A DNA stretch of 63,073 nt, filler included, from Bilabrum cf. latius (lineage: Eukaryota), in the NCBI GenBank assembly GCA_965178125.1. It is 2 parts of 2 records of this genome, joined end to end, with 100 filler letters (N's around TTAATTAATTAA, not from the genome) between each part and the next. Parts side by side here need not be neighbours in the genome. Positions count along the whole stretch, not along the records: positions 31,714 to 63,073 come from CBCXTV010000016.1; 1 more part is not named here. The stretch is one strand, 5' to 3'. Below the pieces are notes generated by a model, which worked only from the letters and a program-made list of their open reading frames with translations, did not search any database and was not told the origin of the DNA. This document shows positions 1-63,073 of this stretch, piece by piece. Position 1 is the first letter of the stretch, and each line of letters starts with the position of its first letter. A program made the position numbers and the translations under genes.

Positions 1-1051
1 GCCCGCAATGTCGGTGGGCAGCTCTCATGCCGTGCGGCCCCAAAGGAAATCGGATTCTCAGTTCGAACTCCTCGACCGATCTTGTGTCACACATTGGCTT
101 TAGCGATGTTCGCGATGTAGACTGTGGTTTGACGTGGCTTTCATTCGAAATTGGACTTCGATTTAAGGCTTCGCGTTTCAAAGACGAACATGTCACCATG
201 AATGACTTACACAACCAGCATGGATCGCCCACGGATTGTTTCCAGCCGGCGCAAGGCCACGCCCACGGGAGCGTCTTCTACGGGACGGTGACTTCGCGAT
301 CACCACACCGCTCGGTTAAGCCGGAGGGAGGAGTGACGCGGATACCGCTGCGCTGGGTGTTATATGAGGTTCTGTTCCAATTCTGCCGTTCGCCTGTTCT
401 AGGATGTTGGGTCTTCTTTACGTTATGTGTTCGCGTACGGCGCCGTCGGCGCTCGCTCGCCAAAAGTCAATGGCGGGAGGGCGGCTTCATCCAGGCTTCT
501 CAGACGCTCCCAAAGCGCGGGCGCCCGCGGAATAATGCTACAGAGCATCTCCCATGGCAACCGCTCACTGCCGTCCTGTGCCTGAGGTCGCCACCACGGC
601 ACATCCACCTTCATGATCTCTCCGCTCGCACGCCCGCCCAAAACTGCGCGACATTTTCGATTTCGCCACATGGACAGCTAGTGTCAACCACTCATTCCAG
701 AGACACTGCGCATGAAGACGGAATCATGTTTCTCCAAAGAAGCACGAGGTCCAGATGGAGCATGCCATGCACATGTATCGCCGAAGCACCTCCGATTTTA
801 CGGCAACACGCAAGCATCCAACAGATCGCGTAACATCGACGGACGTGTCAACATCACGACAGTGGTTCCTCGCACGCCGAGTGGCAGTATCAAGTCGAGC
901 CGGGGGCAACAAATCATGTTTACATCGGACATCGTCACAATATGTGCCCAACTTGTCGCTTCTCCGACGAAAAAATCTCACCGAGTTTCATCAACCTCAG
1001 ATTTTCAGCATGTCCATGTGGCTTTTTTTAGTCCATCTAGATTGGACGCGC

Positions 1052-2700
1052 TCAAACCACCTGTCGGCACCGCGCGGTCTGGAAGCAGCGCTTTCTGTAC
1101 ATGTCGACGCGTGCGCGTCGCTGTCGTTGCCAGCGCTGGGAGTTCGCGCCGTCCTGCGCCGGCTCCGGCTCTGTGACGAGCCAAGTCATGACATTCGTGA
1201 GCTGCCCATTGCTCTCGCTCAGGGCTTCCGTGACGCTCATCCCCTCCGGGTCCTCTTGCAGGACGCGAAGCGCGTTCGTTGGGGCTAAGTCGCGGAGAAA
1301 CTGGGCAGGCTCACGGCCTTCTGCCTGAGCATGAGCTACCCCGTGGAAAAAAGCCCCATTGGTCGTCCGCGCGTCCGAAAGGACCGCACCATGCGCCCGA
1401 TGGGTATTCGATCCATCCACGCGACACCAACATGTCGCGAAGTTGAGCGTCCTGGGTCCACAGGTCGAGGGACCGCGGCGGACGTTGTGTGATCCACACA
1501 TAGGGCATGCTACCGCTGGCTAACGGTACGCGCGCATACACACGAGGCTCACCAGACCATTCCAATGAGATGAGTTCCCGCACGCGATACCCTCCGCCAT
1601 GAGAACACGTTCTGCCGGGCAGTTCACGTGTCCCTGACTGCGACCACCAACGCGCCCAAGCATTGGATCGCACCGCGCCGGCTAAATTCATCGACACGTG
1701 CTTATCGGAAAATCCGCCTATGGGCGGGCACACCAAGCACGCACCGCACTGTTGTTGTGGCAACTCACCGTTCATTTGGTTCATCAACCAAACGTCGATG
1801 TGCCCCGGTTTCGTGCGACCCATACGATCGAGGAGGTATCGAGCGCCAGCCGCCGTGAAGCCCAGCATAGTGCTGCCATAACTGACGCGGTTGCCGCGCA
1901 CGTTCCGTTTTTGCTCCGGCTGCGCGGCGTTCCATGACAACCACACGACATTGCCACGCTGAACGCGAGCCGCTTCGTTGCAGATCGCTACGAGGTCGGT
2001 TAATTCTGGGCTCACTTCGGAAAATCCTTCTGGCACGGCTCGCCCTTCCGCCCGCTCGAGCCCGGAGATCATGGGAGTCGCCTGTGATTCTCGTCGCGAT
2101 CTCTTAGACCGCTGGCCGGCTGTGACCTCCGCCCTGTGCGCCGCCGTCCCGCCTTGGCTCCCCGGGCGACCGGCTCCGGTGGAGCCTGCGGAGACAGCGG
2201 ACGCAGGGACTCCGGCGGATGAGGCAGCAGCCCCTGACCCCGGCCCGCCCGTACTCTGCTCTCCGATCAACGGCATCCATGTTTCCGGGGCGAGGTCGTC
2301 CCAAGGGTATGCCCGCCAGTCGTGCTCGCAGTATAAGAAGAGGGTGTCCGGCGCGTGGCGCTCGTCAAGCATCCACGGGAATGCACAATCCTCCACCAAT
2401 GAAGTATCCGATCACATGGGAAGGAAATGAAACACCCACATGCTTCAGAAAAAACCACCCGCAATGCATGGACACTGGATGCGTGAACGGACTTATGGTT
2501 TGCGATTCACGGGCCAAGCCGCCCGAAACCAATACCAGATGCAGTGCGGGATCGGCACCTCCGGCGTCATCTTCGCAGTGCGTCCAATACATGCTAAGAT
2601 CTGCGCCGGTCTCAATCTGTACGGCAAGTACGGAAAATAGCTGGCCGTCTCCGCGGTTTCGTGCGTCAGCATGAGCACCTGAAATCAGACATATGAACAT
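1052..2700 (-). CDS. Putative glycosyltransferase family 25-like protein (cargo of element A; frameshifted or spliced)
   Basis: Core ORF 1311-2399 has FLYCEHDW, VVWLSW, YGSTMLGFTAAGARYLL and HIDVWL in an order resembling the GT25 motifs (xEDD, TxxYxxsxxgAxxLL, pvD). The C-terminus continues in ORF 1052-1501, since copy 2 reads through as WGFFQGVAHAQAEGREP. A possible N-terminus lies in 2365-2700. Boundaries are approximate. Confidence 0.45.
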
Positions 2701-2877
2701 GACATTGGATGTACCTGGAGTTCATGGCATTTCAGTGGAAAATCGGTTCGAAAACATGGGAAACGTATGACATTTTTCTCGGGCCACAAGCACCGACGGC
2801 GACCAGCTCATCTGATGCTATGTGATTCCAAAATGGAACAGAGCGCCAAAAATATGGAACCAACCTAGCCGTGTATG

Positions 2878-3336
2878 TCATGACACGTGAGCAACTGTGA
2901 CGCGAAAAATCCCCATCAGCGCCTGCACCGGGCGGCCCAGAACCATCGTTACATGCTTCTCCGGGCTGTAAGCCGCAGATTTCAACGCGAGGTCAAGTCT
3001 CACTCGCTGCAAGAGCTCTGCTGTGCCTGCGGCGACGGTGGCGGCGGCACTGGCTGTAGCGGGTGCAGCGGCGCCTGCGGCCGTGGCCGCAGTGCTCGTC
3101 GGAGGCCCCACGGCGGCGGCGGCGGCTGCTGCGCGCCATCGCATGGACGTATCGACGTCAGGCTGGTCATGCGCGGCAGCGAGCCGTGCGGGTCTGCCCA
3201 AGCGCTGCTCTGTGAGCGCCACCCACTCCGGCGGAGCTGGTGGCGCCGGCTCCGCTTGCGCTGCGCTGTGCTGGGGCATGGAGCGCCGTGACAGGGCTCG
3301 CGGCGCAAGACGCACCAGAGCTTCGGCCCCAAACAT
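2878..3336 (-). CDS. Hypothetical Ala/Pro-rich protein
   Basis: ORF co-oriented with the other element A genes. Copy 2 has a ~145 bp deletion here. No recognisable motif. Confidence 0.25.
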   Translation of the reverse strand: MFGAEALVRLAPRALSRRSMPQHSAAQAEPAPPAPPEWVALTEQRLGRPARLAAAHDQPDVDTSMRWRAAAAAAAVGPPTSTAATAAGAAAPATASAAATVAAGTAELLQRVRLDLALKSAAYSPEKHVTMVLGRPVQALMGIFRVTVAHVS

Positions 3337-3853
3337 GCCACGAGCTGTGTCTCATCATGCGGGTGCGTGTGTCCTCACCCCGCGTCGCAATCCAATCTTC
3401 AGTGACGCACAGGCACTCTCATTCCAACCCATGCTGGATCACAATTTCCCAGACACATGCCATCAATCGCAAGTCCACATGACACAAAACACCTGCAAAA
3501 CAAACAAGCTCGATCACTCAGCTGAGCAGTGAAACACCCCATGGCCATGTGATTTCATTCACTGCGACAAGAGAAATACCACAATTCGATCGGTTTTCGG
3601 ACAGATGCGGGGAACCTCACGATTTTCCATGAACGCTCGAAGCCCCACAGATTCAGTTTCCCAGACGCGCCCGATTGGATACGTTTTTCCGCGACCACCG
3701 TATCGCCTCCATTTCTCCGGGGCCTCTATACATGCAAAAGACTTTTACACACTGTACATAGACCGATGCCAGAGAATCGTCGATGCAGGGCGAACAGCTC
3801 CTGTCATCGACATTCGGTGTTGTGCGAACGGCTCCAATCACCGACAGGATCTC

Positions 3854-4384
3854 CTATGGCCATCGCTCTCCAATCGAGCGCGCACGGCGTCTGAGCTCCA
3901 AGCCCTGTTCTTGGCTGCAGCCGATAAAAAAGCAACGTCTAAAAAACTCGGTCCACTCGGATGAAGCAAGCGGTCGCGAGTCGCGCGCGTCCGCAGGGAC
4001 GAGCGCGGCATTCAGCACGCTCCCAGTTGAGCAATGCAACCAGGCACGACGGTCGAGCTCCTTCAAATAATGCTGCTTTCGAACGAGAGGATTACCGGAA
4101 CGACTTGGCGCGGATGCGGCTATGGCAGTGCGTCCATTCTGCACGTCTGTTATCCACGCATTGTACTGATTCCGTATGTCCGAAATGTGCCGGCGAATCC
4201 ATTCCTGTGACCGCGGGCTGTCAAGCCTGCGCGCCGGGACTGCGGCACGAGCCTCGCCGGGTTCGCTGGCCGGCGTGATAGGACTCGGGACACAAAGATC
4301 ACAATTCATCCTGTGGCTGTCACCAGATGTCTGCGTAAACCACACCGCATGCTCCGACACTGCATCTCGGATGATGTGCTCCAT
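3854..4384 (-). CDS. ORF-X, conserved hypothetical protein of the element family
   Basis: Homologous to B 39062-39511: SPITPASE/SPISPADE, EWIRRHI..IRNQYNAW/AWVRSYM..CEAQYRRW, EWTEFFRRCFFIGCSQEQGLELRRRARSIGERWP/EWQEFNRRIRWLGCTPTQGVELRRRAREVGVKWP. Confidence 0.8.
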   Translation of the reverse strand: MEHIIRDAVSEHAVWFTQTSGDSHRMNCDLCVPSPITPASEPGEARAAVPARRLDSPRSQEWIRRHISDIRNQYNAWITDVQNGRTAIAASAPSRSGNPLVRKQHYLKELDRRAWLHCSTGSVLNAALVPADARDSRPLASSEWTEFFRRCFFIGCSQEQGLELRRRARSIGERWP

Positions 4385-5979
4385 GCGTGGGAATGAAAAA
4401 CATGTCGCACATGCTCCCCGAAAGAAAAATCAAGCATGAGAGAAAACATTGCTCCCCGCATCGTCCTGAAAACATCAACCTCAGTAAAGGTCATGGGAAA
4501 CACCTGAGGGGTTTTGTTCTCTTTTGATCGATCGCACAACGGCACACGCACAATCGTCGGGCAAAGCATTGGCACCACGTGGCGACGACCCATACCCAAA
4601 AAAAAGTCACTGCGACTCCGCACCGGCAACTCGCGCTCTTTCCGGGCAAGCCCGAAAAGCCGGGGACAATTTGCCGGGCAATGCTGATGATGAAATCCCA
4701 TATAGAGAGAAGATACACGAACTCCGACAGAAACACGCTGGCCCCACACACAAAGATCCCCAGTGTTTATACATGCGCTAACTTTTTCCTGTACAAGATC
4801 GAGTCACACAACCAAGCGGGGATGCTAATACAACTTGACACTCGACGGTACCGCATCAATGAGGACGCTCCTTCTCAACACCGGCGCGCTGAAGATTCAT
4901 GACAAACGATGACAGCCGACAAAGGCGCTTGCGTCCCAGGAACCAACAGGGGCTCTATTCAATACGCGGAAAAAGGACTCAGAAAACGATTCTGAATGAT
5001 GACGACAGGGACTAAACAGCTCCATGAACAACTATGTCACACGATCGTCGGCGCAAGTAATCGCACCGCCTAGCCGGTAACCAACGCAGCTGTACAAAGC
5101 CCTCACAGAGAGACTAGACAGTCCACATGACAACCGCCGAATCACACGGCGCACGATCGCCAACGAAACTATACACATAACATCCGCGTGGCACCGCAAC
5201 TGAGAAGACGAGAAAAAAAAAAGGAAGCACATGAACAGTCGTTGCCGCCAAAGAAGTGCCGCTACACATGTGGTCTCGTGGGCGACTGACCGCGGGCAAC
5301 GCGCAATCCGGCAGTGCCCAGTGGACATAGACCGCCACGTAACAGGTCTGACCACCAATCCGGGGTGCACAGACACCCTAGAGGGACGTGTATCCTGTGC
5401 CCAGACCGGATTCGATTTTCCGGTCGGTTTCTGGGGCCCATTCTGAGGCCGGATTCTGTCCAGGACTTCCGCGGAAAAAAGCCGATACCCTTCTGTTGGC
5501 GACCCCGTCTTTCGAACACACCTTTCGGGACTAAAATCCAGCCCCGAAAACAAGCCCGCCCCAGGGCGCTTTGCGTCACTCTACTGTGGGGTCCTCGAGG
5601 GGCCCAAAAAACGAACCGGGGACGAGCCCCGAAAAGCGTCGCGACCGGGGCCCGCCCTGTGATCCCTGCGATAGGAAGAGCTGGGAATGGCGGCCCGCGG
5701 GCCTGCTGCGACTGGAGCGTCAAAGTCGACAAGGTCCCAGACAGGATGCGGTGCCACCTGGCCCGACACGAGCTGGTGTACTATGCGTGCGCGGCGCTAC
5801 GCGGAGTTTGAGGTGCCGATCAGTTTCCTCTGCAACCGCTACGCCACCTGGACCCCTGCCGCACAGAGAGACGCCCGACCCCTGCCACACAAAGAGATGT
5901 CGACGGCGCGCTGCCAGCGGAAGCACATTGGGCGAAGCGGCCTGGACATCCTCGAGACCCTGGAGAAATCAAGGCCGGC

Positions 5980-6160
5980 GCCATCGAAATCCATGCCGCC
6001 GCCGCCATGGAAATCCATGGCGCCGCCATCGAAATCCATGCCGCCGCCACCGAAATCCATGCCGCCGCCGCCATCGTCGAAATCCATTCCGCCGCCAACA
6101 CCGAAATCCATGCCGCCGCCACCGAAATCCATGCCGCCGCCGCCATCGAAATCCGTGCCG
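5980..6160 (+). repeat. 18/21-bp minisatellite GAAATCCATGCCGCCGCC(GCC)ACC
   Basis: Tandem units are visible directly. Further clusters lie at about 6340-6405, 6800-6908 and 9560-9722, and in the second 5.7 kb unit. Confidence 0.9.
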
Positions 6161-8028
6161 GGCGTGCGCGGCGCTACGCGGAGCCGAAGATGCCGATCAG
6201 CTTCCTCTGCAACCGCCACGCCACCTGGGCCCCTGCCACACAAAGAGACACCCGACCCCTGCCACACAGAGAGATGCCGACGGCGCGCTACCAACGGGAG
6301 CACATGCCCCTGGTGTAGAAGGCCCGACGCCGCCGCCGCGACCGAAATGCATGCCGCCGCCACCGAAATCCATGCCGCCGCAGCCATCGAAATCAATGCC
6401 GCCGCTGCCGAGCTCCGTCTCGCCAACCCACCGTCACTTTCAATCAAATCTGCTGGAATTTCCAGCGCTGTGCGGGAACGCGAGATTGAGAACGCGCACC
6501 TCCGAGGAATTCCTGTTCGAGACATTCCCCTGGTTTTGACCCAGCACTGGTGATTGAGGCCACAGCGGCGGTCGAGCGGGTGGCTGCAGCAACGGCGGCC
6601 GAGTCCGCAACGGCGGCGGTTACGGCAGGGACCCCGCAAACTCTCTACTGGAAACCGAACGCCAGGTTTGCTGGGTGGAGACCCCAGAACCCTTGGCCAT
6701 GAAACCTTGCCATAGAAGGAAGGAGAGGCTCTTCGGTTTTATGACTCGGGGATACGAAGAGCTGGGAATAGCGGGCGAGCAGAAGTCCGGCCAGCCGGCC
6801 ACCGAAATCCACGCCGCCGCCGCCATCGAAATCCATGCCGCCGCCACCGAAATCCATGCCGCCGCCGCCACCGAAATCCATGCCGCCGTCACCACCGAAA
6901 TCCATGCTCGCGCCACACATGCCGCTGGTGTAGCAGGCATGCGCGTTGGACACATGCCTCCGGCGCCGCACGGCTTGATCTGGGAGCGGTTGCTCGAGGC
7001 CACCATGCCGGCTCCAGTGGAGGAGGACTCGCGCGGCTGCTCTCCCCCTAGGAGTCCCGGCCTCCTGATCGAGGCTGAGCTCCGAGGATAGGAAGAGCTG
7101 GGAATAGCGGGCGGGCAGGAGTCCGGCCAGCCGGCCACATGAACGTCTTGTTATGCGACAACGAAAGAGGTGGGCTTCCTGCAGCACGACTTCCGCTGCA
7201 AGGGGATCAGCCCCACGTTCCGCGCCGCCTTCGCCGCAGCGTTGGGCGCCGAAACCGCTGGCGCCACATCTACGCGACGACGCTGGCCATGGAACCTCGG
7301 CAAAGTGAAAGGAACGGCGCTTTCGGCACTTGGAATAACCGAGCCAGGCGCCGTTCACAGTTACGGGTCCGGTGCATGAAACGAGGCTGGAGCTCTTGGC
7401 CACCTTGGGCCAAGGATTGGCTATGAGGGTTGGGTGCAAGGGTCCTCGTGCCGCTCTGGCTTTCGTTGCCGCGAAGTGGTCGAAAAACGGCCGTTTTGGG
7501 GCGCGGACTGGCGCCTCGCGACCTGTGGGACCTATGGCTCCGGTACGAGAAACGGACGGGAAGCGAACGACAACACCGGGGCCGGGTGGCGGGGCACGAA
7601 CTGCAAACGGACGGGAAACGAGCGGCAGGACCAGCAAGGCGGAGACGGGCAGGAGGCGGACTGGCCATGGAAATCTGCAGGGAAAGAAGGAACGGCGCTT
7701 TCGGCACTTGGGACTCCCCTGCCCACCGGAAGGAATTGGTCTTCTTCGCCACCCACCGATGCTGCCTCCCAAGCATTCCCGCAGCTGGCCCATATAATAC
7801 AACGTCATCGCCGAGCTCGGGAAGACCAAGCAGAAAGTGTTCTGCGAAATGTTCAAGTTCAGCCGGCGGCCGCCGAGGGCAGTGAGTGAGCCACGCCGGC
7901 CGGCATACTCGCGGCCATTCTACTTCTGTACGACTTTCCGCGGCTCGTCTAGAGGCGGACGGACCACTTGAGCTCTCAAGGCGGACTCCGAAAGCTCTTT
8001 TGAACAGCGGTCCAGGAATACCTCGCAC

Positions 8029-8224
8029 AGCCGACATTGTTCCAAAGCCTGCGCTGCAAAGGCCTCGCCGACGTCCTAATCCAACGCGACAGCTTCTTAT
8101 AAAACCGGTTGTACACCACAATTGGAAACAAAACATCCCTAGCAGAGGCGTCAGGCAGGGGACCACTCGACCGCGGCGAACGGCTCGCGTCTCGAGGGCC
8201 ACCAATAGCGTCGTCTGGTGGATG
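8029..8224 (-). pseudogene. Captured 5' fragment of element A Rep gene (also 10439-10633, 13731-13926, 16135-16330)
   Basis: Near-identical to 20367-20560. Encodes SGPLPDASARDV.FPIVVYNRFYKKLSRWIRTSARP.QRRLWNNVG. Confidence 0.85.
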
Positions 8225-8287
8225 GTTCTACGGCGCCTTCCGACGAGTCGGAATTCCTCCTCGTTTAGGTAGTATACGAGAGCCGGG

Positions 8288-9035
8288 TGACGCGGAGAGC
8301 AGGTGGAAAAAAAAACGCACTGGTGAATGGTAGGTCCCCACGACCTGTTGGCGTCCCCCCTTTCGAGCACACCTTTCGGGGCGAAAACCCGCCCCGCGAA
8401 GCGTCCCGACGAACTGTTGGCGACCCCCTCTTTCGAGCACACCTTTCGGGACTAAAATCCAGCCCCGAAAACAAGCCCGCCCAAGGGCGCTTTGCGTCAC
8501 TCTACTGTGGGGTCCTCGAGGGGCCCAAAAAACGAACCGGGGACGGCCCCGAAAAGGGTCGCGACCGGGGCCCGCCCTGTGGTCCCTGCAATAGGAAGAG
8601 CTGGGAATGGCGGCCCGCGGGCTTGTTGCGACTGGAGCGTCAAAGTCGACAAGGTCCCAGAAGACGCGGAGAGCAGGTGGAAAAAAAAACGCACTGGTGA
8701 ATGGTAGGTCCCCACGACCTGTTGGCGTCCCCCCTTTCGAGCACACCTTTCGGGGCCAAAACTCGCCCCGCGAAGCGTCCCCACGAACTGTTGGCGACTC
8801 CGTCTTTCGAACACACCTTTCGGGACTAAAATCCAGCCCCGAAAACAAGCCCGCCCCAGGGCGCTTTGCGTCACTCTACTGTGGGGTCCTCGAGGGGCCC
8901 AAAAAACGAACCGGGGACGGGCCCCGAAAAGCGTCGCAACCGGGCCCCGCCCTGTGATCCCTGCGATAGGAAGAGCCGGGAATGGCGGCCCGCGGGCCTG
9001 CTGCGACTGGAGCGTCAAAGTCGACAAGGTCCCAG
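8288..9035. repeat. Two tandem ~375 bp subrepeats containing several CTG-core end-like motifs
   Basis: GACGCGGAGAGCAGGTGGAAAAAAAAACGCACTGG...GTCGACAAGGTCCCAGA repeats at ~8290 and ~8663, again at ~10700-11450, and in unit 2. Confidence 0.85.
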
Positions 9036-12000
9036 AAAGGATGCGGTGCCACCTGGCCCAACACGACCTGGTGTACTAGGCGTGCGCGGCGCTACGCGGA
9101 GTTTGAGGTGCCGATCAGTTTCCTCTGCAACCGCTACGCCACCTGGACCCCTGCCTCACAGAGAGACGCCCGACCCTTGCCACGCAGAGAGATGCCGACG
9201 GCGCGCTGCCAGCGGAGGCACAGTGGGCGAAGCGGACCCGGACATCCTCGAGACCCTGGAGAAATCAAGGCCGGCGCCATCGAAATCCATGCCGCCGCCG
9301 CCATCGAAATCCATTATTCTGCCGGAAAGTCAGTGGTATCCATTGGGCAGTGCCGGATGTTGTCTTTGGCGCGGTCTGTCGCGTACGAGGCGGCGTGCGC
9401 GGCGCTACGCGGAGCTGAAGATGCCGATCAGCTTCCTCTGCAACCGCCACGCCAAGTGGACCCCTGCCACACAAAGAGACACCCGACCCCTGCCACACAG
9501 AGAGATGCCGACGGCGCGCTGCCAACGGAAGCATATGCCCCTGGTGTAGAAGGCCCGACGCCGCCGCCGCCACCGAAATGCATGCCGCCGCCACCGAAAT
9601 CCATGCCGCCGCAGCCATCGAAATCCATGCCGCCGCCACCGAAATCCATGCCGCCGCCGCCACCGAAATCCATGCCGCCGCCAGCGAAATGCATGCCGCC
9701 GCCACCGAAATCCATGCCGCCGCAGGCACCGACATCCGGCCGCGATCTCCCTGCGAGGCCCGGCCTCCTGATCGAGGCTGAGCGCGGACGATAGGAAGAG
9801 CTGGGAATGGCGCGCGAACGTCGAAGGTGTGACGCGGGCACTTTCCACGGAGCAAGGCGCATTCGGTGTCCATGTGCCGGAGCGAAACCATTTCGGGGAT
9901 ACGTGCGGATGAGGCTGGCCGATGCAGAATGAATGATATCATCGAGCGCACGGCCTCGCTTGCCGCACCCGTTCTTCTACGCCGGATCCATGAACAACTA
10001 TGTCACACGATCGTCGGCGCAAGTAATCGCACCACATCTCCGGTAGCCAACGCAGCTGTACAAAGCCCTCACAGAGAGACTAGACGAGGCTGGCCGATGC
10101 AAAATGAATGATATCATCGAGCCCCCGGCCTCGTTTGCCGCACCCGTTATTCTACGCCGCGGCGTTAGATTCGGCGAGAGCGAGCTGCAACCGCCGAGAG
10201 CGGTACTACAGCTCCGTCTCGCCAACCCACCGTCACTTTCAATCAAATCCGCTGGAATTTCCAGCGCTGTGCGGGAACGCGAGATTGAGAACTGAGTGAG
10301 CCACGCCGGCCGGCATACTCGCGGCCATTCTACTTCTGTACGACTTTCCGCGGCTCGTCTAGAGGCGGACGGACCGCTTGAGCTCTCAAGGCGGACTCCG
10401 AAAGCTCTTTCGAACAGCGGTCCAGGAATACCTCGCACAGCCGACATTGTTCCAAAGCCTGCGCTGCGAAGGCCTCGCCGACGTCCTAATCCAACGCGAC
10501 AGCTTCTTATAAAACCGGTTGTACACCACAATTGGAAACGAAACATCCCTAGCAAAGGCGTCAGGCAGGGGACCACTCGACCGCGGCGAACGGCTCGCGT
10601 CTCGAAGGCCACCAATAGCGTCGTCTGGTGGATCGCTCTACGGCGCCTTCCGACGAGTCGGAATTCCTCCTCGTTTAGGTAGTATACGAGAGCCGAGTGA
10701 CGCGGAGAGGAGGTGGAAAAAAAACGCACTGGTGAATGGTAGGTCCCCAAGACCTATTGGCGTCCCCCCTTTCGAGCACACCTTTCCGGGCCAAAACCCG
10801 CCCCGCGAAGCGTCCCGACGAACTGTTGGCGACCCCCTCTTTCGAGCACACCTTTCGGGACTAAAATCCAGCCCCGAAAACAAGCCCGCCCAAGGGCGCT
10901 TTACGTCACTCTACTGTGGGGTCCTCGAGGGGCCCAAAAAACGAACCGGGGACGGCCCCGAAAAGGGTCGCGACCGGGGTCCGCCCTGTGGTCCCTGCAA
11001 TAGGAAGAGCTGGGAATGGCGGCCCGCGGGCTTGCTGCGACTGGAGCGTCAAAGTCGACAAGGTCCCAGAAGCCGCGGAGAGCAGGTGGAAAAAAAAACG
11101 CACTGGTGAATGGTAGGTCCCCACGACCTGTTGGCGTCCCCCCTTTCGAGCACACCTTTCGGAGCCAAAACTCGCCCCGCGAAGCGTCCCCACGAACTGT
11201 TGGCGACCCCGTCTTTCGAACACACCTTTCGGGACTAAAATCCAGCCCCGAAAACAAGCCCGCCCCAGGGCGCTTTGCGTCACTCTACTGTGGGGTCCTC
11301 GAGGGGCCCAAAAAACGAACCGGGGACGAGCCCCGAAAAGCGTCGCGACCGGGGCCCGCCCTGTGATCCCTGCGATAGGAAGAGCTGGGAATGGCGGCCC
11401 GCGGGCCTGCTGCGACTGGAGCGTCAAAGTCGACAAGGTCCCAGACAGGATGCGGTGCCACCTGGCCCGACACGAGCTGGTGTACTAGGCGTGCGCGGCG
11501 CTACGCGGAGTTTGAGGTGCCGATCAGTTTCCTCTGCAACCGCTACGCCACCTGGACCCCTGCCGCACAGAGAGACGCCCGACCCCTGCCACACAAAGAG
11601 ATGTCGACGGCGCGCTGCCAGCGGAAGCACATTGGGCGAAGCGGCCTGGACATCCTCGAGACCCTGGAGAAATCAAGGCCGGCGCCATCGAAATCCATGC
11701 CGCCGCCGCCATGGAAATCCATGGCGCCGCCATCGAAATCCATGCCGCCGCCACCGAAATCCATGCCGCCGCCGCCATCGAAATCCATTCCGCCGCCAAC
11801 ACCGAAATCCATGCCGCCGCCACCGAAATCCATGCCGCCGCCGCCATCGAAATCCGTGCCGGGCGTGCGCGGCGCTACGCGGAGCCGAAGATGCCGATCA
11901 GCTTCCTCTGCAACCGCCACGCCACCTGGGCCCCTGCCACACAAAGAGACACCCGACCCCTGCCACACAGAGAGATGCCGACGGCGCGCTACCAACGGGA

Positions 12001-15000
12001 GCACATGCCCCTGGTGTAGAAGGCCCGACGCCGCCGCCGCGACCGAAATGCATGCCGCCGCCACCGAAATCCATGCCGCCGCAGCCATCGAAATCAATGC
12101 CGCCGCTGCCGAGCTCCGTCTCGCCAACCCACCGTCACTTTCAATCAAATCTGCTGGAATTTCCAGCGCTGTGCGGGAACGCGAGATTGAGAACGCGCAC
12201 CTCCGAGGAATTCCTGTTCGAGACATTCCCCTGGTTTTGACCCAGCACTGGTGATTGAGGCCACAGCGGCGGTCGAGCGGGTGGCTGCAGCAACGGCGGC
12301 CGAGTCCGCAACGGCGGCGGTTACGGCAGGGACCCCGCAAACTCTCTACTGGAAACCGAACGCCAGGTTTGCTGGGTGGAGACCCCAGAACCCTTGGCCA
12401 TGAAACCTTGCCATAGAAGGAAGGAGAGGCTCTTCGGTTTTATGACTCGGGGATACGAAGAGCTGGGAATAGCGGGCGAGCAGAAGTCCGGCCAGCCGGC
12501 CACCGAAATCCACGCCGCCGCCGCCATCGAAATCCATGCCGCCGCCACCGAAATCCATGCCGCCGCCGCCACCGAAATCCATGCCGCCGTCACCACCGAA
12601 ATCCATGCTCGCGCCACACATGCCGCTGGTGTAGCAGGCATGCGCGTTGGACACATGCCTCCGGCGCCGCACGGCTTGATCTGGGAGCGGTTGCTCGAGG
12701 CCACCATGCCGGCTCCAGTGGAGGAGGACTCGCGCGGCTGCTCTCCCCCTAGGAGTCCCGGCCTCCTGATCGAGGCTGAGCTCCGAGGATAGGAAGAGCT
12801 GGGAATAGCGGGCGGGCAGGAGTCCGGCCAGCCGGCCACATGAACGTCTTGTTATGCGACAACGAAAGAGGTGGGCTTCCTGCAGCACGACTTCCGCTGC
12901 AAGGGGATCAGCCCCACGTTCCGCGCCGCCTTCGCCGCAGCGTTGGGCGCCGAAACCGCTGGCGCCACATCTACGCGACGACGCTGGCCATGGAACCTCG
13001 GCAAAGTGAAAGGAACGGCGCTTTCGGCACTTGGAATAACCGAGCCAGGCGCCGTTCACAGTTACGGGTCCGGTGCATGAAACGAGGCTGGAGCTCTTGG
13101 CCACCTTGGGCCAAGGATTGGCTATGAGGGTTGGGTGCAAGGGTCCTCGTGCCGCTCTGGCTTTCGTTGCCGCGAAGTGGTCGAAAAACGGCCGTTTTGG
13201 GGCGCGGACTGGCGCCTCGCGACCTGTGGGACCTATGGCTCCGGTACGAGAAACGGACGGGAAGCGAACGACAACACCGGGGCCGGGTGGCGGGGCACGA
13301 ACTGCAAACGGACGGGAAACGAGCGGCAGGACCAGCAAGGCGGAGACGGGCAGGAGGCGGACTGGCCATGGAACATCTGCAGGGAAAGAAGGAACGGCGC
13401 TTTCGGCACTTGGACTCCCCTGCCCACCGGAAGGAATTGGTCTTCTTCGCCACCCACCGATGCTGGCCTCCCAAGCATTCCCGCAGCTGGCCCATATAAT
13501 ACAACGTCATCGCCGAGCTCGGGAAGACCAAGCAGAAAGTGTTCTGCGAAATGTTCAAGTTCAGCCGGCGGCCGCCGAGGGCAGTGAGTGAGCCACGCCG
13601 GCCGGCATACTCGCGGCCATTCTACTTCTGTACGACTTTCCGCGGCTCGTCTAGAGGCGGACGGACCACTTGAGCTCTCAAGGCGGACTCCGAAAGCTCT
13701 TTTGAACAGCGGTCCAGGAATACCTCGCACAGCCGACATTGTTCCAAAGCCTGCGCTGCAAAGGCCTCGCCGACGTCCTAATCCAACGCGACAGCTTCTT
13801 ATAAAACCGGTTGTACACCACAATTGGAAACAAAACATCCCTAGCAGAGGCGTCAGGCAGGGGACCACTCGACCGCGGCGAACGGCTCGCGTCTCGAGGG
13901 CCACCAATAGCGTCGTCTGGTGGATGGTTCTACGGCGCCTTCCGACGAGTCGGAATTCCTCCTCGTTTAGGTAGTATACGAGAGCCGGGTGACGCGGAGA
14001 GCAGGTGGAAAAAAAAACGCACTGGTGAATGGTAGGTCCCCACGACCTGTTGGCGTCCCCCCTTTCGAGCACACCTTTCGGGGCCAAAACCCGCCCCGCG
14101 AAGCGTCCCGACGAACTGTTGGCGACCCCCTCTTCGAGCACACCTTTCGGACTAAAATCCAGCCCCGAAAACAAGCCCGCCCAAGGGCGCTTTGCGTCAC
14201 TCTACTGTGGGGTCCTCGAGGGGCCCAAAAAACGAACCGGGGACGGCCCCGAAAAGGGTCGCGACCGGGCCCGCCCTGTGGTCCCTGCAATAGGAAGAGC
14301 TGGGAATGGCGGCCCGCGGGCTTGTTGCGACTGGAGCGTCAAAGTCGACAAGGTCCCAGAAGACGCGGAGAGCAGGTGGAAAAAAAACGCACTGGTGAAT
14401 GGTAGGTCCCCACGACCTGTTGGCGTCCCCCCTTTCGAGCACACCTTTCGGGGCCAAAACTCGCCCCGCGAAGCGTCCCCACGAACTGTTGGCGACTCCG
14501 TCTTTCGAACACACCTTTCGGGACTAAAATCCAGCCCCGAAAACAAGCCCGCCCCAGGGCGCTTTGCGTCACTCTACTGTGGGTCCTCGAGGGGCCCAAA
14601 AAAACGAACCGGGGACGGGCCCGAAAAAGCGTCGCAACCGGGCCCCGCCCTGTGATCCCTGCGATAGGAAGAGCCGGGAATGGCGGCCCGCGGGCCTGCT
14701 GCGACTGGAGCGTCAAAGTCGACAAGGTCCCAGAAAGGATGCGGTGCCACCTGGCCCAACACGACCTGGTTGTACTAGGCGTGCGCGGCGCTACGCGGAG
14801 TTTGAGGTGCCGATCAGTTTCCTCTGCAACCGCTACGCCACCTGGACCCCTTCCTCACAGAGAGACGCCCGACCCTTGCCACGCAGAGAGATGCCGACGG
14901 CGCGCTGCCAGCGGAGGCACAGTGGGCGAAGCGGACCCGGACATCCTCGAGACCCTGGAGAAATCAAGGCCGGCGCCATCGAAATCCATGCCGCCGCCGC

Positions 15001-16899
15001 CATCGAAATCCATTATTCTGCCGGAAAGTCAGTGGTATCCATTGGGCAGTGCCGGATGTTGTCTTTGGCGCGGTCTGTCGCGTACGAGGCGGCGTGCGCG
15101 GCGCTACGCGGAGCTGAAGATGCGATCAGCTTCCTCTGCAACCGCCACGCCAAGTGGACCCCTGCCACCAAAGAGACACCCGACCCCTGCCACACAGAGA
15201 GATGCCGACGGCGCGCTGCCAACGGAAGCATATGCCCCTGGTGTAGAAGGCCCGACGCCGCCGCCGCCACCGAAATGCATGCCGCCGCCACCGAAATCCA
15301 CGCCGCCGCAGCCATCGAAATCCATGCCGCCGCCACCGAAATCCATGCCGCCGCCGCCACCGAAATCCATGCCGCCGCCAGCGAAATGCATGCCGCCGCC
15401 ACCGAAATCCATGCCGCCGCAGGCACAGACATCCGGCCGCGATCTCCCTGCGAGGCCCCGGCCTCCTGATCGAGGCTGAGCGCGGACGATAGGAAGAGCT
15501 GGGAATGGCACGCGAACGTCGAGGTGTGACGCGGGCACTTTCCACGGAGCAAGGCGCATTCGGTGTCCATGTGCCGGAGCGAAACCATTTCGGGGATACG
15601 TGCGGATGAGGCTGGCCGATGCAGAATGAATGGATATCATCGAGCGCACGGCCTCGCTTGCCGCACCCGTTCTTCTACGCCGGATCCTATGAACAACTAT
15701 GTCACACGATCGTCGGCGCAAGTAATCGCACCACATCTCGGTAGCCAACGCAGCTGTACAAAGCCCTCACAGAGAGACTAGACGAGGCTGGCCGATGCAA
15801 AATGAATGATATCATCGAGCCCCCGGCCTCGTTTGCCGCACCCGTTATTCTACGCCGCGGCGTAGATTCGGCGAGAGCGAGCTGCAACCGCCGAGAGCGG
15901 TACTACAGCTCCGTCTCGCCAACCCACCGTCACTTTCAATCAAATCCGCTGGAATTTCCAGCGCTGTGCGGGAACGCGAGATTGAGAACTGAGTGAGCCA
16001 CGCCGGCCGGCATACTCGCGGCCATTCTACTTCTGTACGACTTTCCGCGGCTCGTCTAGAGGCGGACGGACCGCTTGAGCTCTCAAGGCGGACTCCGAAA
16101 GCTCTTCGAACAGCGGTCCAGGAATACCTCGCACAGCCGACATTGTTCCAAAGCCTGCGCTGCGAAGGCCTCGCCGACGTCCTAATCCAACGCGACAGCT
16201 TCTTATAAAACCGGTTTGTACACCACAATTGGAAACGAAACATCCCTAGCAAAGGCGTCAGGCAGGGGACCACTCGACAGCGGCGAACGGCTCGCGTCTC
16301 GAAGGCCACCAATAGCGTCGTCTGGTGGATCGCTCTACGGCGCCTTCCGACGAGTCGGAATTCCTCCTCGTTTAGGTAGTATACGAGAGCCGAGTGACGC
16401 GGAGAGGAGGTGGAAAAAAAAAACGCACTGGTGAATGGTAGGCCCCCCAAGACCTATGGCGTCCCCCCTTTCGAGCACACCTTTCCGGGCCAAAACCCGC
16501 CCCGCGAAGCGTCCCGACGAAACTGTTGGCGACCCCCTCTTTCGAGCACACCTTTCGGGACTAAAATCCAGCCCCGAAAACAAGCCCGCCCAAGGGCGCT
16601 TTACGTCACTCTACTGTGGGGTCCTCGAGGGGCCCAAAAAACGAACCGGGGACGGCCCCGAAAAGGGGGTCGCGACCGGGGTCCGCCCTGTGGTCCCTGC
16701 AATAGGAAGAGCTGGGAATGGCGGCCCGCGGGCTTGCTGCGACTGGAGCGTCAAAGTCGACAAGGTCCCAGAAGACGCGGAGAGCAGGTGGAAAAAAAAA
16801 ACGCACTGGTGAATGGTAGGTCCCCACGACCTGTTGGCGTCCCCCCTTTCGAGCACACCTTTCGGAGCCAAAACTCGCCCCGCGAAGCGTCCCCACGAA

Positions 16900-16950
16900 C
16901 TGTAGGGTTTCACCTTTTTCCGGGAAAGTTGCGGCCATATTCCGTCCGCC
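16900..16950. repeat. Imperfect terminal inverted repeat of element A (pairs with ~30405-30456 and ~5445-5495)
   Basis: About 45 bp imperfect inverted match, beginning exactly where the 5.7 kb repeat is interrupted. Confidence 0.75.
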
Positions 16951-17599
16951 TAAATACAAAGCCCGAATTGTCCCCCAAAATCGAGTGCAAATCAAAGCCA
17001 TCGCGGACGCCAACCACAACATCAGTAGCCCAACAACCAATCATGGCGGACATCGCGCTCAATAGGGACGTCCGCCATAGGCTCTTGTCAAGTCACTTCA
17101 TGTTCTTGGTAGCGTCAGCGACAGGTGCTTTGTGCACTCGACCACATAGGGGATTTTCGGGTCGATTTTGGCGGCAAGTCTGTAAGCACAAATGTCTCGA
17201 CGAACGAGGGACAGCGTACCGTCACACACCAAACGAGTCGAGTGTGACCCAGAAATCTCACAACAGAATGTCAGAATCACGACGCATAGCGAGATCATGT
17301 CTCATGGGTTCCGAACAGCACCGTAACACGAACACGGAACCGAAAGCTCATAGGTACAAGTTTCCGGACCACGTTTAGCCCACTGATAGAACCAAACAAC
17401 GTTTCAAAAAAAAACAGGCCACACAAGAATGATCCACATGCTCAACGAACCAATGGCGACCGAGGTTCACCTTCCGAGCAATTCGGACTTGCACTGTGAC
17501 ACATAATCGGCATATCTTCCGAACATCGAGACGCCCATGTAATAGTTTTCCAGACAAGATCATAAAAGAAAGGTATGTGGTGAGTCATTCTAACATACT

Positions 17600-18334
17600 A
17601 TGACCAAATCTGATCCATCCCGCCCACCTAGGCCCAAAATTGCCCCAAAAAACCGGAATTTGTCATGTTTCAAACGGCTGCAGCTTCTTCTCGATCTCCA
17701 ACTCCGACGGATGCGGCGGAGGCCTAGGGTCGTCTGGTCGAACGCAAGCCCTCCTCCGTTTCAACGCAGCGAGCACGCCGCGATTCTTTGTGTCCAGGCG
17801 CGGCCGACGCTCGTGACGAGATTCACGCGGGCAATATGTTTGGGCATTTGTGGGTCTCGCACAGTGGCGATGGGATCCCCCTGGAACGACGCATGGGGAG
17901 CCTTCTGCTCGCAAATCGACACGTTCGGCGTCGAGCGCAACTACGTCCGCACAGCATGCGGCTGCAGGACAAGCCCGGCTACGATACAAGCTACGGGGAA
18001 CGGAGACCACCGGGACACAGTGGGGAACGTCATCGCTTGTCGTGACCCCCCTTCTTGGTGTGCTTGGCGGACGCGCGGCCTCCCGACGCCCTGGAGCACC
18101 CGATATACCGAACGTACGTGCTCCAAAGGACGTCGGAGCTTTAGCAACGACGGGCTGAAACGCCGGAGGCTCTCCAAGGAGCTCTCTTTTCCCACACGAG
18201 GTGACGATGGGTTGGTGCATGACGCTGATGATGGGAATGTGTTCTTGTGTGTACGTCTCAGAGGGAAAAACCGAACATCCCAAGATCAACGCCCGAAGAC
18301 GCAACCTCTTCAGAGGTATCTACCGAACTTATGA
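17600..18334 (+). CDS. Hypothetical protein (uncertain)
   Basis: 244 aa ORF inside element A, antisense to the other genes. No motif or homolog seen in B. Confidence 0.2.
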   Translation: MTKSDPSRPPRPKIAPKNRNLSCFKRLQLLLDLQLRRMRRRPRVVWSNASPPPFQRSEHAAILCVQARPTLVTRFTRAICLGICGSRTVAMGSPWNDAWGAFCSQIDTFGVERNYVRTACGCRTSPATIQATGNGDHRDTVGNVIACRDPPSWCAWRTRGLPTPWSTRYTERTCSKGRRSFSNDGLKRRRLSKELSFPTRGDDGLVHDADDGNVFLCVRLRGKNRTSQDQRPKTQPLQRYLPNL

Positions 18335-19047
18335 TCTCGTAAGGGAAACTATCAAATGGGCGCCAAAGTGCTCTACCAATCGGACACAAATCTTCCAAAC
18401 ACTAGGATGCATTGTGCGTTCGACAAAATGTGCCAATAAAAACCTGTCGCTATCGAGATGCCTCGCATGAGGCATTGGACATCCAACAATGACCTGCCCT
18501 TCACAACGCACCGTTCGAAGCGACGGACATCACTTCACAGACACACGCAGGACGAAATAGACAGCGTTGAAATCATGATCACTCAGAATGTCCCAAAGGC
18601 GCACTATATCGATGAAACGCACCATGCTGGGCAGGAAAACGCTCTGAGGGTCAGCATATTCACTTGATTTCCCTTCCTCTCTTTTTCCTTTTTTCTCTCG
18701 AACATCGGCACACGCGAACGCAGGGCATACCGCCCAACGAATGAAAGGCAACAAACCACCTCCGAAAAAAAAAGACTGGCTCTACCCACTGACAGACAGC
18801 ATTTCCTACCAGCGCACAAACAGAAAAAGCGAGCACAAACACAGGACCCAAGATTTCGGGAACACAACGCCCGAAATACTCCGCGGACTGCGGAGCTGTA
18901 GGAAGAAAAACCGCGCGAAACAAGAATGAAGGAAAAAGAACGCCGAAGTGTGACGCATATATCCTAATCCAACAATACGTACCAGATGGTAAAGCGTGCA
19001 CGATGAAAATAAAAACGCAAATCACCTGAACAATTCTCGCTGCATAC

Positions 19048-20641
19048 TTATGACTGGGACAGCCACAGGGGTTCCCGGACGTGGATCAACACCGAATTGA
19101 CTTCGAGCCACTGTCTCTCCACATCGCCGATCTCTGCGATGTGCACGTCCCACGAATTCGCAGTAGCCACCATGCGTACGGCATGTAGCCACTTGGAATA
19201 CGCGTAAATATTGGTGCTCGACTGCCCCAATCGTATGCTCTCTGCGGGTGATTGCAGCACCCGTCTGTTCGATAGCACAAATTGAGGAGTCGCCTCATCG
19301 AGCACGATTAAATCGTGAAATCCGGGGCGGAATCCACGTAATTCCGGCTCCACCGCGTGACCGCAGTCCACCCAAAAATGGTTTCGAGTGGGGGACAGAG
19401 ATTTGGCAAACTCTGATTTGCCGACTTGAGATGGACCGAGCAAAACTAAGAAGGTATATCGGTGCTGCACACGAGCGAATTGTTCGCACCACTGTACTAC
19501 CTCTGGAATCACACGAAAAGGTTGCAAGCTCGAAGACAAAATCCGGCGAACCCGTTCCTGCTCGTCGGTGAGCCATGATTCCGCGCGCAACTGGGCACCA
19601 CACACAGCGTCCAAATTCGCAACAATGTTCGTCACATTCTTGGCACACGCGATGACTAATGTACGCGCCACATCAAGCGTGACCTTCGACGCCTGTACAA
19701 GCGTCAGGATCTGATCCGGCTGTACACTGTAATCCACAAACGGTTGGACAGTCCCACTCGAAACTATCTGTCCGATTTTCGGAGCTTGCACGTAGAACAT
19801 CATACGCTGAAACGCACGCACCCTACTTGAAACCGCCGCCCAGCGATTGCACGCCGAAAGCACGGGGTCAGAGCCCAAGAAACCTCGCTCGGCTTCGTCG
19901 CTCCGGGCGTCCGGCCGGAGAATCATCGCAACATGAAAATGCACGCGCGCCACTGGAGGATGCGCCACGTAAGACTGGCCGCACATCTCCGCAGACCAGA
20001 CCCAATCCGCAGCGGACACATCGGAGGCGTATTGCTTCATACGCGCAACAAATCGATCGCGCAGTGACCCAAACCAAGATGAACCACGCAGCACCGCAAC
20101 CGCGAGCTCTAATCTCGGAGGCAGCACTTCATGCGGAAACGTCTGCAAGGGAACCACACCCCACGGGCCGTTGTATGTCAGGAGACACGCGTGGCGCAGT
20201 CCTCCTCTCTTACCCTTCGGATTTCGCAACACCCCACGACGCGCACCAGACGCAAGCGAACGCGCTAAACCCACTTCCTCCTCTGTGAGATCGTGGCTGC
20301 TTAACAAGAAGGCTGTGACCAACGATCGCTGAGCAGATGACAGGGCCTCCCCTGAGGCACGCCGTAAGCCGACATTGTTCCAAAGCCTGCGCTGCGAAGG
20401 CCTCGCCGACGTCCTAATCCAACGCGACAGCTTCTTATAAAACGGTTGTACACCACAATTGGAAACGAAACATCCCTAGCAGAGGCGTCAGGCAGGGACC
20501 ACTCGACCGCGGCGAACGGCTCGCGTCTCGAGGGCCACCAATAGCGTCGTCTGGTGGATGCACCGACGACCGCGCATCCGGCTGCCACGGTTGCTTCCGA
20601 CGCAATCGCACCCGATGCTGCGCGGCTCGCAGCGGTAGCAT
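19048..20641 (-). CDS. rep: Rolling-circle replication initiator: HUH endonuclease + SF3 helicase, gemini/genomovirus-like
   Basis: Motif I LLTYN, motif II VHFHV, motif III FYVQAPK, Walker A GPSQVGKS, Walker B IVLDE, motif C VATAN, C-terminal WLEVNSVLIHVREPLW. The N-terminus extends to ATG 20641 after correcting two 1-bp deletions; this is supported by the captured fragments and by homology to B Rep. Confidence 0.9.
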
Positions 20642-21252
20642 GCTGGTGAGTGTTCCGTCCACTTTCAAAACTCCACTCGCCTCACATTCTCAGCCGAACC
20701 AAAGCTACATAATCACCTCGGAAACACGGGTCCTCCTCTCATGCATACGCCCTGTCAATTCCCAAAGCTGCCAATCCTCAGAGCGGGAACTCGTGCACAT
20801 TTCTGACAAGATGCTTCAATGTACTTGCAACGCGCCCGGCATCCTTACGGGCCACACGCCTTGCCAAAGCATTGCTGACCTTCCTGACGGCACTCTTCTA
20901 CAACCCGTTCGCACACTGCTACGCACTCAATGTTCATCGACAATCAGCCCATCCCAAACACCATCACGAATGCTGAATTCTGAATGTCATGAATGAAAAC
21001 CCTGACATGCCATTCCTTCCAATTTCTCTCGCACCTTCTGGGAAATGCATAGTCATACACACACACCACACTCTTTCTCTCAACTTCCACACACCCCCGA
21101 CACAGTCAGAATACCAACCACGGGCACCCCTCAATGCTTGGAAGCGAATATATCGGGAATCGAGTTCTTGGGGGTCGCAATCTTCGCCGCAAGATGTGCT
21201 TCTCGGGCGACCATGTGCGTTCCTGGGTATCCATTCTTGTGCGTATCCTCTC

Positions 21253-21358
21253 TTCCAGCTTGGAGGGCCCCGGGGAGAGAGGAGAGTGTTTTCACTAGGT
21301 AATATTAAAACCTCTCCGACAGTCTCCCCACTCTTCCACTCTCCCCGGAAAGCTGGAA
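21253..21358 (-). other. Putative rolling-circle origin: hairpin with TAATATTAC at the apex
   Basis: Minus strand reads AGGTTTTAATATTACCT (nonamer 21299-21307). Outer arms are TTCCAGCTT..CCGGGGAGAGAGGAGAGTG and CACTCTTCCACTCTCCCCGGAAAGCTGGAA. Lies upstream of Rep. Confidence 0.7.
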
Positions 21359-22209
21359 TCGCATAACAATATGGGGGAAAGCACAAAAATTGGGCCAATT
21401 TGTGGGGAGAGAAATCGGGGGTGAATCCTGCATATAAAGCAGGGTGTTTTATCTTGGGATGTGGGTGGTTCAGAAGCCTAGGTTTGGGGGGGGGGGGGTT
21501 GAACAGGGGGTCTGAGAAGCAAACGGGATGTTTCATATGCGATTGAGGGGGGTGAAGGGGGTTCTGATGTGGCGGGATATGGATTTGGGTAAATCAATGG
21601 CGTGGGAGAGGTGCTTCGGGTTGCTGTGGGGGCTCCGGGATTTGGGGGTGAGGGTCCAGGGTGGCAAGGGGGCGTAGGGCTTGCGGGTTTTTTTTTTGGG
21701 GGGGGGGGGGTAGGGAGGGGGCAGGGGGACGACAGGTTCAGAAGGGTTCCAGACTCATGTGTGGGATGCGGGGGATTTCAAGGTTTTCGCAGTCCGTCGC
21801 AGAAGGCGGCGGTTCTGAATGAACCTATTCCATGGTCTTCGAGTCTCTCTTTTTCTTTCGCACTCTTCTTGGGGTTTGCATGTGTCTGCGGTCTGCGATG
21901 TGTGCAACTAACTTCTGCTGAGCTATTCGCCCAACGATTGCCTGTTCGCGGCTGTCCATTGTGGCAAGCCCTTTCGGCTCTCGGGCTCTTGGCCCTGCCT
22001 TTCGAACAGACTGCGCGATCGCACTGCATGCAAAAAGAGACATGGGCAAGATTGAATTTGGTCGTCGCTCATGGCTCCGATGTGGACGATGTCGTGGCGC
22101 CGCAACCTCAGATTCACTTTTGCACGACTGCACACGATGTCTCGAATACTGGACTTAAGTGGTTTGCTTCTCTCCTTTAGGGCTTCTGGTCACGGCGATC
22201 TGGATTATT

Positions 22210-22662
22210 TCACGCGCGAAAAAGCTTCCCTATTGTGCTTATCTGGTTTTTTCGAGAGCCTGAGGTCGTCGTAGACGACGATGAAGCGCCGCCCGGCTCT
22301 GTTTTGGTGTCGGTCTCGCGCATGCGCAAGACTTGCAGGAGGTCCTCATCTGACAGCCGCCGCGCCTGCTTCTTCAAGCGCGTCCGCCTCTTCTCTGCAT
22401 TCCGGAGACCCTTGTTCAAACGCTTGCGTTCCATCTGCATGCGCATCTGTACAGCTTTCATCTCGGTAATTCGTTCGCTCAGGGACGGCGTTCCTCCGGT
22501 CGCCGTTGCAGCAGGATGACCTACCTCGGGCTGCTGGGTCCTCGATTGGTCCTCGGTTGCAGGCGCCGTCGCACGAGTGGTGGACCCGGGAGATGTCGAC
22601 CCCGTGGTAGGCGGCGTACAGTCGAGGTCGTCGCGGACAACGTCGCGCTCGCCGTCGGACAT
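22210..22662 (-). CDS. Small basic coiled-coil protein overlapping transposase 3' end
   Basis: ERKRLNKGLRNAEKRRTRLKKQARRLSDEDLLQVLRMRE is homologous to B ERKRVTKDLRNHEKRRRRLKANARRLSNDDLAEVMLMRE, with the same overlap geometry. Confidence 0.8.
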   Translation of the reverse strand: MSDGERDVVRDDLDCTPPTTGSTSPGSTTRATAPATEDQSRTQQPEVGHPAATATGGTPSLSERITEMKAVQMRMQMERKRLNKGLRNAEKRRTRLKKQARRLSDEDLLQVLRMRETDTKTEPGGASSSSTTTSGSRKNQISTIGKLFRA

Positions 22663-24543
22663 CTGTGCGGCTCTGCTGGAACGGAAAGCGAGGCCGCCGA
22701 TGTGGATGCAGGGCAGACGGGGTCCTCCGCAATCCTATTCGAACCTCGTGACTGCGCTGCGGCTCTTTCAGACGTTTCCCAAACGAGAGGCACATGGAAC
22801 CACCAACCGAGCGGAAGGGGATGTCGATTTGTGGTGCAGATCTGTACCTCCTGAAGAGTGGGCAACGTACATGGGACAACGAGGCGTTCGTGAAATCTCA
22901 AGCGTTTACGGACGCGGGCACCGATTTCTTCCTGTCGGCCGCCGAAGCCGCACGAACGGAAGGCGTGTTTCCAATCCGAGCTGTTCAGGATGTGCCGCGC
23001 GCACTGCCCCCAAAGATTGATGATGTCGCGGAACTGTACTTCTGCAGACGGTGGTGATTCGCGCAACACTTCCAAGGCGTCTCGGGCTGCCGCCTTCACG
23101 CGCTGGAAAACATGCGTATCTAGCGGCTGCAAGATGCCCGTCATCTTCCGCGGGATGAAGACGATGCCAATGTTTGCTCGACCGCAAGCCTGTGCAACTT
23201 GGGGGGTTAGATGTGTCGGACAGCCGTCGAGGGACAAGAGAAAAGTGCATGAGGCCATAAATGGTTCGAGGTGTCGTCGCAGTTCCGCGATAATTCCTGT
23301 GATGTCACGACTAGTACACCAAGCGCTTGCACGACGCCGTACGTACACCAGGGTCTCCGTCTCGGACTGCTGGAAGAATGTCGCATCCGTAATACGACAT
23401 GTATGTCGGTTGGCGAAAATCCATAATGGAAGACGGCGTTGCACCTCAGGGGCATCTGCGAGGAGAAGACCAAGCATGATGTTGAAGCGCGTTGTTGTCG
23501 TAGGGATACGGGTGCACCATAGTCCAGCCGTGTGGTATCGTCCTTCCCGTCCCCGCGCGCTATGTAGCCAATTCGCGGAGGCAGCCACATGGGGGAAGGC
23601 CGTCTCGTCGAAGTTCAGATGCACGATGGACTTGTCCCTGGGGGCACGTGCCTCCAGGCAATTCACCCACTTCCACATGGCGAGCGCCTTGCGTGTGAGC
23701 GGTGTGGGGTTTCCGCGGGACGGACTGGCGGCGGGAATTTGGCGGCCGGTTGTCGGCCTCCCGTTTTAGTATTACGTGTTTATGGCGGGGCAATTTTGGA
23801 GGCCGGATTTTGGCGCCGATTTCGGTCCCGGACAGGGCGGGCCCGTGGCGGATTTTGGCCCGACTGGGGCTGGATTTTGGGCCCTCTGACGCCTTCGCCT
23901 GCGCGGTCTCCAGAGGCAATGCGCACCCCGGTCGGAGAAGTCCGCGACGCACTCTCATGCGCCTGCACCAGCGCCGGCACCACTGTCGATTTCTGGGAGA
24001 AATGGCCGCGGTGTGTGCGTGGGCGATTGGCGACCGGCTCGATTCGCCTTCGCAGTGGATGACGTCCCGTATATGGATCAAGCGTTTCGTGGTGGGCGCT
24101 TGGCCGACCACACGGTTTTGCTGTTGCACCCAGTACAGCAACTTCACATCCTGCAGGTGCTTCTGTGCATGTGTACGGCGTCTCATCCACCAAATGTCTG
24201 CAGTTGTGTCATGACGAAACGTCATCTCTTCGCATGCCTCGAATGTGATTCAGAGCTGTCTCCACAACTTCAGGTGATGCGGCTAAGTTTGGTCGTTTGT
24301 GCTCGATGAAATGACGTACGGCTTCCTCAGACCAACCATGGAGATGGAAAAGCACCGCAGCAGTATCTCGAAGTCCGGCGGCATAGCGCGGCTACGTCCC
24401 GAAGTCGCCGATTCGGATGAGGACATGCCCATATTTTCAAGTTTCCGGCTTTCTCGACGGAGTCGTGAAATCTCCTCCGTCAGCTCTCGCAGTCGTGCTT
24501 TGTCGGTTGCCATGGCCCCGCGTTTCAGATCAGGTGAGGCCAC
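22521..24543 (-). CDS. pogo-like DD35D transposase, 2 exons (intron 23688-23892), with several indels
   Basis: NFDET, LSLDGCPTH and ILQPLDTH, with 35 residues between the last two Asp. Exon 1 pieces (LRDTAAVL, WVQQQNRVVGQAPTT, QWCRRWCRR) match B. Frameshifts are errors or decay. Start is approximate. Confidence 0.85.
23688..23892 (-). other. GC-AG intron in transposase
   Basis: AAG|GCGTC...CGCAAG|GCG joins ETAQAK to ALAMWKW. Same position and phase as the GT-AG intron in B. Confidence 0.75.
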
Positions 24544-24739
24544 GAACGTAGGGGCGGCGCAATGTCACAAGCTTACGCGAAGGATCCCCGAAATATGGCT
24601 GCAAAAACACTGAATGTCAAGTCATGGAAGTCTGGCATCTGAGTGTTACGTGGATTCTTTGGTCATTTTTCTGGAGCGGTGCACTCATGTGCAGCCTCAT
24701 GACCAACTTCTTTACAGACAACTCGATTGGCAACCCACT

Positions 24740-24905
24740 CCGGGCCCGGGCCCAGGGACGCGCCCGGGCCCAAGCCCGAGCCTTGGGCCCGGACCTCCGC
24801 CCCAGCCAGGCCCGGGCCGGAGCTCGGGCTGGGGCTTGGGTTGAAGCCCAGGCTGGGATTGGACCCCGATCCAGGCCCGAATTTGGGCCTGGGTCGGGCT
24901 GGGTT
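24740..24905. repeat. GC-rich low-complexity (GGGCCC/GGGCT)n tract upstream of transposase A
   Basis: Visible degenerate hexamer repeats. Confidence 0.7.
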
Positions 24906-26142
24906 TCCGGGATCAAGTACAAATACGAAAGCACGAACCACGAGCATATCCCCGTTGTTCTCTCGCTGGGAAGCATGCAAGCAAGCCTTGCGAATCGCTG
25001 TGCTCTCTTCGAAAACAACACATGTTGACACAGGATCATGTAGCGATATTGGCCAAAGAAACAAACGATCATCGTGTTTTCGCTCGGTTGCCCGCAATGT
25101 CGGTGGGCAGCTCTCATGCCGTGCGGCCCCAAAGGAAATCGGATTCTCAGTTCGAACTCCTCGACCGATCTTGTGTCACACATTGGCTTTAGCGATGTTC
25201 GCGCTGTAGACTGTGGTTTGACGTGGCTTTCATTCGAAATTGGACTTCGATTTAAGGCTTCGCGTTCCAAAGACGAACATGTCACCATGAATGACTTACA
25301 CAACCAGCATGGATCGCCCACGGATTGTCTCCAGCCGGCGCAAGGCCACGCCCACGGGAGCGTCTTCTACGGGACGGTGACTTCGCGATCACCACACCGC
25401 TCGGTTAAGCCGGAGGGAGGAGTGACGCGGATACCGCTGCGCTGGGTGTTATATGAGGTTCTGTTCCAATTCTGCTGTTCGCCTGTTCTAGGATTTTGGG
25501 TCTTCTTTACGTTATGTGTTCGCGTACGGCGCCGTCGGCGCTCGCTCGCCAAAAGTCAATGGCGGGAGGGCGGCTTCATCCAGGCTTCTCAGACGCTCCC
25601 AAAGCGCGGGCGCCCGCGGAATAATGCTACAGAGCATCTCCCATGGCAACCGCTCACTGCCGTCCTGTGCCTGAGGTCGCCACCACGGCACATCCACCTT
25701 CATGATCTCTCCGCTCGCACGCCCGCCCAAAACTGCGCGACACTTTCGATTTCGCCACATGGACAGCTAGTGTCAACCACTCATTCCAGAGACACTGCGC
25801 ATGAAGACGGAATCATGTTTCTCCAAAGAAGCACGAGGTCCAGATGGAGCATGCCATGCACCATGTATCGCCGAAGCACCTCCGATTTTACGGCAACACG
25901 CGAGCATCCAACAGATCGCGTAACATCGACGGACGTGTCAACATCACGACAGTGGTTCCTCGCACGCCGAGTGGCAGTATCAAGTCGATCCGGGGGCAAC
26001 AAATCATGTTTACATCGGACATCGTCACAATATGTGCCCAACTTGTCACTTCTCCGACGAAAAAATCTCACCGAGTTTCATCCACCTCACATTTTCAGCA
26101 TGTCCATGTGGCTTTTTTTTTGTCCATCTATATTGGACGCGC

Positions 26143-27795
26143 TCAAACCACCTGTCGGCACCACGCGGTCTGGAAGCAGCGCTTTCTGTACATGTCGACG
26201 CGTGCGCGTCGCTGTCGTTGCCAGCGCTGGGAGTTCGCGCCGTCCTGCGCCGGCTCCGGCTCTGTGACGAGCCAAGTCATGACATTCGTGAGCTGCCCAT
26301 TGCTCTCGCTCAGGGCTTCCGTGACGCTCATCCCCTCCGGGTCCTCTTGCAGGACGCGAAGCGCGTTCGTTGGGGCTAAGTCGCGGAGAAACTGGCATAG
26401 ACAGGCTCACGGCCTTCTGCCTGAGCATGAGCTACCCCCTGAAAAAAGCCCCATTGGCCGTCCGCGCGTCCGAAAGGACCGCACCATGCGCCCGATGGGT
26501 ATTCGATCCATCCACGCGACACCAACATGTCGCGAAGTTGAGCGTCCTGGGTCCACAGGTCGAGGGACCGCGGCGGACGTTGTGTGATCCACACATAGGG
26601 CATGCTACCGCTGGCTAACGGTACGCGCGCATACACACGAGGCTCACCAGACCATTCCAATGAGATGAGTTCCCGCACGCGATACCCTCCGCCATGAGAA
26701 CACGTTCTGCCGGGCAGTTCACGTGTCCCTGACTGCGACCACCAACGCGCCCACGCATTGGATCGCACCGCGCCGGCTAAATTCATCGACACGTGCTTAT
26801 CGGAAAATCCGCCTATGGGCGGGCACACCAAGCACGCACCGCACTGTTGTTGTGGCAACTCACCGTTCATTTGGTTCATCAACCAAACGTCGATGTGCCC
26901 CGGTTTCGTGCGACCCATACGATCGAGGAGGTATCGAGCGCCAGCCGCCGTGAAGCCCAGCATAGTGCTGCCATAACTGACGCGGTTGCCGCGCACGTTC
27001 CGTTTTTGCTCCGGCTGCGCGGCGTTCCATGACAACCACACGACATTGCCACGCTGAACGCGAGCCGCTTCGTTGCAGATCGCTACGAGGTCGGTTAATT
27101 CTGGGCTCACTTCGGAAAATCCTTCTGGCACGGCTCGCCCTTCCGCCCGCTCGAGCCCGGAGATCATGGGAGTCGCCTGTGATTCTCGTCGCGATCTCTT
27201 AGACCGCTGGCCGGCTGTGACCTCCGCCCTGTGCGCCGCCGTCCCGCCTTGGCTCCCCGGGCGACCGGCTCCGGTGGAGCCTGCGGAGACAGCGGACGCA
27301 GGGACTCCGGCGGATGAGGCAGCAGCCCCTGACCCCGGCCCGCCCGTACTCTGCTCTCCGATCAACGGCATCCATGTTTCCGGGGCGAGGTCGTCCCAAG
27401 GGTATGCCCGCCAGTCGTGCTCGCAGTATAAGAAGAGGGTGTCCGGCGCGTGGCGCTCGTCAAGCATCCACGGGAATGCACAATCCTCCACCAATGAAGT
27501 ATCCGATCACATGGGAAGGAAATGAAACACCCACATGCTTCAGAAAAAACCACCCGCAATGCATGGACTCTGGATGCGTGAACGGACTTATGGTTTGCGA
27601 TTCACGGGCCAAGCCGCCCGAAACCAATACCAGATGCAGTGCGGGATCGGCACCTCCGGCGTCATCTTCGCAGTGCGTCCAATACATGCTAAGATCTGCG
27701 CCGGTCTCAATCTGTACGGCAAGTACGGAAAATAGCTGGCCGTCTCCGCGGTTTCGTGCGTCAGCATGAGCACCTGAAATCAGACATATGAACAT
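26143..27795 (-). CDS. Putative GT25-like protein, second copy
   Basis: Near-identical to 1052-2700; core ORF 26376-27494. Confidence 0.45.
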
Positions 27796-28807
27796 GACAT
27801 TGGATGTACCTGGAGTTCATGGCATTTCAGTGAAAAATCGGTTCGAAAACATGGGAAACGTATGACATTTTTCTCGGGCCACAAGCACCGACGGCGACCA
27901 GCTCATCTGATGCTATGTGATTCCAAAATGGAACAGAGCGCCAAAAATATGGAACCAACCTAGCCGTGTATGTCATGACACGTGAGCAACTGTGACGCGA
28001 AAAATCCCCATCAGCGCCTGCACCGGGCGGCCCAGAACCATCGTTACATGCTTCTCCGGGCTGTAAGCCGCAGATTTCAACGCGAGGTCAAGTCTCACTC
28101 GCTGCAAGAGCTCTGCTGTGCCTGCGGCGACGGTGGCGGCGGCACTGGCTGTAGCGGGTGCAGAGCGCGGCGCTGCGGCCGTGGCCGCAGTGCTCGTCGG
28201 AGGCCCCACGGCGGCGGCGGCGGCTGCTGCATGGAGCGCCGTGACAGGGCTCGCGGCGCAAGACGCACCAGAGCTTCGGCCCCAAACATGCCACGAGCTG
28301 TGTCTCATCATGCGGGTGCGTGTGTCCTCACCCCGCGTCGCAATCCAATCTTCAGTGACGCACAGGCACTCTCATTCCAACCCATGCTGGATCACAATTT
28401 CCCAGACACATGCCATCAATCGCAAGTCCACATGACACAAAACACCTGCAAAACAAACAAGCTCGATCACTCAGCTGAGCAGTGAAACACCCCATGGCCA
28501 TGTGATTTCATTCAATGCGAAAAGAGAAATACCACAATTCGATCGGTTTTCGGACAGATGCGGGGAACCTCACGATTTTTCATGAACGCTCGAAGCCCCA
28601 CAGATTCAGTTTCCCAGACGCGCCCGATTGGATACGTTTTTTCCGCGACCACCGTATCGCCTCCATTTCTCCGGGGCCTCTATACATGCAAAAGACTTTT
28701 ACACACTGTACATAGACCGATGCCAGAGAATCGTCGATGCAGGGCGAACAGCTCCTGTCATCGACATTCGGTGTTGTGCGAACGGCTCCAATCACCGGCA
28801 GGATCTC

Positions 28808-29339
28808 CTATGGCCATTGCTCTCCAATCGAGCGCGCACGGCGTCTGAGCTCCAAGCCCTGTTCTTGGCTGCAGCCGATGAAAAAGCAACGTCTAAAAAA
28901 CTCGGTCCACTCGGATGAAGCAAGCGGTCGCGAGTCGCGCGCGTCCGCAGGGACGAGCGCGGCATTCAGCACGCTCCCAGTTGAGCAATGCAACCAGGCA
29001 CGACGGTCGAGCTCCTTCAAATAATGCTGCTTTCGAACGAGAGGATTACCGGAACGACTTGGCGCGGATGCGGCTATGGCAGTGCGTCCATTCTGCACGT
29101 CTGTTATCCACGCATTGTACTGATTCCGTATGTCCGAAATGTGCCGGCGAATCCATTCCTGTGACCGCGGGCTGTCAAGCCTGCGCGCCGGGGACTGCGG
29201 CACGAGCCTCGCCGGGTTCGCTGGCCGGCGTGATAGGACTCGGGACACAAAGATCACAATTCATCCTGTGGCTGTCACCAGATGTCTGCGTAAACCACAC
29301 CGCATGCTCCGACACTGCATCTCGGATGATGTGCTCCAT
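28808..29339 (-). CDS. ORF-X, second copy in A (1-bp frameshift)
   Basis: Near-identical to 3854-4384. Confidence 0.7.
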
Positions 29340-30456
29340 GCGTGGGAATGAAAAACATGTCGCACATGCTCCCCGAAAGAAAAATCAAGCATGAGAGAAA
29401 ACATTGCTCCCCGCATCGTCCTGAAAACATCAACCTCAGTAAAGGTCATGGGAAACACCTGAGGGGTTTGTTCTCTTTTGATCGATCGCACAACGGCACA
29501 CGCACAATCGTCGGGCAAAGCATTGGCACCACGTGGCGACGACCCATACCCAAAAAAAGTCACTGCGACTCCGCACTGGCAACTCGCGCTCTCTCCGGGC
29601 AAGCCCGAAAAGCCGGGGACAATTTGCCGGGCAATGCTGATGATGAAATCCCATATAGTGAGAAGATACACGAACTCCGACAGAAACACGCTGGCCCCAC
29701 ACACAAAGATCCCCAGTGTCTATACATGCGCTAACTTTTTCCTGTACAAGATCGAGTCACACAACCAAGCGGGGATGCTAATACAACTTGACACTCGACG
29801 GTACCGCATCAATGAGGACGCTCCTTCTCAACACCGGCGCGCTGAAGATTCATGACAAACGATGACAGCCGACAAAGGCGCTTGCGTCCCAGGAACCAAC
29901 AGGGGCTCTATTCAATACGCGGAGAAAGGACTCAGAAAACGATTCTGAATGATGACGACAGGGACTAAACAGATCCATGAACAACTATGTCACACGATCG
30001 TCGGCGCAAGTAATCGCACCGCCTAGCCGGTAGCCAACGCAGCTGTACAAAGCCCTCACAGAGAGACTAGACAGTCCACATGACAACCGCCGAATCACAC
30101 GGCACACGATCGCCAACGAAACTATACACATAACATCCGCGTGGCACCGCAACTGAGAAGGCGAGAAAAAAAGAAAAAAAGGAAGCACATGAACAGTCGT
30201 TGCCGCCAAAGAGGTGCCGCTACACATGTGGTCTCGTGGGCGACTGACCGCGGGCAACGCGCAATCCGGCAGTGCCCAGTGGACATAGACCGCCACGTAA
30301 CACAGGTCTGACCACCAATCCGGGGTGCACAGACACCCTAGAGGGACGTGTATCCTGTGCCCAGACCGGATTCGATTTTCCCGGTCGGTTTCTGGGGCAC
30401 ATTCTGAGGCCGGATTCTGTCCAGGACTTCCGCGGAAAAAAGCCGATACCCTACTG

Positions 30457-31613
30457 CAGTAGGGTATCGGCTTTTTTCCGCGGAAGTCCTGGACAGAATC
30501 CGGCCTCAGAATGTGCCCCAGAAACCGACCGGAAAATCGAATCCGGTCTGGGCACAGGATACACGTCCCTCTAGGGTGTCTGTGCACCCCGGATTGGTGG
30601 TCAGACCTGTTACGTGGCGGTCTATGTCCACTGGGCACTGCCGGATTGCGCGTTGCCCGCGGTCAGTCGCCCACGAGACCACATGTGTAGCGGCACCTCT
30701 TTGGCGGCAACGACTGTTCATGTGCTTCCTTTTTTCTCGTCTTCTCAGTTGCGGTGCCACGCGGATGTTATGTGTATAGTGTCGTTGGCGATCGTGTGCC
30801 GTGTGATTCGGCGGTTGTCATGTGGACTGTCTAGTCTCTCTGTGAGGGCTTTGTACAGCTGCGTTGGCTACCGGCTAGGCGGTGCGATTACTTGCGCCGA
30901 CGATCGTGTGACATAGTTGTTCATGGATCTGTTTAGTCCCTGTCGTCATCATTCAGAATCGTTTTCTGAGTCCTTTCTCCGCGTATTGAATAGAGCCCCT
31001 GTTGGTTCCTGGGACGCAAGCGCCTTTGTCGGCTGTCATCGTTTGTCATGAATCTTCAGCGCGCCGGTGTTGAGAAGGAGCGTCCTCATTGATGCGGTAC
31101 CGTCGAGTGTCAAGTTGTATTAGCATCCCCGCTTGGTTGTGTGACTCGATCTTGTACAGGAAAAAGTTAGCGCATGTATAGACACTGGGGATCTTTGTGT
31201 GTGTGGGGCCAGCGTGTTTCTGTCGGAGTTCGTGTATCTTCTCACTATATGGGATTTCATCATCAGCATTGCCCGGCAAATTGTCCCCGGCTTTTCGGGC
31301 TTGCCCGGAGAGAGCGCGAGTTGCCAGTGCGGAGTCGCAGTGACTTTTTTTTGGGTATGGGTCGTCGCCATGTGGTGCCAATGCTTTGCCCGACGATTGT
31401 GCGTGTGCCGTTGTGCGATCGATCAAAAGAGAACAAAACCCCTCAGGTGTTTCCCATGACCTTTACTGAGGTTGATGTTTTCAGGACGATGCGGGGAGCA
31501 ATGTTTTCTCTCATGCTTGATTTTTCTTTCGGGGAGCATGTGCGACATGTTTTTCATTCCCACGCATGGAGCACATCATCCGAGATGCAGTGTCGGAGCA
31601 TGCGGTGTGGTTT
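30457..31613 (+). mobile_element. Inverted partial copy of element A terminus (fold-back)
   Basis: Reverse complement of ~29295-30456, mirrored at GATACCCTACTG|CAGTAGGGTATC. Confidence 0.85.
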
Positions 31614-31713
31614 NNNNNNNNNNNNNNNNNNNNNNNNNNNNNNNNNNNNNNNNNNNNTTAATTAATTAANNNNNNNNNNNNNNNNNNNNNNNNNNNNNNN
31701 NNNNNNNNNNNNN
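31614..31713. other. Artificial contig-joining linker (N44-TTAATTAATTAA-N44)
   Basis: Symmetric N runs surround a 12-mer with stops in all six frames; total length is 100 nt. Confidence 0.95.
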
Positions 31714-32782
31714 AACGACCGTCTTCCTCAATTTCGACGAGAGTTCGTGCCGCCTGTGGACACCGCCGAAGCCAGGTTTACTGAGTGCCCGAACACACCT
31801 CGAAGTCAGGCGCGGCCGCGTGCCGCGACAGGTGGCATCCCTCAAGAATAAGCGCACGGCTTTCTCTCTTCTCGCTTTCCTTGCAGACAATGTGGAGATA
31901 CAGAAAGCATTGCCGCAAATTCTCTTGGTGAATTCGCACACCATTTCCGCCGCTGATACGACGTGGCTCCGCGAACAAACACGGAATTCAGGAGTTACTG
32001 TAGAGCGGCGGAAAACCGCGTGGTTGAAAGGCCCAGAACTCGGTCGCGTTCTGCGACTCGCAGGCCGCGCGTTAGAGCCATGGAAGGCGTCGCACAAATT
32101 CATTCTCGCACTCGATGCCTGCCCGACGCATTGGACAGCGAGCGTCGCACGCGCAGCCGCGGAGAGCGATATCAGAATTGTGTTCGTGCCACCATGCACG
32201 ACGTCCTTCCTGCAACCACTGGATGTGCACGTCTTTCACCATTTGAAACGCGCTGCGAGAAATGGTCTCGAAGAGCTGTACATAAAACAGCCAGTGGGGC
32301 CAATTCCGAGCAGAGATGTCGTGCGCATGTGGGCCAAAGCCACGCGGGAAGTTTTGCAGGCGCGGTGCTGGAAATTCGCGTTTCTCTCTTGTGGCTTCGG
32401 GCAAGGTCAGGAGCACCTCGGCACCCGATGCAGAGCTCGCACCGGCCTGGAAGCACCCCCAACTGTAGGACACGAGCTCCCATCGCTGGAGGAGCTCCAA
32501 CTTTGTACAACAGCACGGGCACGGTTGCCGCTCGGGTGGTGGTTCCATTTGCCCGTGCGCGCGGAACGCGAAAATGCCCTTCCGGCAGCTTTTTCAGCTC
32601 TAGCGCGTCCCGAGACCGCAGCGCCAGAACTCGCCGCCCCAGACGGGGCCGCGGGCGACGCAAGCGCCTTTCGCTCGGAAGCGCCGACATGTCCGAGCGC
32701 AGCGAGGCCGCAAGCGACGACGAGCGCGCCATCGAGGCTGCCGAGAGCGCGCCGGCTCTGGCCGGCGACGCGAAGGCCGTAG
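31714..32782 (+). CDS. pogo-like DD35D transposase, 5'-truncated by contig start
   Basis: Matches exon 2 of 44511-46495. Confidence 0.85.
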
Positions 32783-33123
32783 CAGAAGAAAGGCAGCTTG
32801 ACGACGCAGTCGCTGCGACAACGGCCGCTCCCGGAGGCGCGCCGCCGAAGCCGCTCTCGACGAAAATCGACGAGCTGCGGGCGAAACAGGCGGCAATGAC
32901 AGCCGAGCGAAAGCGGGTGACAAAAGACCTCCGCAACCACGAAAAGCGACGTCGCCGTTTGAAAGCAAACGCACGTCGTCTGAGCAACGACGACCTCGCC
33001 GAGGTCATGCTCATGCGCGAGGCAAGTCGCCCGGACGCCGAGAGCGAAAAGGCCGGCGACGCAGCGTCGTCATCCGCCTCCGCGAAAAAGCCGAAAAAGA
33101 AGTCGTCCGCGAAGGAGGCGTGA
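32689..33123 (+). CDS. Small basic coiled-coil protein (B copy 1)
   Basis: MSERSEAAS...LSNDDLAEVMLMRE; homolog of 22210-22662. Confidence 0.8.
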   Translation: MSERSEAASDDERAIEAAESAPALAGDAKAVAEERQLDDAVAATTAAPGGAPPKPLSTKIDELRAKQAAMTAERKRVTKDLRNHEKRRRRLKANARRLSNDDLAEVMLMREASRPDAESEKAGDAASSSASAKKPKKKSSAKEA

Positions 33124-33827
33124 AGGCGCGCCACGCAAGCATCATATGACGACATAGTTCATGGAAGTGTTGTGGTTTGACAGGTGAATCGGAAGCATGC
33201 TATCCCGTGTGAATTTGGGTTCATTGCGCATCATGACATGGATGACTCTCAGGCGAAAGAATTGCGGCGAAAGAGACGCGCTACTGCATGAAGACCACCG
33301 GCTGACAAAAGGAGACCAGCAGACGCACCAGAGCGACACGAGAAACAAAATCGGCGAAGAGTGAAACGTCCATAAACCAGGGAGAGGAGAGAAAAACAGG
33401 CCACATCAGCCAGAATCGGAAGAAATTGGCCAGAACCGACCGAAGTCCATAAGACATCGCATTCGTAGATCTGCATCCCCCAAAATCGTTGCAAACCACC
33501 CCTTCCCGCCGACATCGGACCAGATTTGACGAAAAACGTGCGAAAATGCATAGGAGGAGAGGGGGAATGTGGGGCGGGAATGGACGGAAATCGCGAAAAT
33601 CCCCAAAAAAACCAGGAACATCGGCCCAGATGAGGTCAAAACTGTGCAAATTACCACAAAAATGCCCCCCCCAAATCCAGAGAAATCGCGAAAATCTTAG
33701 AAAAAATGGGAAAATTGGGCTAAATTCTGTGGAACAATTGCCCAAAACGAGGCGAAATGTGGCCGAAGCGTGGAAATCTCCCTAGCGCTTCGGCCCTAAA
33801 TGGTCCAAACCTAGTGTAAAATGAAGA

Positions 33828-33917
33828 AAAAAAGGGGGCCGAAGCGCCGAAGCGCTGGAAAGCGCTTTAAATATTTAAAAGCCTTTCCCAGCGCTTCTGC
33901 TTCGCCCCCCCTTTTTT
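33828..33917. other. Putative origin hairpin (B copy 1)
   Basis: About 45 bp imperfect arms centred on TTTAAAT|ATTTAAA. Confidence 0.6.
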
Positions 33918-34745
33918 AAGGGAAAATTGACCTCCAGAAAAGCAGAGGCCCAAACCAGGCAAAACCGAAAAGAAATGCCTCCAAAAAACGTGCGCGAGAA
34001 GCACGCATCGGAAAAAACAACCACTGAAAACAAGTGCCGGCCATACAATCATTAAGGGGTCCCCGTGTTGTGGATGTGGGCGCTTGCATCGTGATGGGAG
34101 AATATCGTGGGAGCGTTTGTAGTCTGTTAAGGTGTTTGCGGGAAGGAAACGAGGTCGAAAAGGAGACCTAGGTATAGGGAAGCAGGGACCCAGGGGAAAG
34201 CATGCCATGTGTCGGAAAGTGGATGAAAGAGCGTGTGACGGGCACGTGGAATCGACTTGGATCCGGCAGTGGGAATCACTCGTTCTATGTCGGGAGACGT
34301 GAGGTTCCGGTGCACATCGTTGGAAAAGGCGAGGGCGTGAGGTGAGGGTAGAGGTATAAAGAAAATCCTGGTGAGGCCGTTTGAGTCTGCGCTTCGAGGA
34401 GAAGCGAAAGGCATTTGAGGGAATTTCGGACGCGAGGTGTTCTGAATGGTTGCACGTGTGGGCCGGTGTTTCCTTTTTCGGCATGTCCTTTTTGTCGTGT
34501 GTTCCATTGACATCACGGGGTGCATACGGTAGCCTTGCGTCGCTTCACACCGCAGGAATCTGTGGAGTTCCCGGTGTCAATGCTCTCCATGTTCCCCTCA
34601 GCATGGTCACATTCGACATGGGGTCCTCTGCACAGTCCATGTGCGAGCACTCGGCGTCATGCTCTGAATCATCGTCGCTTCGTTTGCATTTTTTTTCTGT
34701 CGGAGTTGCCCAAGTGCCGAGCGGATTGTGACGCTTCGGAGTGCG

Positions 34746-36414
34746 ATGTCGTCCTCGACTGGGCAAGCTGTGGAGCATCCGACGAAGCGCCGTCGCTTTT
34801 CCGTGAAGCGACCGCCCGCGGTGGCGTCAGCGCGTGTGCCCGTGCACGAGCCGGTCTTGCCTGAGTCTCAGGCGAGCTCCGCCGCTCCGTCTGTGCACCC
34901 ATCTCCGTCTGCCGCCCAAGCCGCAGGCAGTGCTGACGGTGCGCGCCGACGCGACATTGCCCTCGGGGCTGTCGCAGATCAATCCGCGAGCAGCTCTCTG
35001 GATCACGCTGCGTACACAAAGTTGTGGCTACGCCTGTCGCGATGGGTCGTGTCGAGTGGGACGGCGGCGGAGAAGACTGTATGGGCGACCCACGGTTTAC
35101 GCCGCGAGCCCGGCAGTGTCCTGCGCGATGACCAGTGCGCGCTGCTGCGCCGTTTTCTGGATAGTCGGTCCGATCTTCCGGAATGTGTGCAGCAGGTTGG
35201 CGCGTGTCTCATCCGCGGCCACCGGTCTGGCTCCCAAGGCGTCCAAGGCGGTGCTTCTGAGAGCCGTCCCGCGACGCGTTTGTTTTTGTTGAATGGGCCA
35301 TGGGGGCTTGTGCCTTCCTTGATTTTTCAACCAGGCAACCCGGCAGTGGACGTCGACACGGTTGCGATGTCTGTGTCGTTATCGGCGTGGTTTACTGCGC
35401 TGCGTGTTGCCTTTCTTGCGTGGCTCATGCCCTTTGTGGAGCACTGGCGTGTTGTACAGTATGTGTGGTGCGCGGAAGTGTCGCCGACGACCATTCGTGC
35501 TCCCCACTCGCAAGCCCGTGTTCATTTTCACATTGCATTGCGTGCGCCCTCGGCGGTGTTAGAGTACTTCACGGGGTGTATGTTTCAAAGAATATCCTCG
35601 CCCGTTGTGTCTTTGTGCGTCGCCGAACGTGTGCGTGGTGCTGCACGCGGTTTTCAAGGGTTTTTTTTACGTGCAGGCGCCGAAGTTTGGTCGCGTAGAC
35701 GGCGGTGGAAGTGTCGAGATGTTTCATGACTATCTCGTTCAAGCCGACTGGATTATACAGTTACTCCAGTCCGGCAAAATTTCCGTTGGTACTGCGCGTC
35801 GGCTGTCTGTGCGCGTAGTGCGAAATCTCCCAAACATGCTTCGAACCTTGGCGGCTTATGAATCGGCCACATCCGAGGCGAGTTTGGAAGCGCACGTACA
35901 GGCTGTCCAAGCAGAGTTGCGAGGAGGGATGTGCCCCTTTCGAGAGATAGACGTCGTCTCCGAGTGGTTAGCGGAGTTCAACCGTCTTGCATCCCGCTAT
36001 CGCTTTTTAATTTTGGACGGCCCCTCCTGCGTCGGAAAGACGCAGTATGCATGCTCTTTGGCCCATACCGGCCATGTCTTTTTCTGTGATTGCCAACAAG
36101 CAACACAGCCCGATCTTCGGTGTTTTCGACCGCTGCATGATGAGGTGATTGTGATGGATGAGGCTTCGGCATCCTTAGTCATCCACAACAAACGCCTCTT
36201 TCAGGCGCCTGCGGAGTGGGTGTCCTTGTCCCACACGGCGACGAATATGTACAGTTATCGCCAGTGGGTTCACCGCGCGAAGATTGTTGTTTGTTGCAAC
36301 GATTGGAACGCGGGTTTAAATGTTTTGTCAGCGTCGGAGAGAGAGTGGATCCAGGACAACAGCCGGTATTATTATGCCGGTGAAGCGCTGTGGGTCCCGC
36401 GTACCGCGCTGTAA
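34746..36414 (+). CDS. rep: HUH+SF3 Rep (B copy 1; 1-bp homopolymer frameshift at ~35660)
   Basis: Same protein as 48522-50189 apart from one extra T in a T run. Confidence 0.85.
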
Positions 36415-36559
36415 TTTTCTCTTGTGATTGAATCTATATTTCGAAAGCGCGTTTCTTGGCAGGGAGAGGAACGCGTTTGCTGTGCGTCGGAGGTGCGTGT
36501 CCTGCAGACATTGTGGAGGGGAGTGTCGTCTTTGTATTTTTCGGTCGCCACATGCGGGC

Positions 36560-36861
36560 AGTATTCTGGGCCTAAATTCGTGTCCGAAACGTGGACGCGT
36601 TTTGCGATTTTCCCTGTGGGTCTCTGCCTCGTCATGGTTAACGAGGGGCGTGTTAGGCCGTCTGCCTGATCCGTGTCGGTTTCCTGCGGTCTACGTCCGT
36701 GAGAGGAGAGCGTGCAAAATTGTTGCTTGGCGGCCGCTGTGCGGACATGCGGTTTCCATGTCATGGTGTGTCCTGCAGTGAGCGGGCATCTGTGTAGACG
36801 TGCGGTCTGTGCATCATCTTGTCGCGGATGTGACGGCGGGAAAAATATTTTCTTCAATGTC

Positions 36862-36934
<73 letters not shown>

Positions 36935-36961
36935 CCCGTGCGCCCATGGTGGACTGCCGGT
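36560..36961 (+). repeat. Diverged direct copy of the element B left subterminal region (38506-38845)
   Basis: GTATTCTGGGCC...GTGGACGCGTTTTGCG...CCCTGTGGGTCT.TGCCTCGTCATGGT.AACGAGGGGCGT...GGCGGGAAAAATATTTT...CGTGCGCCCATGGT is shared. Confidence 0.8.
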
Positions 36962-38394
36962 CATTGATTTCGGGTTGTCATGACGATTTGTCGCTTGGCC
37001 ATCTCACTTTCCCATGATATTTCGTCACTAATTTCAGACCTTCCTAGATGATTTCGAGTCGTGCATTCTTGTCGGGCGGCGAAACGGCGAGGTCATGATT
37101 GCGCCAGTTGGCTTTTCGGACCCTGTCCCGTCTACCGGGCCCGTTTTAAATTGGCCGGCTTTTTTGGCGCGGTCCCGTCCGACTCGGCAACAGGTGTGCC
37201 ACACAGCCCGTCAAGGTAACTCCGCGAGAGGTACGCGGGAAGGCCCGCCACGGCCGCATCTCTGCGGACGCCCGCGTCGCAAGCGAAAGGTAGCTTCTCC
37301 TCCGCTCAGATTTTGAAGTTAAGGAACCTGTAGAAAGGCACCAGGACGCGGTCGACGTCGTCATCGTCAAACCGCAGCTCACCATGCACGACGTCTTGTA
37401 AGACGTCGCGTTCCACCTGCGTACGCACACGGCTGGCTGGCCCGACCCCCGCCCGCCCTCCGTCGCCTGCCTCCTCGTTATTGGGGTTTTTTGTTTTGCA
37501 AATACGACGTGAAGAAGGGGTCCGGACCTGGTCCTCTTGTGAAAAACCCAACTGGCGCATCCATCACCGTGTGTGTGTAAGGTAAGGTAAACTGCCGCAT
37601 GCATTGCTCCGTAGGCTGATAGAAAATGACGTGTCCATGACAGAATTTTGTTCCAAGTCGCACGAACCGAAAAATCCCCCATTTCCCTGGAAACCCTGCT
37701 TCTGGACGCGTGTTCGAATATAGATTGTCTTTTTCTCTCTACGGTCGGGAAGACGGGCGGGCGGGTGAGCGGCCGGGCGGGCGCGCGCGCGGACCGGTGG
37801 GCAGGCGGGCGGGTTAGTGGGCGTCCGGATGGGCGGTGAGGCTAGCGCGCGGCCGGGTGGGCCCGCGGGTGTGCAAGCGTGAAGGAGTAGATCGCGAGAG
37901 AGACTAGCGATTTGTTTTGGTATGGATCGCCAAGGGAAACACTGCCAACATTGCTCCGAATGGACCTAAATCGCGGAGAGGTTGTTTTCATTGCTGACGC
38001 ATGTTGCTCATTTTTTGCGGGAATCACGGTCCTGGACAATGAGTTTTGATTGCCGAAATCGGGCCGGATTTGGTCCATAGATCGCGACACTTCTGGCTAA
38101 TGGAGTCAAAGTGGACAAAGCTTCGATAAAATTCGTGAGAATCTCTGGGAATTTCTCTGACGCATGTGGCCAAATGCAGCACACTCTTCCCGGTCCGCAA
38201 AGGTGTGGCGCAGTCTACACGTAGAACGTTCTTGTGCGTTCGGTTGCTCGGTGCTTTTCCGCACCCGTGTAGTGCAGTTTGTCTGCTGGCGCCGTCTGTT
38301 ATTCTGCAGGAAAGTCGCGTGTGGCTGGGGCACTGTGTAGAGTGCCCCCCCCGGAGGTGTGCTGGTCGGCGGTCCGCGCCGCGGGCCTATTTCA

Positions 38395-38493
38395 GCGGCC
38401 GGAAAACGGCCGCAAAAAATAGAGGAAAAAAAGGGGACCCAACAGTCGGGTCCCCCATTTTTGCCCCCGGTTTTGGTGCCGTTTTCCGGCCGC
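38395..38493. repeat. TIR-TIR junction between adjacent B copies
   Basis: GCGGCCGGAAAACGGC...GGGGACCC-AA-CAG-TC-GGGTCCCC...GCCGTTTTCCGGCCGC, exactly symmetric about 38444. Confidence 0.72.
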
Positions 38494-38820
38494 GAAATGG
38501 TGGCCGTATTCTGGGCCCAATTTCGCGTCCGCCAGGTGGACGCGTTTTGCGGTCCTCCCTGTGGGTCTGTGCCTCGTCATGGTAAACGAGGGGCGTCTGA
38601 GGCAGTCTGCGTTATCCGTGTCGGTGCCCTGTGGCACAAGTCCGTCACAGGAGAGCGCGCCAAATTGTTGTCTAGCACCCGCCGTGCTGGCGTGCGGTTT
38701 TGCGGTCCTGGTGTGTCCTGTAGGGTGCGGGCATTTGTGTAGACCTGTGGTCTGTGTATGACATTGTTGCGGAAGCGAGGGCGGGAAAAATATTTTTATC
38801 TCATAGTTTCTTCTCTTTTG

Positions 38821-38845
38821 CGTGCGCCCATGGTAAGCTGCCGGT
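38821..38845 (+). promoter_or_regulatory. Dispersed conserved motif (CGC)CGTGCGCCC-N4-5-(G)AGCTGCCGGT, 7 per B unit
   Basis: Copies at 36936, 38821, 40136, 42067, 43393, 43537 and 48217, plus equivalents in the next unit. All are on + and intergenic. A regulatory role is inferred. Confidence 0.55.
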
Positions 38846-39061
38846 CCTTGATATGCGATTTTCAGGACAATACGGAGATTGGCCATGTCATTGTCCCATG
38901 TCTGCGTGGAACAGCATGAGCGTATCATGGCATTGTTTTCTCGCATGCATCTTTTCCAAGTGATCATTCATTCCTCTCCGAAATGTTGGTGCTCGCATTC
39001 AGACGTCGTTTGATTGCGTCTTTTTGTCGCCCCATCCCGAGTTTCCTCTTCATCCGTGGGT

Positions 39062-39511
39062 ATGGCGTGGTATGGAAGTGCTTCGCCCATTTCTCCGGCT
39101 GATGAAGCGGAAGAGGTGGTGGACATGCCGGCGTCCTCAAGCGCTGCTGGCGAAAAGGTGAGCGACCCGTCCGCATGGGTGCGCTCATATATGCGCTCGT
39201 GTGAAGCGCAGTACAGGAGATGGGTGCAGTCGCTCCACGACTCGAGGGACGAGGGCGTGAAATATCAGTGGTGGACAGACGCTGAGTTTCGCAAAGCCGG
39301 CGTACCGCCGCGGTTGCCGTGTGAGAGCCCTGCCTTCGGGACGGAGAAAGGGTTGCCATGGATTGTTTTCCATAAGCACCCTGATCTGGTGCCCATCGGC
39401 CACGCCGAGTGGCAAGAATTCAATCGGCGCATTCGGTGGCTCGGATGTACGCCGACCCAGGGCGTCGAACTCCGACGTCGTGCTCGCGAAGTCGGTGTCA
39501 AATGGCCGTAA
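39062..39511 (+). CDS. ORF-X (B copy)
   Basis: Homologous to A 3854-4384; first gene after the terminus in both elements. Confidence 0.8.
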   Translation: MAWYGSASPISPADEAEEVVDMPASSSAAGEKVSDPSAWVRSYMRSCEAQYRRWVQSLHDSRDEGVKYQWWTDAEFRKAGVPPRLPCESPAFGTEKGLPWIVFHKHPDLVPIGHAEWQEFNRRIRWLGCTPTQGVELRRRAREVGVKWP

Positions 39512-40540
39512 AACGCCATGACGCCTTTGTGTTCGTGACGACCGGCATGAAACAGACAGTGCCGGGCAACGCGAACTTTGTTTTGTATAGCTTGTTTTTT
39601 CAATGTATAGTGCGTGCTTGTGTCCCGCAACAAACCTTGAGCATCCGTTGTCATTGCGGTTCGGATGGAAAGATCCGTTGCCGGAGTCTGATGATGCTTA
39701 CGCAGGGCTTGTCGGACAACATGTCTGTGCAGAAGGCAATTTCATATGTTTACTCGCTCTGTCAGAATTTGGTCTTGGTGATTGTCACACGAAAAGAATT
39801 GACCGGCCGCGACCATACCGTGTGTGTGTGTGTGAAAGTGTTATCATTTTTTTGATCGATCCACCAATGTGGCTAGTCTCATTTCTCGGAAGCAGTCCAT
39901 TCGGATTTGCATGAGTTCCGTGCACGACACTGCATTGGCTGTTTTTTTCCGTCACCTTTCGTAGCCGATCACATGCTTGTGCCATCAGGGAGTCGGACGG
40001 GCAAGTGTGTCTGCATCTGTGGCGCATGTGAAAAGAAGCGCAAAGCGCGATGGAGAATGTCATTAACAATGCCTTCCTGCATTGGTATGTGAATGTTCGA
40101 GAAAGGGACTGATCATTGTTTTCTTTTTCATGTCTCGCCGTGCGCCCAAGGAGAGCTGCCGGTGGAAACAAGTTGTGCTTTCATCACGTCTTTTTTTTGC
40201 GGAGGTGCACATGGTGATGGAAACTTGCAGCTCTGATCTTCTTCCAATCTTGGTCATGCTCGTCACAGCGGTAGCATTCATTGGTACAGGCATGGTGTTT
40301 TCGCAGCAAGTGCGAGAGTGATGTTGCAGGTCACTTCCCTATGAGAAACGGGCGTTCACGCGGGGACGCTAATGAGCAGGCGGCACGGTGGACCTTCGGA
40401 GAGGCGAACAGTCGGGCGAGCGGACGGGCGGTCTTCGGGCCTAGAACCGAGCGTGAGTTATATGTGTTTCGCATGATTTTTTTCAGCGAGTGTCAGAGCG
40501 TCCCGAAACGATCCGCGCGCAATAAACCCGCGAGCGTATC

Positions 40541-41191
40541 ATGGCTTCTCGGTCGTGCGCGATTGAGGGATGCTCGAACGTCGCTGCGGTCCGCTGCTTG
40601 GCTGTCGGCGGACCTTACTGTGGGGCGCACTGCAGTTGTGAGGGACACAGCCATCGACTCTCGCGCCCCGGCGCGCGTCGTGGAGAGGGGTCACAACTCA
40701 GGCGCTCCTTGCATGGAATTCGGTATGAGGCGCTTTGGGAACTCCGTGATTGCGGCACGTATTTGGTGTATGATGAGAAGATGTTGTGCCTCGCGTACAA
40801 CATCGAATCTGTCACTGGTGCGATGAAGTTCGTGATTGCGGTGTTTGCGGCGCGTCTTGCATGGGACACGTTGCCCACGGAGCATCGCGCATGTGTCGCG
40901 GTGGCTTGGACAACGTTGTCCGAAGCGCTGGGGGCGACTCGAAGGGGTCGCATGCTCGAGAGTTTGCGGTCATCTATGAATGCCGCAGACGTTGCTGACG
41001 TCGGGATGCGAGTTGCCCGCATGTGGGCGCGGGCGTTGACTCCGATCTCGTCGTTGTCAGCGAGCTCGAGCGCGGCCTCCTCGTCGCGCGAGCGCACGCC
41101 GCCACCACTTCGGTCGTCGAGTGTTGCAGCAGCGATGGCGGAGGTAATATCGGCATGCGTACTTGTAGCGGGGACACGGCATGGCTTTTAG
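40541..41191 (+). CDS. Hypothetical protein with N-terminal Cys/His cluster (putative Zn finger)
   Basis: CAIEGC...RC..GGPYCGAHCSCEGH followed by a helical region. ATG start downstream of the conserved motif. Confidence 0.5.
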   Translation: MASRSCAIEGCSNVAAVRCLAVGGPYCGAHCSCEGHSHRLSRPGARRGEGSQLRRSLHGIRYEALWELRDCGTYLVYDEKMLCLAYNIESVTGAMKFVIAVFAARLAWDTLPTEHRACVAVAWTTLSEALGATRRGRMLESLRSSMNAADVADVGMRVARMWARALTPISSLSASSSAASSSRERTPPPLRSSSVAAAMAEVISACVLVAGTRHGF

Positions 41192-41331
41192 GAACATTGC
41201 AGTCATTCGTTTGAGTGATCTGGGTACTTTCCTCGAGCATTTTTCTTGGCCTTTTCATACGAGCGTGGAGTTTTTCTGAGGAGGCATCCACCGCGCAACA
41301 GTTTCCTTATGACAGGGAATGTCTGACATTT

Positions 41332-42035
41332 CCGGGCGGGTGGGCGGCCCGGAGTGCGGGCGCGCGGGCGGGCCTGTTCGCGGGCAGGCGGGCGGAGGAC
41401 GGGCGGGCGGGCGGGCAGGCGGGCGGGCGGGCGAGTGGTCGGGCGAGCGATCGGGTGGGTGCGCGGGCGATCGGGCGGGCGGGGGAGCGGGCAGAAAGCC
41501 GAGGGGCTATCCGGTGGAGCTGTTGGGCCGGCGAGCCCGCGGGTCGCCACGCGTACGCGCGTGGGCGCGCGCGGGTGTGCGCAAGCAGGCGAGCGCGCGC
41601 ACGCGTGGGCAGGCAGGCTCGCGGGCGGACGGGTCGGCTGGCTGTCGGACGGGCGGACGGACGGGCGGCCGGGTGGGCGGGAGCGAGCGTGCGCGAGTGG
41701 ATTGGTGTAGGCGGGCGGGCGCGCGGGCTAGCCAGCGGGTTCGCGAGCGGGCGGGCCACGGGCGGACGGAGGCGCGAGCGGGCAAACCGGCCAACGGGCC
41801 TGAGGGCCGGCGAGCGGGCTGGCGGGTGGGCGCCCGGGCGGGCCGGTGGGCGGGCCTCTGGGCGGACGCACGGTCGAGTGGGCGGGCAGGCGTGCGGGCA
41901 ATTGGGTGAAAGGGCGGGCGGGTGCACGCGGGTGGGCGGACGAAAGGGCGAGCGGGCGAGCGGTCGTACGGGCGGGCGGGCGGGCAGACGGGCGGACGGG
42001 CGAGCGGGCGGGCGCGCGGGCGGGTCGCCACGGGC
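41332..42035 (+). repeat. Strand-asymmetric (GGGC)n low-complexity tract
   Basis: Degenerate GGGC/GGAC repeats; also at 37750-37870 and 43636-44000, and in the next unit. Confidence 0.85.
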
Positions 42036-42217
42036 GGAGTGTATCCATTCAGTGGTCTTTTTTTTCCGCCGTGCGCCCTCGTGAGCTGCCGGTGTTTTGT
42101 CCAGAAATATGAATCTGAACGCGGGAAGGACCGAGCATTTTTTCTTCTTGGATTCATACCCAGGTCTCCAGCGCCTCTATATACAAAACATGGCTTGGGC
42201 CTTGGAAAGAAAAGGTG

Positions 42218-43324
42218 ATGGCGACAAGCAGCGTCGACCAGGCGTCGATCACGGAGGCGGTCGCGAGGGCGGACATTCCGGCAGAGCTGGTCTCCGAGGC
42301 GGAGATAGCGAACGCGCCGGAAATGCCCGCCGCAACGGCAAGCCGGGTGACGACTGAGAGCGGCACGACCCTAGGCGCCTATCTCATGGTCGATGAATTG
42401 CCGTCATACGCACGGCGTTTTAAGGGCATGCCTGGCGACGTTCCGCCGTGGCCGCCCACGGCCCAGAGGCCAGCCGGGCCCCTAGCTTGGCGAGGCGGTA
42501 TGGGCCGTTTCATGTGGGACGGCGTGGAGAACGCGCCGGCCCCGCACATCCGGCGGTGGCGCGGAACTAATCCAGTCATCGCTCTGGATGCTGGTCGGAC
42601 CCGAAGCTTCACTCGTTGGGTCGCCGCAGGCGGTTCGATAGGGCGACGCGACGCCCGACCGATTACAGCGGTCCATACCTTGTGGGAATGGATCGCGACC
42701 CGACCGCGGTTGGTGAATGGCATTCTTCGCGGTGCCATAGACCGCCCGGAGGGTTCTTTTTCTCCCCTCGGTTTCTATGTGCGATTCGATTTGCCCGCGG
42801 CAGACAGGATCGCCACGGATTTCGACGAGACCCGGTTCCGAACGAGCTTCCATGGTACAGCGCTGGAAGTACTTCACCGCATTGTTTTTGGCGGTCTCGC
42901 GACCGGGTGGGCTCGGAATTTTGAGGCCGGGCGGGAGTTGCAGGGAATTTATACATTCGCGCCTCAACGTGCGCATCTTTTGTCGTCGTATATATTGTAC
43001 AGTGCCCTCGACGACTCGGGGTGGTTGTATGGTCCTTTTTTAGAGGTCCGCAGTCCACACGATGATCCGCAAAAGCGGAAAACCGTCCTGCGCCGATCAG
43101 GCGGAGGGGACCGCCACCAGTGGATCTCCTACCCCGATAGCACTTTTCCCACGCATGTCTGGGTGCACATTGTGCACGTGTCAACGCTGTACTTGCATCC
43201 CGCAGACGCGGGTGTGTCTCTGTACGCGGAACCGGCATTCCAGCATTCGCTGGAAGTACACCCAGACGCAAGCTGGGAATACCTTTTGCATGCGAGTAGG
43301 CAGGCAGCGGACGTGGTTGTCTAA
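42218..43324 (+). CDS. Putative ADP-ribosyltransferase (PARP-like H-Y fold) cargo protein
   Basis: SFHGT-x6-RIVFGGL...QGIYTF...SSY...LEV...HQW pattern matches the ART/PARP catalytic scaffold. Intact and identical in both copies. Confidence 0.6.
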   Translation: MATSSVDQASITEAVARADIPAELVSEAEIANAPEMPAATASRVTTESGTTLGAYLMVDELPSYARRFKGMPGDVPPWPPTAQRPAGPLAWRGGMGRFMWDGVENAPAPHIRRWRGTNPVIALDAGRTRSFTRWVAAGGSIGRRDARPITAVHTLWEWIATRPRLVNGILRGAIDRPEGSFSPLGFYVRFDLPAADRIATDFDETRFRTSFHGTALEVLHRIVFGGLATGWARNFEAGRELQGIYTFAPQRAHLLSSYILYSALDDSGWLYGPFLEVRSPHDDPQKRKTVLRRSGGGDRHQWISYPDSTFPTHVWVHIVHVSTLYLHPADAGVSLYAEPAFQHSLEVHPDASWEYLLHASRQAADVVV

Positions 43325-44510
43325 GAAGGATACGTGTCCTCTGCTGCGATGGAATGCGATGGACTGTGATCGCGTGCATGGAAAATCCACATCGCCGTGC
43401 GCCCACGTGAGCTGCCGGTGTACCCTTGGCATGTCTCACTTGGTCAATGTTATGATGACGACATGCAGGAAATGGTGAAAGCGCGTGACGCTTCACTAGC
43501 ACGAGCTCATGCCCACGCTTCCATCTAGAGACACATCGCCGTGCGCCCACGTGAGCTGCCGGTGTCGCGTTTGCATGTGTGAGTTGCTCAATTTTCTCAT
43601 GATGGAATTCATCACAGTAAGAATTGGCATGCGACTGGGCAGGTGAGCGGGGAGCCGAGCGGGCGGGCGGACGGGCGGACGGGCCAGCGGGTGGACGGGA
43701 GGGCGGGCTAGCGGGCGGGCGGGCGGGCGGACGGCGGGGCGGACGGGCCGGTGCGCGGGCGAACGGACGGGCTTGCAGGCGGGCGGGCGGGCGCGCGAGC
43801 TGATGGACGGAATGACACGCGGGTGGGCGGGAGGGCGGGCGGGCAGGTGGGCGGGCGGGCGAGCGGGGGGGCGGGCGGGCGGACGAGCTCATGTGCGGGT
43901 AGACCAAGGGCGAACGGGAGAACGGGCGGGCGGGCAGGAGGGCCGGCGGGCGGGCGGGCGGGTGGACTTGCGGACGAGCGGGTGGGCGGGAACCAGCGGA
44001 CGCAGACTCTTTTGCAGAACGGAGTCGTTCCTTGTTCTCGTGGATTTTTGGTTGTATGATGGCGACCCCAGGCACATTCCACGAAGAAGTCGAAGCAGGA
44101 AAAGCCCAAGGTAGAGGGCGGAAGTTCACCATGGCTGAGTCCGCAATCGCGGGGAAAGGGAATCCCAAGTTCTATGATGCCGCGATTACCTAGGCCAAAC
44201 GCTTATTCCGGAAATGATCTGGGGCACGTTGGAAAAAGGGCCACAGGAGAGCAGGACTCAACATACGAGATCCGTGAAAAAAGGGCTGTACCAAAACCCC
44301 GCCGAGCATGCAGCGAAACTTGATGACGACGACGCAAATGACGAACTGTGGTTAGCGCACCCCGCAACACGAGAACCACGCACTGCAAGCGCATCCGCCA
44401 GTGCACACTTCCCTACAGGGACCTGTAACACGGCACGAAAGCCCCCCGACAGCGGCATCTTGTCTGCAGCCCTTTTCGCGAGCCGCCTCTGAAAAGCTGA
44501 GGCCCGAACG

Positions 44511-46495
44511 ATGAAAAGGTCCGCCATCACCGACGCACGTGCGCGCCGCAATGACCTCACGGATGCTTTACGCAAAATGCGGAGCGAAATCCGGGCGGAA
44601 GAGCGACGCGATGCCGAGCGTACCGCAGACACGGCGAGCGATGTTGAGGTGACCGACAAGAACTGCACACCTCGATATCGAGACACCGCGATCGTGATTT
44701 ACATGCGTGTCCCAGACAGCGGGAAGGCAGCGCAAACCTTCCTGGAAGTATCCCTCGGGCGGAAATTGGGCGTGCCCGTCAACGCGGCGAAGTTCATGAA
44801 CGTGGTGCGAGAGAAAAGTACCGCAACAAACATGAACAACGAGGCCACGACGGGATGGTGGAATCGACGACAAAGCGACGCCGAGAAGTATCTGCGCGAA
44901 AAAGATCTGGTGCAATGGATCGATGAGCAGAACCGGGGACGCGGTCTCGCGCCGAGTACTCGGACCGTCTACACACAACGCACGCGCGCTTCGGCATGCG
45001 AAAGTGTGGCCACTGCCGCTCACGACGTCCCATTGCATGCAGCGCTCCCCCCGCGAAGGAAAAAATGGATGCGTGGCTTTATGCGTCGATGGGCGCTACG
45101 CCGCGGCACGCTCCCCTCCGGGACGGGCACGACGACGGAGGAGGCGGCACGGAAGGTTCCGGCAGGAAAGAGCCCCACATTTGCCCCACCGGCGGCTCCC
45201 AAAAAATCGCCCCCCGGGCCACTTTTGCGGGCCCAGTTTGGCGGCCAGAAAATGGCCACGATTTGGGGCCCACGCATTCATTCCACCACATGGGGGGTGG
45301 CCGGATTCCGGCCGCAGAATCGGGCCCGCCAAATCGTCCCACAGACCACCGCGTTCCCGGCAAACACGAGGCAACGGCCATGTGGAAGTGGGCGAATTTT
45401 TTGGAGCACACCGTGCCGCACAACAAAACGACCGTCTTCCTCAATTTCGACGAGAGTTCGTGCCGCCTGTGGACACCGCCGAAGCCAGGTTTACTGAGTG
45501 CCCGAACACACCTCGAAGTCAGGCGCGGCCGCGTGCCGCGACAGGTGGCATCCCTCAAGAATAAGCGCACGGCTTTCTCTCTTCTCGCTTTCCTTGCAGA
45601 CAATGTGGAGATACAGAAAGCATTGCCGCAAATTCTCTTGGTGAATTCGCACACCATTTCCGCCGCTGATACGACGTGGCTCCGCGAACAAACACGGAAT
45701 TCAGGAGTTACTGTAGAGCGGCGGAAAACCGCGTGGTTGAAAGGCCCAGAACTCGGTCGCGTTCTGCGACTCGCAGGCCGCGCGTTAGAGCCATGGAAGG
45801 CGTCGCACAAATTCATTCTCGCACTCGATGCCTGCCCGACGCATTGGACAGCGAGCGTCGCACGCGCAGCCGCGGAGAGCGATATCAGAATTGTGTTCGT
45901 GCCACCATGCACGACGTCCTTCCTGCAACCACTGGATGTGCACGTCTTTCACCATTTGAAACGCGCTGCGAGAAATGGTCTCGAAGAGCTGTACATAAAA
46001 CAGCCAGTGGGGCCAATTCCGAGCAGAGATGTCGTGCGCATGTGGGCCAAAGCCACGCGGGAAGTTTTGCAGGCGCGGTGCTGGAAATTCGCGTTTCTCT
46101 CTTGTGGCTTCGGGCAAGGTCAGGAGCACCTCGGCACCCGATGCAGAGCTCGCACCGGCCTGGAAGCACCCCCAACTGTAGGACACGAGCTCCCATCGCT
46201 GGAGGAGCTCCAACTTTGTACAACAGCACGGGCACGGTTGCCGCTCGGGTGGTGGTTCCATTTGCCCGTGCGCGCGGAACGCGAAAATGCCCTTCCGGCA
46301 GCTTTTTCAGCTCTAGCGCGTCCCGAGACCGCAGCGCCAGAACTCGCCGCCCCAGACGGGGCCGCGGGCGACGCAAGCGCCTTTCGCTCGGAAGCGCCGA
46401 CATGTCCGAGCGCAGCGAGGCCGCAAGCGACGACGAGCGCGCCATCGAGGCTGCCGAGAGCGCGCCGGCTCTGGCCGGCGACGCGAAGGCCGTAG
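44511..46495 (+). CDS. pogo-like DD35D transposase; exons 44511-45155 and 45371-46495 (~589 aa)
   Basis: NFDES, LALDACPTH and FLQPLDVH with DD35D spacing. GT-AG intron 45156-45370 (AAG|GT...AG|G) joins EEAARK to ATAMWKW in frame. Confidence 0.9.
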
Positions 46496-46836
46496 CAGAA
46501 GAAAGGCAGCTTGACGACGCAGTCGCTGCGACAACGGCCGCTCCCGGAGGCGCGCCGCCGAAGCCGCTCTCGACGAAAATCGACGAGCTGCGGGCGAAAC
46601 AGGCGGCAATGACAGCCGAGCGAAAGCGGGTGACAAAAGACCTCCGCAACCACGAAAAGCGACGTCGCCGTTTGAAAGCAAACGCACGTCGTCTGAGCAA
46701 CGACGACCTCGCCGAGGTCATGCTCATGCGCGAGGCAAGTCGCCCGGACGCCGAGAGCGAAAAGGCCGGCGACGCAGCGTCGTCATCCGCCTCCGCGAAA
46801 AAGCCGAAAAAGAAGTCGTCCGCGAAGGAGGCGTGA
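46402..46836 (+). CDS. Small basic coiled-coil protein (B copy 2)
   Basis: 144 aa, overlapping the transposase stop in another frame; homolog present in A. Confidence 0.8.
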   Translation: MSERSEAASDDERAIEAAESAPALAGDAKAVAEERQLDDAVAATTAAPGGAPPKPLSTKIDELRAKQAAMTAERKRVTKDLRNHEKRRRRLKANARRLSNDDLAEVMLMREASRPDAESEKAGDAASSSASAKKPKKKSSAKEA

Positions 46837-47472
46837 AGGCGCGCCACGCAAGCATCATATGACGACATAGTTCATGGAAGTGTTGTGGTTTGACAGGTGA
46901 ATCGGAAGCATGCTATCCCGTGTGAATTTGGGTTCATTGCGCATCATGACATGGATGACTCTCAGGCGAAAGAATTGCGGCGAAAGAGACGCGCTACTGC
47001 ATGAAGACCACCGGCTGACAAAAGGAGACCAGCAGACGCACCAGAGCGACACGAGAAACAAAATCGGCGAAGAGTGAAACGTCCATAAACCAGGGAGAGG
47101 AGAGAAAAACAGGCCACATCAGCCAGAATCGGAAGAAATTGGCCAGAACCGACCGAAGTCCATAAGACATCGCATTCGTAGATCTGCATCCCCCAAAATC
47201 GTTGCAAACCACCCCTTCCCGCCGACATCGGACCAGATTTGACGAAAAACGTGCGAAAATGCATAGGAGGAGAGGGGGAATGTGGGGCGGGAATGGACGG
47301 AAATCGCGAAAATCCCCAAAAAAACCAGGAACATCGGCCCAGATGAGGTCAAAACTGTGCAAATTACCACAAAAATACCCCCCCAAATCCAGAGAAATCG
47401 CGAAAATCTTAGAAAAAATGGGGAAATTGGGCTAAATTCTGTGGAACAATTGCCCAAAACGAGGCGAAATGT

Positions 47473-47629
47473 GGCCGAAGCGTGGAAATCTCCCTAGCGC
47501 TTCGGCCCTAAATGGTCCAAACCTAGTGTAAAATGAAGAAAAAAAGGGGGCCGAAGCGCCGAAGCGCTGGAAAGCGCTTTAAATATTTAAAAGCCTTTCC
47601 CAGCGCTTCTGCTTCGCCCCCCCTTTTTT
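47473..47629. other. Putative origin of B: overlapping hairpins with GCCGAAGCG iteron-like repeats
   Basis: Hairpin 47540-47629 is centred on TTTAAATATTTAAA. An alternative 12-bp stem GCGCTTCGGCCC/GGGCCGAAGCGC also forms. Same position as the TAATATTAC hairpin in A. Confidence 0.6.
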
Positions 47630-48521
47630 AAGGGAAAATTGACCTCCAGAAAAGCAGAGGCCCAAACCAGGCAAAACCGAAAAGAAATGCCTCCAAAAAA
47701 CGTGCGCGAGAAGCACGCATCGGAAAAAACAACCACTGAAAACAAGTGCCGGCCATACAATCATTAAGGGGTCCCCGTGTTGTGGATGTGGGCGCTTGCA
47801 TCGTGATGGGAGAATATCGTGGGATCGTTTGTAGTCTGTTAAGGTGTTTGCGGGAAGGAAACGAGGTCGAAAAGGAGACCTAGGTATAGGGAAGCAGGGA
47901 CCCAGGGGAAAGCATGCCATGTGTCGGAAAGTGGATGAAAGAGCGTGTGACGGGCACGTGGAATCGACTTGGATCCGGCAGTGGGAATCACTCGTTCTAT
48001 GTCGGGAGACGTGAGGTTCCGGTGCACATCGTTGGAAAAGGCGAGGGCGTGAGGTGAGGGTAGAGGTATAAAGAAAATCCTGGTGAGGCCGTTCGAGTCT
48101 GCGCTTCGAGGAGAAGCGAAAGGCATTTGAGGGAATTTCGGACGCGAGGTGTTCTGAATGGTTGCACGTGTGGGATGCATCATGTAGGAACAGGAATGTG
48201 AATTCGTCTGGCTTTTCGCCGTGCGCCCGTTGAGAGCTGCCGGTGTTTCCTTTTTCGGCATGTCCTTTTTGTCGTGTGTTCCATTGACATCACGGGGTGC
48301 ATACGGTAGCCTTGCGTCGCTTCACACCGCAGGAATCTGTGGAGTTCCCGGTGTCAATGCTCTCCATGTTCCCCTCAGCATGGTCACATTCGACATGGGG
48401 TCCTCTGCACAGTCCATGTGCGAGCACTCGGCGTCATGCTCTGAATCATCGTCGCCTCGTTTGCATTTTTTTCTGTCGGAGTTGCCCAAGTGCCGAGCGG
48501 ATTGTGACGCTTCGGAGTGCG

Positions 48522-50189
48522 ATGTCGTCCTCGACTGGGCAAGCTGTGGAGCATCCGACGAAGCGCCGTCGCTTTTCCGTGAAGCGACCGCCCGCGGTGG
48601 CGTCAGCGCGTGTGCCCGTGCACGAGCCGGTCTTGCCTGAGTCTCAGGCGAGCTCCGCCGCTCCGTCTGTGCACCCATCTCCGTCTGCCGCCCAAGCCGC
48701 AGACAGTGTTGACGGTGCGCGCCGACGCGACATTGCCCTCGGGGCTGTCGCAGATCAATCCGCGAGCAGCTCTCTGGATCACGCTGCGTACACAAAGTTG
48801 TGGCTACGCCTGTCGCGATGGGTCGTGTCGAGTGGGACGGCGGCGGAGAAGACTGTATGGGCGACCCACGGTTTACGCCGCGAGCCCGGCAGTGTCCTGC
48901 GCGATGACCAGTGCGCGCTGCTGCGCCGTTTTCTGGATAGTCGGTCCGATCTTCCGGAATGTGTGCAGCAGGTTGGCGCGTGTCTCATCCGCGGCCACCG
49001 GTCTGGCTCCCAAGGCGTCCAAGGCGGTGCTTCTGAGAGCCGTCCCGCGACGCGTTTGTTTTTGTTGAATGGGCCATGGGGGCTTGTGCCTTCCTTGATT
49101 TTTCAACCAGGCAACCCGGCAGTGGACGTCGACACGGTTGCGATGTCTGTGTCGTTATCGGCGTGGTTTACTGCGCTGCGTGTTGCCTTTCTTGCGTGGC
49201 TCATGCCCTTTGTGGAGCACTGGCGTGTTGTACAGTATGTGTGGTGCGCGGAAGTGTCGCCGACGACCATTCGTGCTCCCCACTCGCAAGCCCGTGTTCA
49301 TTTTCACATTGCATTGCGTGCGCCCTCGGCGGTGTTAGAGTACTTCACGGGGTGTATGTTTCAAAGAATATCCTCGCCCGTTGTGTCTTTGTGCGTCGCC
49401 GAACGTGTGCGTGGTGCTGCACGCGGTTTTCAAGGGTTTTTTTACGTGCAGGCGCCGAAGTTTGGTCGCGTAGACGGCGGTGGAAGTGTCGAGATGTTTC
49501 ATGACTATCTCGTTCAAGCCGACTGGATTATACAGTTACTCCAGTCCGGCAAAATTTCCGTTGGTACTGCGCGTCGGCTGTCTGTGCGCGTAGTGCGAAA
49601 TCTCCCAAACATGCTTCGAACCTTGGCGGCTTATGAATCGGCCACATCCGAGGCGAGTTTGGAAGCGCACGTACAGGCTGTCCAAGCAGAGTTGCGAGGA
49701 GGGATGTGCCCCTTTCGAGAGATAGACGTCGTCTCCGAGTGGTTAGCGGAGTTCAACCGTCTTGCATCCCGCTATCGCTTTTTAATTTTGGACGGCCCCT
49801 CCTGCGTCGGAAAGACGCAGTATGCATGCTCTTTGGCCCATACCGGCCATGTCTTTTTCTGTGATTGCCAACAAGCAACACAGCCCGATCTTCGGTGTTT
49901 TCGACCGCTGCATGATGAGGTGATTGTGATGGATGAGGCTTCGGCATCCTTAGTCATCCACAACAAACGCCTCTTTCAGGCGCCTGCGGAGTGGGTGTCC
50001 TTGTCCCACACGGCGACGAATATGTACAGTTATCGCCAGTGGGTTCACCGCGCGAAGATTGTTGTTTGTTGCAACGATTGGAACGCGGGTTTAAATGTTT
50101 TGTCAGCGTCGGAGAGAGAGTGGATCCAGGACAACAGCCGGTATTATTATGCCGGTGAAGCGCTGTGGGTCCCGCGTACCGCGCTGTAA
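48522..50189 (+). CDS. rep: HUH+SF3 Rep, intact (555 aa), gemini/genomovirus-like
   Basis: LFLLNGPWG (motif I region), VHFHI, FYVQAPK, GPSCVGKT, IVMDE, VVCCN, WIQDNS...ALW. Colinear with A Rep. Confidence 0.9.
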   Translation: MSSSTGQAVEHPTKRRRFSVKRPPAVASARVPVHEPVLPESQASSAAPSVHPSPSAAQAADSVDGARRRDIALGAVADQSASSSLDHAAYTKLWLRLSRWVVSSGTAAEKTVWATHGLRREPGSVLRDDQCALLRRFLDSRSDLPECVQQVGACLIRGHRSGSQGVQGGASESRPATRLFLLNGPWGLVPSLIFQPGNPAVDVDTVAMSVSLSAWFTALRVAFLAWLMPFVEHWRVVQYVWCAEVSPTTIRAPHSQARVHFHIALRAPSAVLEYFTGCMFQRISSPVVSLCVAERVRGAARGFQGFFYVQAPKFGRVDGGGSVEMFHDYLVQADWIIQLLQSGKISVGTARRLSVRVVRNLPNMLRTLAAYESATSEASLEAHVQAVQAELRGGMCPFREIDVVSEWLAEFNRLASRYRFLILDGPSCVGKTQYACSLAHTGHVFFCDCQQATQPDLRCFRPLHDEVIVMDEASASLVIHNKRLFQAPAEWVSLSHTATNMYSYRQWVHRAKIVVCCNDWNAGLNVLSASEREWIQDNSRYYYAGEALWVPRTAL

Positions 50190-52082
50190 TTTTCTCTTGT
50201 GATTGAATCTATATTTCGAAAGCGCGTTTCTTGGCAGGGAGAGGAACGCGTTTGCTGTGCGTCGGAGGTGCGTGTCCTGCAGACATTGTGGAGGGGAGTG
50301 TCGTCTTTGTATTTTTCGGTCGCCACATGCGGGCAGTATTCTGGGCCTAAATTCGTGTCCGAAACGTGGACGCGTTTTGCGATTTTCCCTGTGGGTCTCT
50401 GCCTCGTCATGGTTAACGAGGGGCGTGTTAGGCAGTCTGCCTGATCCGTGTCGGTTTCCTGCGGTCTACGTCCGTGAGAGGAGAGCGTGCAAAATTGTTG
50501 CTTGGCGGCCGCTGTGCGGACATGCGGTTTCCATGTCATGGTGTGTCCTGCAGTGAGCGGGCATCTGTGTAGACGTGTGGTCTGTGCATCATCTTGTCGC
50601 GGATGTGACGGCGGGAAAAATATTTTCTTCAATGTCGTTTTTTTTTTCCCGTGCGCCCATGGTGGACTGCCGGTCATTGATTTCGGGTTGTCATGACGAT
50701 TTGTCGCTTGGCCATCTCACTTTCCCATGATATTTCGTCACTAATTTCAGACCTTCCTAGATGATTTCGAGTCGTGCATTCTTGTCGGGCGGCGAAACGG
50801 CGAGGTCATGATTGCGCCAGTTGGCTTTTCGGACCCTGTCCCGTCTACCGGGCCCGTTTTAAATTGGCCGGCTTTTTTGGCGCGGTCCCGTCCGACTCGG
50901 CAACAGGTGTGCCACACAGCCCGTCAAGGTAACTCCGCGAGAGGTACGCGGGAAGGCCCGCCACGGCCGCATCTCTGCGGACGCCCGCGTCGCAAGCGAA
51001 AGGTAGCTTCTCCTCCGCTCAGATTTTGAAGTTAAGGAACCTGTAGAAAGGCACCAGGACGCGGTCGACGTCGTCATCGTCAAACCGCAGCTCACCATGC
51101 ACGACGTCTTGTAAGACGTCGCGTTCCACCTGCGTACGCACACGGCTGGCTGGCCCGACCCCCGCCCGCCCTCCGTCGCCTGCCTCCTCGTTATTGGGGT
51201 TTTTTGTTTTGCAAATACGACGTGAAGAAGGGGTCCGGACCTGGTCCTCTTGTGAAAAACCCAACTGGCGCATCCATCACCGTGTGTGTGTAAGGTAAGG
51301 TAAACTGCCGCATGCATTGCTCCGTAGGCTGATAGAAAATGACGTGTCCATGACAGAATTTTGTTCCAAGTCGCACGAACCGAAAAATCCCCCATTTCCC
51401 TGGAAACCCTGCTTCTGGACGCGTGTTCGAATATAGATTGTCTTTTTCTCTCTACGGTCGGGAAGACGGGCGGGCGGGTGAGCGGCCGGGCGGGCGCGCG
51501 CGCGGACCGGTGGGCAGGCGGGCGGGTTAGTGGGCGTCCGGATGGGCGGTGAGGCTAGCGCGCGGCCGGGTGGGCCCGCGGGTGTGCAAGCGTGAAGGAG
51601 TAGATCGCGAGAGAGACTAGCGATTTGTTTTGGTATGGATCGCCAAGGGAAACACTGCCAACATTGCTCCGAATGGACCTAAATCGCGGAGAGGTTGTTT
51701 TCATTGCTGACGCATGTTGCTCATTTTTTGCGGGAATCACGGTCCTGGACAATGAGTTTTGATTGCCGAAATCGGGCCGGATTTGGTCCATAGATCGCGA
51801 CACTTCTGGCTAATGGAGTCAAAGTGGACAAAGCTTCGATAAAATTCGTGAGAATCTCTGGGAATTTCTCTGACGCATGTGGCCAAATGCAGCACACTCT
51901 TCCCGGTCCGCAAAGGTGTGGCGCAGTCTACACGTAGAACGTTCTTGTGCGTTCGGTTGCTCGGTGCTTTTCCGCACCCGTGTAGTGCTTCTGCAGGAAA
52001 GTCGCGTGTGGCTGGGGCACTGTGTAGAGTGCCCCCCCCCGGAGGTGTGCTGGTCGGCGGTCCGCGCCGCGGGCCTATTTCA

Positions 52083-52181
52083 GCGGCCGGAAAACGGCCG
52101 CAAAAAATAGAGGAAAAAAAGGGGACCCAACAGTCGGGTCCCCCATTTTTGCCCCCGGTTTTGGTGCCGTTTTCCGGCCGC
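52083..52181. repeat. Second TIR-TIR junction of B
   Basis: Same sequence as 38395-38493. Confidence 0.72.
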
Positions 52182-52749
52182 GAAATGGTGGCCGTATTCT
52201 GGGCCCAATTTCGCGTCCGCCAGGTGGACGCGTTTTGCGGTCCTCCCTGTGGGTCTGTGCCTCGTCATGGTAAACGAGGGGCGTCTGAGGCAGTCTGCGT
52301 TATCCGTGTCGGTGCCCTGTGGCACAAGTCCGTCACAGGAGAGCGCGCCAAATTGTTGTCTAGCACCCGCCGTGCTGGCGTGTGGTTTTGCGGTCCTGGT
52401 GTGTCCTGTAGGGTGCGGGCATTTGTGTAGACCTGTGGTCTGTGTATGACATTGTTGCGGAAGCGAGGGCGGGAAAAATATTTTTATCTCATAGTTTCTT
52501 CTCTTTTGCGTGCGCCCATGGTAAGCTGCCGGTCCTTGATATGCGATTTTCAGGACAATACGGAGATTGGCCATGTCATTGTCCCATGTCTGCGTGGAAC
52601 AGCATGAGCGTATCATGGCATTGTTTTCTCGCATGCATCTTTTCCAAGTGATCATTCATTCCTCTCCGAAATGTTGGTGCTCGCATTCAGACGTCGTTTG
52701 ATTGCGTCTTTTTGTCGCCCCATCCCGAGTTTCCTCTTCATCCGTGGGT

Positions 52750-53199
52750 ATGGCGTGGTATGGAAGTGCTTCGCCCATTTCTCCGGCTGATGAAGCGGAA
52801 GAGGTGGTGGACATGCCGGCGTCCTCAAGCGCTGCTGGCGAAAAGGTGAGCGACCCGTCCGCATGGGTGCGCTCATATATGCGCTCGTGTGAAGCGCAGT
52901 ACAGGAGATGGGTGCAGTCGCTCCACGACTCGAGGGACGAGGGCGTGAAATATCAGTGGTGGACAGACGCTGAGTTTCGCAAAGCCGGCGTACCGCCGCG
53001 GTTGCCGTGTGAGAGCCCTGCCTTCGGGACGGAGAAAGGGTTGCCATGGATTGTTTTCCATAAGCACCCTGATCTGGTGCCCATCGGCCACGCCGAGTGG
53101 CAAGAATTCAATCGGCGCATTCGGTGGCTCGGATGTACGCCGACCCAGGGCGTCGAACTCCGACGTCGTGCTCGCGAAGTCGGTGTCAAATGGCCGTAA
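52750..53199 (+). CDS. ORF-X (next B copy)
   Basis: Identical protein to 39062-39511. Confidence 0.8.
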   Translation: MAWYGSASPISPADEAEEVVDMPASSSAAGEKVSDPSAWVRSYMRSCEAQYRRWVQSLHDSRDEGVKYQWWTDAEFRKAGVPPRLPCESPAFGTEKGLPWIVFHKHPDLVPIGHAEWQEFNRRIRWLGCTPTQGVELRRRAREVGVKWP

Positions 53200-54252
53200 A
53201 ACGCCATGACGCCTTTGTGTTCGTGACGACCGGCATGAAACAGACAGTGCCGGGCAACGCGAACTTTGTTTGTATAGCTTGTTTTTTTCAATGTATAGTG
53301 CGTGCTTGTGTCCCGCAACAAACCTTGAGCATCCGTTGTCATTGCGGTTCGGATGGAAAGATCCGTTGCCGGAGTCCTGATGATGCTTACTGCAGGGCTT
53401 GTCGGACAACATGTCTGTGCAGAAGGCAATTTCATATGTTTACTCGCTCTGTCAGAATTTGGTCTTGGTGATTGTCACACGAAAAGAATTGACCGGCCGC
53501 GACCATACCGTGTGTGTGTGTGTGTGTGTGTGTGAAAGTGTTATCATTTTTTGATCGATCCACCAATGTGGCTAGTCTCATTTCTCGGAAGCAGTCCATT
53601 CGGATTTGCATGAGTTCCGTGCACGACACTGCATTGGCTGTTTTTTTCCGTCACCTTTCGTAGCCGATCACATGCTTGTGCCATCAGGGAGTCGGACGGG
53701 CAAGTGTGTCTGCATCTGTGGCGCATGTGAAAAGAAGCGCAAAGCGCGATGGATAATGTCATTAACAATGCCTTCCTGCATTGGTATGTGAATGTTCGAG
53801 AAAGGGACTGATCATTGTTTTCTTTTTCATGTCTCGCCGTGCGCCCAAGGAGAGCTGCCGGTGGAAACAAGTTGTTGCTTTCATCACGTCTTTTTTTTTT
53901 GCGGAGGTGCACATGGTGATGGAAACTTGCAGCTCTGATCTTCTTCCAATCTTGGTCATGCTCGTCACAGCGGTAGCATTGATTGGTACAGGCATGGTGT
54001 TTTCGCAGCAAGTGCGAGAGTGATGTTGCAGGTCACTTCCCTATGAGAAACGGGCGTTCACGCGGGGCGAGAGACGCTAATGAGCAGGCGGCACGGTGGA
54101 CCTTCGGCTAGAGGTGCGAACAGTCGGGCGAGCGGACGGGCGGTCTTCGGGCCTAGAACCGAGCGTGAGTTATATGTGTTTCGCATGATTTTTTTCAGCG
54201 AGTGTCAGAGCGTCCCGAAACGATCCGCGCGCAATAAACCCGCGAGCGTATC

Positions 54253-54907
54253 ATGGCTTCTCGGTCGTGCGCGATTGAGGGATGCTCGAACGTCGCTGCG
54301 GTCCGCTGCTTGGCTGTCGGCGGACCTTACTGTGGGGCGCACTGCAGTTGTGAGGGACACAGCATCGACTCTCGCGCCCCGGCGCGCGTCGTGGAGTTTA
54401 GGGGTCACAACTCAGGCGCTCCTTGCATGGAATTCGGTATGAGGCGCTTTGGGAACTCCGTGATTGCGGCACGTATTTGGTGTATGATGAAAAGATGTTG
54501 TGCCTCGCGTACAACATCGAATCTGTCACTGGTGCGATGAAGTTCGTGATTGCGGTGTTTGCGGCGCGTCTTGCATGGGGACACGTTGCCCACGGAGCAT
54601 CGCGCATGTGTCGCGGTGGCTTGGACAACGTTGTCCGAAGCGCTGGGGAGCGACTCGAAGGGGTCGCATGCTCGAGAGTTTGCGGTCAATCTATGAATGC
54701 GCAGACGTTGCTGACGTCGGGATGCGAGTTGCCCGCATGTGGGCGCGGGCGTTGACTCCGATCTCGTCGTTGTCAGCGAGCTCGAGCGCGGCCTCCTCGT
54801 CGCGCGAGCGCACGCCGCCACCACTTCGGTCGTCGAGTGTTGCAGCAGCGATGGCGGAGGTAATATCGGCATGCGTACTTGTAGCGGGGACACGGCATGG
54901 CTTTTAG
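54253..54907 (+). CDS. Zn-finger-like hypothetical protein, copy with multiple indels
   Basis: Matches 40541-41191 with several 1-2 bp indels, likely read errors. Confidence 0.4.
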
Positions 54908-55934
54908 GAACATTGCAGTCATCTCCTTTGAGTGATCTGGGGTACTTTCCTCGAGCATTTTTCTGGCCTTTTCATACGAGCGTGGAGTTTTTCTGAGGAG
55001 GCATCCACCGCGCAACAGTTTGCTTATGACAGGGAATGTCTGACATTTCCGGGCGGGTGGGCGGCCCGGAGTGCGGGCGCGCGGGCGGGCCTGTTCGCGG
55101 GCAGGCGGGCGGAGGACGGGCGGGCGGGCGGGCAGGCGGGCGGGCGGGCGAGTGGTCGGGCGAGCGATCGGGTGGGTGCGCGGGCGATCGGGCGGGCGGG
55201 GGAGCGGGCAGAAAGCCGAGGGGCTATCCGGTGGAGCTGTTGGGCCGGCGAGCCCGCGGGTCGCCACGCGTACGCGCGTGGGCGCGCGCGGGTGTGCGCA
55301 AGCAGGCGAGCGCGCGCACGCGTGGGCAGGCAGGCTCGCGGGCGGACGGGTCGGCTGGCTGTCGGACGGGCGGACGGACGGGCGGCCGGGTGGGCGGGAG
55401 CGAGCGTGCGCGAGTGGATTGGTGTAGGCGGGCGGGCGCGCGGGCTAGCCAGCGGGTTCGCGAGCGGGCGGGCCACGGGCGGACGGAGGCGCGAGCGGGC
55501 AAACCGGCCAACGGGCCTGAGGGCCGGCGAGCGGGCTGGCGGGTGGGCGCCCGGGCGGGCCGGTGGGCGGGCCTCTGGGCGGACGCACGGTCGAGTGGGC
55601 GGGCAGGCGTGCGGGCAATTGGGTGAAAGGGCGGGCGGGTGCACGCGGGTGGGCGGACGAAAGGGCGAGCGGGCGAGCGGTCGTACGGGCGGGCGGGCGG
55701 GCAGACGGGCGGACGGGCGAGCGGGCGGGCGCGCGGGCGGGTCGCCACGGGCGGAGTGTATCCATTCAGTGGTCTTTTTTTTCCGCCGTGCGCCCTCGTG
55801 AGCTGCCGGTGTTTTGTCCAGAAATATGAATCTGAACGCGGGAAGGACCGAGCATTTTTTCTTCTTGGATTCATACCCAGGTCTCCAGCGCCTCTATATA
55901 CAAAACATGGCTTGGGCCTTGGAAAGAAAAGGTG

Positions 55935-57041
55935 ATGGCGACAAGCAGCGTCGACCAGGCGTCGATCACGGAGGCGGTCGCGAGGGCGGACATTCCGGCA
56001 GAGCTGGTCTCCGAGGCGGAGATAGCGAACGCGCCGGAAATGCCCGCCGCAACGGCAAGCCGGGTGACGACTGAGAGCGGCACGACCCTAGGCGCCTATC
56101 TCATGGTCGATGAATTGCCGTCATACGCACGGCGTTTTAAGGGCATGCCTGGCGACGTTCCGCCGTGGCCGCCCACGGCCCAGAGGCCAGCCGGGCCCCT
56201 GGCTTGGCGAGGCGGTATGGGCCGTTTCATGTGGGACGGCGTGGAGAACGCGCCGGCCCCGCACATCCGGCGGTGGCGCGGAACTAATCCAGTCATCGCT
56301 CTGGATGCTGGTCGGACCCGAAGCTTCACTCGTTGGGTCGCCGCAGGCGGTTCGATAGGGCGACGCGACGCCCGACCGATTACAGCGGTCCATACCTTGT
56401 GGGAATGGATCGCGACCCGACCGCGGTTGGTGAATGGCATTCTTCGCGGTGCCATAGACCGCCCGGAGGGTTCTTTTTCTCCCCTCGGTTTCTATGTGCG
56501 ATTCGATTTGCCCGCGGCAGACAGGATCGCCACGGATTTCGACGAGACCCGGTTCCGAACGAGCTTCCATGGTACAGCGCTGGAAGTACTTCACCGCATT
56601 GTTTTTGGCGGTCTCGCGACCGGGTGGGCTCGGAATTTTGAGGCCGGGCGGGAGTTGCAGGGAATTTATACATTCGCGCCTCAACGTGCGCATCTTTTGT
56701 CGTCGTATATATTGTACAGTGCCCTCGACGACTCGGGGTGGTTGTATGGTCCTTTTTTAGAGGTCCGCAGTCCACACGATGATCCGCAAAAGCGGAAAAC
56801 CGTCCTGCGCCGATCAGGCGGAGGGGACCGCCACCAGTGGATCTCCTACCCCGATAGCACTTTTCCCACGCATGTCTGGGTGCACATTGTGCACGTGTCA
56901 ACGCTGTACTTGCATCCCGCAGACGCGGGTGTGTCTCTGTACGCGGAACCGGCATTCCAGCATTCGCTGGAAGTACACCCAGACGCAAGCTGGGAATACC
57001 TTTTGCATGCGAGTAGGCAGGCAGCGGACGTGGTTGTCTAA
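55935..57041 (+). CDS. Putative ADP-ribosyltransferase, second copy
   Basis: Identical protein to 42218-43324. Confidence 0.6.
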   Translation: MATSSVDQASITEAVARADIPAELVSEAEIANAPEMPAATASRVTTESGTTLGAYLMVDELPSYARRFKGMPGDVPPWPPTAQRPAGPLAWRGGMGRFMWDGVENAPAPHIRRWRGTNPVIALDAGRTRSFTRWVAAGGSIGRRDARPITAVHTLWEWIATRPRLVNGILRGAIDRPEGSFSPLGFYVRFDLPAADRIATDFDETRFRTSFHGTALEVLHRIVFGGLATGWARNFEAGRELQGIYTFAPQRAHLLSSYILYSALDDSGWLYGPFLEVRSPHDDPQKRKTVLRRSGGGDRHQWISYPDSTFPTHVWVHIVHVSTLYLHPADAGVSLYAEPAFQHSLEVHPDASWEYLLHASRQAADVVV

Positions 57042-58227
57042 GAAGGATACGTGTCCTCTGCTGCGATGGAATGCGATGGACTGTGATCGCGTGCATGGAA
57101 AATCCACATCGCCGTGCGCCCACGTGAGCTGCCGGTGTACCCTTGGCATGTCTCACTTGGTCAATGTTATGATGACGACATGCAGGAAATGGTGAAAGCG
57201 CGTGACGCTTCACTAGCACGAGCTCATGCCCACGCTTCCATCTAGAGACACATCGCCGTGCGCCCACGTGAGCTGCCGGTGTCGCGTTTGCATGTGTGAG
57301 TTGCTCAATTTTCTCATGATGGAATTCATCACAGTAAGAATTGGCATGCGACTGGGCAGGTGAGCGGGGAGCCGAGCGGGCGGGCGGACGGGCGGACGGG
57401 CCAGCGGGTGGACGGGAGGGCGGGCTAGCGGGCGGGCGGGCGGGCGGACGGCGGGGCGGACGGGCCGGTGCGCGGGCGAACGGACGGGCTTGCAGGCGGG
57501 CGGGCGGGCGCGCGAGCTGATGGACGGAATGACACGCGGGTGGGCGGGAGGGCGGGCGGGCAGGTGGGCGGGCGGGCGAGCGGGGGGGCGGGCGGGCGGA
57601 CGAGCTCATGTGCGGGTAGACCAAGGGCGAACGGGAGAACGGGCGGGCGGGCAGGAGGGCCGGCGGGCGGGCGGGCGGGTGGACTTGCGGACGAGCGGGT
57701 GGGCGGGAACCAGCGGACGCAGACTCTTTTGCAGAACGGAGTCGTTCCTTGTTCTCGTGGATTTTTGGTTGTATGATGGCGACCCCAGGCACATTCCACG
57801 AAGAAGTCGAAGCAGGAAAAGCCCAAGGTAGAGGGCGGAAGTTCACCATGGCTGAGTCCGCAATCGCGGGGAAAGGGAATCCCAAGTTCTATGATGCCGC
57901 GATTACCTAGGCCAAACGCTTATTCCGGAAATGATCTGGGGCACGTTGGAAAAAGGGCCACAGGAGAGCAGGACTCAACATACGAGATCCGTGAAAAAAG
58001 GGCTGTACCAAAACCCCGCCGAGCATGCAGCGAAACTTGATGACGACGACGCAAATGACGAACTGTGGTTAGCGCACCCCGCAACACGAGAACCACGCAC
58101 TGCAAGCGCATCCGCCAGTGCACACTTCCCTACAGGGACCTGTAACCCGGCACGAAAGCCCCCCGACAGCGGCATCTTGTCTGCAGCCCTTTTCGCGAGC
58201 CGCCTCTGAAAAGCTGAGGCCCGAACG

Positions 58228-60213
58228 ATGAAAAGGTCCGCCATCACCGACGCACGTGCGCGCCGCAATGACCTCACGGATGCTTTACGCAAAATGCGGA
58301 GCGAAATCCGGGCGGAAGAGCGACGCGATGCCGAGCGTACCGCAGACACGGCGAGCGATGTTGAGGTGACCGACAAGAACTGCACACCTCGATATCGAGA
58401 CACCGCGATCGTGATTTACATGCGTGTCCCAGACAGCGGGAAGGCAGCGCAAACCTTCCTGGAAGTATCCCTCGGGCGGAAATTGGGCGTGCCCGTCAAC
58501 GCGGCGAAGTTCATGAACGTGGTGCGAGAGAAAAGTACCGCAACAAACATGAACAACGAGGCCACGACGGGATGGTGGAATCGACGACAAAGCGACGCCG
58601 AGAAGTATCTGCGCGAAAAAGATCTGGTGCAATGGATCGATGAGCAGAACCGGGGACGCGGTCTCGCGCCGAGTACTCGGACCGTCTACACACAACGTAC
58701 GCGCGCTTCGGCATGCGAAAGTGTGGCCACTGCCGCTCACGACGTCCCATTGCATGCAGCGCTCCCCCCGCGAAGGAAAAAATGGATGCGTGGCTTTATG
58801 CGTCGATGGGCGCTACGCCGCGGCACGCTCCCCTCCGGGACGGGCACGACGACGGAGGAGGCGGCACGGAAGGTTCCGGCAGGAAAGAGCCCCACATTTG
58901 CCCCACCGGCGGCTCCCAAAAAATCGGCCCCCCGGGCCACTTTTGCGGGCCCAGTTTGGCGGCCAGAAAATGGCCACGATTTGGGGCCCACGCATTCATT
59001 CCACCACATGGGGGGTGGCCGGATTCCGGCCGCAGAATCGGGCCCGCCAAATCGTCCCACAGACCACCGCGTTCCCGGCAAACACGAGGCAACGGCCATG
59101 TGGAAGTGGGCGAATTTTTTGGAGCACACCGTGCCGCACAACAAAACGACCGTCTTCCTCAATTTCGACGAGAGTTCGTGCCGCCTGTGGACACCGCCGA
59201 AGCCAGGTTTACTGAGTGCCCGAACACACCTCGAAGTCAGGCGCGGCCGCGTGCCGCGACAGGTGGCATCCCTCAAGAATAAGCGCACGGCTTTCTCTCT
59301 TCTCGCTTTCCTTGCAGACAATGTGGAGATACAGAAAGCATTGCCGCAAATTCTCTTGGTGAATTCGCACACCATTTCCGCCGCTGATACGACGTGGCTC
59401 CGCGAACAAACACGGAATTCAGGAGTTACTGTAGAGCGGCGGAAAACCGCGTGGTTGAAAGGCCCAGAACTCGGTCGCGTTCTGCGACTCGCAGGCCGCG
59501 CGTTAGAGCCATGGAAGGCGTCGCACAAATTCATTCTCGCACTCGATGCCTGCCCGACGCATTGGACAGCGAGCGTCGCACGCGCAGCCGCGGAGAGCGA
59601 TATCAGAATTGTGTTCGTGCCACCATGCACGACGTCCTTCCTGCAACCACTGGATGTGCACGTCTTTCACCATTTGAAACGCGCTGCGAGAAATGGTCTC
59701 GAAGAGCTGTACATAAAACAGCCAGTGGGGCCAATTCCGAGCAGAGATGTCGTGCGCATGTGGGCCAAAGCCACGCGGGAAGTTTTGCAGGCGCGGTGCT
59801 GGAAATTCGCGTTTCTCTCTTGTGGCTTCGGGCAAGGTCAGGAGCACCTCGGCACCCGATGCAGAGCTCGCACCGGCCTGGAAGCACCCCCAACTGTAGG
59901 ACACGAGCTCCCATCGCTGGAGGAGCTCCAACTTTGTACAACAGCACGGGCACGGTTGCCGCTCGGGTGGTGGTTCCATTTGCCCGTGCGCGCGGAACGC
60001 GAAAATGCCCTTCCGGCAGCTTTTTCAGCTCTAGCGCGTCCCGAGACCGCAGCGCCAGAACTCGCCGCCCCAGACGGGGCCGCGGGCGACGCAAGCGCCT
60101 TTCGCTCGGAAGCGCCGACATGTCCGAGCGCAGCGAGGCCGCAAGCGACGACGAGCGCGCCATCGAGGCTGCCGAGAGCGCGCCGGCTCTGGCCGGCGAC
60201 GCGAAGGCCGTAG
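58228..60213 (+). CDS. pogo-like DD35D transposase; exons 58228-58872 and 59089-60213
   Basis: As 44511-46495. The intron is 216 bp here, so the ORF reads through by chance. Confidence 0.9.
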   Translation: MKRSAITDARARRNDLTDALRKMRSEIRAEERRDAERTADTASDVEVTDKNCTPRYRDTAIVIYMRVPDSGKAAQTFLEVSLGRKLGVPVNAAKFMNVVREKSTATNMNNEATTGWWNRRQSDAEKYLREKDLVQWIDEQNRGRGLAPSTRTVYTQRTRASACESVATAAHDVPLHAALPPRRKKWMRGFMRRWALRRGTLPSGTGTTTEEAARKVPAGKSPTFAPPAAPKKSAPRATFAGPVWRPENGHDLGPTHSFHHMGGGRIPAAESGPPNRPTDHRVPGKHEATAMWKWANFLEHTVPHNKTTVFLNFDESSCRLWTPPKPGLLSARTHLEVRRGRVPRQVASLKNKRTAFSLLAFLADNVEIQKALPQILLVNSHTISAADTTWLREQTRNSGVTVERRKTAWLKGPELGRVLRLAGRALEPWKASHKFILALDACPTHWTASVARAAAESDIRIVFVPPCTTSFLQPLDVHVFHHLKRAARNGLEELYIKQPVGPIPSRDVVRMWAKATREVLQARCWKFAFLSCGFGQGQEHLGTRCRARTGLEAPPTVGHELPSLEELQLCTTARARLPLGWWFHLPVRAERENALPAAFSALARPETAAPELAAPDGAAGDASAFRSEAPTCPSAARPQATTSAPSRLPRARRLWPATRRP

Positions 60214-60554
60214 CAGAAGAAAGGCAGCTTGACGACGCAGTCGCTGCGACAACGGCCGCTCCCGGAGGCGCGCCGCCGAAGCCGCTCTCGACGAAAATCG
60301 ACGAGCTGCGGGCGAAACAGGCGGCAATGACAGCCGAGCGAAAGCGGGTGACAAAAGACCTCCGCAACCACGAAAAGCGACGTCGCCGTTTGAAAGCAAA
60401 CGCACGTCGTCTGAGCAACGACGACCTCGCCGAGGTCATGCTCATGCGCGAGGCAAGTCGCCCGGACGCCGAGAGCGAAAAGGCCGGCGACGCAGCGTCG
60501 TCATCCGCCTCCGCGAAAAAGCCGAAAAAGAAGTCGTCCGCGAAGGAGGCGTGA
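60120..60554 (+). CDS. Small basic coiled-coil protein (B copy 3)
   Basis: Identical to 46402-46836. Confidence 0.8.
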   Translation: MSERSEAASDDERAIEAAESAPALAGDAKAVAEERQLDDAVAATTAAPGGAPPKPLSTKIDELRAKQAAMTAERKRVTKDLRNHEKRRRRLKANARRLSNDDLAEVMLMREASRPDAESEKAGDAASSSASAKKPKKKSSAKEA

Positions 60555-61257
60555 AGGCGCGCCACGCAAGCATCATATGACGACATAGTTCATGGAAGTG
60601 TTGTGGTTTGACAGGTGAATCGGAAGCATGCCATCCCGTGTGAATTTGGGTTCATTGCGCATCATGACATGGATGACTCTCAGGCGAAAGAATTGCGGCG
60701 AAAGAGACGCGCTACTGCATGAAGACCACCGGCTGACAAAAGGAGACCAGCAGACGCACCAGAGCGACACGAGAAACAAAATCGGCGAAGAGTGAAACGT
60801 CCATAAACCAGGGAGAGGAGAGAAAAACAGGCCACATCAGCCAGAATCGGAAGAAATTGGCCAGAACCGACCGAAGTCCATAAGACATCGCATTCGTAGA
60901 TCTGCATCCCCAAAATCGTTGCAAACCACCCCTTCCCGCCGACATCGGACCAGATTTGACGAAAAACGTGCGAAAATGCATAGGAGGAGAGGGGGAATGT
61001 GGGGCGGGAATGGACGGAAATCGCGAAAATCCCCAAAAAAACCAGGAACATCGGCCCAGATGAGGTCAAAACTGTGCAAATTACCACAAAAATGCCCCCC
61101 CCAAATCCAGAGAAATCGCGAAAATCTTAGAAAAAATGGGAAAATTGGGCTAAATTCTGTGGAACAATTGCCCAAAACGAGGCGAAATGTGGCCGAAGCG
61201 TGGAAATCTCCCTAGCGCTTCGGCCCTAAATGGTCCAAACCTAGTGTAAAATGAAGA

Positions 61258-61347
61258 AAAAAAGGGGGCCGAAGCGCCGAAGCGCTGGAAAGCGCTTTAA
61301 ATATTTAAAAGCCTTTCCCAGCGCTTCTGCTTCGCCCCCCCTTTTTT
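61258..61347. other. Putative origin hairpin (B copy 3)
   Basis: Same palindrome as 47540-47629. Confidence 0.6.
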
Positions 61348-62240
61348 AAGGGAAAATTGACCTCCAGAAAAGCAGAGGCCCAAACCAGGCAAAACCGAAA
61401 AGAAATGCCTCCAAAAAACGTGCGCGAGAAGCACGCATCGGAAAAAACAACCACTGAAAACAAGTGCCGGCCATACAATCATTAAGGGGTCCCCGTGTTG
61501 TGGATGTGGGCGCTTGCATCGTGATGGGAGAATATCGTGGGATCGTTTGTAGTCTGTTAAGGTGTTTGCGGGAAGGAAACGAGGTCGAAAAGGAGACCTA
61601 GGTATAGGGAAGCAGGGACCCAGGGGAAAGCATGCCATGTGTCGGAAAGTGGATGAAAGAGCGTGTGACGGGCACGTGGAATCGACTTGGATCCGGCAGT
61701 GGGAATCACTCGTTCTATGTCGGGAGACGTGAGGTTCCGGTGCACATCGTTGGAAAAGGCGAGGGCGTGAGGTGAGGGTAGAGGTATAAAGAAAATCCTG
61801 GTGAGGCCGTTTGAGTCTGCGCTTCGAGGAGAAGCGAAAGGCATTTGAGGGAATTTCGGACGCGAGGTGTTCTGAATGGTTGCACGTGTGGGATGCATCA
61901 TGTAGGAACAGGAATGTGAATTCGTCTGGCTTTTCGCCGTGCGCCCGTTGAGAGCTGCCGGTGTTTCCTTTTTCGGCATGTCCTTTTTGTCGTGTGTTCC
62001 ATTGACATCACGGGGTGCATACGGTAGCCTTGCGTCGCTTCACACCGCAGGAATCTGTGGAGTTCCCGGTGTCAATGCTCTCCATGTTCCCCTCAGCATG
62101 GTCACATTCGACATGGGGTCCTCTGCACAGTCCATGTGCGAGCACTCGGCGTCATGCTCTGAATCATCGTCGCCTCGTTTGCATTTTTTTTCTGTCGGAG
62201 TTGCCCAAGTGCCGAGCGGATTGTGACGCTTCGGAGTGCG

Positions 62241-63073
62241 ATGTCGTCCTCGACTGGGCAAGCTGTGGAGCATCCGACGAAGCGCCGTCGCTTTTCCGTG
62301 AAGCGACCGCCCGCGGTGGCGTCAGCGCGTGTGCCCGTGCACGAGCCGGTCTTGCCTGAGTCTCAGGCGAGCTCCGCCGCTCCGTCTGTGCACCCATCTC
62401 CGTCTGCCGCCCAAGCCGCAGGCAGTGCTGACGGTGCGCGCCGACGCGACATTGCCCTCGGGGCTGTCGCAGATCAATCCGCGAGCAGCTCTCTGGATCA
62501 CGCTGCGTACACAAAGTTGTGGCTACGCCTGTCGCGATGGGTCGTGTCGAGTGGGACGGCGGCGGAGAAGACTGTATGGGCGACCCACGGTTTACGCCGC
62601 GAGCCCGGCAGTGTCCTGCGCGATGACCAGTGCGCGCTGCTGCGCCGTTTTCTGGATAGTCGGTCCGATCTTCCGGAATGTGTGCAGCAGGTTGGCGCGT
62701 GTCTCATCCGCGGCCACCGGTCTGGCTCCCAAGGCGTCCAAGGCGGTGCTTCTGAGAGCCGTCCCGCGACGCGTTTGTTTTTGTTGAATGGGCCATGGGG
62801 GCTTGTGCCTTCCTTGATTTTTCAACCAGGCAACCCGGCAGTGGACGTCGACATGGTTGCGATGTCTGTGTCGTTATCGGCGTGGTTTACTGCGCTGCGT
62901 GTTGCCTTTCTTGCGTGGCTCATGCCCTTTGTGGAGCACTGGCGTGTTGTACAGTATGTGTGGTGCGCGGAAGTGTCGCCGACGACCATTCGTGCTCCCC
63001 ACTCGCAAGCCCGTGTTCATTTTCACATTGCATTGCGTGCGCCCTCGGCGGTGTTAGAGTACTTCACGGGTGT
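62241..63073 (+). CDS. rep: HUH+SF3 Rep, truncated by window end
   Basis: Matches 48522 onward through motif II. Confidence 0.85.
   Translation, partial: MSSSTGQAVEHPTKRRRFSVKRPPAVASARVPVHEPVLPESQASSAAPSVHPSPSAAQAAGSADGARRRDIALGAVADQSASSSLDHAAYTKLWLRLSRWVVSSGTAAEKTVWATHGLRREPGSVLRDDQCALLRRFLDSRSDLPECVQQVGACLIRGHRSGSQGVQGGASESRPATRLFLLNGPWGLVPSLIFQPGNPAVDVDMVAMSVSLSAWFTALRVAFLAWLMPFVEHWRVVQYVWCAEVSPTTIRAPHSQARVHFHIALRAPSAVLEYFTG

Follow-up and report, generated by a model that had tools for sequence, protein, structure and literature searches.

The question raised by this locus is whether a long hairpin upstream of a Rep gene, with the geminivirus nonanucleotide at its tip, is a replication origin kept inside a transposase-carrying element. 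The window, i.e., the whole stretch of DNA analysed, comprises 63,073 nt and consists of two sequence records with an N linker between them. Each record holds one of two related elements, designated A and B. The features around the nonamer of element A were as follows.

21299 to 21307, minus strand: nonamer TAATATTAC, on the Rep strand, with no other match in the window.
21253 to 21358, minus strand: the H1 hairpin of element A, formed by an imperfect inverted repeat of 106 nt with the apex AGGT[TTTAATATT]ACCT, unique in the window.
21272 to 21410, both strands: iteron-like cluster of the short repeat GGGGAGA, on the plus strand at 21272 and 21404 and on the minus strand at 21323 and 21340.

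The nonamer TAATATTAC was found once in 63,073 bases, against 0.02 expected, and at least one match occurred in 2 of 100 dinucleotide shuffles. Its relaxed form, ANTATTAC, gave three matches against 0.61 expected. As TAATATTA is its own reverse complement, the strand carrying the nonamer is set by the final C alone. The minus strand from 21245 to 21365 was folded as DNA and compared with 200 shuffles. The result was one long imperfect hairpin with outermost pairs at 21358 and 21253 and a free energy of -27.3 kcal/mol (z -4.18); the shuffles averaged -15.6, and none of the 200 was as stable. Folding of the plus strand was just as good (z -4.67). The initial annotation had placed the nonamer on the minus strand at the apex of an imperfect inverted repeat of about 100 bp, about 650 bp upstream of Rep, and these points were all borne out. 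The distance is 658 nt from the Rep A ATG (20641-20639) and 824 nt from the start of the long Rep frame at 20475.

Strong pairing of the A hairpin is confined to basal stems of 9 and 10 bp, and the apical 50 nt are weakly paired. The loop is closed by a stem of 4 bp (AGGT/ACCT), not by a short GC-rich stem of 9-11 bp. The nonamer covers the last seven loop bases and the first two bases (AC) of this apical stem. Half of the GGGGAGA occurrences in the window (4/8) fall within the 140-bp stretch at the hairpin. The identity of a small repeated inverted-repeat element was rejected, because the A hairpin is unique in the window.

That an unremarkable inverted repeat merely happens to hold the motif, without function, is quite improbable. 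The search was post hoc, and the palindromic TAATATTA allows either strand to score. A 17-nt version of the A apex also matched AT-rich viral contigs at 12 places, ten of them at GC 0.30-0.42 and none with a Rep relative. These matches were taken as chance; a 22-nt version of the B apex had no match in viral contigs. Against chance stand the expectation of 0.02 nonamers per window, the stability of the hairpin (z -4.2, no shuffle of 200 as stable) and a syntenic counterpart in element B at the same distance from the element end.

The gene downstream of the hairpin was then characterized by sequence and by predicted structure.

19048 to 20641, minus strand: Rep A gene (HUH nuclease and SF3 helicase), with the long frame at 19048-20475 and the ATG frame open at 20641-20495.

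In domain search, Rep A had no Pfam match at E<=1, and no Pfam Rep family, including Gemini_AL1 (PF00799), was matched at E<=0.1 by any of the 28 Rep family members. Neither the Rep A protein nor the family profile had a PDB sequence match at E<=1. The family, which has no Pfam model, comprises 1329 clusters at E<=0.001, and ten relatives looked up by cluster carried no names. In the alignment of the 28 members, E163, H179, H181, Y228, K233, K353, D393 and E394 are invariant. The conserved motifs are LLTYNGxWG, RVHxHxxL, FYxxxPKIG, GPSxxGKT and FDE, with Walker A, Walker B and motif C, and Rep has one conserved tyrosine. As a lead only, the language-model neighbours of Rep include clusters with Gemini_AL1 in 19-80% of members.

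The full-length AF2 model (pLDDT 87.8) matched AAV2 Rep68 (E 3.6e-8, the best PDB match), papillomavirus E1 and Vientovirus Rep in Foldseek. Its helicase matched SF3 proteins, i.e., AAV Rep, E1 and the PCV2 Rep ATPase, and the full-length model also matched Cressdnaviricota Reps with a best E of 3.1e-13 (VIA and Foldseek were used). With the model of the N-domain (pLDDT 90.2), nine of the ten top matches were HUH nuclease domains. The best was Vientovirus Rep (Z 8.4, rmsd 3.0, 106-113 residues aligned). Nuclease domains of redondovirus, circovirus and nanovirus Reps scored Z 8.4-6.5, above TYLCV Rep, which at Z 5.7 was tied with many other rows; the Helitron nuclease scored Z 5.3. On these motifs and predicted folds, the neighbouring ORF is an HUH-SF3 initiator-type Rep. 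It had been called gemini-like at first. The HUH-SF3 fold agrees with this, but TYLCV Rep ranks below the redondovirus, circovirus and nanovirus Reps, and because no Pfam Rep model is matched, the term is true at the level of fold only.

The hairpin and Rep lie inside an element whose ends and transposase are listed here with those of its relative.

16900 to 16990, plus strand: inverted terminal repeat of A, Rep side, which starts CTGTAGGGT and aligns with the three other element ends.
22524 to 23765, minus strand: DDE_1 (pogo/Tc5-type) transposase of A (Pfam PF03184, E 3.9e-10, 40 bits, cut-off 22).
30367 to 30456, minus strand: inverted terminal repeat of A, transposase side, which starts CAGTAGGGT.
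31614 to 31713, no strand: N run around TTAATTAATTAA, read as the artificial joint of the two separate records.
38443 to 38533, plus strand: inverted terminal repeat of B, transposase side, which abuts the end of the preceding unit.
45296 to 46492, plus strand: DDE_1 transposase of B (Pfam PF03184, E 8.3e-9, 35.7 bits, cut-off 22).
52043 to 52133, minus strand: inverted terminal repeat of B, Rep side, aligned with the other A and B ends.

Elements A (16900-30456) and B (38443-52133), each about 13.6 kb, are related and are bounded by homologous inverted ends. Both have the gene order DDE_1 transposase, long hairpin and Rep, and in both the two genes are on the same strand with the hairpin inside a 1.6-kb spacer. 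The element ends start with CAGT or CTGT, and 29 of 95 columns are invariant in the alignment of the four ends. The terminal motif C[AT]GTNGGGT had 18 matches in the window: seven mark ends of A and B units, seven belong to one internal repeat of small units and the remaining four are elsewhere in B. Where the transposase-side end of B meets the preceding unit, a palindrome is formed at 38395-38493. No capsid or other recognisable gene was found by Pfam in 18 further ORFs, and a very divergent capsid is possible.

The proposal of an element bounded by TIRs was right as to inverted ends, which lie at 16900 and 30456, and wrong as to the 1.16-kb repeats (about 4337-5495 and 30457-31613) first taken for them. 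Those repeats were rejected as element ends; they consist of a single arm of a direct repeat of 5.4 kb together with a zero-spacer fold-back where the record ends. The sole head-to-head junction is located at this record end and may be an assembly fold-back. Nor is the hairpin in the middle of the element, as had been described; it is off-centre, with 9.15 kb of the element on one side and 4.4 kb on the other. The tandem form that had been named as a template for rolling-circle copying is present in the window as head-to-tail units with abutting ends. Within the window, every element end abuts another unit and none borders host DNA. The units of the arrays differ in size, and four smaller units at 5496-16900 have multiplied without H1.

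Element B provides a comparison for each part of the A locus.

47475 to 47566, both strands: cluster of the short repeat CCGAAGCG at the B hairpin, on the plus strand at 47475, 47551 and 47559 and on the minus strand at 47498.
47541 to 47629, plus strand: hairpin H1 of B, with 43-nt arms and a 9-nt loop AAATATTTA (DNA fold -35.6 kcal/mol, z -6.33).
48522 to 50189, plus strand: Rep B gene, in an ORF at 48288-50189 (tblastn E 2.7e-79, 35% identical to Rep A).

The transposases of A and B are 38% identical. Identical copies of the B hairpin are found at 33829-33917 and 61259-61347. The B loop sits on a 5-bp GCTTT/AAAGC stem, which tops a helix of about 37 bp, and the loop region is palindromic, i.e., TTTAAATATTTAAA. 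Compared with the canonical nonamer, AAATATTTA matches at six of nine positions and is without the terminal AC. The hairpin apex is 9154 nt from the transposase-side end in A and 9141 nt in B. Both loops have 9 nt and contain AATATT, which has two loci in record A and three per B unit (9 sites in 63 kb). The A and B stems are unlike in sequence, and a different short repeat is clustered at each hairpin. CCGAAGCG occurs 19 times in the window (11 plus, 8 minus), four of them at the one B hairpin locus examined. Apart from AATATT, no shared intergenic sequence was found between A and B beyond chance, the best alignment (22.3 bits) being matched in 53 of 100 shuffles.

Composition also changes near the hairpin. 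The strand with the nonamer is G+T-rich across most of both units. When each unit was scanned over its full length, A+C content fell most at position 9150 in A, where the apex is at 9154; in B the largest fall was at 9300-9350, with the apex at 9141. The maxima of cumulative skew calculated over entire units were not at the hairpin, and the local A+C switch alone is found there. It is an evenly balanced proposition that the hairpin at 21253-21358 represents, in family A, a fixed cis element (H1) placed between the transposase and Rep genes.

Such a conserved element may have another job, i.e., terminator or insulator, Rep promoter element, or transposase site, with TAATATTAC coincidental in an AT-rich loop. 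This is unlikely. The spacer between two genes of the same strand, in A as in B, would suit it, and the composition switch at the hairpin fits a transcription-unit boundary as well. B retains the hairpin and the AT-rich loop, not the nonamer, and its palindromic loop region TTTAAATATTTAAA is what a plain cruciform would have. However, an exact nonamer with 0.02 occurrences expected per window falls in the loop, and AATATT is in both loops though it is rare. Initiator-binding sites typically have repeat clusters like those at the stems, which are specific to each family, and the adjoining gene is a predicted nicking initiator whose relatives recognise exactly such loops.

Other public runs were compared as contigs, which cannot show molecule ends; no RNA run was listed for the stretch. 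A 790-nt contig of run X4, with a different organism label, covers 20650-21440 at about 99.5% identity. Its four letter differences and all of its gaps are outside 21253-21358, so the hairpin and nonamer are unchanged in it. Because it is about 99.5% identical overall, this sequence shows the presence of the hairpin and nonamer, not selective constraint. A diverged A-like contig of X4 (about 85%) joins 20698, 21119-21146 and 22321 and has no alignable hairpin region. Cover was thin over 21301-21654 in run X6. Run X8 had no cover of 20593-22362 except for a short repeated piece of 26-33 nt at 21357-21389. This short piece was seen twice in unrelated context in X6 and X8.

Distant relatives of Rep were searched in metagenome contigs with a degenerate DNA pattern for LLTYNGPWG. 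Nine loci were found, five with a full Rep relative and one with a fragment. In genome contigs the pattern hit one bacterial contig, taken as chance. A search of viral contigs with the family alignment gave 20 pattern matches, none of which was confirmed as a relative. The five metagenomic relatives are 26-34% identical. At all five loci, TAATATTNN, NAATATTAN and NANTATTAC were absent near Rep, with a single match in locus L004, 10.5 kb away, and the strongest hairpins upstream of Rep had no nonamer. The match in L004, GAATATTAC in a hairpin with a 6-bp stem, was judged uninformative; it is upstream of both genes, by 10.5 kb for Rep and by 3.5 kb for DDE. Locus L003 has a 78-nt hairpin at the contig start with a TTTTAAAG-type apex. 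B has a hairpin in the same place, but the canonical nonamer is not kept in the B loop, AAATATTTA, and was not found near Rep in any of the five metagenomic relatives.

The 5' part of Rep A is spread over three frames in the window copy, with breaks near 20494 and 20442. Contigs of three to four other runs have single-letter length differences at both breaks, and the breaks are possibly errors or private to the window copy, because the other runs differ exactly there. These breaks bear on whether the hairpin is a relic, i.e., whether an ancestor captured a CRESS-type Rep with its origin and the element now moves by DDE alone, with the origin and perhaps Rep decaying or repurposed. We regard this as improbable. 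Besides the split of Rep A, Rep is split in one of the three B copies, the B loop has drifted from the canonical nonamer and derivatives without H1 have multiplied. The end-to-end array of unequal units also resembles transposase-driven insertion. Opposed to decay are the possible errors at the Rep A breaks, the catalytic residues invariant in 28 diverse Reps and the 1329 clusters of the family. In addition, hairpin position, size and loop type have been kept despite protein identities of 35-38%, while the flanking non-coding sequence of A and B diverged beyond recognition.

The hairpin is most likely the replication start site of the element, because the nonamer is at the hairpin tip upstream of Rep and inside an element that carries a transposase. 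The reading in which Rep recognises this hairpin, in a transposon-replicon hybrid, as an origin or nick site is one we hold with as much doubt as confidence. Under this origin reading, Rep would bind to the short repeats of its own family, within the stem and next to it, and the AT-rich H1 loop would be extruded. The Rep tyrosine would then cut the Rep-sense strand in the loop, in A presumably at TAATATT/AC by analogy with the geminivirus cut site, which is given as TAATATT/AC in the part of PMC1669733 available. Host polymerase would copy the element from a circular or head-to-tail template, and excision and insertion would be carried out by the DDE_1 transposase and the inverted ends. The head-to-tail units are a possible template form allowing rolling-circle copying.

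Several findings count against the origin reading. As read from its sequence, the B loop lacks the AC found after the cut in canonical nonamers, and typical CRESS origin stem-loops are much shorter and more nearly perfect than either hairpin. Unequal unit sizes in the arrays also tell against it, since simple rolling-circle concatemers would not give them. The diverged X4 contig without an alignable hairpin, the five relatives without a nonamer near Rep, the smaller units multiplied without H1 and the out-of-frame 5' part of Rep A in the window weigh on the same side. So do the lack of above-chance intergenic similarity between A and B beyond AATATT and the lack of a capsid or other recognisable gene.

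A wider proposal is tentative, and we consider it possible but doubtful. A and B may belong to an undescribed class of eukaryotic mobile element, a transposon-replicon hybrid brought into and out of chromosomes by a pogo-type DDE transposase with inverted ends, in which a CRESS-like Rep and an internal origin amplify the excised circle by rolling-circle replication. The end-to-end arrays, of which both sequence records are full, would be traces of an episomal phase or of end-targeted insertion, and the Rep family would be a large unrecognised branch of capsid-less CRESS Reps in protists. If H1 is a working Rep origin, the element joins cut-and-paste transposition with rolling-circle replication of virus or plasmid type, which are usually treated separately. 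The integrative pCRESS plasmids, thought to be ancestral to CRESS viruses, would then have a counterpart in eukaryotes, and a function would be given to a large Rep family missed by current domain libraries. A testable system would also be at hand, i.e., a defined Rep, a 106-nt site and a sister pair differing in loop and stem repeats, in which the evolution of Rep specificity for nonamer and iterons could be studied. Should the hairpin prove not to be an origin, what remains is an unusual DNA transposon that has two genes and, inside it, a conserved palindrome.

Among known systems, CRESS origins combine a shared loop with lineage-specific repeats, and in circoviruses and nanoviruses, as in A, nonamer and rep share a strand. 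In the origins of CRESS-DNA viruses (geminiviruses, circoviruses, nanoviruses and redondoviruses), as in A, a Y1 HUH and SF3 Rep is beside a stem-loop holding TAATATTAC. Lineage-specific short repeats at the stem are also common to these viruses and to A and B, where they are putative Rep-binding sites. However, the viruses have 2-6 kb, whereas the A/B element has 13.6 kb, inverted ends, a DDE transposase and no recognised capsid gene. Their origin stem has 9-11 bp, whereas the A/B hairpin is imperfect and about 100 nt long, and the B loop is AAATATTTA, not the nonamer. The 13.6-kb unit with its inverted ends differs from the small circular ssDNA genome with a capsid gene that Cressdnaviricota have.

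Parvovirus NS1/Rep, which acts in rolling-hairpin replication with terminal hairpins, resembles A/B in that AAV2 Rep68 is the best PDB match and in the palindromic junctions. Unlike the terminal parvovirus hairpins, the A/B candidate site is internal, and the units are head to tail, not alternating head to head. The pogo/Tc5-type (DDE_1) transposons of the Tc1/mariner group have the DDE_1 domain and short inverted ends, as A/B do, and a CAGT/CTGT start of the inverted ends is typical of this group. They usually have 1-3 kb and one gene, whereas A/B has 13.6 kb, a Rep and an origin-like hairpin.

Bacterial integrative pCRESS plasmids are capsid-less replicons with CRESS-type Rep that are also found integrated in host genomes, according to the text available of Kazlauskas et al. 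2019 (PMC6668415). As described there, they are bacterial, whereas the A/B element, which appears to be eukaryotic, carries inverted ends and a DDE_1 transposase of pogo type. Helitrons and Replitrons are eukaryotic mobile DNA with HUH Rep, and hairpins are implicated in their recognition (PMC10288648, in the sections available). Going by the same sections, Helitron RepHel has two catalytic tyrosines and an SF1B (Pif1-like) helicase and the Replitron Y1 Rep transposase has no helicase, whereas the A/B Rep has one tyrosine and an SF3-type helicase fold. Helitrons and Replitrons, as far as these sections go, are without DDE transposase or inverted ends, and A/B has both.

A eukaryotic element with a DDE transposase and an SF3-helicase Rep was not found described in the literature searched, and the supplementary tables of PMC6668415 and PMC10288648 might list the Rep family. 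Teratorn-type composites, as presented in the available portion of PMC10175614, resemble A/B in combining a cut-and-paste transposase with a virus-derived replication module. Teratorn joins piggyBac with a herpesvirus in 180 kb, whereas A/B joins DDE_1 with a CRESS-like Rep in 13.6 kb.

The geminivirus-type nonamer TAATATTAC was found once in the whole window, on the minus strand at 21299-21307 in element A. From dinucleotide shuffles of the window 0.02 matches were expected, and two of 100 shuffles held at least one. DNA folding of the minus strand of 21245-21365 gave one long imperfect hairpin with outermost pairs at 21358 and 21253, i.e., the coordinates of the inverted repeat at whose tip the initial annotation had placed the nonamer, "about 650 bp" upstream of Rep. 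All of this was confirmed, and the distance is 658 nt to the ATG of Rep A, the replication-initiator gene of element A, at 20641. The minus-strand hairpin has a folding energy of -27.3 kcal/mol vs. a shuffle mean of -15.6 (z -4.18; none of 200 shuffles as stable), and the plus strand folds similarly (z -4.67). Two basal stems (9 and 10 bp) pair strongly, and the apical 50 nt pair weakly. The apex reads AGGT[TTTAATATT]ACCT, where the nonamer takes up the final seven bases of the loop plus the initial two of the 4-bp apical stem. Because TAATATTA is its own reverse complement, the strand assignment of the nonamer depends on the final C alone.

In run X4, a public run with another organism label, a 790-nt contig covering 20650-21440 at about 99.5% identity carries the A hairpin unchanged; such a near-identical sequence would demonstrate only the presence of the hairpin. 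In a diverged A-like contig of the same run (about 85% identical), an alignable hairpin region is apparently absent. A 26-33-nt piece adjoining the hairpin base (21357-21389) occurs twice, 17 nt apart, in contigs of two other runs (X6 and X8), flanked by runs of G and of A in surroundings that are otherwise unrelated.

Both records of the window consist of units abutting end to end, as seen by self-comparison and junction alignments. The main features are as follows.

16900-30456, genes on the minus strand: element A, 13,557 bp, bounded by aligned ends
38443-52133, genes on the plus strand: element B, about 13.69 kb, bounded by aligned ends
31614-31713: N run with TTAATTAATTAA mid-way

The N run is probably an artificial joint of two separate records, so A and B need not be genomic neighbours. 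Four ends align mutually, i.e., 16900 (+), 30456 (-), 38443 (+), and 52133 (-), with 29 of 95 columns invariant; they start with C[AT]GTNGGGT, after which come a T-run and TCCGGCC. The terminal inverted repeats of the initial annotation are not element ends. They pair one direct-repeat arm (1-5495 / 25090-30456) with the terminal fold-back of the first record. In self-comparison, 1-5495 repeats 25090-30456 as the start of another A unit. The record terminus is a zero-spacer palindrome with 1.16-kb arms (29292-30456 / 30457-31613) and the centre CTGCAG, which could be an artefact of a folded-back assembly or a genuine head-to-head junction between two element ends.

Along 5496-16900 there are four smaller units, measuring 3.3, 2.4, 3.3, and 2.4 kb, that have related inverted ends and abut at 8788, 11197, 14486, and 16900. 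A piece of the 5' region of Rep A, 75-90% identical (e.g., 10395-10641), is present in every one and the hairpin in none, and these units may be non-autonomous derivatives. Tandem repeats of 21 and 24 nt (CCGAAATCCATGCCGCCGCC...) were seen at 5955-6940, 9541-9774, and 11659-12133, with further copies; their minus-strand reading would encode a glycine-rich GGGMDFGG-type repeat.

Element B is present in about 2.3 near-identical head-to-tail units. A 64-bp stretch (48175-48238 / 61893-61956) is found in copies 2 and 3 and is missing from copy 1 (at 34462), so the tandem copies are not identical. The first B Rep copy (35022-36405) is broken across two frames near 35641-35675, and the second (48798-50180) is one open frame. 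A second long hairpin of B, with 49-nt arms and 1 nt between, lies at 38395-38493 and 52083-52181; here two element ends meet and share the three bases CAG. Each B unit also includes a large GGGC-rich block of 8- and 12-nt simple repeats (41336-43950, 55118-57600), with GC up to 0.80 and a strong skew of G over C.

A (minus) and B (plus) are collinear by tblastx. Their common gene order is an ORF without assignment, a DDE_1 transposase, a spacer of about 1.6 kb, and Rep. The transposases matched Pfam PF03184 (E 3.9e-10 in A, 8.3e-9 in B), and no match was found for 18 further ORFs scanned against Pfam. Identity between A and B is 38% for the transposases and 35% for the Reps.

A fold scan of the B spacer detected a hairpin at 47541-47629 (-35.6 kcal/mol, z -6.33), with 43-nt arms and a 9-nt loop, AAATATTTA, identical in all three B copies. 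The apex is 9154 (A) and 9141 (B) from the transposase-side end, and 4.4 kb (A) and 4.5 kb (B) from the opposite end. Both loops share AATATT, of which the window has nine sites, i.e., two loci in the first record and three per B unit. Outside AATATT, the A and B spacers share nothing beyond chance (best match 22.3 bits, equalled by 53 of 100 shuffles). The two hairpins have different clustered short repeats: GGGGAGA has four of its eight window copies within 21272-21410 at the A hairpin, and CCGAAGCG has four of 19 at 47475-47566 at the B hairpin. In a plus-strand scan of 110-nt windows, which did not score the A hairpin as a single hairpin, simple hairpins at or below -30 kcal/mol were located at the B hairpin, the end-to-end junctions, and the GC-rich simple-repeat blocks. 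The motif and hairpin are real, non-random, and part of the conserved element architecture; chance is a very unlikely explanation beside the shuffle results and matching apex positions.

Rep A is spread across three frames in its 5' part.

20641 (ATG), open to 20495, minus strand: Rep A 5' piece 1
in the frame of 20301-20681: Rep A 5' piece 2
19048-20475, minus strand: Rep A long frame, 475 codons, with the 5' remainder

Contigs of 3-4 other public runs have single-letter length differences exactly at both breaks, so the breaks may be errors or private to the window copy. Neither Pfam (E<=1) nor the PDB sequences gave a match to the long frame. An exhaustive HMMER search collected 1329 cluster representatives at E<=0.001, of which 262 also reached E<=1e-30. 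This family of 1329 clusters has no Pfam model, and none of ten looked-up clusters was named. In a 28-member alignment, G103, E163, H179, H181, Y228, K233, G235, K264, R339, L343, G347, D393, E394, T421, N440, W456, and N460 are invariant, and K353 is nearly so (at least 90%). The motifs with these residues, i.e., LLTYNGxWG, RVHxHxxL, FYxxxPKIG, GPSxxGKT, and FDE, are laid out as in a one-tyrosine HUH nuclease with a P-loop helicase behind it. Across the 28 members, no Pfam Rep family was matched at E<=0.1, with just weak AAA-type matches, and the alignment profile found no PDB chain at E<=1.

For the full-length AlphaFold model (pLDDT 87.8), the match to AAV2 Rep68 spans the full length (E 3.6e-8); papillomavirus E1, Vientovirus Rep, and the PCV2 Rep ATPase were matched too. 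In a search of predicted viral structures, the model matched parvovirus NS1 and Cressdnaviricota Reps (best E 3.1e-13; Genomoviridae, Cruciviridae, and a begomovirus among the named rows). For the nuclease domain modelled alone (pLDDT 90.2), nine of the ten top VIA-align rows were HUH nuclease domains: Vientovirus Rep (Z 8.4, rmsd 3.0, 106-113 residues aligned), circovirus Rep (Z 6.7), nanovirus M-Rep (Z 6.5), B19 NS1 (Z 5.9), AAV5 Rep and PCV2 Rep' (both Z 5.8), and TYLCV Rep (Z 5.7). Foldseek with this domain found nothing at E<=0.001. Neighbours in a language-model atlas were Cressdnaviricota Rep clusters with Gemini_AL1 in 19-80% of members, which is a lead only. Rep A, called "gemini-like" in the initial annotation, is CRESS-like by fold and motifs but not demonstrably geminivirus-type, with no Pfam Rep match and the TYLCV Rep score of 5.7.

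The AT-rich loop is conserved, repeats particular to each lineage lie at the stem, and an HUH-SF3 initiator adjoins; this is how CRESS-type origins are laid out. By analogy, H1, the long hairpin between the transposase and Rep genes, is taken as the cognate origin or nick site of Rep, a reading with about an even chance of being right. Origin function is plausible but unproven. The geminivirus cut site is TAATATT/AC (PMC1669733), and hairpins are commonly recognised by HUH enzymes (PMC10288648).

The Rep-sense strand is A+C-rich upstream of the hairpin and G+T-rich from it onward. The biggest A+C drop per unit (400-nt flanks, whole unit) is at 9150 in A and 9300-9350 in B. The nonamer-bearing strand is G+T-rich through the greater part of the unit, with a maximum directly after the hairpin. 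This would match a long single-stranded state of the displaced strand, and transcription could give an equal pattern. Another cis role of the hairpin, e.g., as terminator, promoter, or transposase site, would suit its place between the two genes; beside the CRESS-type layout it is rather unlikely.

Several findings stand against an origin. The B loop lacks AC after the cut site, known CRESS origins are far shorter and more regular than both hairpins, and the nonamer was near Rep in none of five Rep-encoding metagenomic loci. The diverged X4 contig appears to lack the hairpin region, and small derivative units multiplied without H1. The unequal unit sizes within the arrays argue for recombination or for insertion at the ends of elements rather than for plain rolling-circle concatemers. 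A decaying relic origin is an unlikely reading.

On a metagenomic contig (L004), a Rep relative (31% identical) follows a DDE relative (24% identical) in the same orientation, so the DDE-Rep pairing is present in three lineages. This contig also has a dispersed 30-35-nt repeat (about ten copies, 1400-10210) and GAATATTAC within a CACACA/TGTGTG hairpin at 1786. Another (L003, 3.5 kb) starts with a 78-nt hairpin (1-78) whose basal stem is G-rich and 14 bp long and whose apex is of the TTTTAAAG type; the Rep relative of this contig lies about 1.4 kb downstream. Literature searches found no described eukaryotic element pairing a DDE transposase with an SF3-helicase Rep; the supplements of PMC6668415 and PMC10288648 could list the Rep family.

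Known systems were compared. A Helitron was rejected because the element's Rep has one conserved tyrosine and an SF3 helicase, whereas Helitrons have an SF1B helicase. A Replitron was rejected because Replitrons lack a helicase (PMC10288648), which this Rep has. A CRESS virus genome was rejected on the 13.6-kb unit, the inverted ends, and no capsid gene being recognised. By analogy, the element would combine the workings of a CRESS or pCRESS replicon with those of a pogo-type transposon.

Follow-up and report, generated by a model that had tools for sequence, protein, structure and literature searches.

The question raised by this locus is whether a short two-part sequence that recurs ahead of the genes of a tandemly repeated, Rep-encoding element serves those genes as a common control signal. 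The window, i.e., the whole stretch of 63,073 nt from Bilabrum cf. latius (GCA_965178125.1) that was analysed here, holds two elements, A and B, and it is in element B that the motif recurs. A preliminary description of this DNA had proposed it as an element-specific promoter, a processing signal or a protein-binding site.

Results

A directional two-part motif recurs seven times per unit

The motif, YSCCGTGCGCCC and GRRCTGCCGGTS separated by 4-5 nt, is present at 14 sites, seven in each of the two complete 13.7-kb units, which bears out the number proposed earlier (Table 1). Its exact pattern, CGCCGTGCGCCC-N4-5-GAGCTGCCGGT, is matched ten times in the window, always on the + strand, against an expectation of 0.00 derived from 100 dinucleotide-preserving shuffles. 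With up to two mismatches tolerated in each half, every unit gains two variant sites, one of the form TCCCGTGCGCCC..GGACTGCCGGTC and one of the form TTGCGTGCGCCC..AAGCTGCCGGTC. The motif is 28-29 nt long and GC-rich, with two clearly different halves, a weak dyad symmetry (8/14 pairs, by our own count) and spacers that take five different sequences, 4 or 5 nt long, among the seven sites. In fact, 12 of the 13 10-mers recurring at least three times per unit outside simple repeats are pieces of this motif.

All 14 sites are intergenic, between + strand genes, and lie on the gene strand, with 0/14 inverted, again as had been described; for context, the non-coding share of one unit is ~57%. The motif thus keeps a fixed orientation in non-coding DNA upstream of genes, and ORFs with coding or conservation support lie downstream of six of the seven sites per unit. 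The truncated first unit (31714 to ~36925) has lost its single expected site through a 65-bp deletion.

The seven sites of a unit are not seven separate events. Sites 36934 and 38818 lie within a ~420-bp paralogous block of 78% identity, and sites 43393 and 43537 belong to a 144-bp tandem duplication, which leaves about five independent contexts. The flanks of the non-paralogous sites do not align, and identity is therefore confined to the motif, of which 23 specified positions are identical across five sites per unit.

Table 1. Positions of the motif sites and of associated features in the window.
Feature	Position	Strand	Remarks
Element B, 2.3 tandem units of ~13.7 kb	31714..63073	+	Rep-like gene, ORF-X, ZnF ORF, 368-aa ORF, DDE_1 transposase, all +
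65-bp deletion point, truncated first unit	34461..34462	+	pre-Rep motif site gone except last 7 nt
Motif site, variant (TCCC.., GGAC..), after Rep of unit 1/2	36934..36962	+	~70-nt T-run directly upstream
Motif site, variant (TTGC.., AAGC..)	38818..38846	+	244 nt before ORF-X
Motif site, canonical, 5-nt spacer	40136..40164	+	before ZnF ORF
Motif site, canonical, 4-nt spacer	42067..42094	+	151 nt before 368-aa ORF
Motif site, canonical, copy 1 of 144-bp tandem duplication	43393..43420	+	~1.1 kb before transposase
Motif site, canonical, copy 2 of 144-bp tandem duplication	43537..43564	+
Motif site, canonical	48217..48245	+	306 nt before conserved Rep start codon (48522)
Motif site, variant, unit 3	50647..50675	+	equivalent of 36934
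Motif site, variant, unit 3	52506..52534	+	before ORF-X (52750-53199)
Motif site, canonical, unit 3	53835..53863	+	before ZnF ORF (54253-54540)
Motif site, canonical, unit 3	55784..55811	+	before 368-aa ORF (55935-57041)
Motif site, canonical, unit 3	57110..57137	+	69 nt past 368-aa ORF stop, 1118 nt before transposase start (58228)
Motif site, canonical, unit 3	57254..57281	+	duplicate of 57110
Motif site, canonical, unit 3	61935..61963	+	306 nt before Rep start (62241)
Long hairpin, AT-rich loop, outside motif	61258..61347	+	~900 nt before Rep; z -7.5; 590 nt from nearest motif site
Strong hairpin in B	52079-52186		away from motif sites
Hairpin in element A with exact TAATATTAC	21255-21360		upstream of Rep

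Most sites precede ORFs that behave like real genes, at variable distances

The ORFs downstream of the motif behave like real genes, since an excess of third-position or synonymous change between copies is found for Rep, the transposase, the 368-aa ORF and the zinc-finger (ZnF) ORF, and since element A has conserved counterparts of ORF-X, Rep and the transposase. The Rep-like protein of element B carries HUH and P-loop motifs; it has no Pfam match and no PDB sequence match, and tblastn against plasmid and phage collections gave no match. The transposase is of the DDE_1 family, with pogo/Tc5/CENP-B-like proteins as its nearest clusters; its Tc5 helix-turn-helix match is faint (E 0.41) and the DNA-binding domain is not confidently recognised. 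Pfam gave no more than a faint match for the ZnF ORF (E 6.7). For the 368-aa ORF, the absence of any Pfam family and the weakness of its PDB matches (E 0.33) leave the earlier label "ART" unsupported. ORF-X has no Pfam match, and its structure was modelled poorly from three sequences (pLDDT 48.7) and at pLDDT 76.1 from 12; the latter model found no fold match (best Foldseek E 5.2, best VIA Z 3.8). No recombinase family and no polymerase family was recognised among the scanned ORFs. More distant protein relatives, at roughly 50-60% identity, were identified for Rep, ORF-X and the 368-aa ORF.

Measured from the start of the motif to the next + strand start codon, the distances are 244 nt for ORF-X, 418 nt for the ZnF ORF, 151 nt for the 368-aa ORF and 306 nt for Rep, with two sites at 1118 and 974 nt from the transposase. 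These values agree with the distances quoted in the preliminary description, as does the position of one further site per unit, 458 nt past the Rep stop codon. Counted from the end of the motif, the spread is wide (124 to ~950 nt), and the distances from the upstream stop codon to the motif run from 69 to >1300 nt. Among the four genes flanked on either side by a coding neighbour, the motif is nearer to the downstream start than to the upstream stop for the ZnF ORF, the 368-aa ORF and Rep, and not for the transposase. Downstream of sites 50647 and 36934, no ORF within ~1.8 kb shows a coding signature.

A T-rich tract, said earlier to lie upstream as a rule, is found at four of the seven sites (15-18 T in the 30 nt upstream); one more has a short TTTT and two have none. 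AUG triplets between motif and start codon were counted in five intervals, and no depletion was found (observed versus expected: 7 vs 2.9, 9 vs 6.4, 2 vs 2.2, 16 vs 11.0 and 7 vs 3.3). This suggests that the motif lies upstream of transcript starts rather than at them, and mRNAs beginning at the motif would be unexpected from these counts.

Both halves are constrained in diverged copies

Two related contigs from a public genome contig collection, L061 and L023 (~95% and 91% identical), retain motif sites. Together they differ from the window at 4/120 half-site positions, 2/22 spacer positions and 123/900 positions of the 100-nt flanks (half-sites versus flanks, one-sided Fisher p = 2.8e-4), so that half-sites change ~4x less than flanks, in a comparison biased toward conserved sites by the fact that both contigs were found via a motif scan. 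At one site of L023, two of the four spacer letters have changed and both halves are intact, while in L061 a degenerate site is closer to the consensus than in the window. We therefore find that both half-sites, and not the spacer, are under sequence constraint relative to the adjoining non-coding DNA, again with comparison contigs that came from the motif scan.

That scan returned at least 125 stretches, and among the 80 loci listed, all but L023 and L061 are single matches in bacterial-titled records. In viral contigs, it gave two single matches of seemingly identical sequence, each inside a plausible coding sequence and taken as chance. Scanning with Rep revealed no relative among viral contigs and one among metagenome contigs, L003 (1227 bp), which is 92% identical at the DNA level over its first 312 nt, unrelated beyond, and carries only a 10-nt half-site-like string that is ambiguous. 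All sequencing runs listed as containing the element (X1-X10) are DNA contigs, with no RNA run among them; the contigs of X1, X4, X6 and X8 were used for presence and variants only, and their joints lie in G-rich simple repeats. Marine sediment metagenome runs yielded small shares, which are not used as evidence. Among the matches listed for pieces of the motif in the literature, the papers are, by their titles, apparently unrelated.

Element A has no recurrent motif of its own, and a relaxed two-half scan found nothing there above the ~11 chance matches per 31.7 kb. The partial match reported ahead of its ORF-X does exist; only its second half fits (11/12 positions), and chance alone would give ~1.85 one-mismatch matches to this half in the window. 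A homologous site in A is consequently not above chance. Upstream of ORF-X, a common TGCCGGT is all that can be aligned between A and B.

Discussion

A putative upstream element for coordinated expression

The reading that we favour, with chances that we put at about even, is that of a directional promoter or upstream element, bound by a protein and serving the genes of element B. The motif would be a two-part site on double-stranded DNA, read in one direction by a sequence-specific protein. This protein may come from the host or from the element, in the latter case with the product of the small ZnF ORF or the N-terminal region (about residues 1-260) of the pogo/Tc5-like transposase as candidates. 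Ahead of each transcription unit, a single site or a duplicated pair would then act as a common upstream promoter or activating element, such that the element's genes would be switched on together. We infer from the free sequence of the 4- or 5-nt spacer that a protein with two DNA-reading heads would fit. T-rich tracts are frequent in eukaryotic promoter regions, and those upstream of four of the seven sites are counted in favour of this reading for that reason. Against it stand the wide variation in distance to the start codon, the ~1.8 kb without a coding signature after sites 50647 and 36934, the lack of a motif counterpart in element A, and, for the candidate binding proteins, the faintness of the Tc5 and ZnF matches and the absence of a recognisable fold in ORF-X. 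Overall, the earlier proposal of a functional cis signal tied to genes gains from the uniform orientation, the intergenic position and the slow change relative to flanks. Of the roles suggested for it, a DNA-level, protein-binding upstream element is the one predicted here, and a structured or 5'-terminal RNA signal is argued against.

An RNA-level signal, in which the motif would direct cleavage, trans-splicing or 3'-end formation within a multi-gene + strand transcript, or would form a common 5' leader, is unlikely. The location of all genes and all 14 sites on one strand fits such a signal, as do the pyrimidine-rich tract before four of the seven sites, the AG within the canonical motif and the position of one site just 69 nt past a stop codon. 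However, none of the seven sites folds stably (z -1.43 to +1.06 versus shuffles), Rfam gave 0 matches across the window at the gathering score and, with E up to 1, none that fell on a motif site, and ARAGORN detected no tRNA; on these results a hairpin or structured RNA was rejected. The undepleted AUGs, the variable distances from upstream stop codons and variant site 50647, which has no AG, also speak against an RNA-level signal. A relic of a spliced leader was rejected as well, given 0 matches to a 15-nt piece of the dinoflagellate spliced leader at up to three mismatches.

Alternatively, the motif could be bound by Rep or by the pogo-like transposase for replication, partition or mobility rather than for transcription, which we also regard as a doubtful proposition. 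Element B does encode both proteins, the Rep-like one having HUH and P-loop motifs and the transposase being of the DDE_1 family; in relatives of the pogo-like transposase family, two helix-turn-helix heads recognise two-part sites, and the weak dyad symmetry points in the same direction. Yet the origin-like hairpins lie elsewhere: in B, 590 nt separate the long hairpin from the closest site, and in A the hairpin with an exact TAATATTAC lies upstream of Rep. Nor are the sites clustered; their distribution is one per gene gap. The 61258..61347 hairpin is a better candidate for a Rep origin than the motif, which, having no fold of its own and lying apart from the strong hairpins, was rejected as a CRESS-type origin (stem-loop plus nonanucleotide) or its iterons. 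With none of the 14 sites on the minus strand and every one inside the 13.7-kb unit, the layout is likewise not that of transposon terminal inverted repeats. Taken together, the absence of a fold and of Rfam matches, the distance of at least 590 nt from the hairpins and the lack of inverted copies argue that the motif is neither an origin nor a structured RNA nor a transposon end.

It is quite improbable that the motif is a module-boundary or recombination signal, i.e., that direct repeats bound gene cassettes, with recombination or rolling-circle start and stop adding, removing or releasing single-gene pieces. Direct repeats in a single orientation, one per gene gap, are what such a signal would give; in length (28-29 nt) and in its partial dyad symmetry, the motif is similar to recombinase core sites, and the tandem array is laid out as in rolling-circle products. 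Recombination between the sites would nevertheless be poor given spacers that vary in sequence and length, and the five spacer sequences among seven sites led us to reject a site-specific recombination core, which has an identical central spacer. No recombinase was recognised in the scanned ORFs, and neither the mosaic breakpoints between the window and L061 (at ~52.09 kb and 59.1-59.3 kb) nor the contig joints fall at motif sites.

Very improbable, too, is a functionless relic, in which a short core at the 5' end of each duplicated segment stayed identical through chance or gene conversion: internal duplications can indeed be recognised around four of the seven sites per unit, but three further contexts have the motif alone in common, the 23 positions are identical in five sites per unit amid unalignable flanks, half-sites change ~4x less than those flanks, and a 28-nt tract would be a poor substrate for gene conversion. 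A last scenario is a long shot indeed: the sites might be start and stop points of Rep-driven rolling-circle copying, by which an integrated 13.7-kb master array would release single-gene circles, each headed by the 28-nt signal, with the site doubling as promoter, in what would be a nanovirus-like multipartite lifestyle as a chromosomal concatemer.

Comparison with known systems

Returning to the putative upstream element, parallels are found in mimivirus, where the motif AAAATTGA precedes about half of the genes, and in yeast linear killer plasmids, with their upstream conserved sequence. As in these systems, a short conserved, sense-oriented word occupies the gap before most genes of a self-contained element, which implies coordinated expression. 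Those motifs are 6-8 nt long, AT-rich, within ~100 nt of the start codon and used by an element-encoded RNA polymerase, whereas the motif here is 28-29 nt long, GC-rich, two-part and 124 to ~950 nt from start codons. The hr regions of baculoviruses, imperfect ~28-30 bp palindromes bound by IE-1 and dispersed round a circular genome as enhancers and origins, are similar in length, in partial dyad symmetry, in dispersal round a unit of probably circular origin and in a presumed protein-bound activating role. In contrast to their clustered tandem palindromes, which work in either orientation, the sites of element B are single or doubled, all 14 in one orientation, with halves that differ.

Geminiviruses and nanoviruses likewise are Rep-encoding replicons with repeated conserved non-coding sequence (iterons and common regions), and in nanoviruses there is one common region per gene. 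Unlike iterons, which are 5-13 nt long and abut the origin stem-loop, the motif lies at least 590 nt from the candidate stem-loops and does not fold. Two half-sites with a short free spacer, in an element encoding a DDE_1 transposase, are also reminiscent of pogo/Tc1/mariner transposase or CENP-B-type sites; at the ends of transposons such sites lie as inverted repeats, however, while no motif site is inverted and all are internal. In searches of the literature on Rep elements of protists, the sole relevant find was the Replitrons (PMC10288648), eukaryotic Rep (HUH) transposons whose cis signals are short direct repeats located at their ends or close to them. Element B shares with them the status of a eukaryotic mobile element, a Rep-class HUH protein and short direct repeats; it differs in that Replitron Rep proteins are described there as having no helicase domain and the repeats as terminal, whereas the Rep of B has a P-loop domain and its repeats are internal, one per gene gap.

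Significance

If the motif is a common control site, a 13.7-kb Rep-plus-transposase replicon would have its own regulon, with one long, specific DNA word per gene. The familiar Rep-encoding single-stranded DNA viruses are small, and the element is much larger by comparison. The motif would then offer a direct handle on the element's regulator, a means to recognise further family members and gene boundaries, and a very specific promoter/operator pair for use as a tool in an organism that is hard to manipulate. Moreover, a Rep-encoding element would then be seen to express its genes in a coordinated, virus-like manner.

Occurrence and form of the motif

The two-part pattern proposed in the preliminary description is real: it matches exactly ten times in the 63-kb window, all ten on the plus strand, whereas none is expected from 100 dinucleotide-preserving shuffles. 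The right half alone, with at most one mismatch, matches 15 times against 1.85 expected. Allowing up to two mismatches per half adds two weaker sites per unit, so that units 2 and 3, the complete units of element B, hold seven sites each and 14 in total. In register, two 12-nt halves of the motif, YSCCGTGCGCCC on the left and GRRCTGCCGGTS on the right, flank a spacer of 4 or 5 nt with free sequence; assigning the letters GW that precede the right half to it leaves a free gap of only 2-3 nt. Pieces of the motif make up 12 of the 13 10-mers that recur at least three times in one unit, simple repeats excluded.

Motif sites, hairpins, genes and related contigs
Feature	Position or size	Strand	Remarks
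Motif sites, unit 2	36934, 38818, 40136, 42067, 43393, 43537, 48217	+	pattern scan, up to 2 mismatches per half
Motif sites, unit 3	50647, 52506, 53835, 55784, 57110, 57254, 61935	+	pattern scan, up to 2 mismatches per half
Long near-perfect hairpin, AT-rich loop	61258-61347 (unit 2: 47540-47630)		ssDNA z -7.5; ~900 nt before element B Rep
Second strong palindromic hairpin	52079-52186 (unit 2: 38390-38500)		z -6.9; gene-less stretch between sites 50647 and 52506
Element A hairpin	21255-21360	minus	z -4.05; ~850 nt before element A Rep
Rep-like gene	each unit	+	conserved HFH triplet, GPSxVGK(S/T) P-loop, IVxDEA box
ORF-X	149 aa, each unit	+	
Cysteine-rich small ORF (ZnF ORF)	95 aa, each unit	+	
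368-aa ORF	55935-57041 (unit 3), each unit	+	no family match
DDE_1 transposase	each unit	+	nearest clusters pogo/Tc5/CENP-B-like, eukaryotic
L061	13,455 bp		6 motif sites
L023	7,792 bp		3 exact motif sites and one with one mismatch

The array and its genes

Element B (31714-63073) is a tandem array of a 13.7-kb unit, present in 2.3 copies and starting abruptly within the transposase gene; identity between units 2 and 3 is 99.3%. The truncated first unit looks decayed from its sequence: its pre-Rep site was lost through a 65-bp deletion (34461-34462), and its Rep reading frame is broken into a 327-aa and a 231-aa ORF (34746-36414). About 57% of the unit is non-coding, including one T-run of ~70 nt.

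Language-model features of the Rep-like protein are nearest to Cressdnaviricota Rep clusters; searches of Pfam and of PDB sequences returned no match, nor did tblastn against plasmid and phage collections. Given this negative search, the large non-coding share and the long T-run, the host is probably eukaryotic. Judged by how substitutions are distributed between copies, Rep, the transposase and the 368-aa ORF are supported as coding sequence; for the 95-aa ORF this support comes from small numbers. The name 'ART' previously given to the 368-aa ORF is unsupported; the protein matches no Pfam family, and its only relatives in a large protein collection are three unnamed proteins. A 347-aa coiled-coil-like ORF (59511-60554) overlaps the transposase (58228-60213) at its 3' part, in another frame. 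Both frames match element A, the diverged relative in the first part of the window, and instead of being a separate gene the ORF may represent the transposase C-terminus, either frameshifted or extended.

We note two compositional features of the unit. Within 48200-61917, CATG is enriched in non-coding parts (63 observed vs 36 expected), while enrichment in coding parts is not clear (30 vs 25). G-rich (GGGC)n-type simple repeats on the gene strand (51450-51600, 55030-55770 and 57354-57720) give rise, in several frames, to long spurious ORFs, and contigs from other sequencing runs show joints and very high depth there.

Placement of the sites

All sites lie between plus-strand genes, and the distances to genes described earlier were reproduced: from motif start to the next start codon we find 244 nt for ORF-X, 418 for the ZnF ORF, 151 for the 368-aa ORF, 1118 and 974 for the transposase, and 306 for Rep. 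One further site per unit lies 458 nt past Rep and is followed by ~1.8 kb containing no frame with a coding signature. The seven sites represent about five independent contexts, because a 420-bp paralogous block accounts for one pair and a 144-bp tandem duplication for another; flanks of the remaining sites do not align. The T-rich tract said to lie usually upstream stands directly before four of the seven sites (15-18 T per 30 nt). At the post-Rep site, the adjoining T-run is a hypervariable homopolymer of ~70 nt in unit 2 (36870-36933), 9 nt in unit 3 (50638-50646) and shorter still in L061, a public contig.

Diverged copies and constraint on the half-sites

A motif scan of one genome per prokaryote species matched at least 125 stretches. 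Among the matches listed, all were single except for two contigs, L061 and L023, both in one Dinoroseobacter MAG record set. Both are element B copies; L061 matches the window at about 95% identity and L023 at about 91%. L061 is almost exactly one unit long, lacking only ~300 bp around the pre-Rep site, and is a mosaic, near-identical at 52.1-59 kb of the window and 3-24% different elsewhere; the second palindromic hairpin coincides with the left breakpoint of this near-identical block. In the whole 3.8-Mb record set the motif occurs nine times, on these two contigs only, a reversed control pattern gives 0 matches, and Rep is found on L061 only. Both contigs are probably mis-binned DNA foreign to the bacterial bin. 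Four public sequencing runs also contain the unit as DNA contigs, in many variant copies.

Comparison of diverged sites (50647 in L061; 53835, 55784, 57110 and 57254 in L023) shows that the halves are constrained and the spacer is not. Differences number 4/120 in half-sites, 2/22 in spacers and 123/900 in 100-nt flanks, one flank running past a contig end being left out (half-sites vs flanks, one-sided Fisher p = 2.8e-4), although both contigs were themselves found via the motif, which builds in some bias toward intact sites. Without the degenerate 50647 site, the counts are 1/96 and 87/700 (p = 9e-5). At 57254 in L023, two spacer letters are changed and both halves kept, while the L061 version of the weak 50647 site is nearer the consensus.

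The motif in element A

Element A lies on the minus strand at 1-31.6 kb, and its Rep, ORF-X and transposase share 28-38% amino-acid identity with those of B. The partial match reported there is present, 237 nt ahead of A's ORF-X start, a distance similar to that in B, and has a 9-nt run in common with sequence flanking the pre-Rep site of B; the match is confined to the right half (11/12), however, which is within chance expectation. A relaxed two-half scan of element A gave nothing beyond chance, and a search for a recurrent word of its own found none. As far as present data reach, these comparisons suggest that the motif is specific to the B lineage, which counts against a deeply conserved family feature. 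Inside element A, repeats of 2.4 and 3.3 kb form an array (5493-16906), organized as two 5.7-kb super-units that are 99% identical, with the Rep-A 5' region repeated in each.

Alternative roles

That the motif is an RNA signal is rather unlikely. Single-stranded folding of the seven sites is no more stable than that of shuffles (z -1.43 to +1.06), which argues against a hairpin or structured RNA, and none of them matches an Rfam family. Nor does the motif behave as the start of ordinary mRNAs, since ATG triplets between it and the start codon are as frequent as expected or more so in five of five cases.

A Rep or transposase site serving replication, partition or mobility is similarly improbable, even with both genes present in the element. 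An origin role can probably be rejected, as origin candidates are located elsewhere: the long near-perfect hairpin before Rep is a candidate rolling-circle origin of element B, and the element A hairpin contains the window's only exact TAATATTAC, the classic nonanucleotide of Rep-encoding ssDNA viruses. Transposon ends are ruled out by the complete lack of inverted sites. A cassette-boundary or recombination signal is very improbable, the spacers varying in sequence and length in a way that makes a recombination core unlikely. That the motif is a functionless relic is about as improbable.

A proposed shared upstream element

None of the defining features tested for origins or iterons, transposon ends, recombination cores or structured RNAs is seen in the motif. 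With these and an mRNA 5' end argued against, the reading that remains is a directional double-stranded DNA site that a protein would recognise. The signal is real and constrained: the sequence establishes its existence, orientation, placement, half-site conservation and lack of a fold. Binding by a protein, an effect on transcription and the choice of that protein are what we infer, giving about an even chance to a shared promoter or upstream site for the element's genes.

Large viruses and linear plasmids have gene-upstream words, and baculoviruses have dispersed 28-30-bp enhancer palindromes; by this comparison, the motif would work most like one or the other. What sets it apart from those systems is its length, high GC content, two-part build and strict directionality, together with gene distances that vary and often reach far; its element, moreover, has a Rep-like gene and a pogo-like transposase without a recognisable polymerase. 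Among the papers listed in a literature search with pieces of the motif, none looked relevant. Replitrons, the nearest described eukaryotic Rep transposons, have no helicase domain and carry terminal repeats, as against the per-gene repeats of element B, according to their description (PMC10288648).

The protein reading the motif would have two recognition heads. Candidates are the cysteine-rich product of the 95-aa ORF and the N-terminal part of the transposase, where a Tc5 HTH match is only faint (E 0.41). The ORF-X family is small, with about ten representatives; for ORF-X itself, the all-helical predicted model (pLDDT 76.1) has no match among solved folds, so it is neither favoured nor disfavoured as a reader. 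A single site for each transcription unit, ahead of where transcripts begin and often preceded by a T-rich tract, would then act as a shared promoter or activator element that couples the genes of element B.

Follow-up and report, generated by a model that had tools for sequence, protein, structure and literature searches.

A CAG-centred joint between inverted-repeat ends in a tandem array of a 13.7-kb element encoding a pogo-type transposase and a Rep-like protein

The palindrome at positions 38395-38493 is read here as the joint between two head-to-tail copies of a 13.7-kb element, B, whose terminal inverted repeats (TIRs) face each other across a single CAG. B belongs to a family that encodes a DDE transposase together with a Rep-like protein and that appears to integrate at CWG trinucleotides, and we propose that joints of this kind are formed in a cycle of circularisation and Rep-driven copying. 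For this reading as a whole we estimate a probability of about 0.55.

Transposons that move by cut-and-paste and replicons driven by Rep are, in eukaryotes, generally regarded as distinct kinds of mobile DNA. In the present family both enzymes are found in one 13.6-kb unit, kept between lineages that have no other detectable DNA similarity, and the pairing of a pogo-type transposase with a virus-like replication protein in a single element is unusual. With the joint accounted for in this way, it is the element family and the possible dual use of one site that hold the interest; as a short DNA site, the end joint offers a testable handle on binding by the transposase, nicking by Rep, the formation of circles and the choice of target.

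Organisation of the window

The window, by which we mean the whole stretch of DNA analysed, comprises 63,073 nucleotides of Bilabrum cf. latius (assembly GCA_965178125.1). Its spacer at 31614-31713 consists of runs of N around a six-frame stop linker, TTAATTAATTAA, so the window is two contigs joined artificially and the adjacency of A and B is itself artificial. In contig 2 (31714-63073), copies of B that are 99.3-99.8% alike by BLAST follow one another head to tail with a period of 13,688 bp; within the window this contig contains only B, which is seen adjoining no non-B DNA. Contig 1 (1-31613) is a 25.09-kb higher-order repeat in the order A-C-C, A being a second element and C a shorter repeat unit. 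A scan of the entire window against Rfam gave no matches. The units are as follows.

38446-52130, plus strand: element B, full copy, 13,685 bp
31714-38442 and 52134-63073, plus strand: element B, partial copies
16903-30453, minus strand: element A, full copy, 13,551 bp, to judge from its sequence a diverged relative of B, with its genes on the minus strand
1-5492, minus strand: element A, second copy, partial, 99% identical to 25090-30453 and followed by CTG at 5493-5495
5496-16899: two tandem C units of 5.7 kb each (5496-11196 and 11200-16899), a satellite-like repeat, possibly of the host
30457-31613, plus strand: inverted partial copy of the end of A, forming a palindrome with 29292-30456, terminal in contig 1

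That C is a host repeat is hinted at by contig depth, which in one and the same public run is 164 for C and about 20-35 for A (5- to 8-fold). The C units contain sub-repeats of 374 bp and roughly 76 bp and encode, on the minus strand, Gly-rich GGGMDF-like repeats; they also contain two pieces of A, one of 196 bp (98% identical) and one of 101 bp (96% identical). None of the eight ORFs compared with Pfam, namely five from C, the small conserved ORF described below and two others, matched any family.

The palindromic joint

38395-38493: B-B junction, made up of the right TIR of the upstream copy, CAG, and the left TIR of the downstream copy
38443-38445, plus strand: the single 3-bp core, CAG, between abutted B ends
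52083-52181: second B-B junction, 13,688 bp further on, with its CAG core at 52131-52133

Across its centre the junction reads GGGGACCC (38433-38440), AA, CAG (38443-38445), TC and GGGTCCCC (38448-38455). This agrees with the preliminary description, in which B copies met at a single CAG between perfect 16-bp outer arms symmetric about 38444; the arms are found at 38395-38410 and 38478-38493. Overall, the junction is an imperfect palindrome of 99 bp centred on 38444, with 49-nt arms that are 78% complementary and lie 1 nt apart. The folding energy of the 99-mer as a single DNA strand is -37.4 kcal/mol, where shuffled sequences give -18.3 +/- 3.0 (z -6.4), and none of 200 shuffles did as well. 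Its inner stem of 8 bp, closed by a 7-nt loop, also folds in isolation (-9.1 kcal/mol, z -3.1).

The pattern ACCCNNCWGNNGGGT occurs twice in the window, against 0.03 occurrences expected, and since both matches are copies of one repeat unit they amount to one independent site. Among viral contigs it had no match. Among genome contigs it picked out eight bacterial stretches, which were taken as chance palindromes with A/T runs and set aside.

A and B as members of one family

A single 26-nt match is all that blastn finds between A and B. When A is reverse-complemented and both elements are started at the core trinucleotide, tblastx shows the two to be colinear, with a DDE block (A 6995-7672 against B 7149-7826, 43% identity over 226 aa), a Rep block (A 10873-11406 against B 11203-11736, 38% over 178 aa) and a small ORF block (50% over 46 aa). 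The gene order is the same in both: a small ORF, the transposase, a coiled-coil ORF and the Rep-like gene, followed by about 2 kb to the far end. On these sequence comparisons the two elements have diverged from one another within a single family. The conserved small ORF lies inside the gene-left end, at 39014-39511 in B and at about 29155-28799 in A. The earlier statement that the junctions sit just upstream of an open reading frame, there called ORF-X, is thus true only loosely, since the small ORF occupies a region some 0.6-1.1 kb inside the gene-left ends.

Because the colinearity is counted from the core, the centre of the B palindrome corresponds to the physical ends of A. A tandem array could in principle be cut into units at any point; here the homologous element supplies the termini, and the view of 38395-38493 as a joint between the TIRs of two head-to-tail B copies, spaced by CAG, is supported, as the preliminary description had proposed.

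The ends of A were fixed as breakpoints between repeat copies, found by BLAST independently of any motif. They read GATACCC-TA-CTG at 30445-30456 and CTG-TA-GGGTTTC at 16900-16911, the very sequences that had been quoted for A beforehand; in the other A copy the corresponding end is GATACCC-TT-CTG (5484-5495). For a breakpoint defined in advance, the chance of a CWGTNGGGT match is, as a rough estimate, about 3e-5 per site. Read inward from the trinucleotide, the left and right ends of B begin CAGTCGGGTCCCCCATTTTT and CTGTTGGGTCCCCTTTTTTT, and the gene-left and gene-right ends of A begin CAGTAGGGTATCGGCTTTTTT and CTGTAGGGTTTCACCTTTTT. All four tips share CWG-T-N-GGGT followed by a run of T, and both elements, oriented by their genes, have CAG as the trinucleotide at either end, so that the common polarity claimed earlier is borne out.

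Beyond the tips, the four termini can be aligned as inverted repeats over about 55 nt, with 35-43 identical positions of 53-55 aligned in pairwise comparison and shuffle z-scores of 4.7-8.5. The two ends of A are identical at 39 of 55 aligned positions, and the gene-right ends of A and B at 38 of 55. Some 40-50 nt in stands a distal motif, TTCCG-CCGC, whose distance from the tip is equal for the ends of A and B and whose symmetric placement looks like that of putative paired protein-binding sites. That about 55 nt have been kept on both arms with no other detectable DNA similarity between A and B argues for functional cis sites.

The insertion site of A

16900-16902, plus strand: CTG flanking the low-coordinate end of A
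30454-30456, plus strand: CTG flanking the high-coordinate end of A, with the fold-back axis directly after it
11197-11199, plus strand: CTG of the empty site at the joint between the two C units (C1 and C2), the paralogous uninterrupted form of the A insertion site

The C1-C2 joint reads CCCCGCGAAGCGTCCCCACGAA CTG TTGGCGACCCCGTCTTTCGAAC (22 nt, CTG and 22 nt), and in its uninterrupted form has ACGAA-CTG-TTGGCG at its middle. The low-coordinate flank of A is identical to the left 22 nt of this joint at all 22 positions, and is followed by CTG and then the TIR. In the copy of A that ends at 5492, the TIR is followed by CTG and then by the right 22 nt of the joint, again with 22 of 22 identical. 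The filled site therefore carries CTG on both sides of A where the uninterrupted site has a single one. The preliminary description had set a CWG core against the TA that pogo elements normally duplicate; the comparison of one CTG at the empty site with two at the A-filled site speaks, at this one insertion, for the former. The TA dinucleotides of A are absent from the empty site and hence belong to the element ends, which removes both a TA duplication and a footprint of the Tc1 type as readings of the A termini.

These flanks suggest, from one insertion event, that A may have generated a 3-bp CWG target duplication. Within the 25-kb repeat, both A copies stem from a single event, which makes n = 1. 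The inverse picture, in which a C dimer would have been inserted into an A-A joint, accounts for the sequence equally well, and 3 bp would be repeated either way. Sites of the form ACGAM-CTG-TTGGCG number 12 in the two C units. The idea that C is itself a TIR element of the same family was rejected, its two ends mismatching each other (z about 2).

The transposase

58228-60213, plus strand: B pogo-type DDE_1 transposase ORF, 661 aa, intact in this copy
44511-46495, plus strand: B transposase in the other copy, split into two overlapping ORFs
22521-23678, minus strand: A DDE_1 transposase ORF, 385 aa from the first ATG

Both transposases match Pfam DDE_1 (B at E 1.1e-8 and 35.3 bits, A at E 3.5e-10 and 40.2 bits, with a cut-off of 22), and no other transposase family in Pfam, DDE_Tnp_4 included, was matched. 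In an alignment of A, B and six database relatives (33-58% identity), the first catalytic Asp is present in all eight rows, and the second and third in all seven rows that reach them. Conservation of the DDE triad across A, B and the database relatives argues for a working enzyme, as far as sequence can tell. We considered whether an ordinary pogo element might be nested inside B and rejected this, as no inverted repeats frame the DDE gene and the gene is colinear in A and B.

The Rep-like protein

48357-50189, plus strand: B ORF for the Rep-like protein, 610 aa, bearing HUH and Tyr motifs and an SF3 helicase
34746-36414, plus strand: B Rep-like gene in the other copy, split
19048-20490, minus strand: A Rep-like frame, open for about 480 codons, with a 330-aa ORF from the first ATG

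Both elements thus encode a Rep-like protein beside the transposase, a gene that the preliminary description had missed. The ORF matched no Pfam family and, by phmmer, nothing in the PDB. Its relatives are numerous: an HMMER scan of cluster representatives returned 1,695 at E <= 0.001, 1,154 at 1e-10 and 463 at 1e-30. Of ten clusters looked up, none has a name, and a family scan of ten relatives gave nothing above the cut-off and only weak P-loop matches. The Rep gene accordingly belongs to a large unnamed protein family without a Pfam model.

An alignment of 93 rows was built from the two window sequences and 91 of 152 database proteins, with shorter matches and P0003 excluded. Invariant throughout are H86, H88, Y134 and K139, and, among the Walker A and B residues, G251, K257 and E298. 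From this alignment, AlphaFold2 modelled the core (residues 230-610) at a pLDDT of 93; an earlier model from a 5-row alignment, at pLDDT 38, was unusable. The best Foldseek match of the model is full-length AAV2 Rep68 (E 4e-9, 467 columns, TM 0.27), and further matches are papillomavirus E1, Vientovirus Rep, PCV2 Rep and B19 NS1. In VIA, where the aligned rows cover mainly residues 221-377 and barely the N-terminal part, the ATPase reaches the same Z of 10.4 with two references, the PCV2 Rep ATPase and SV40 large T antigen. Look-alikes in the protein atlas, to be treated as leads only, are Cressdnaviricota Rep clusters and one Parvo_NS1 cluster. An SF3/AAA+ helicase fold is therefore well supported for the modelled protein. 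The predicted nuclease domain is supported by the motifs and the full-length alignments to Rep68 and Vientovirus Rep only, and we read the protein as a putative nuclease-helicase Rep.

The longest contig recorded for a transposase relative with 59% identity (P0165) is 15,388 bp, and the figure for a Rep relative (P0152) is the same, which hints that the pair travels together elsewhere too. Among viral contigs, a search by alignment found no Rep relatives in 80 pattern matches.

How the joints may arise

In the cycle that we favour, the transposase would excise the element and the ends would close into a circle retaining one copy of the trinucleotide. Rep would copy this circle in a rolling-circle mode, giving head-to-tail multimers, and circles or multimers would re-integrate at CWG or persist as episomal concatemers. 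In arrays so produced, every joint would be TIR-CAG-TIR. A point against such a cycle is that circles produced by Sleeping Beauty mutants are described as dead ends in the available part of one report (PMC6943129). What the sequence shows is how the copies are built, that A and B are homologous, that their termini are conserved, that a 3-bp repeat flanks one insertion and that the catalytic motifs are intact; circularisation and Rep-driven multimerisation we infer, with either the transposase or Rep as the candidate maker of the joint. Nicking and joining by Rep beside CWG would yield an identical sequence with no duplication. Since Rep is encoded by both elements, rolling-circle concatemers would be a ready source of head-to-tail arrays; Rep is thus a possible second route to arrays and gives the palindrome a possible second role. 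Amplification of a unit after one insertion into a flanking trinucleotide is another possible route.

A more ambitious version of the same idea casts the element as a transposable replicon: a transposon of the pogo superfamily that captured a parvovirus- or CRESS-like Rep and passes through a circle, in which the abutted TIRs serve both as replication origin and as transposase substrate. It would select CWG sites that mimic its own joint, form multimers that give rise to arrays, and possess a linear form ending 3 bp outside the TIR. If the linear form ends at exactly that point, the fold-back at 30456/30457 would be explained. We offer this version tentatively and consider it rather doubtful.

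It is unlikely, in our estimation, that the arrays grew simply by re-insertion beside a resident copy. The DDE transposase would in that case favour CWG in end-like sequence, a second copy would land in the trinucleotide flanking the first, and the duplication would leave one CAG between the two, with Rep uninvolved in the array. The target of A does resemble a joint of the B type on one side, its right half being CTG-TTGGCGACCCC against CTG-TTGGGTCCCC when the B joint is reverse-complemented; the left end of C scores z 4.3-4.4 against the right TIR of B; and the repeat of 3 bp flanking A is what staggered integration by a DDE enzyme would ordinarily leave. This account, however, draws on a single known target site and needs an independent exact insertion for every joint of an array. 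Both joints are identical and the copies nearly so, to which amplification of a unit is at least as good a fit.

Less probable again is that the palindrome is a rolling-circle hairpin origin, nicked in the 7-nt loop, with Rep carrying out strand transfer beside CWG. One CAG would then be derived from the target and the other from the element, there would be no duplication, and the DDE protein would be a passenger or have another role. The HUH, Tyr and helicase motifs are conserved in the Rep-like protein, the inner stem-loop folds alone, and the polarity of the core relative to the genes, CAG, is the same in A and B. The available part of the Replitron report (PMC10288648) also describes short direct repeats at or near the termini of those elements. 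Against such an origin stand the roughly 55 nt conserved on both arms and the symmetric TTCCG-CCGC, which resemble paired binding sites for a transposase and are unlike a short stem with one-sided iterons, as well as the conserved DDE triad in A, B and their database relatives.

We regard it as improbable to a still greater degree that B is a free 13.7-kb circle or replicative concatemer that the assembly has rendered as 2.3 tandem units, in which case the joint would be a genuine circle junction without a tandem array in the chromosome. Contig 2 holds B only within the window, two contigs are here joined by an N and stop-linker spacer, and contig 1, in its fold-back, shows assembly oddities. 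Moreover, of the 24 indel events between B copies over 10.9 kb, 21 fall in single-letter runs, as long-read errors do. Over the same distance, however, there are 18 substitutions (12 of them transitions), and the larger indels measure 65, 62, 26 and 10 bp; the substitutions and larger indels point to distinct copies.

That excision of the Tc1 type left the 7 bp separating the perfect arms as its footprint in a palindromic site, or that the palindrome is a feature of a 13.7-kb satellite with no role as an end, is barely credible: the in-silico A spacer, TA-CTG-TA, does equal the canonical 7-bp footprint of Sleeping Beauty given in the available part of one report (PMC6943129), and a tandem repeat has no intrinsic phase, but the empty site lacks the TA that arrives with A, the B spacer AA-CAG-TC has no TA, and the independent breakpoints of A coincide with the centre of the B palindrome.

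Relation to known systems

The resemblance to pogo and Tigger elements, of the IS630-Tc1-mariner superfamily, lies in the DDE_1 match above the Pfam cut-off, the Asp triad, the TIRs, and gene-left tips that begin CAGT. A typical pogo element is 1-3 kb long and duplicates TA. The present family, in contrast, has no TA duplication, has gene-right tips of CTGT, reaches about 13.6 kb, and carries several ORFs including Rep; it is 5 to 10 times larger than pogo and Tc1-mariner elements. AAV2 Rep68, PCV2 Rep and Vientovirus Rep share with the Rep-like protein the layout of nuclease and SF3 helicase and are among its best fold matches. In parvovirus and CRESS-DNA virus systems, terminal or origin palindromes serve as Rep substrates. 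The present element differs from them in lacking a match at the sequence level and a recognised capsid gene, in being far larger and in carrying a transposase.

Duplications of 3 bp, CWG in some families, are known from PIF/Harbinger elements; here, unlike in that group, the only Pfam transposase match is DDE_1 and not DDE_Tnp_4. Closer in logic are the bacterial IS30, IS3/IS911 and IS21, which form circles or tandem dimers whose inverted repeats lie 2-3 bp apart and act as the integration substrate, and some bacterial IS elements also target their own ends. These are prokaryotic, use other transposase families and have no Rep, so that the resemblance is one of logic only. If the arrays come from replicated circles, the joints would be a eukaryotic counterpart of such reactive IS junctions.

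The closest precedent that we found is the TBE element of Oxytricha, which is of the Tc1/mariner type. According to the part of the report that was available (PMC6765146), TBE makes a 3-bp ANT duplication and is excised as a circle with one copy of it between the TIRs, the other copy remaining at the donor site. The junction described here is likewise TIR, N, 3 bp, N, TIR, and both are TIR elements of the DDE superfamily with a 3-bp duplication, which here rests on one insertion with flanks identical at 22 of 22 positions. The differences are several. TBE ends consist of telomeric repeats, and the A and B tips are non-telomeric (CWGTNGGGT and a T run); TBE circles are developmental by-products, and a Rep gene and chromosomal head-to-tail arrays are not described for TBE in that part of the report. 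The present family is of the DDE_1 (pogo) type and 13.7 kb long, with its joint in an assembled tandem array. If a pogo-type enzyme makes the CWG duplication, this would be a second exception to the TA rule, besides ciliate TBE.

A Rep-like ORF, transposase ORFs and TIRs (37 bp) also come together in the geminivirus-like transposon of Tuber melanosporum (Liu et al. 2011, PMC3198968). Its Rep is geminivirus-like and recognisable by sequence, however, and the element is a reconstructed consensus with interrupted ORFs, for which no duplication was found and for which the available part of the article describes no tandem joints. Replitrons, in the part of the account at hand (PMC10288648), have a Y1 Rep without a fused helicase and no DDE transposase, and in this differ from the present elements, which have a helicase domain and a DDE gene. 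A search of the literature for CWG duplications found nothing relevant, and one for eukaryotic elements combining Rep with DDE, or Rep-like with pogo-type genes, found in the portions of the articles that were available only the Tuber case and Replitrons.

Public sequence data and further observations

Of the 16 sequencing runs listed, 13 contain part of A, and none of those listed is an RNA run. In public contigs of four runs, bearing four organism labels, A is found at 90-99+% identity, and near-identical A (16950-26900) occurs in runs of several organism labels from nine studies. Such sharing across labels would fit a symbiont, a parasite or a contaminant, or one species labelled in several ways. 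A public contig of 1,423 nt bridges the boundary between C and A (16845-18270), and a loose end at 16903 in public contigs continues as the empty C-C form. The end-to-end joint of A (30453 to 16903) was not among the contigs listed, which are short Logan contigs from four runs and say nothing either way; 30453-30456 was likewise absent from the Logan matches listed, and neither a circle junction nor other copies with different flanks were retrieved. In one public run, a contig matches the end of C through CTGTAGGG at 16907 and then continues as different sequence, possibly the terminus of a third member of the family in a comparable site.

Contig 1 closes with a fold-back (29292-31613, axis at 30456/30457), in which the last 1,157 bp of A are repeated in inverted form, with 3 substitutions and 6 indels between copy and original. 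The axis coincides with the outer limit of the flanking CTG, so that CTGCAG stands in the middle. The fold-back may be due to an artefact of assembly where a real molecule ended, reflect a true inverted duplication, or be left over from a linear form with a hairpin end.

Of 175 pattern matches among metagenome contigs in the search with the Rep alignment, one proved to be a relative, and it is the sole related DNA locus found. This 1,227-bp contig (L001) covers the 3' end of the Rep gene at 92% identity and diverges at window positions 36527/50302, before any terminus. It departs from B exactly where an internal direct copy begins (36527): the first 0.4-0.5 kb or so inside the left end of B is repeated in direct orientation about 1.9 kb before the right end, at around 80% identity (36537-37016 against 38482-38900, and also from 50312 against 52170 onwards).

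Poly-T and periodic arrays are present inside B at 36864-36934, 37733-37888, 41336-41933 and 43613-43942. The poly-T run, of about 70 nt, varies in length between copies, and the long arrays, with 8- and 12-nt periods of the GGGCGGGC type, have a strong GC skew. A further palindrome lies in coding sequence, in the linker of the transposase, at 58934-59058 and also at 45220-45345; it measures 125 bp, with 44-nt arms that are 73% complementary, and contains motifs resembling the distal TIR motif (GGCGGCCAGAAAATGGCC). At the matching place in A (23700-23880) there are repeats of the CCAAAATCC type.
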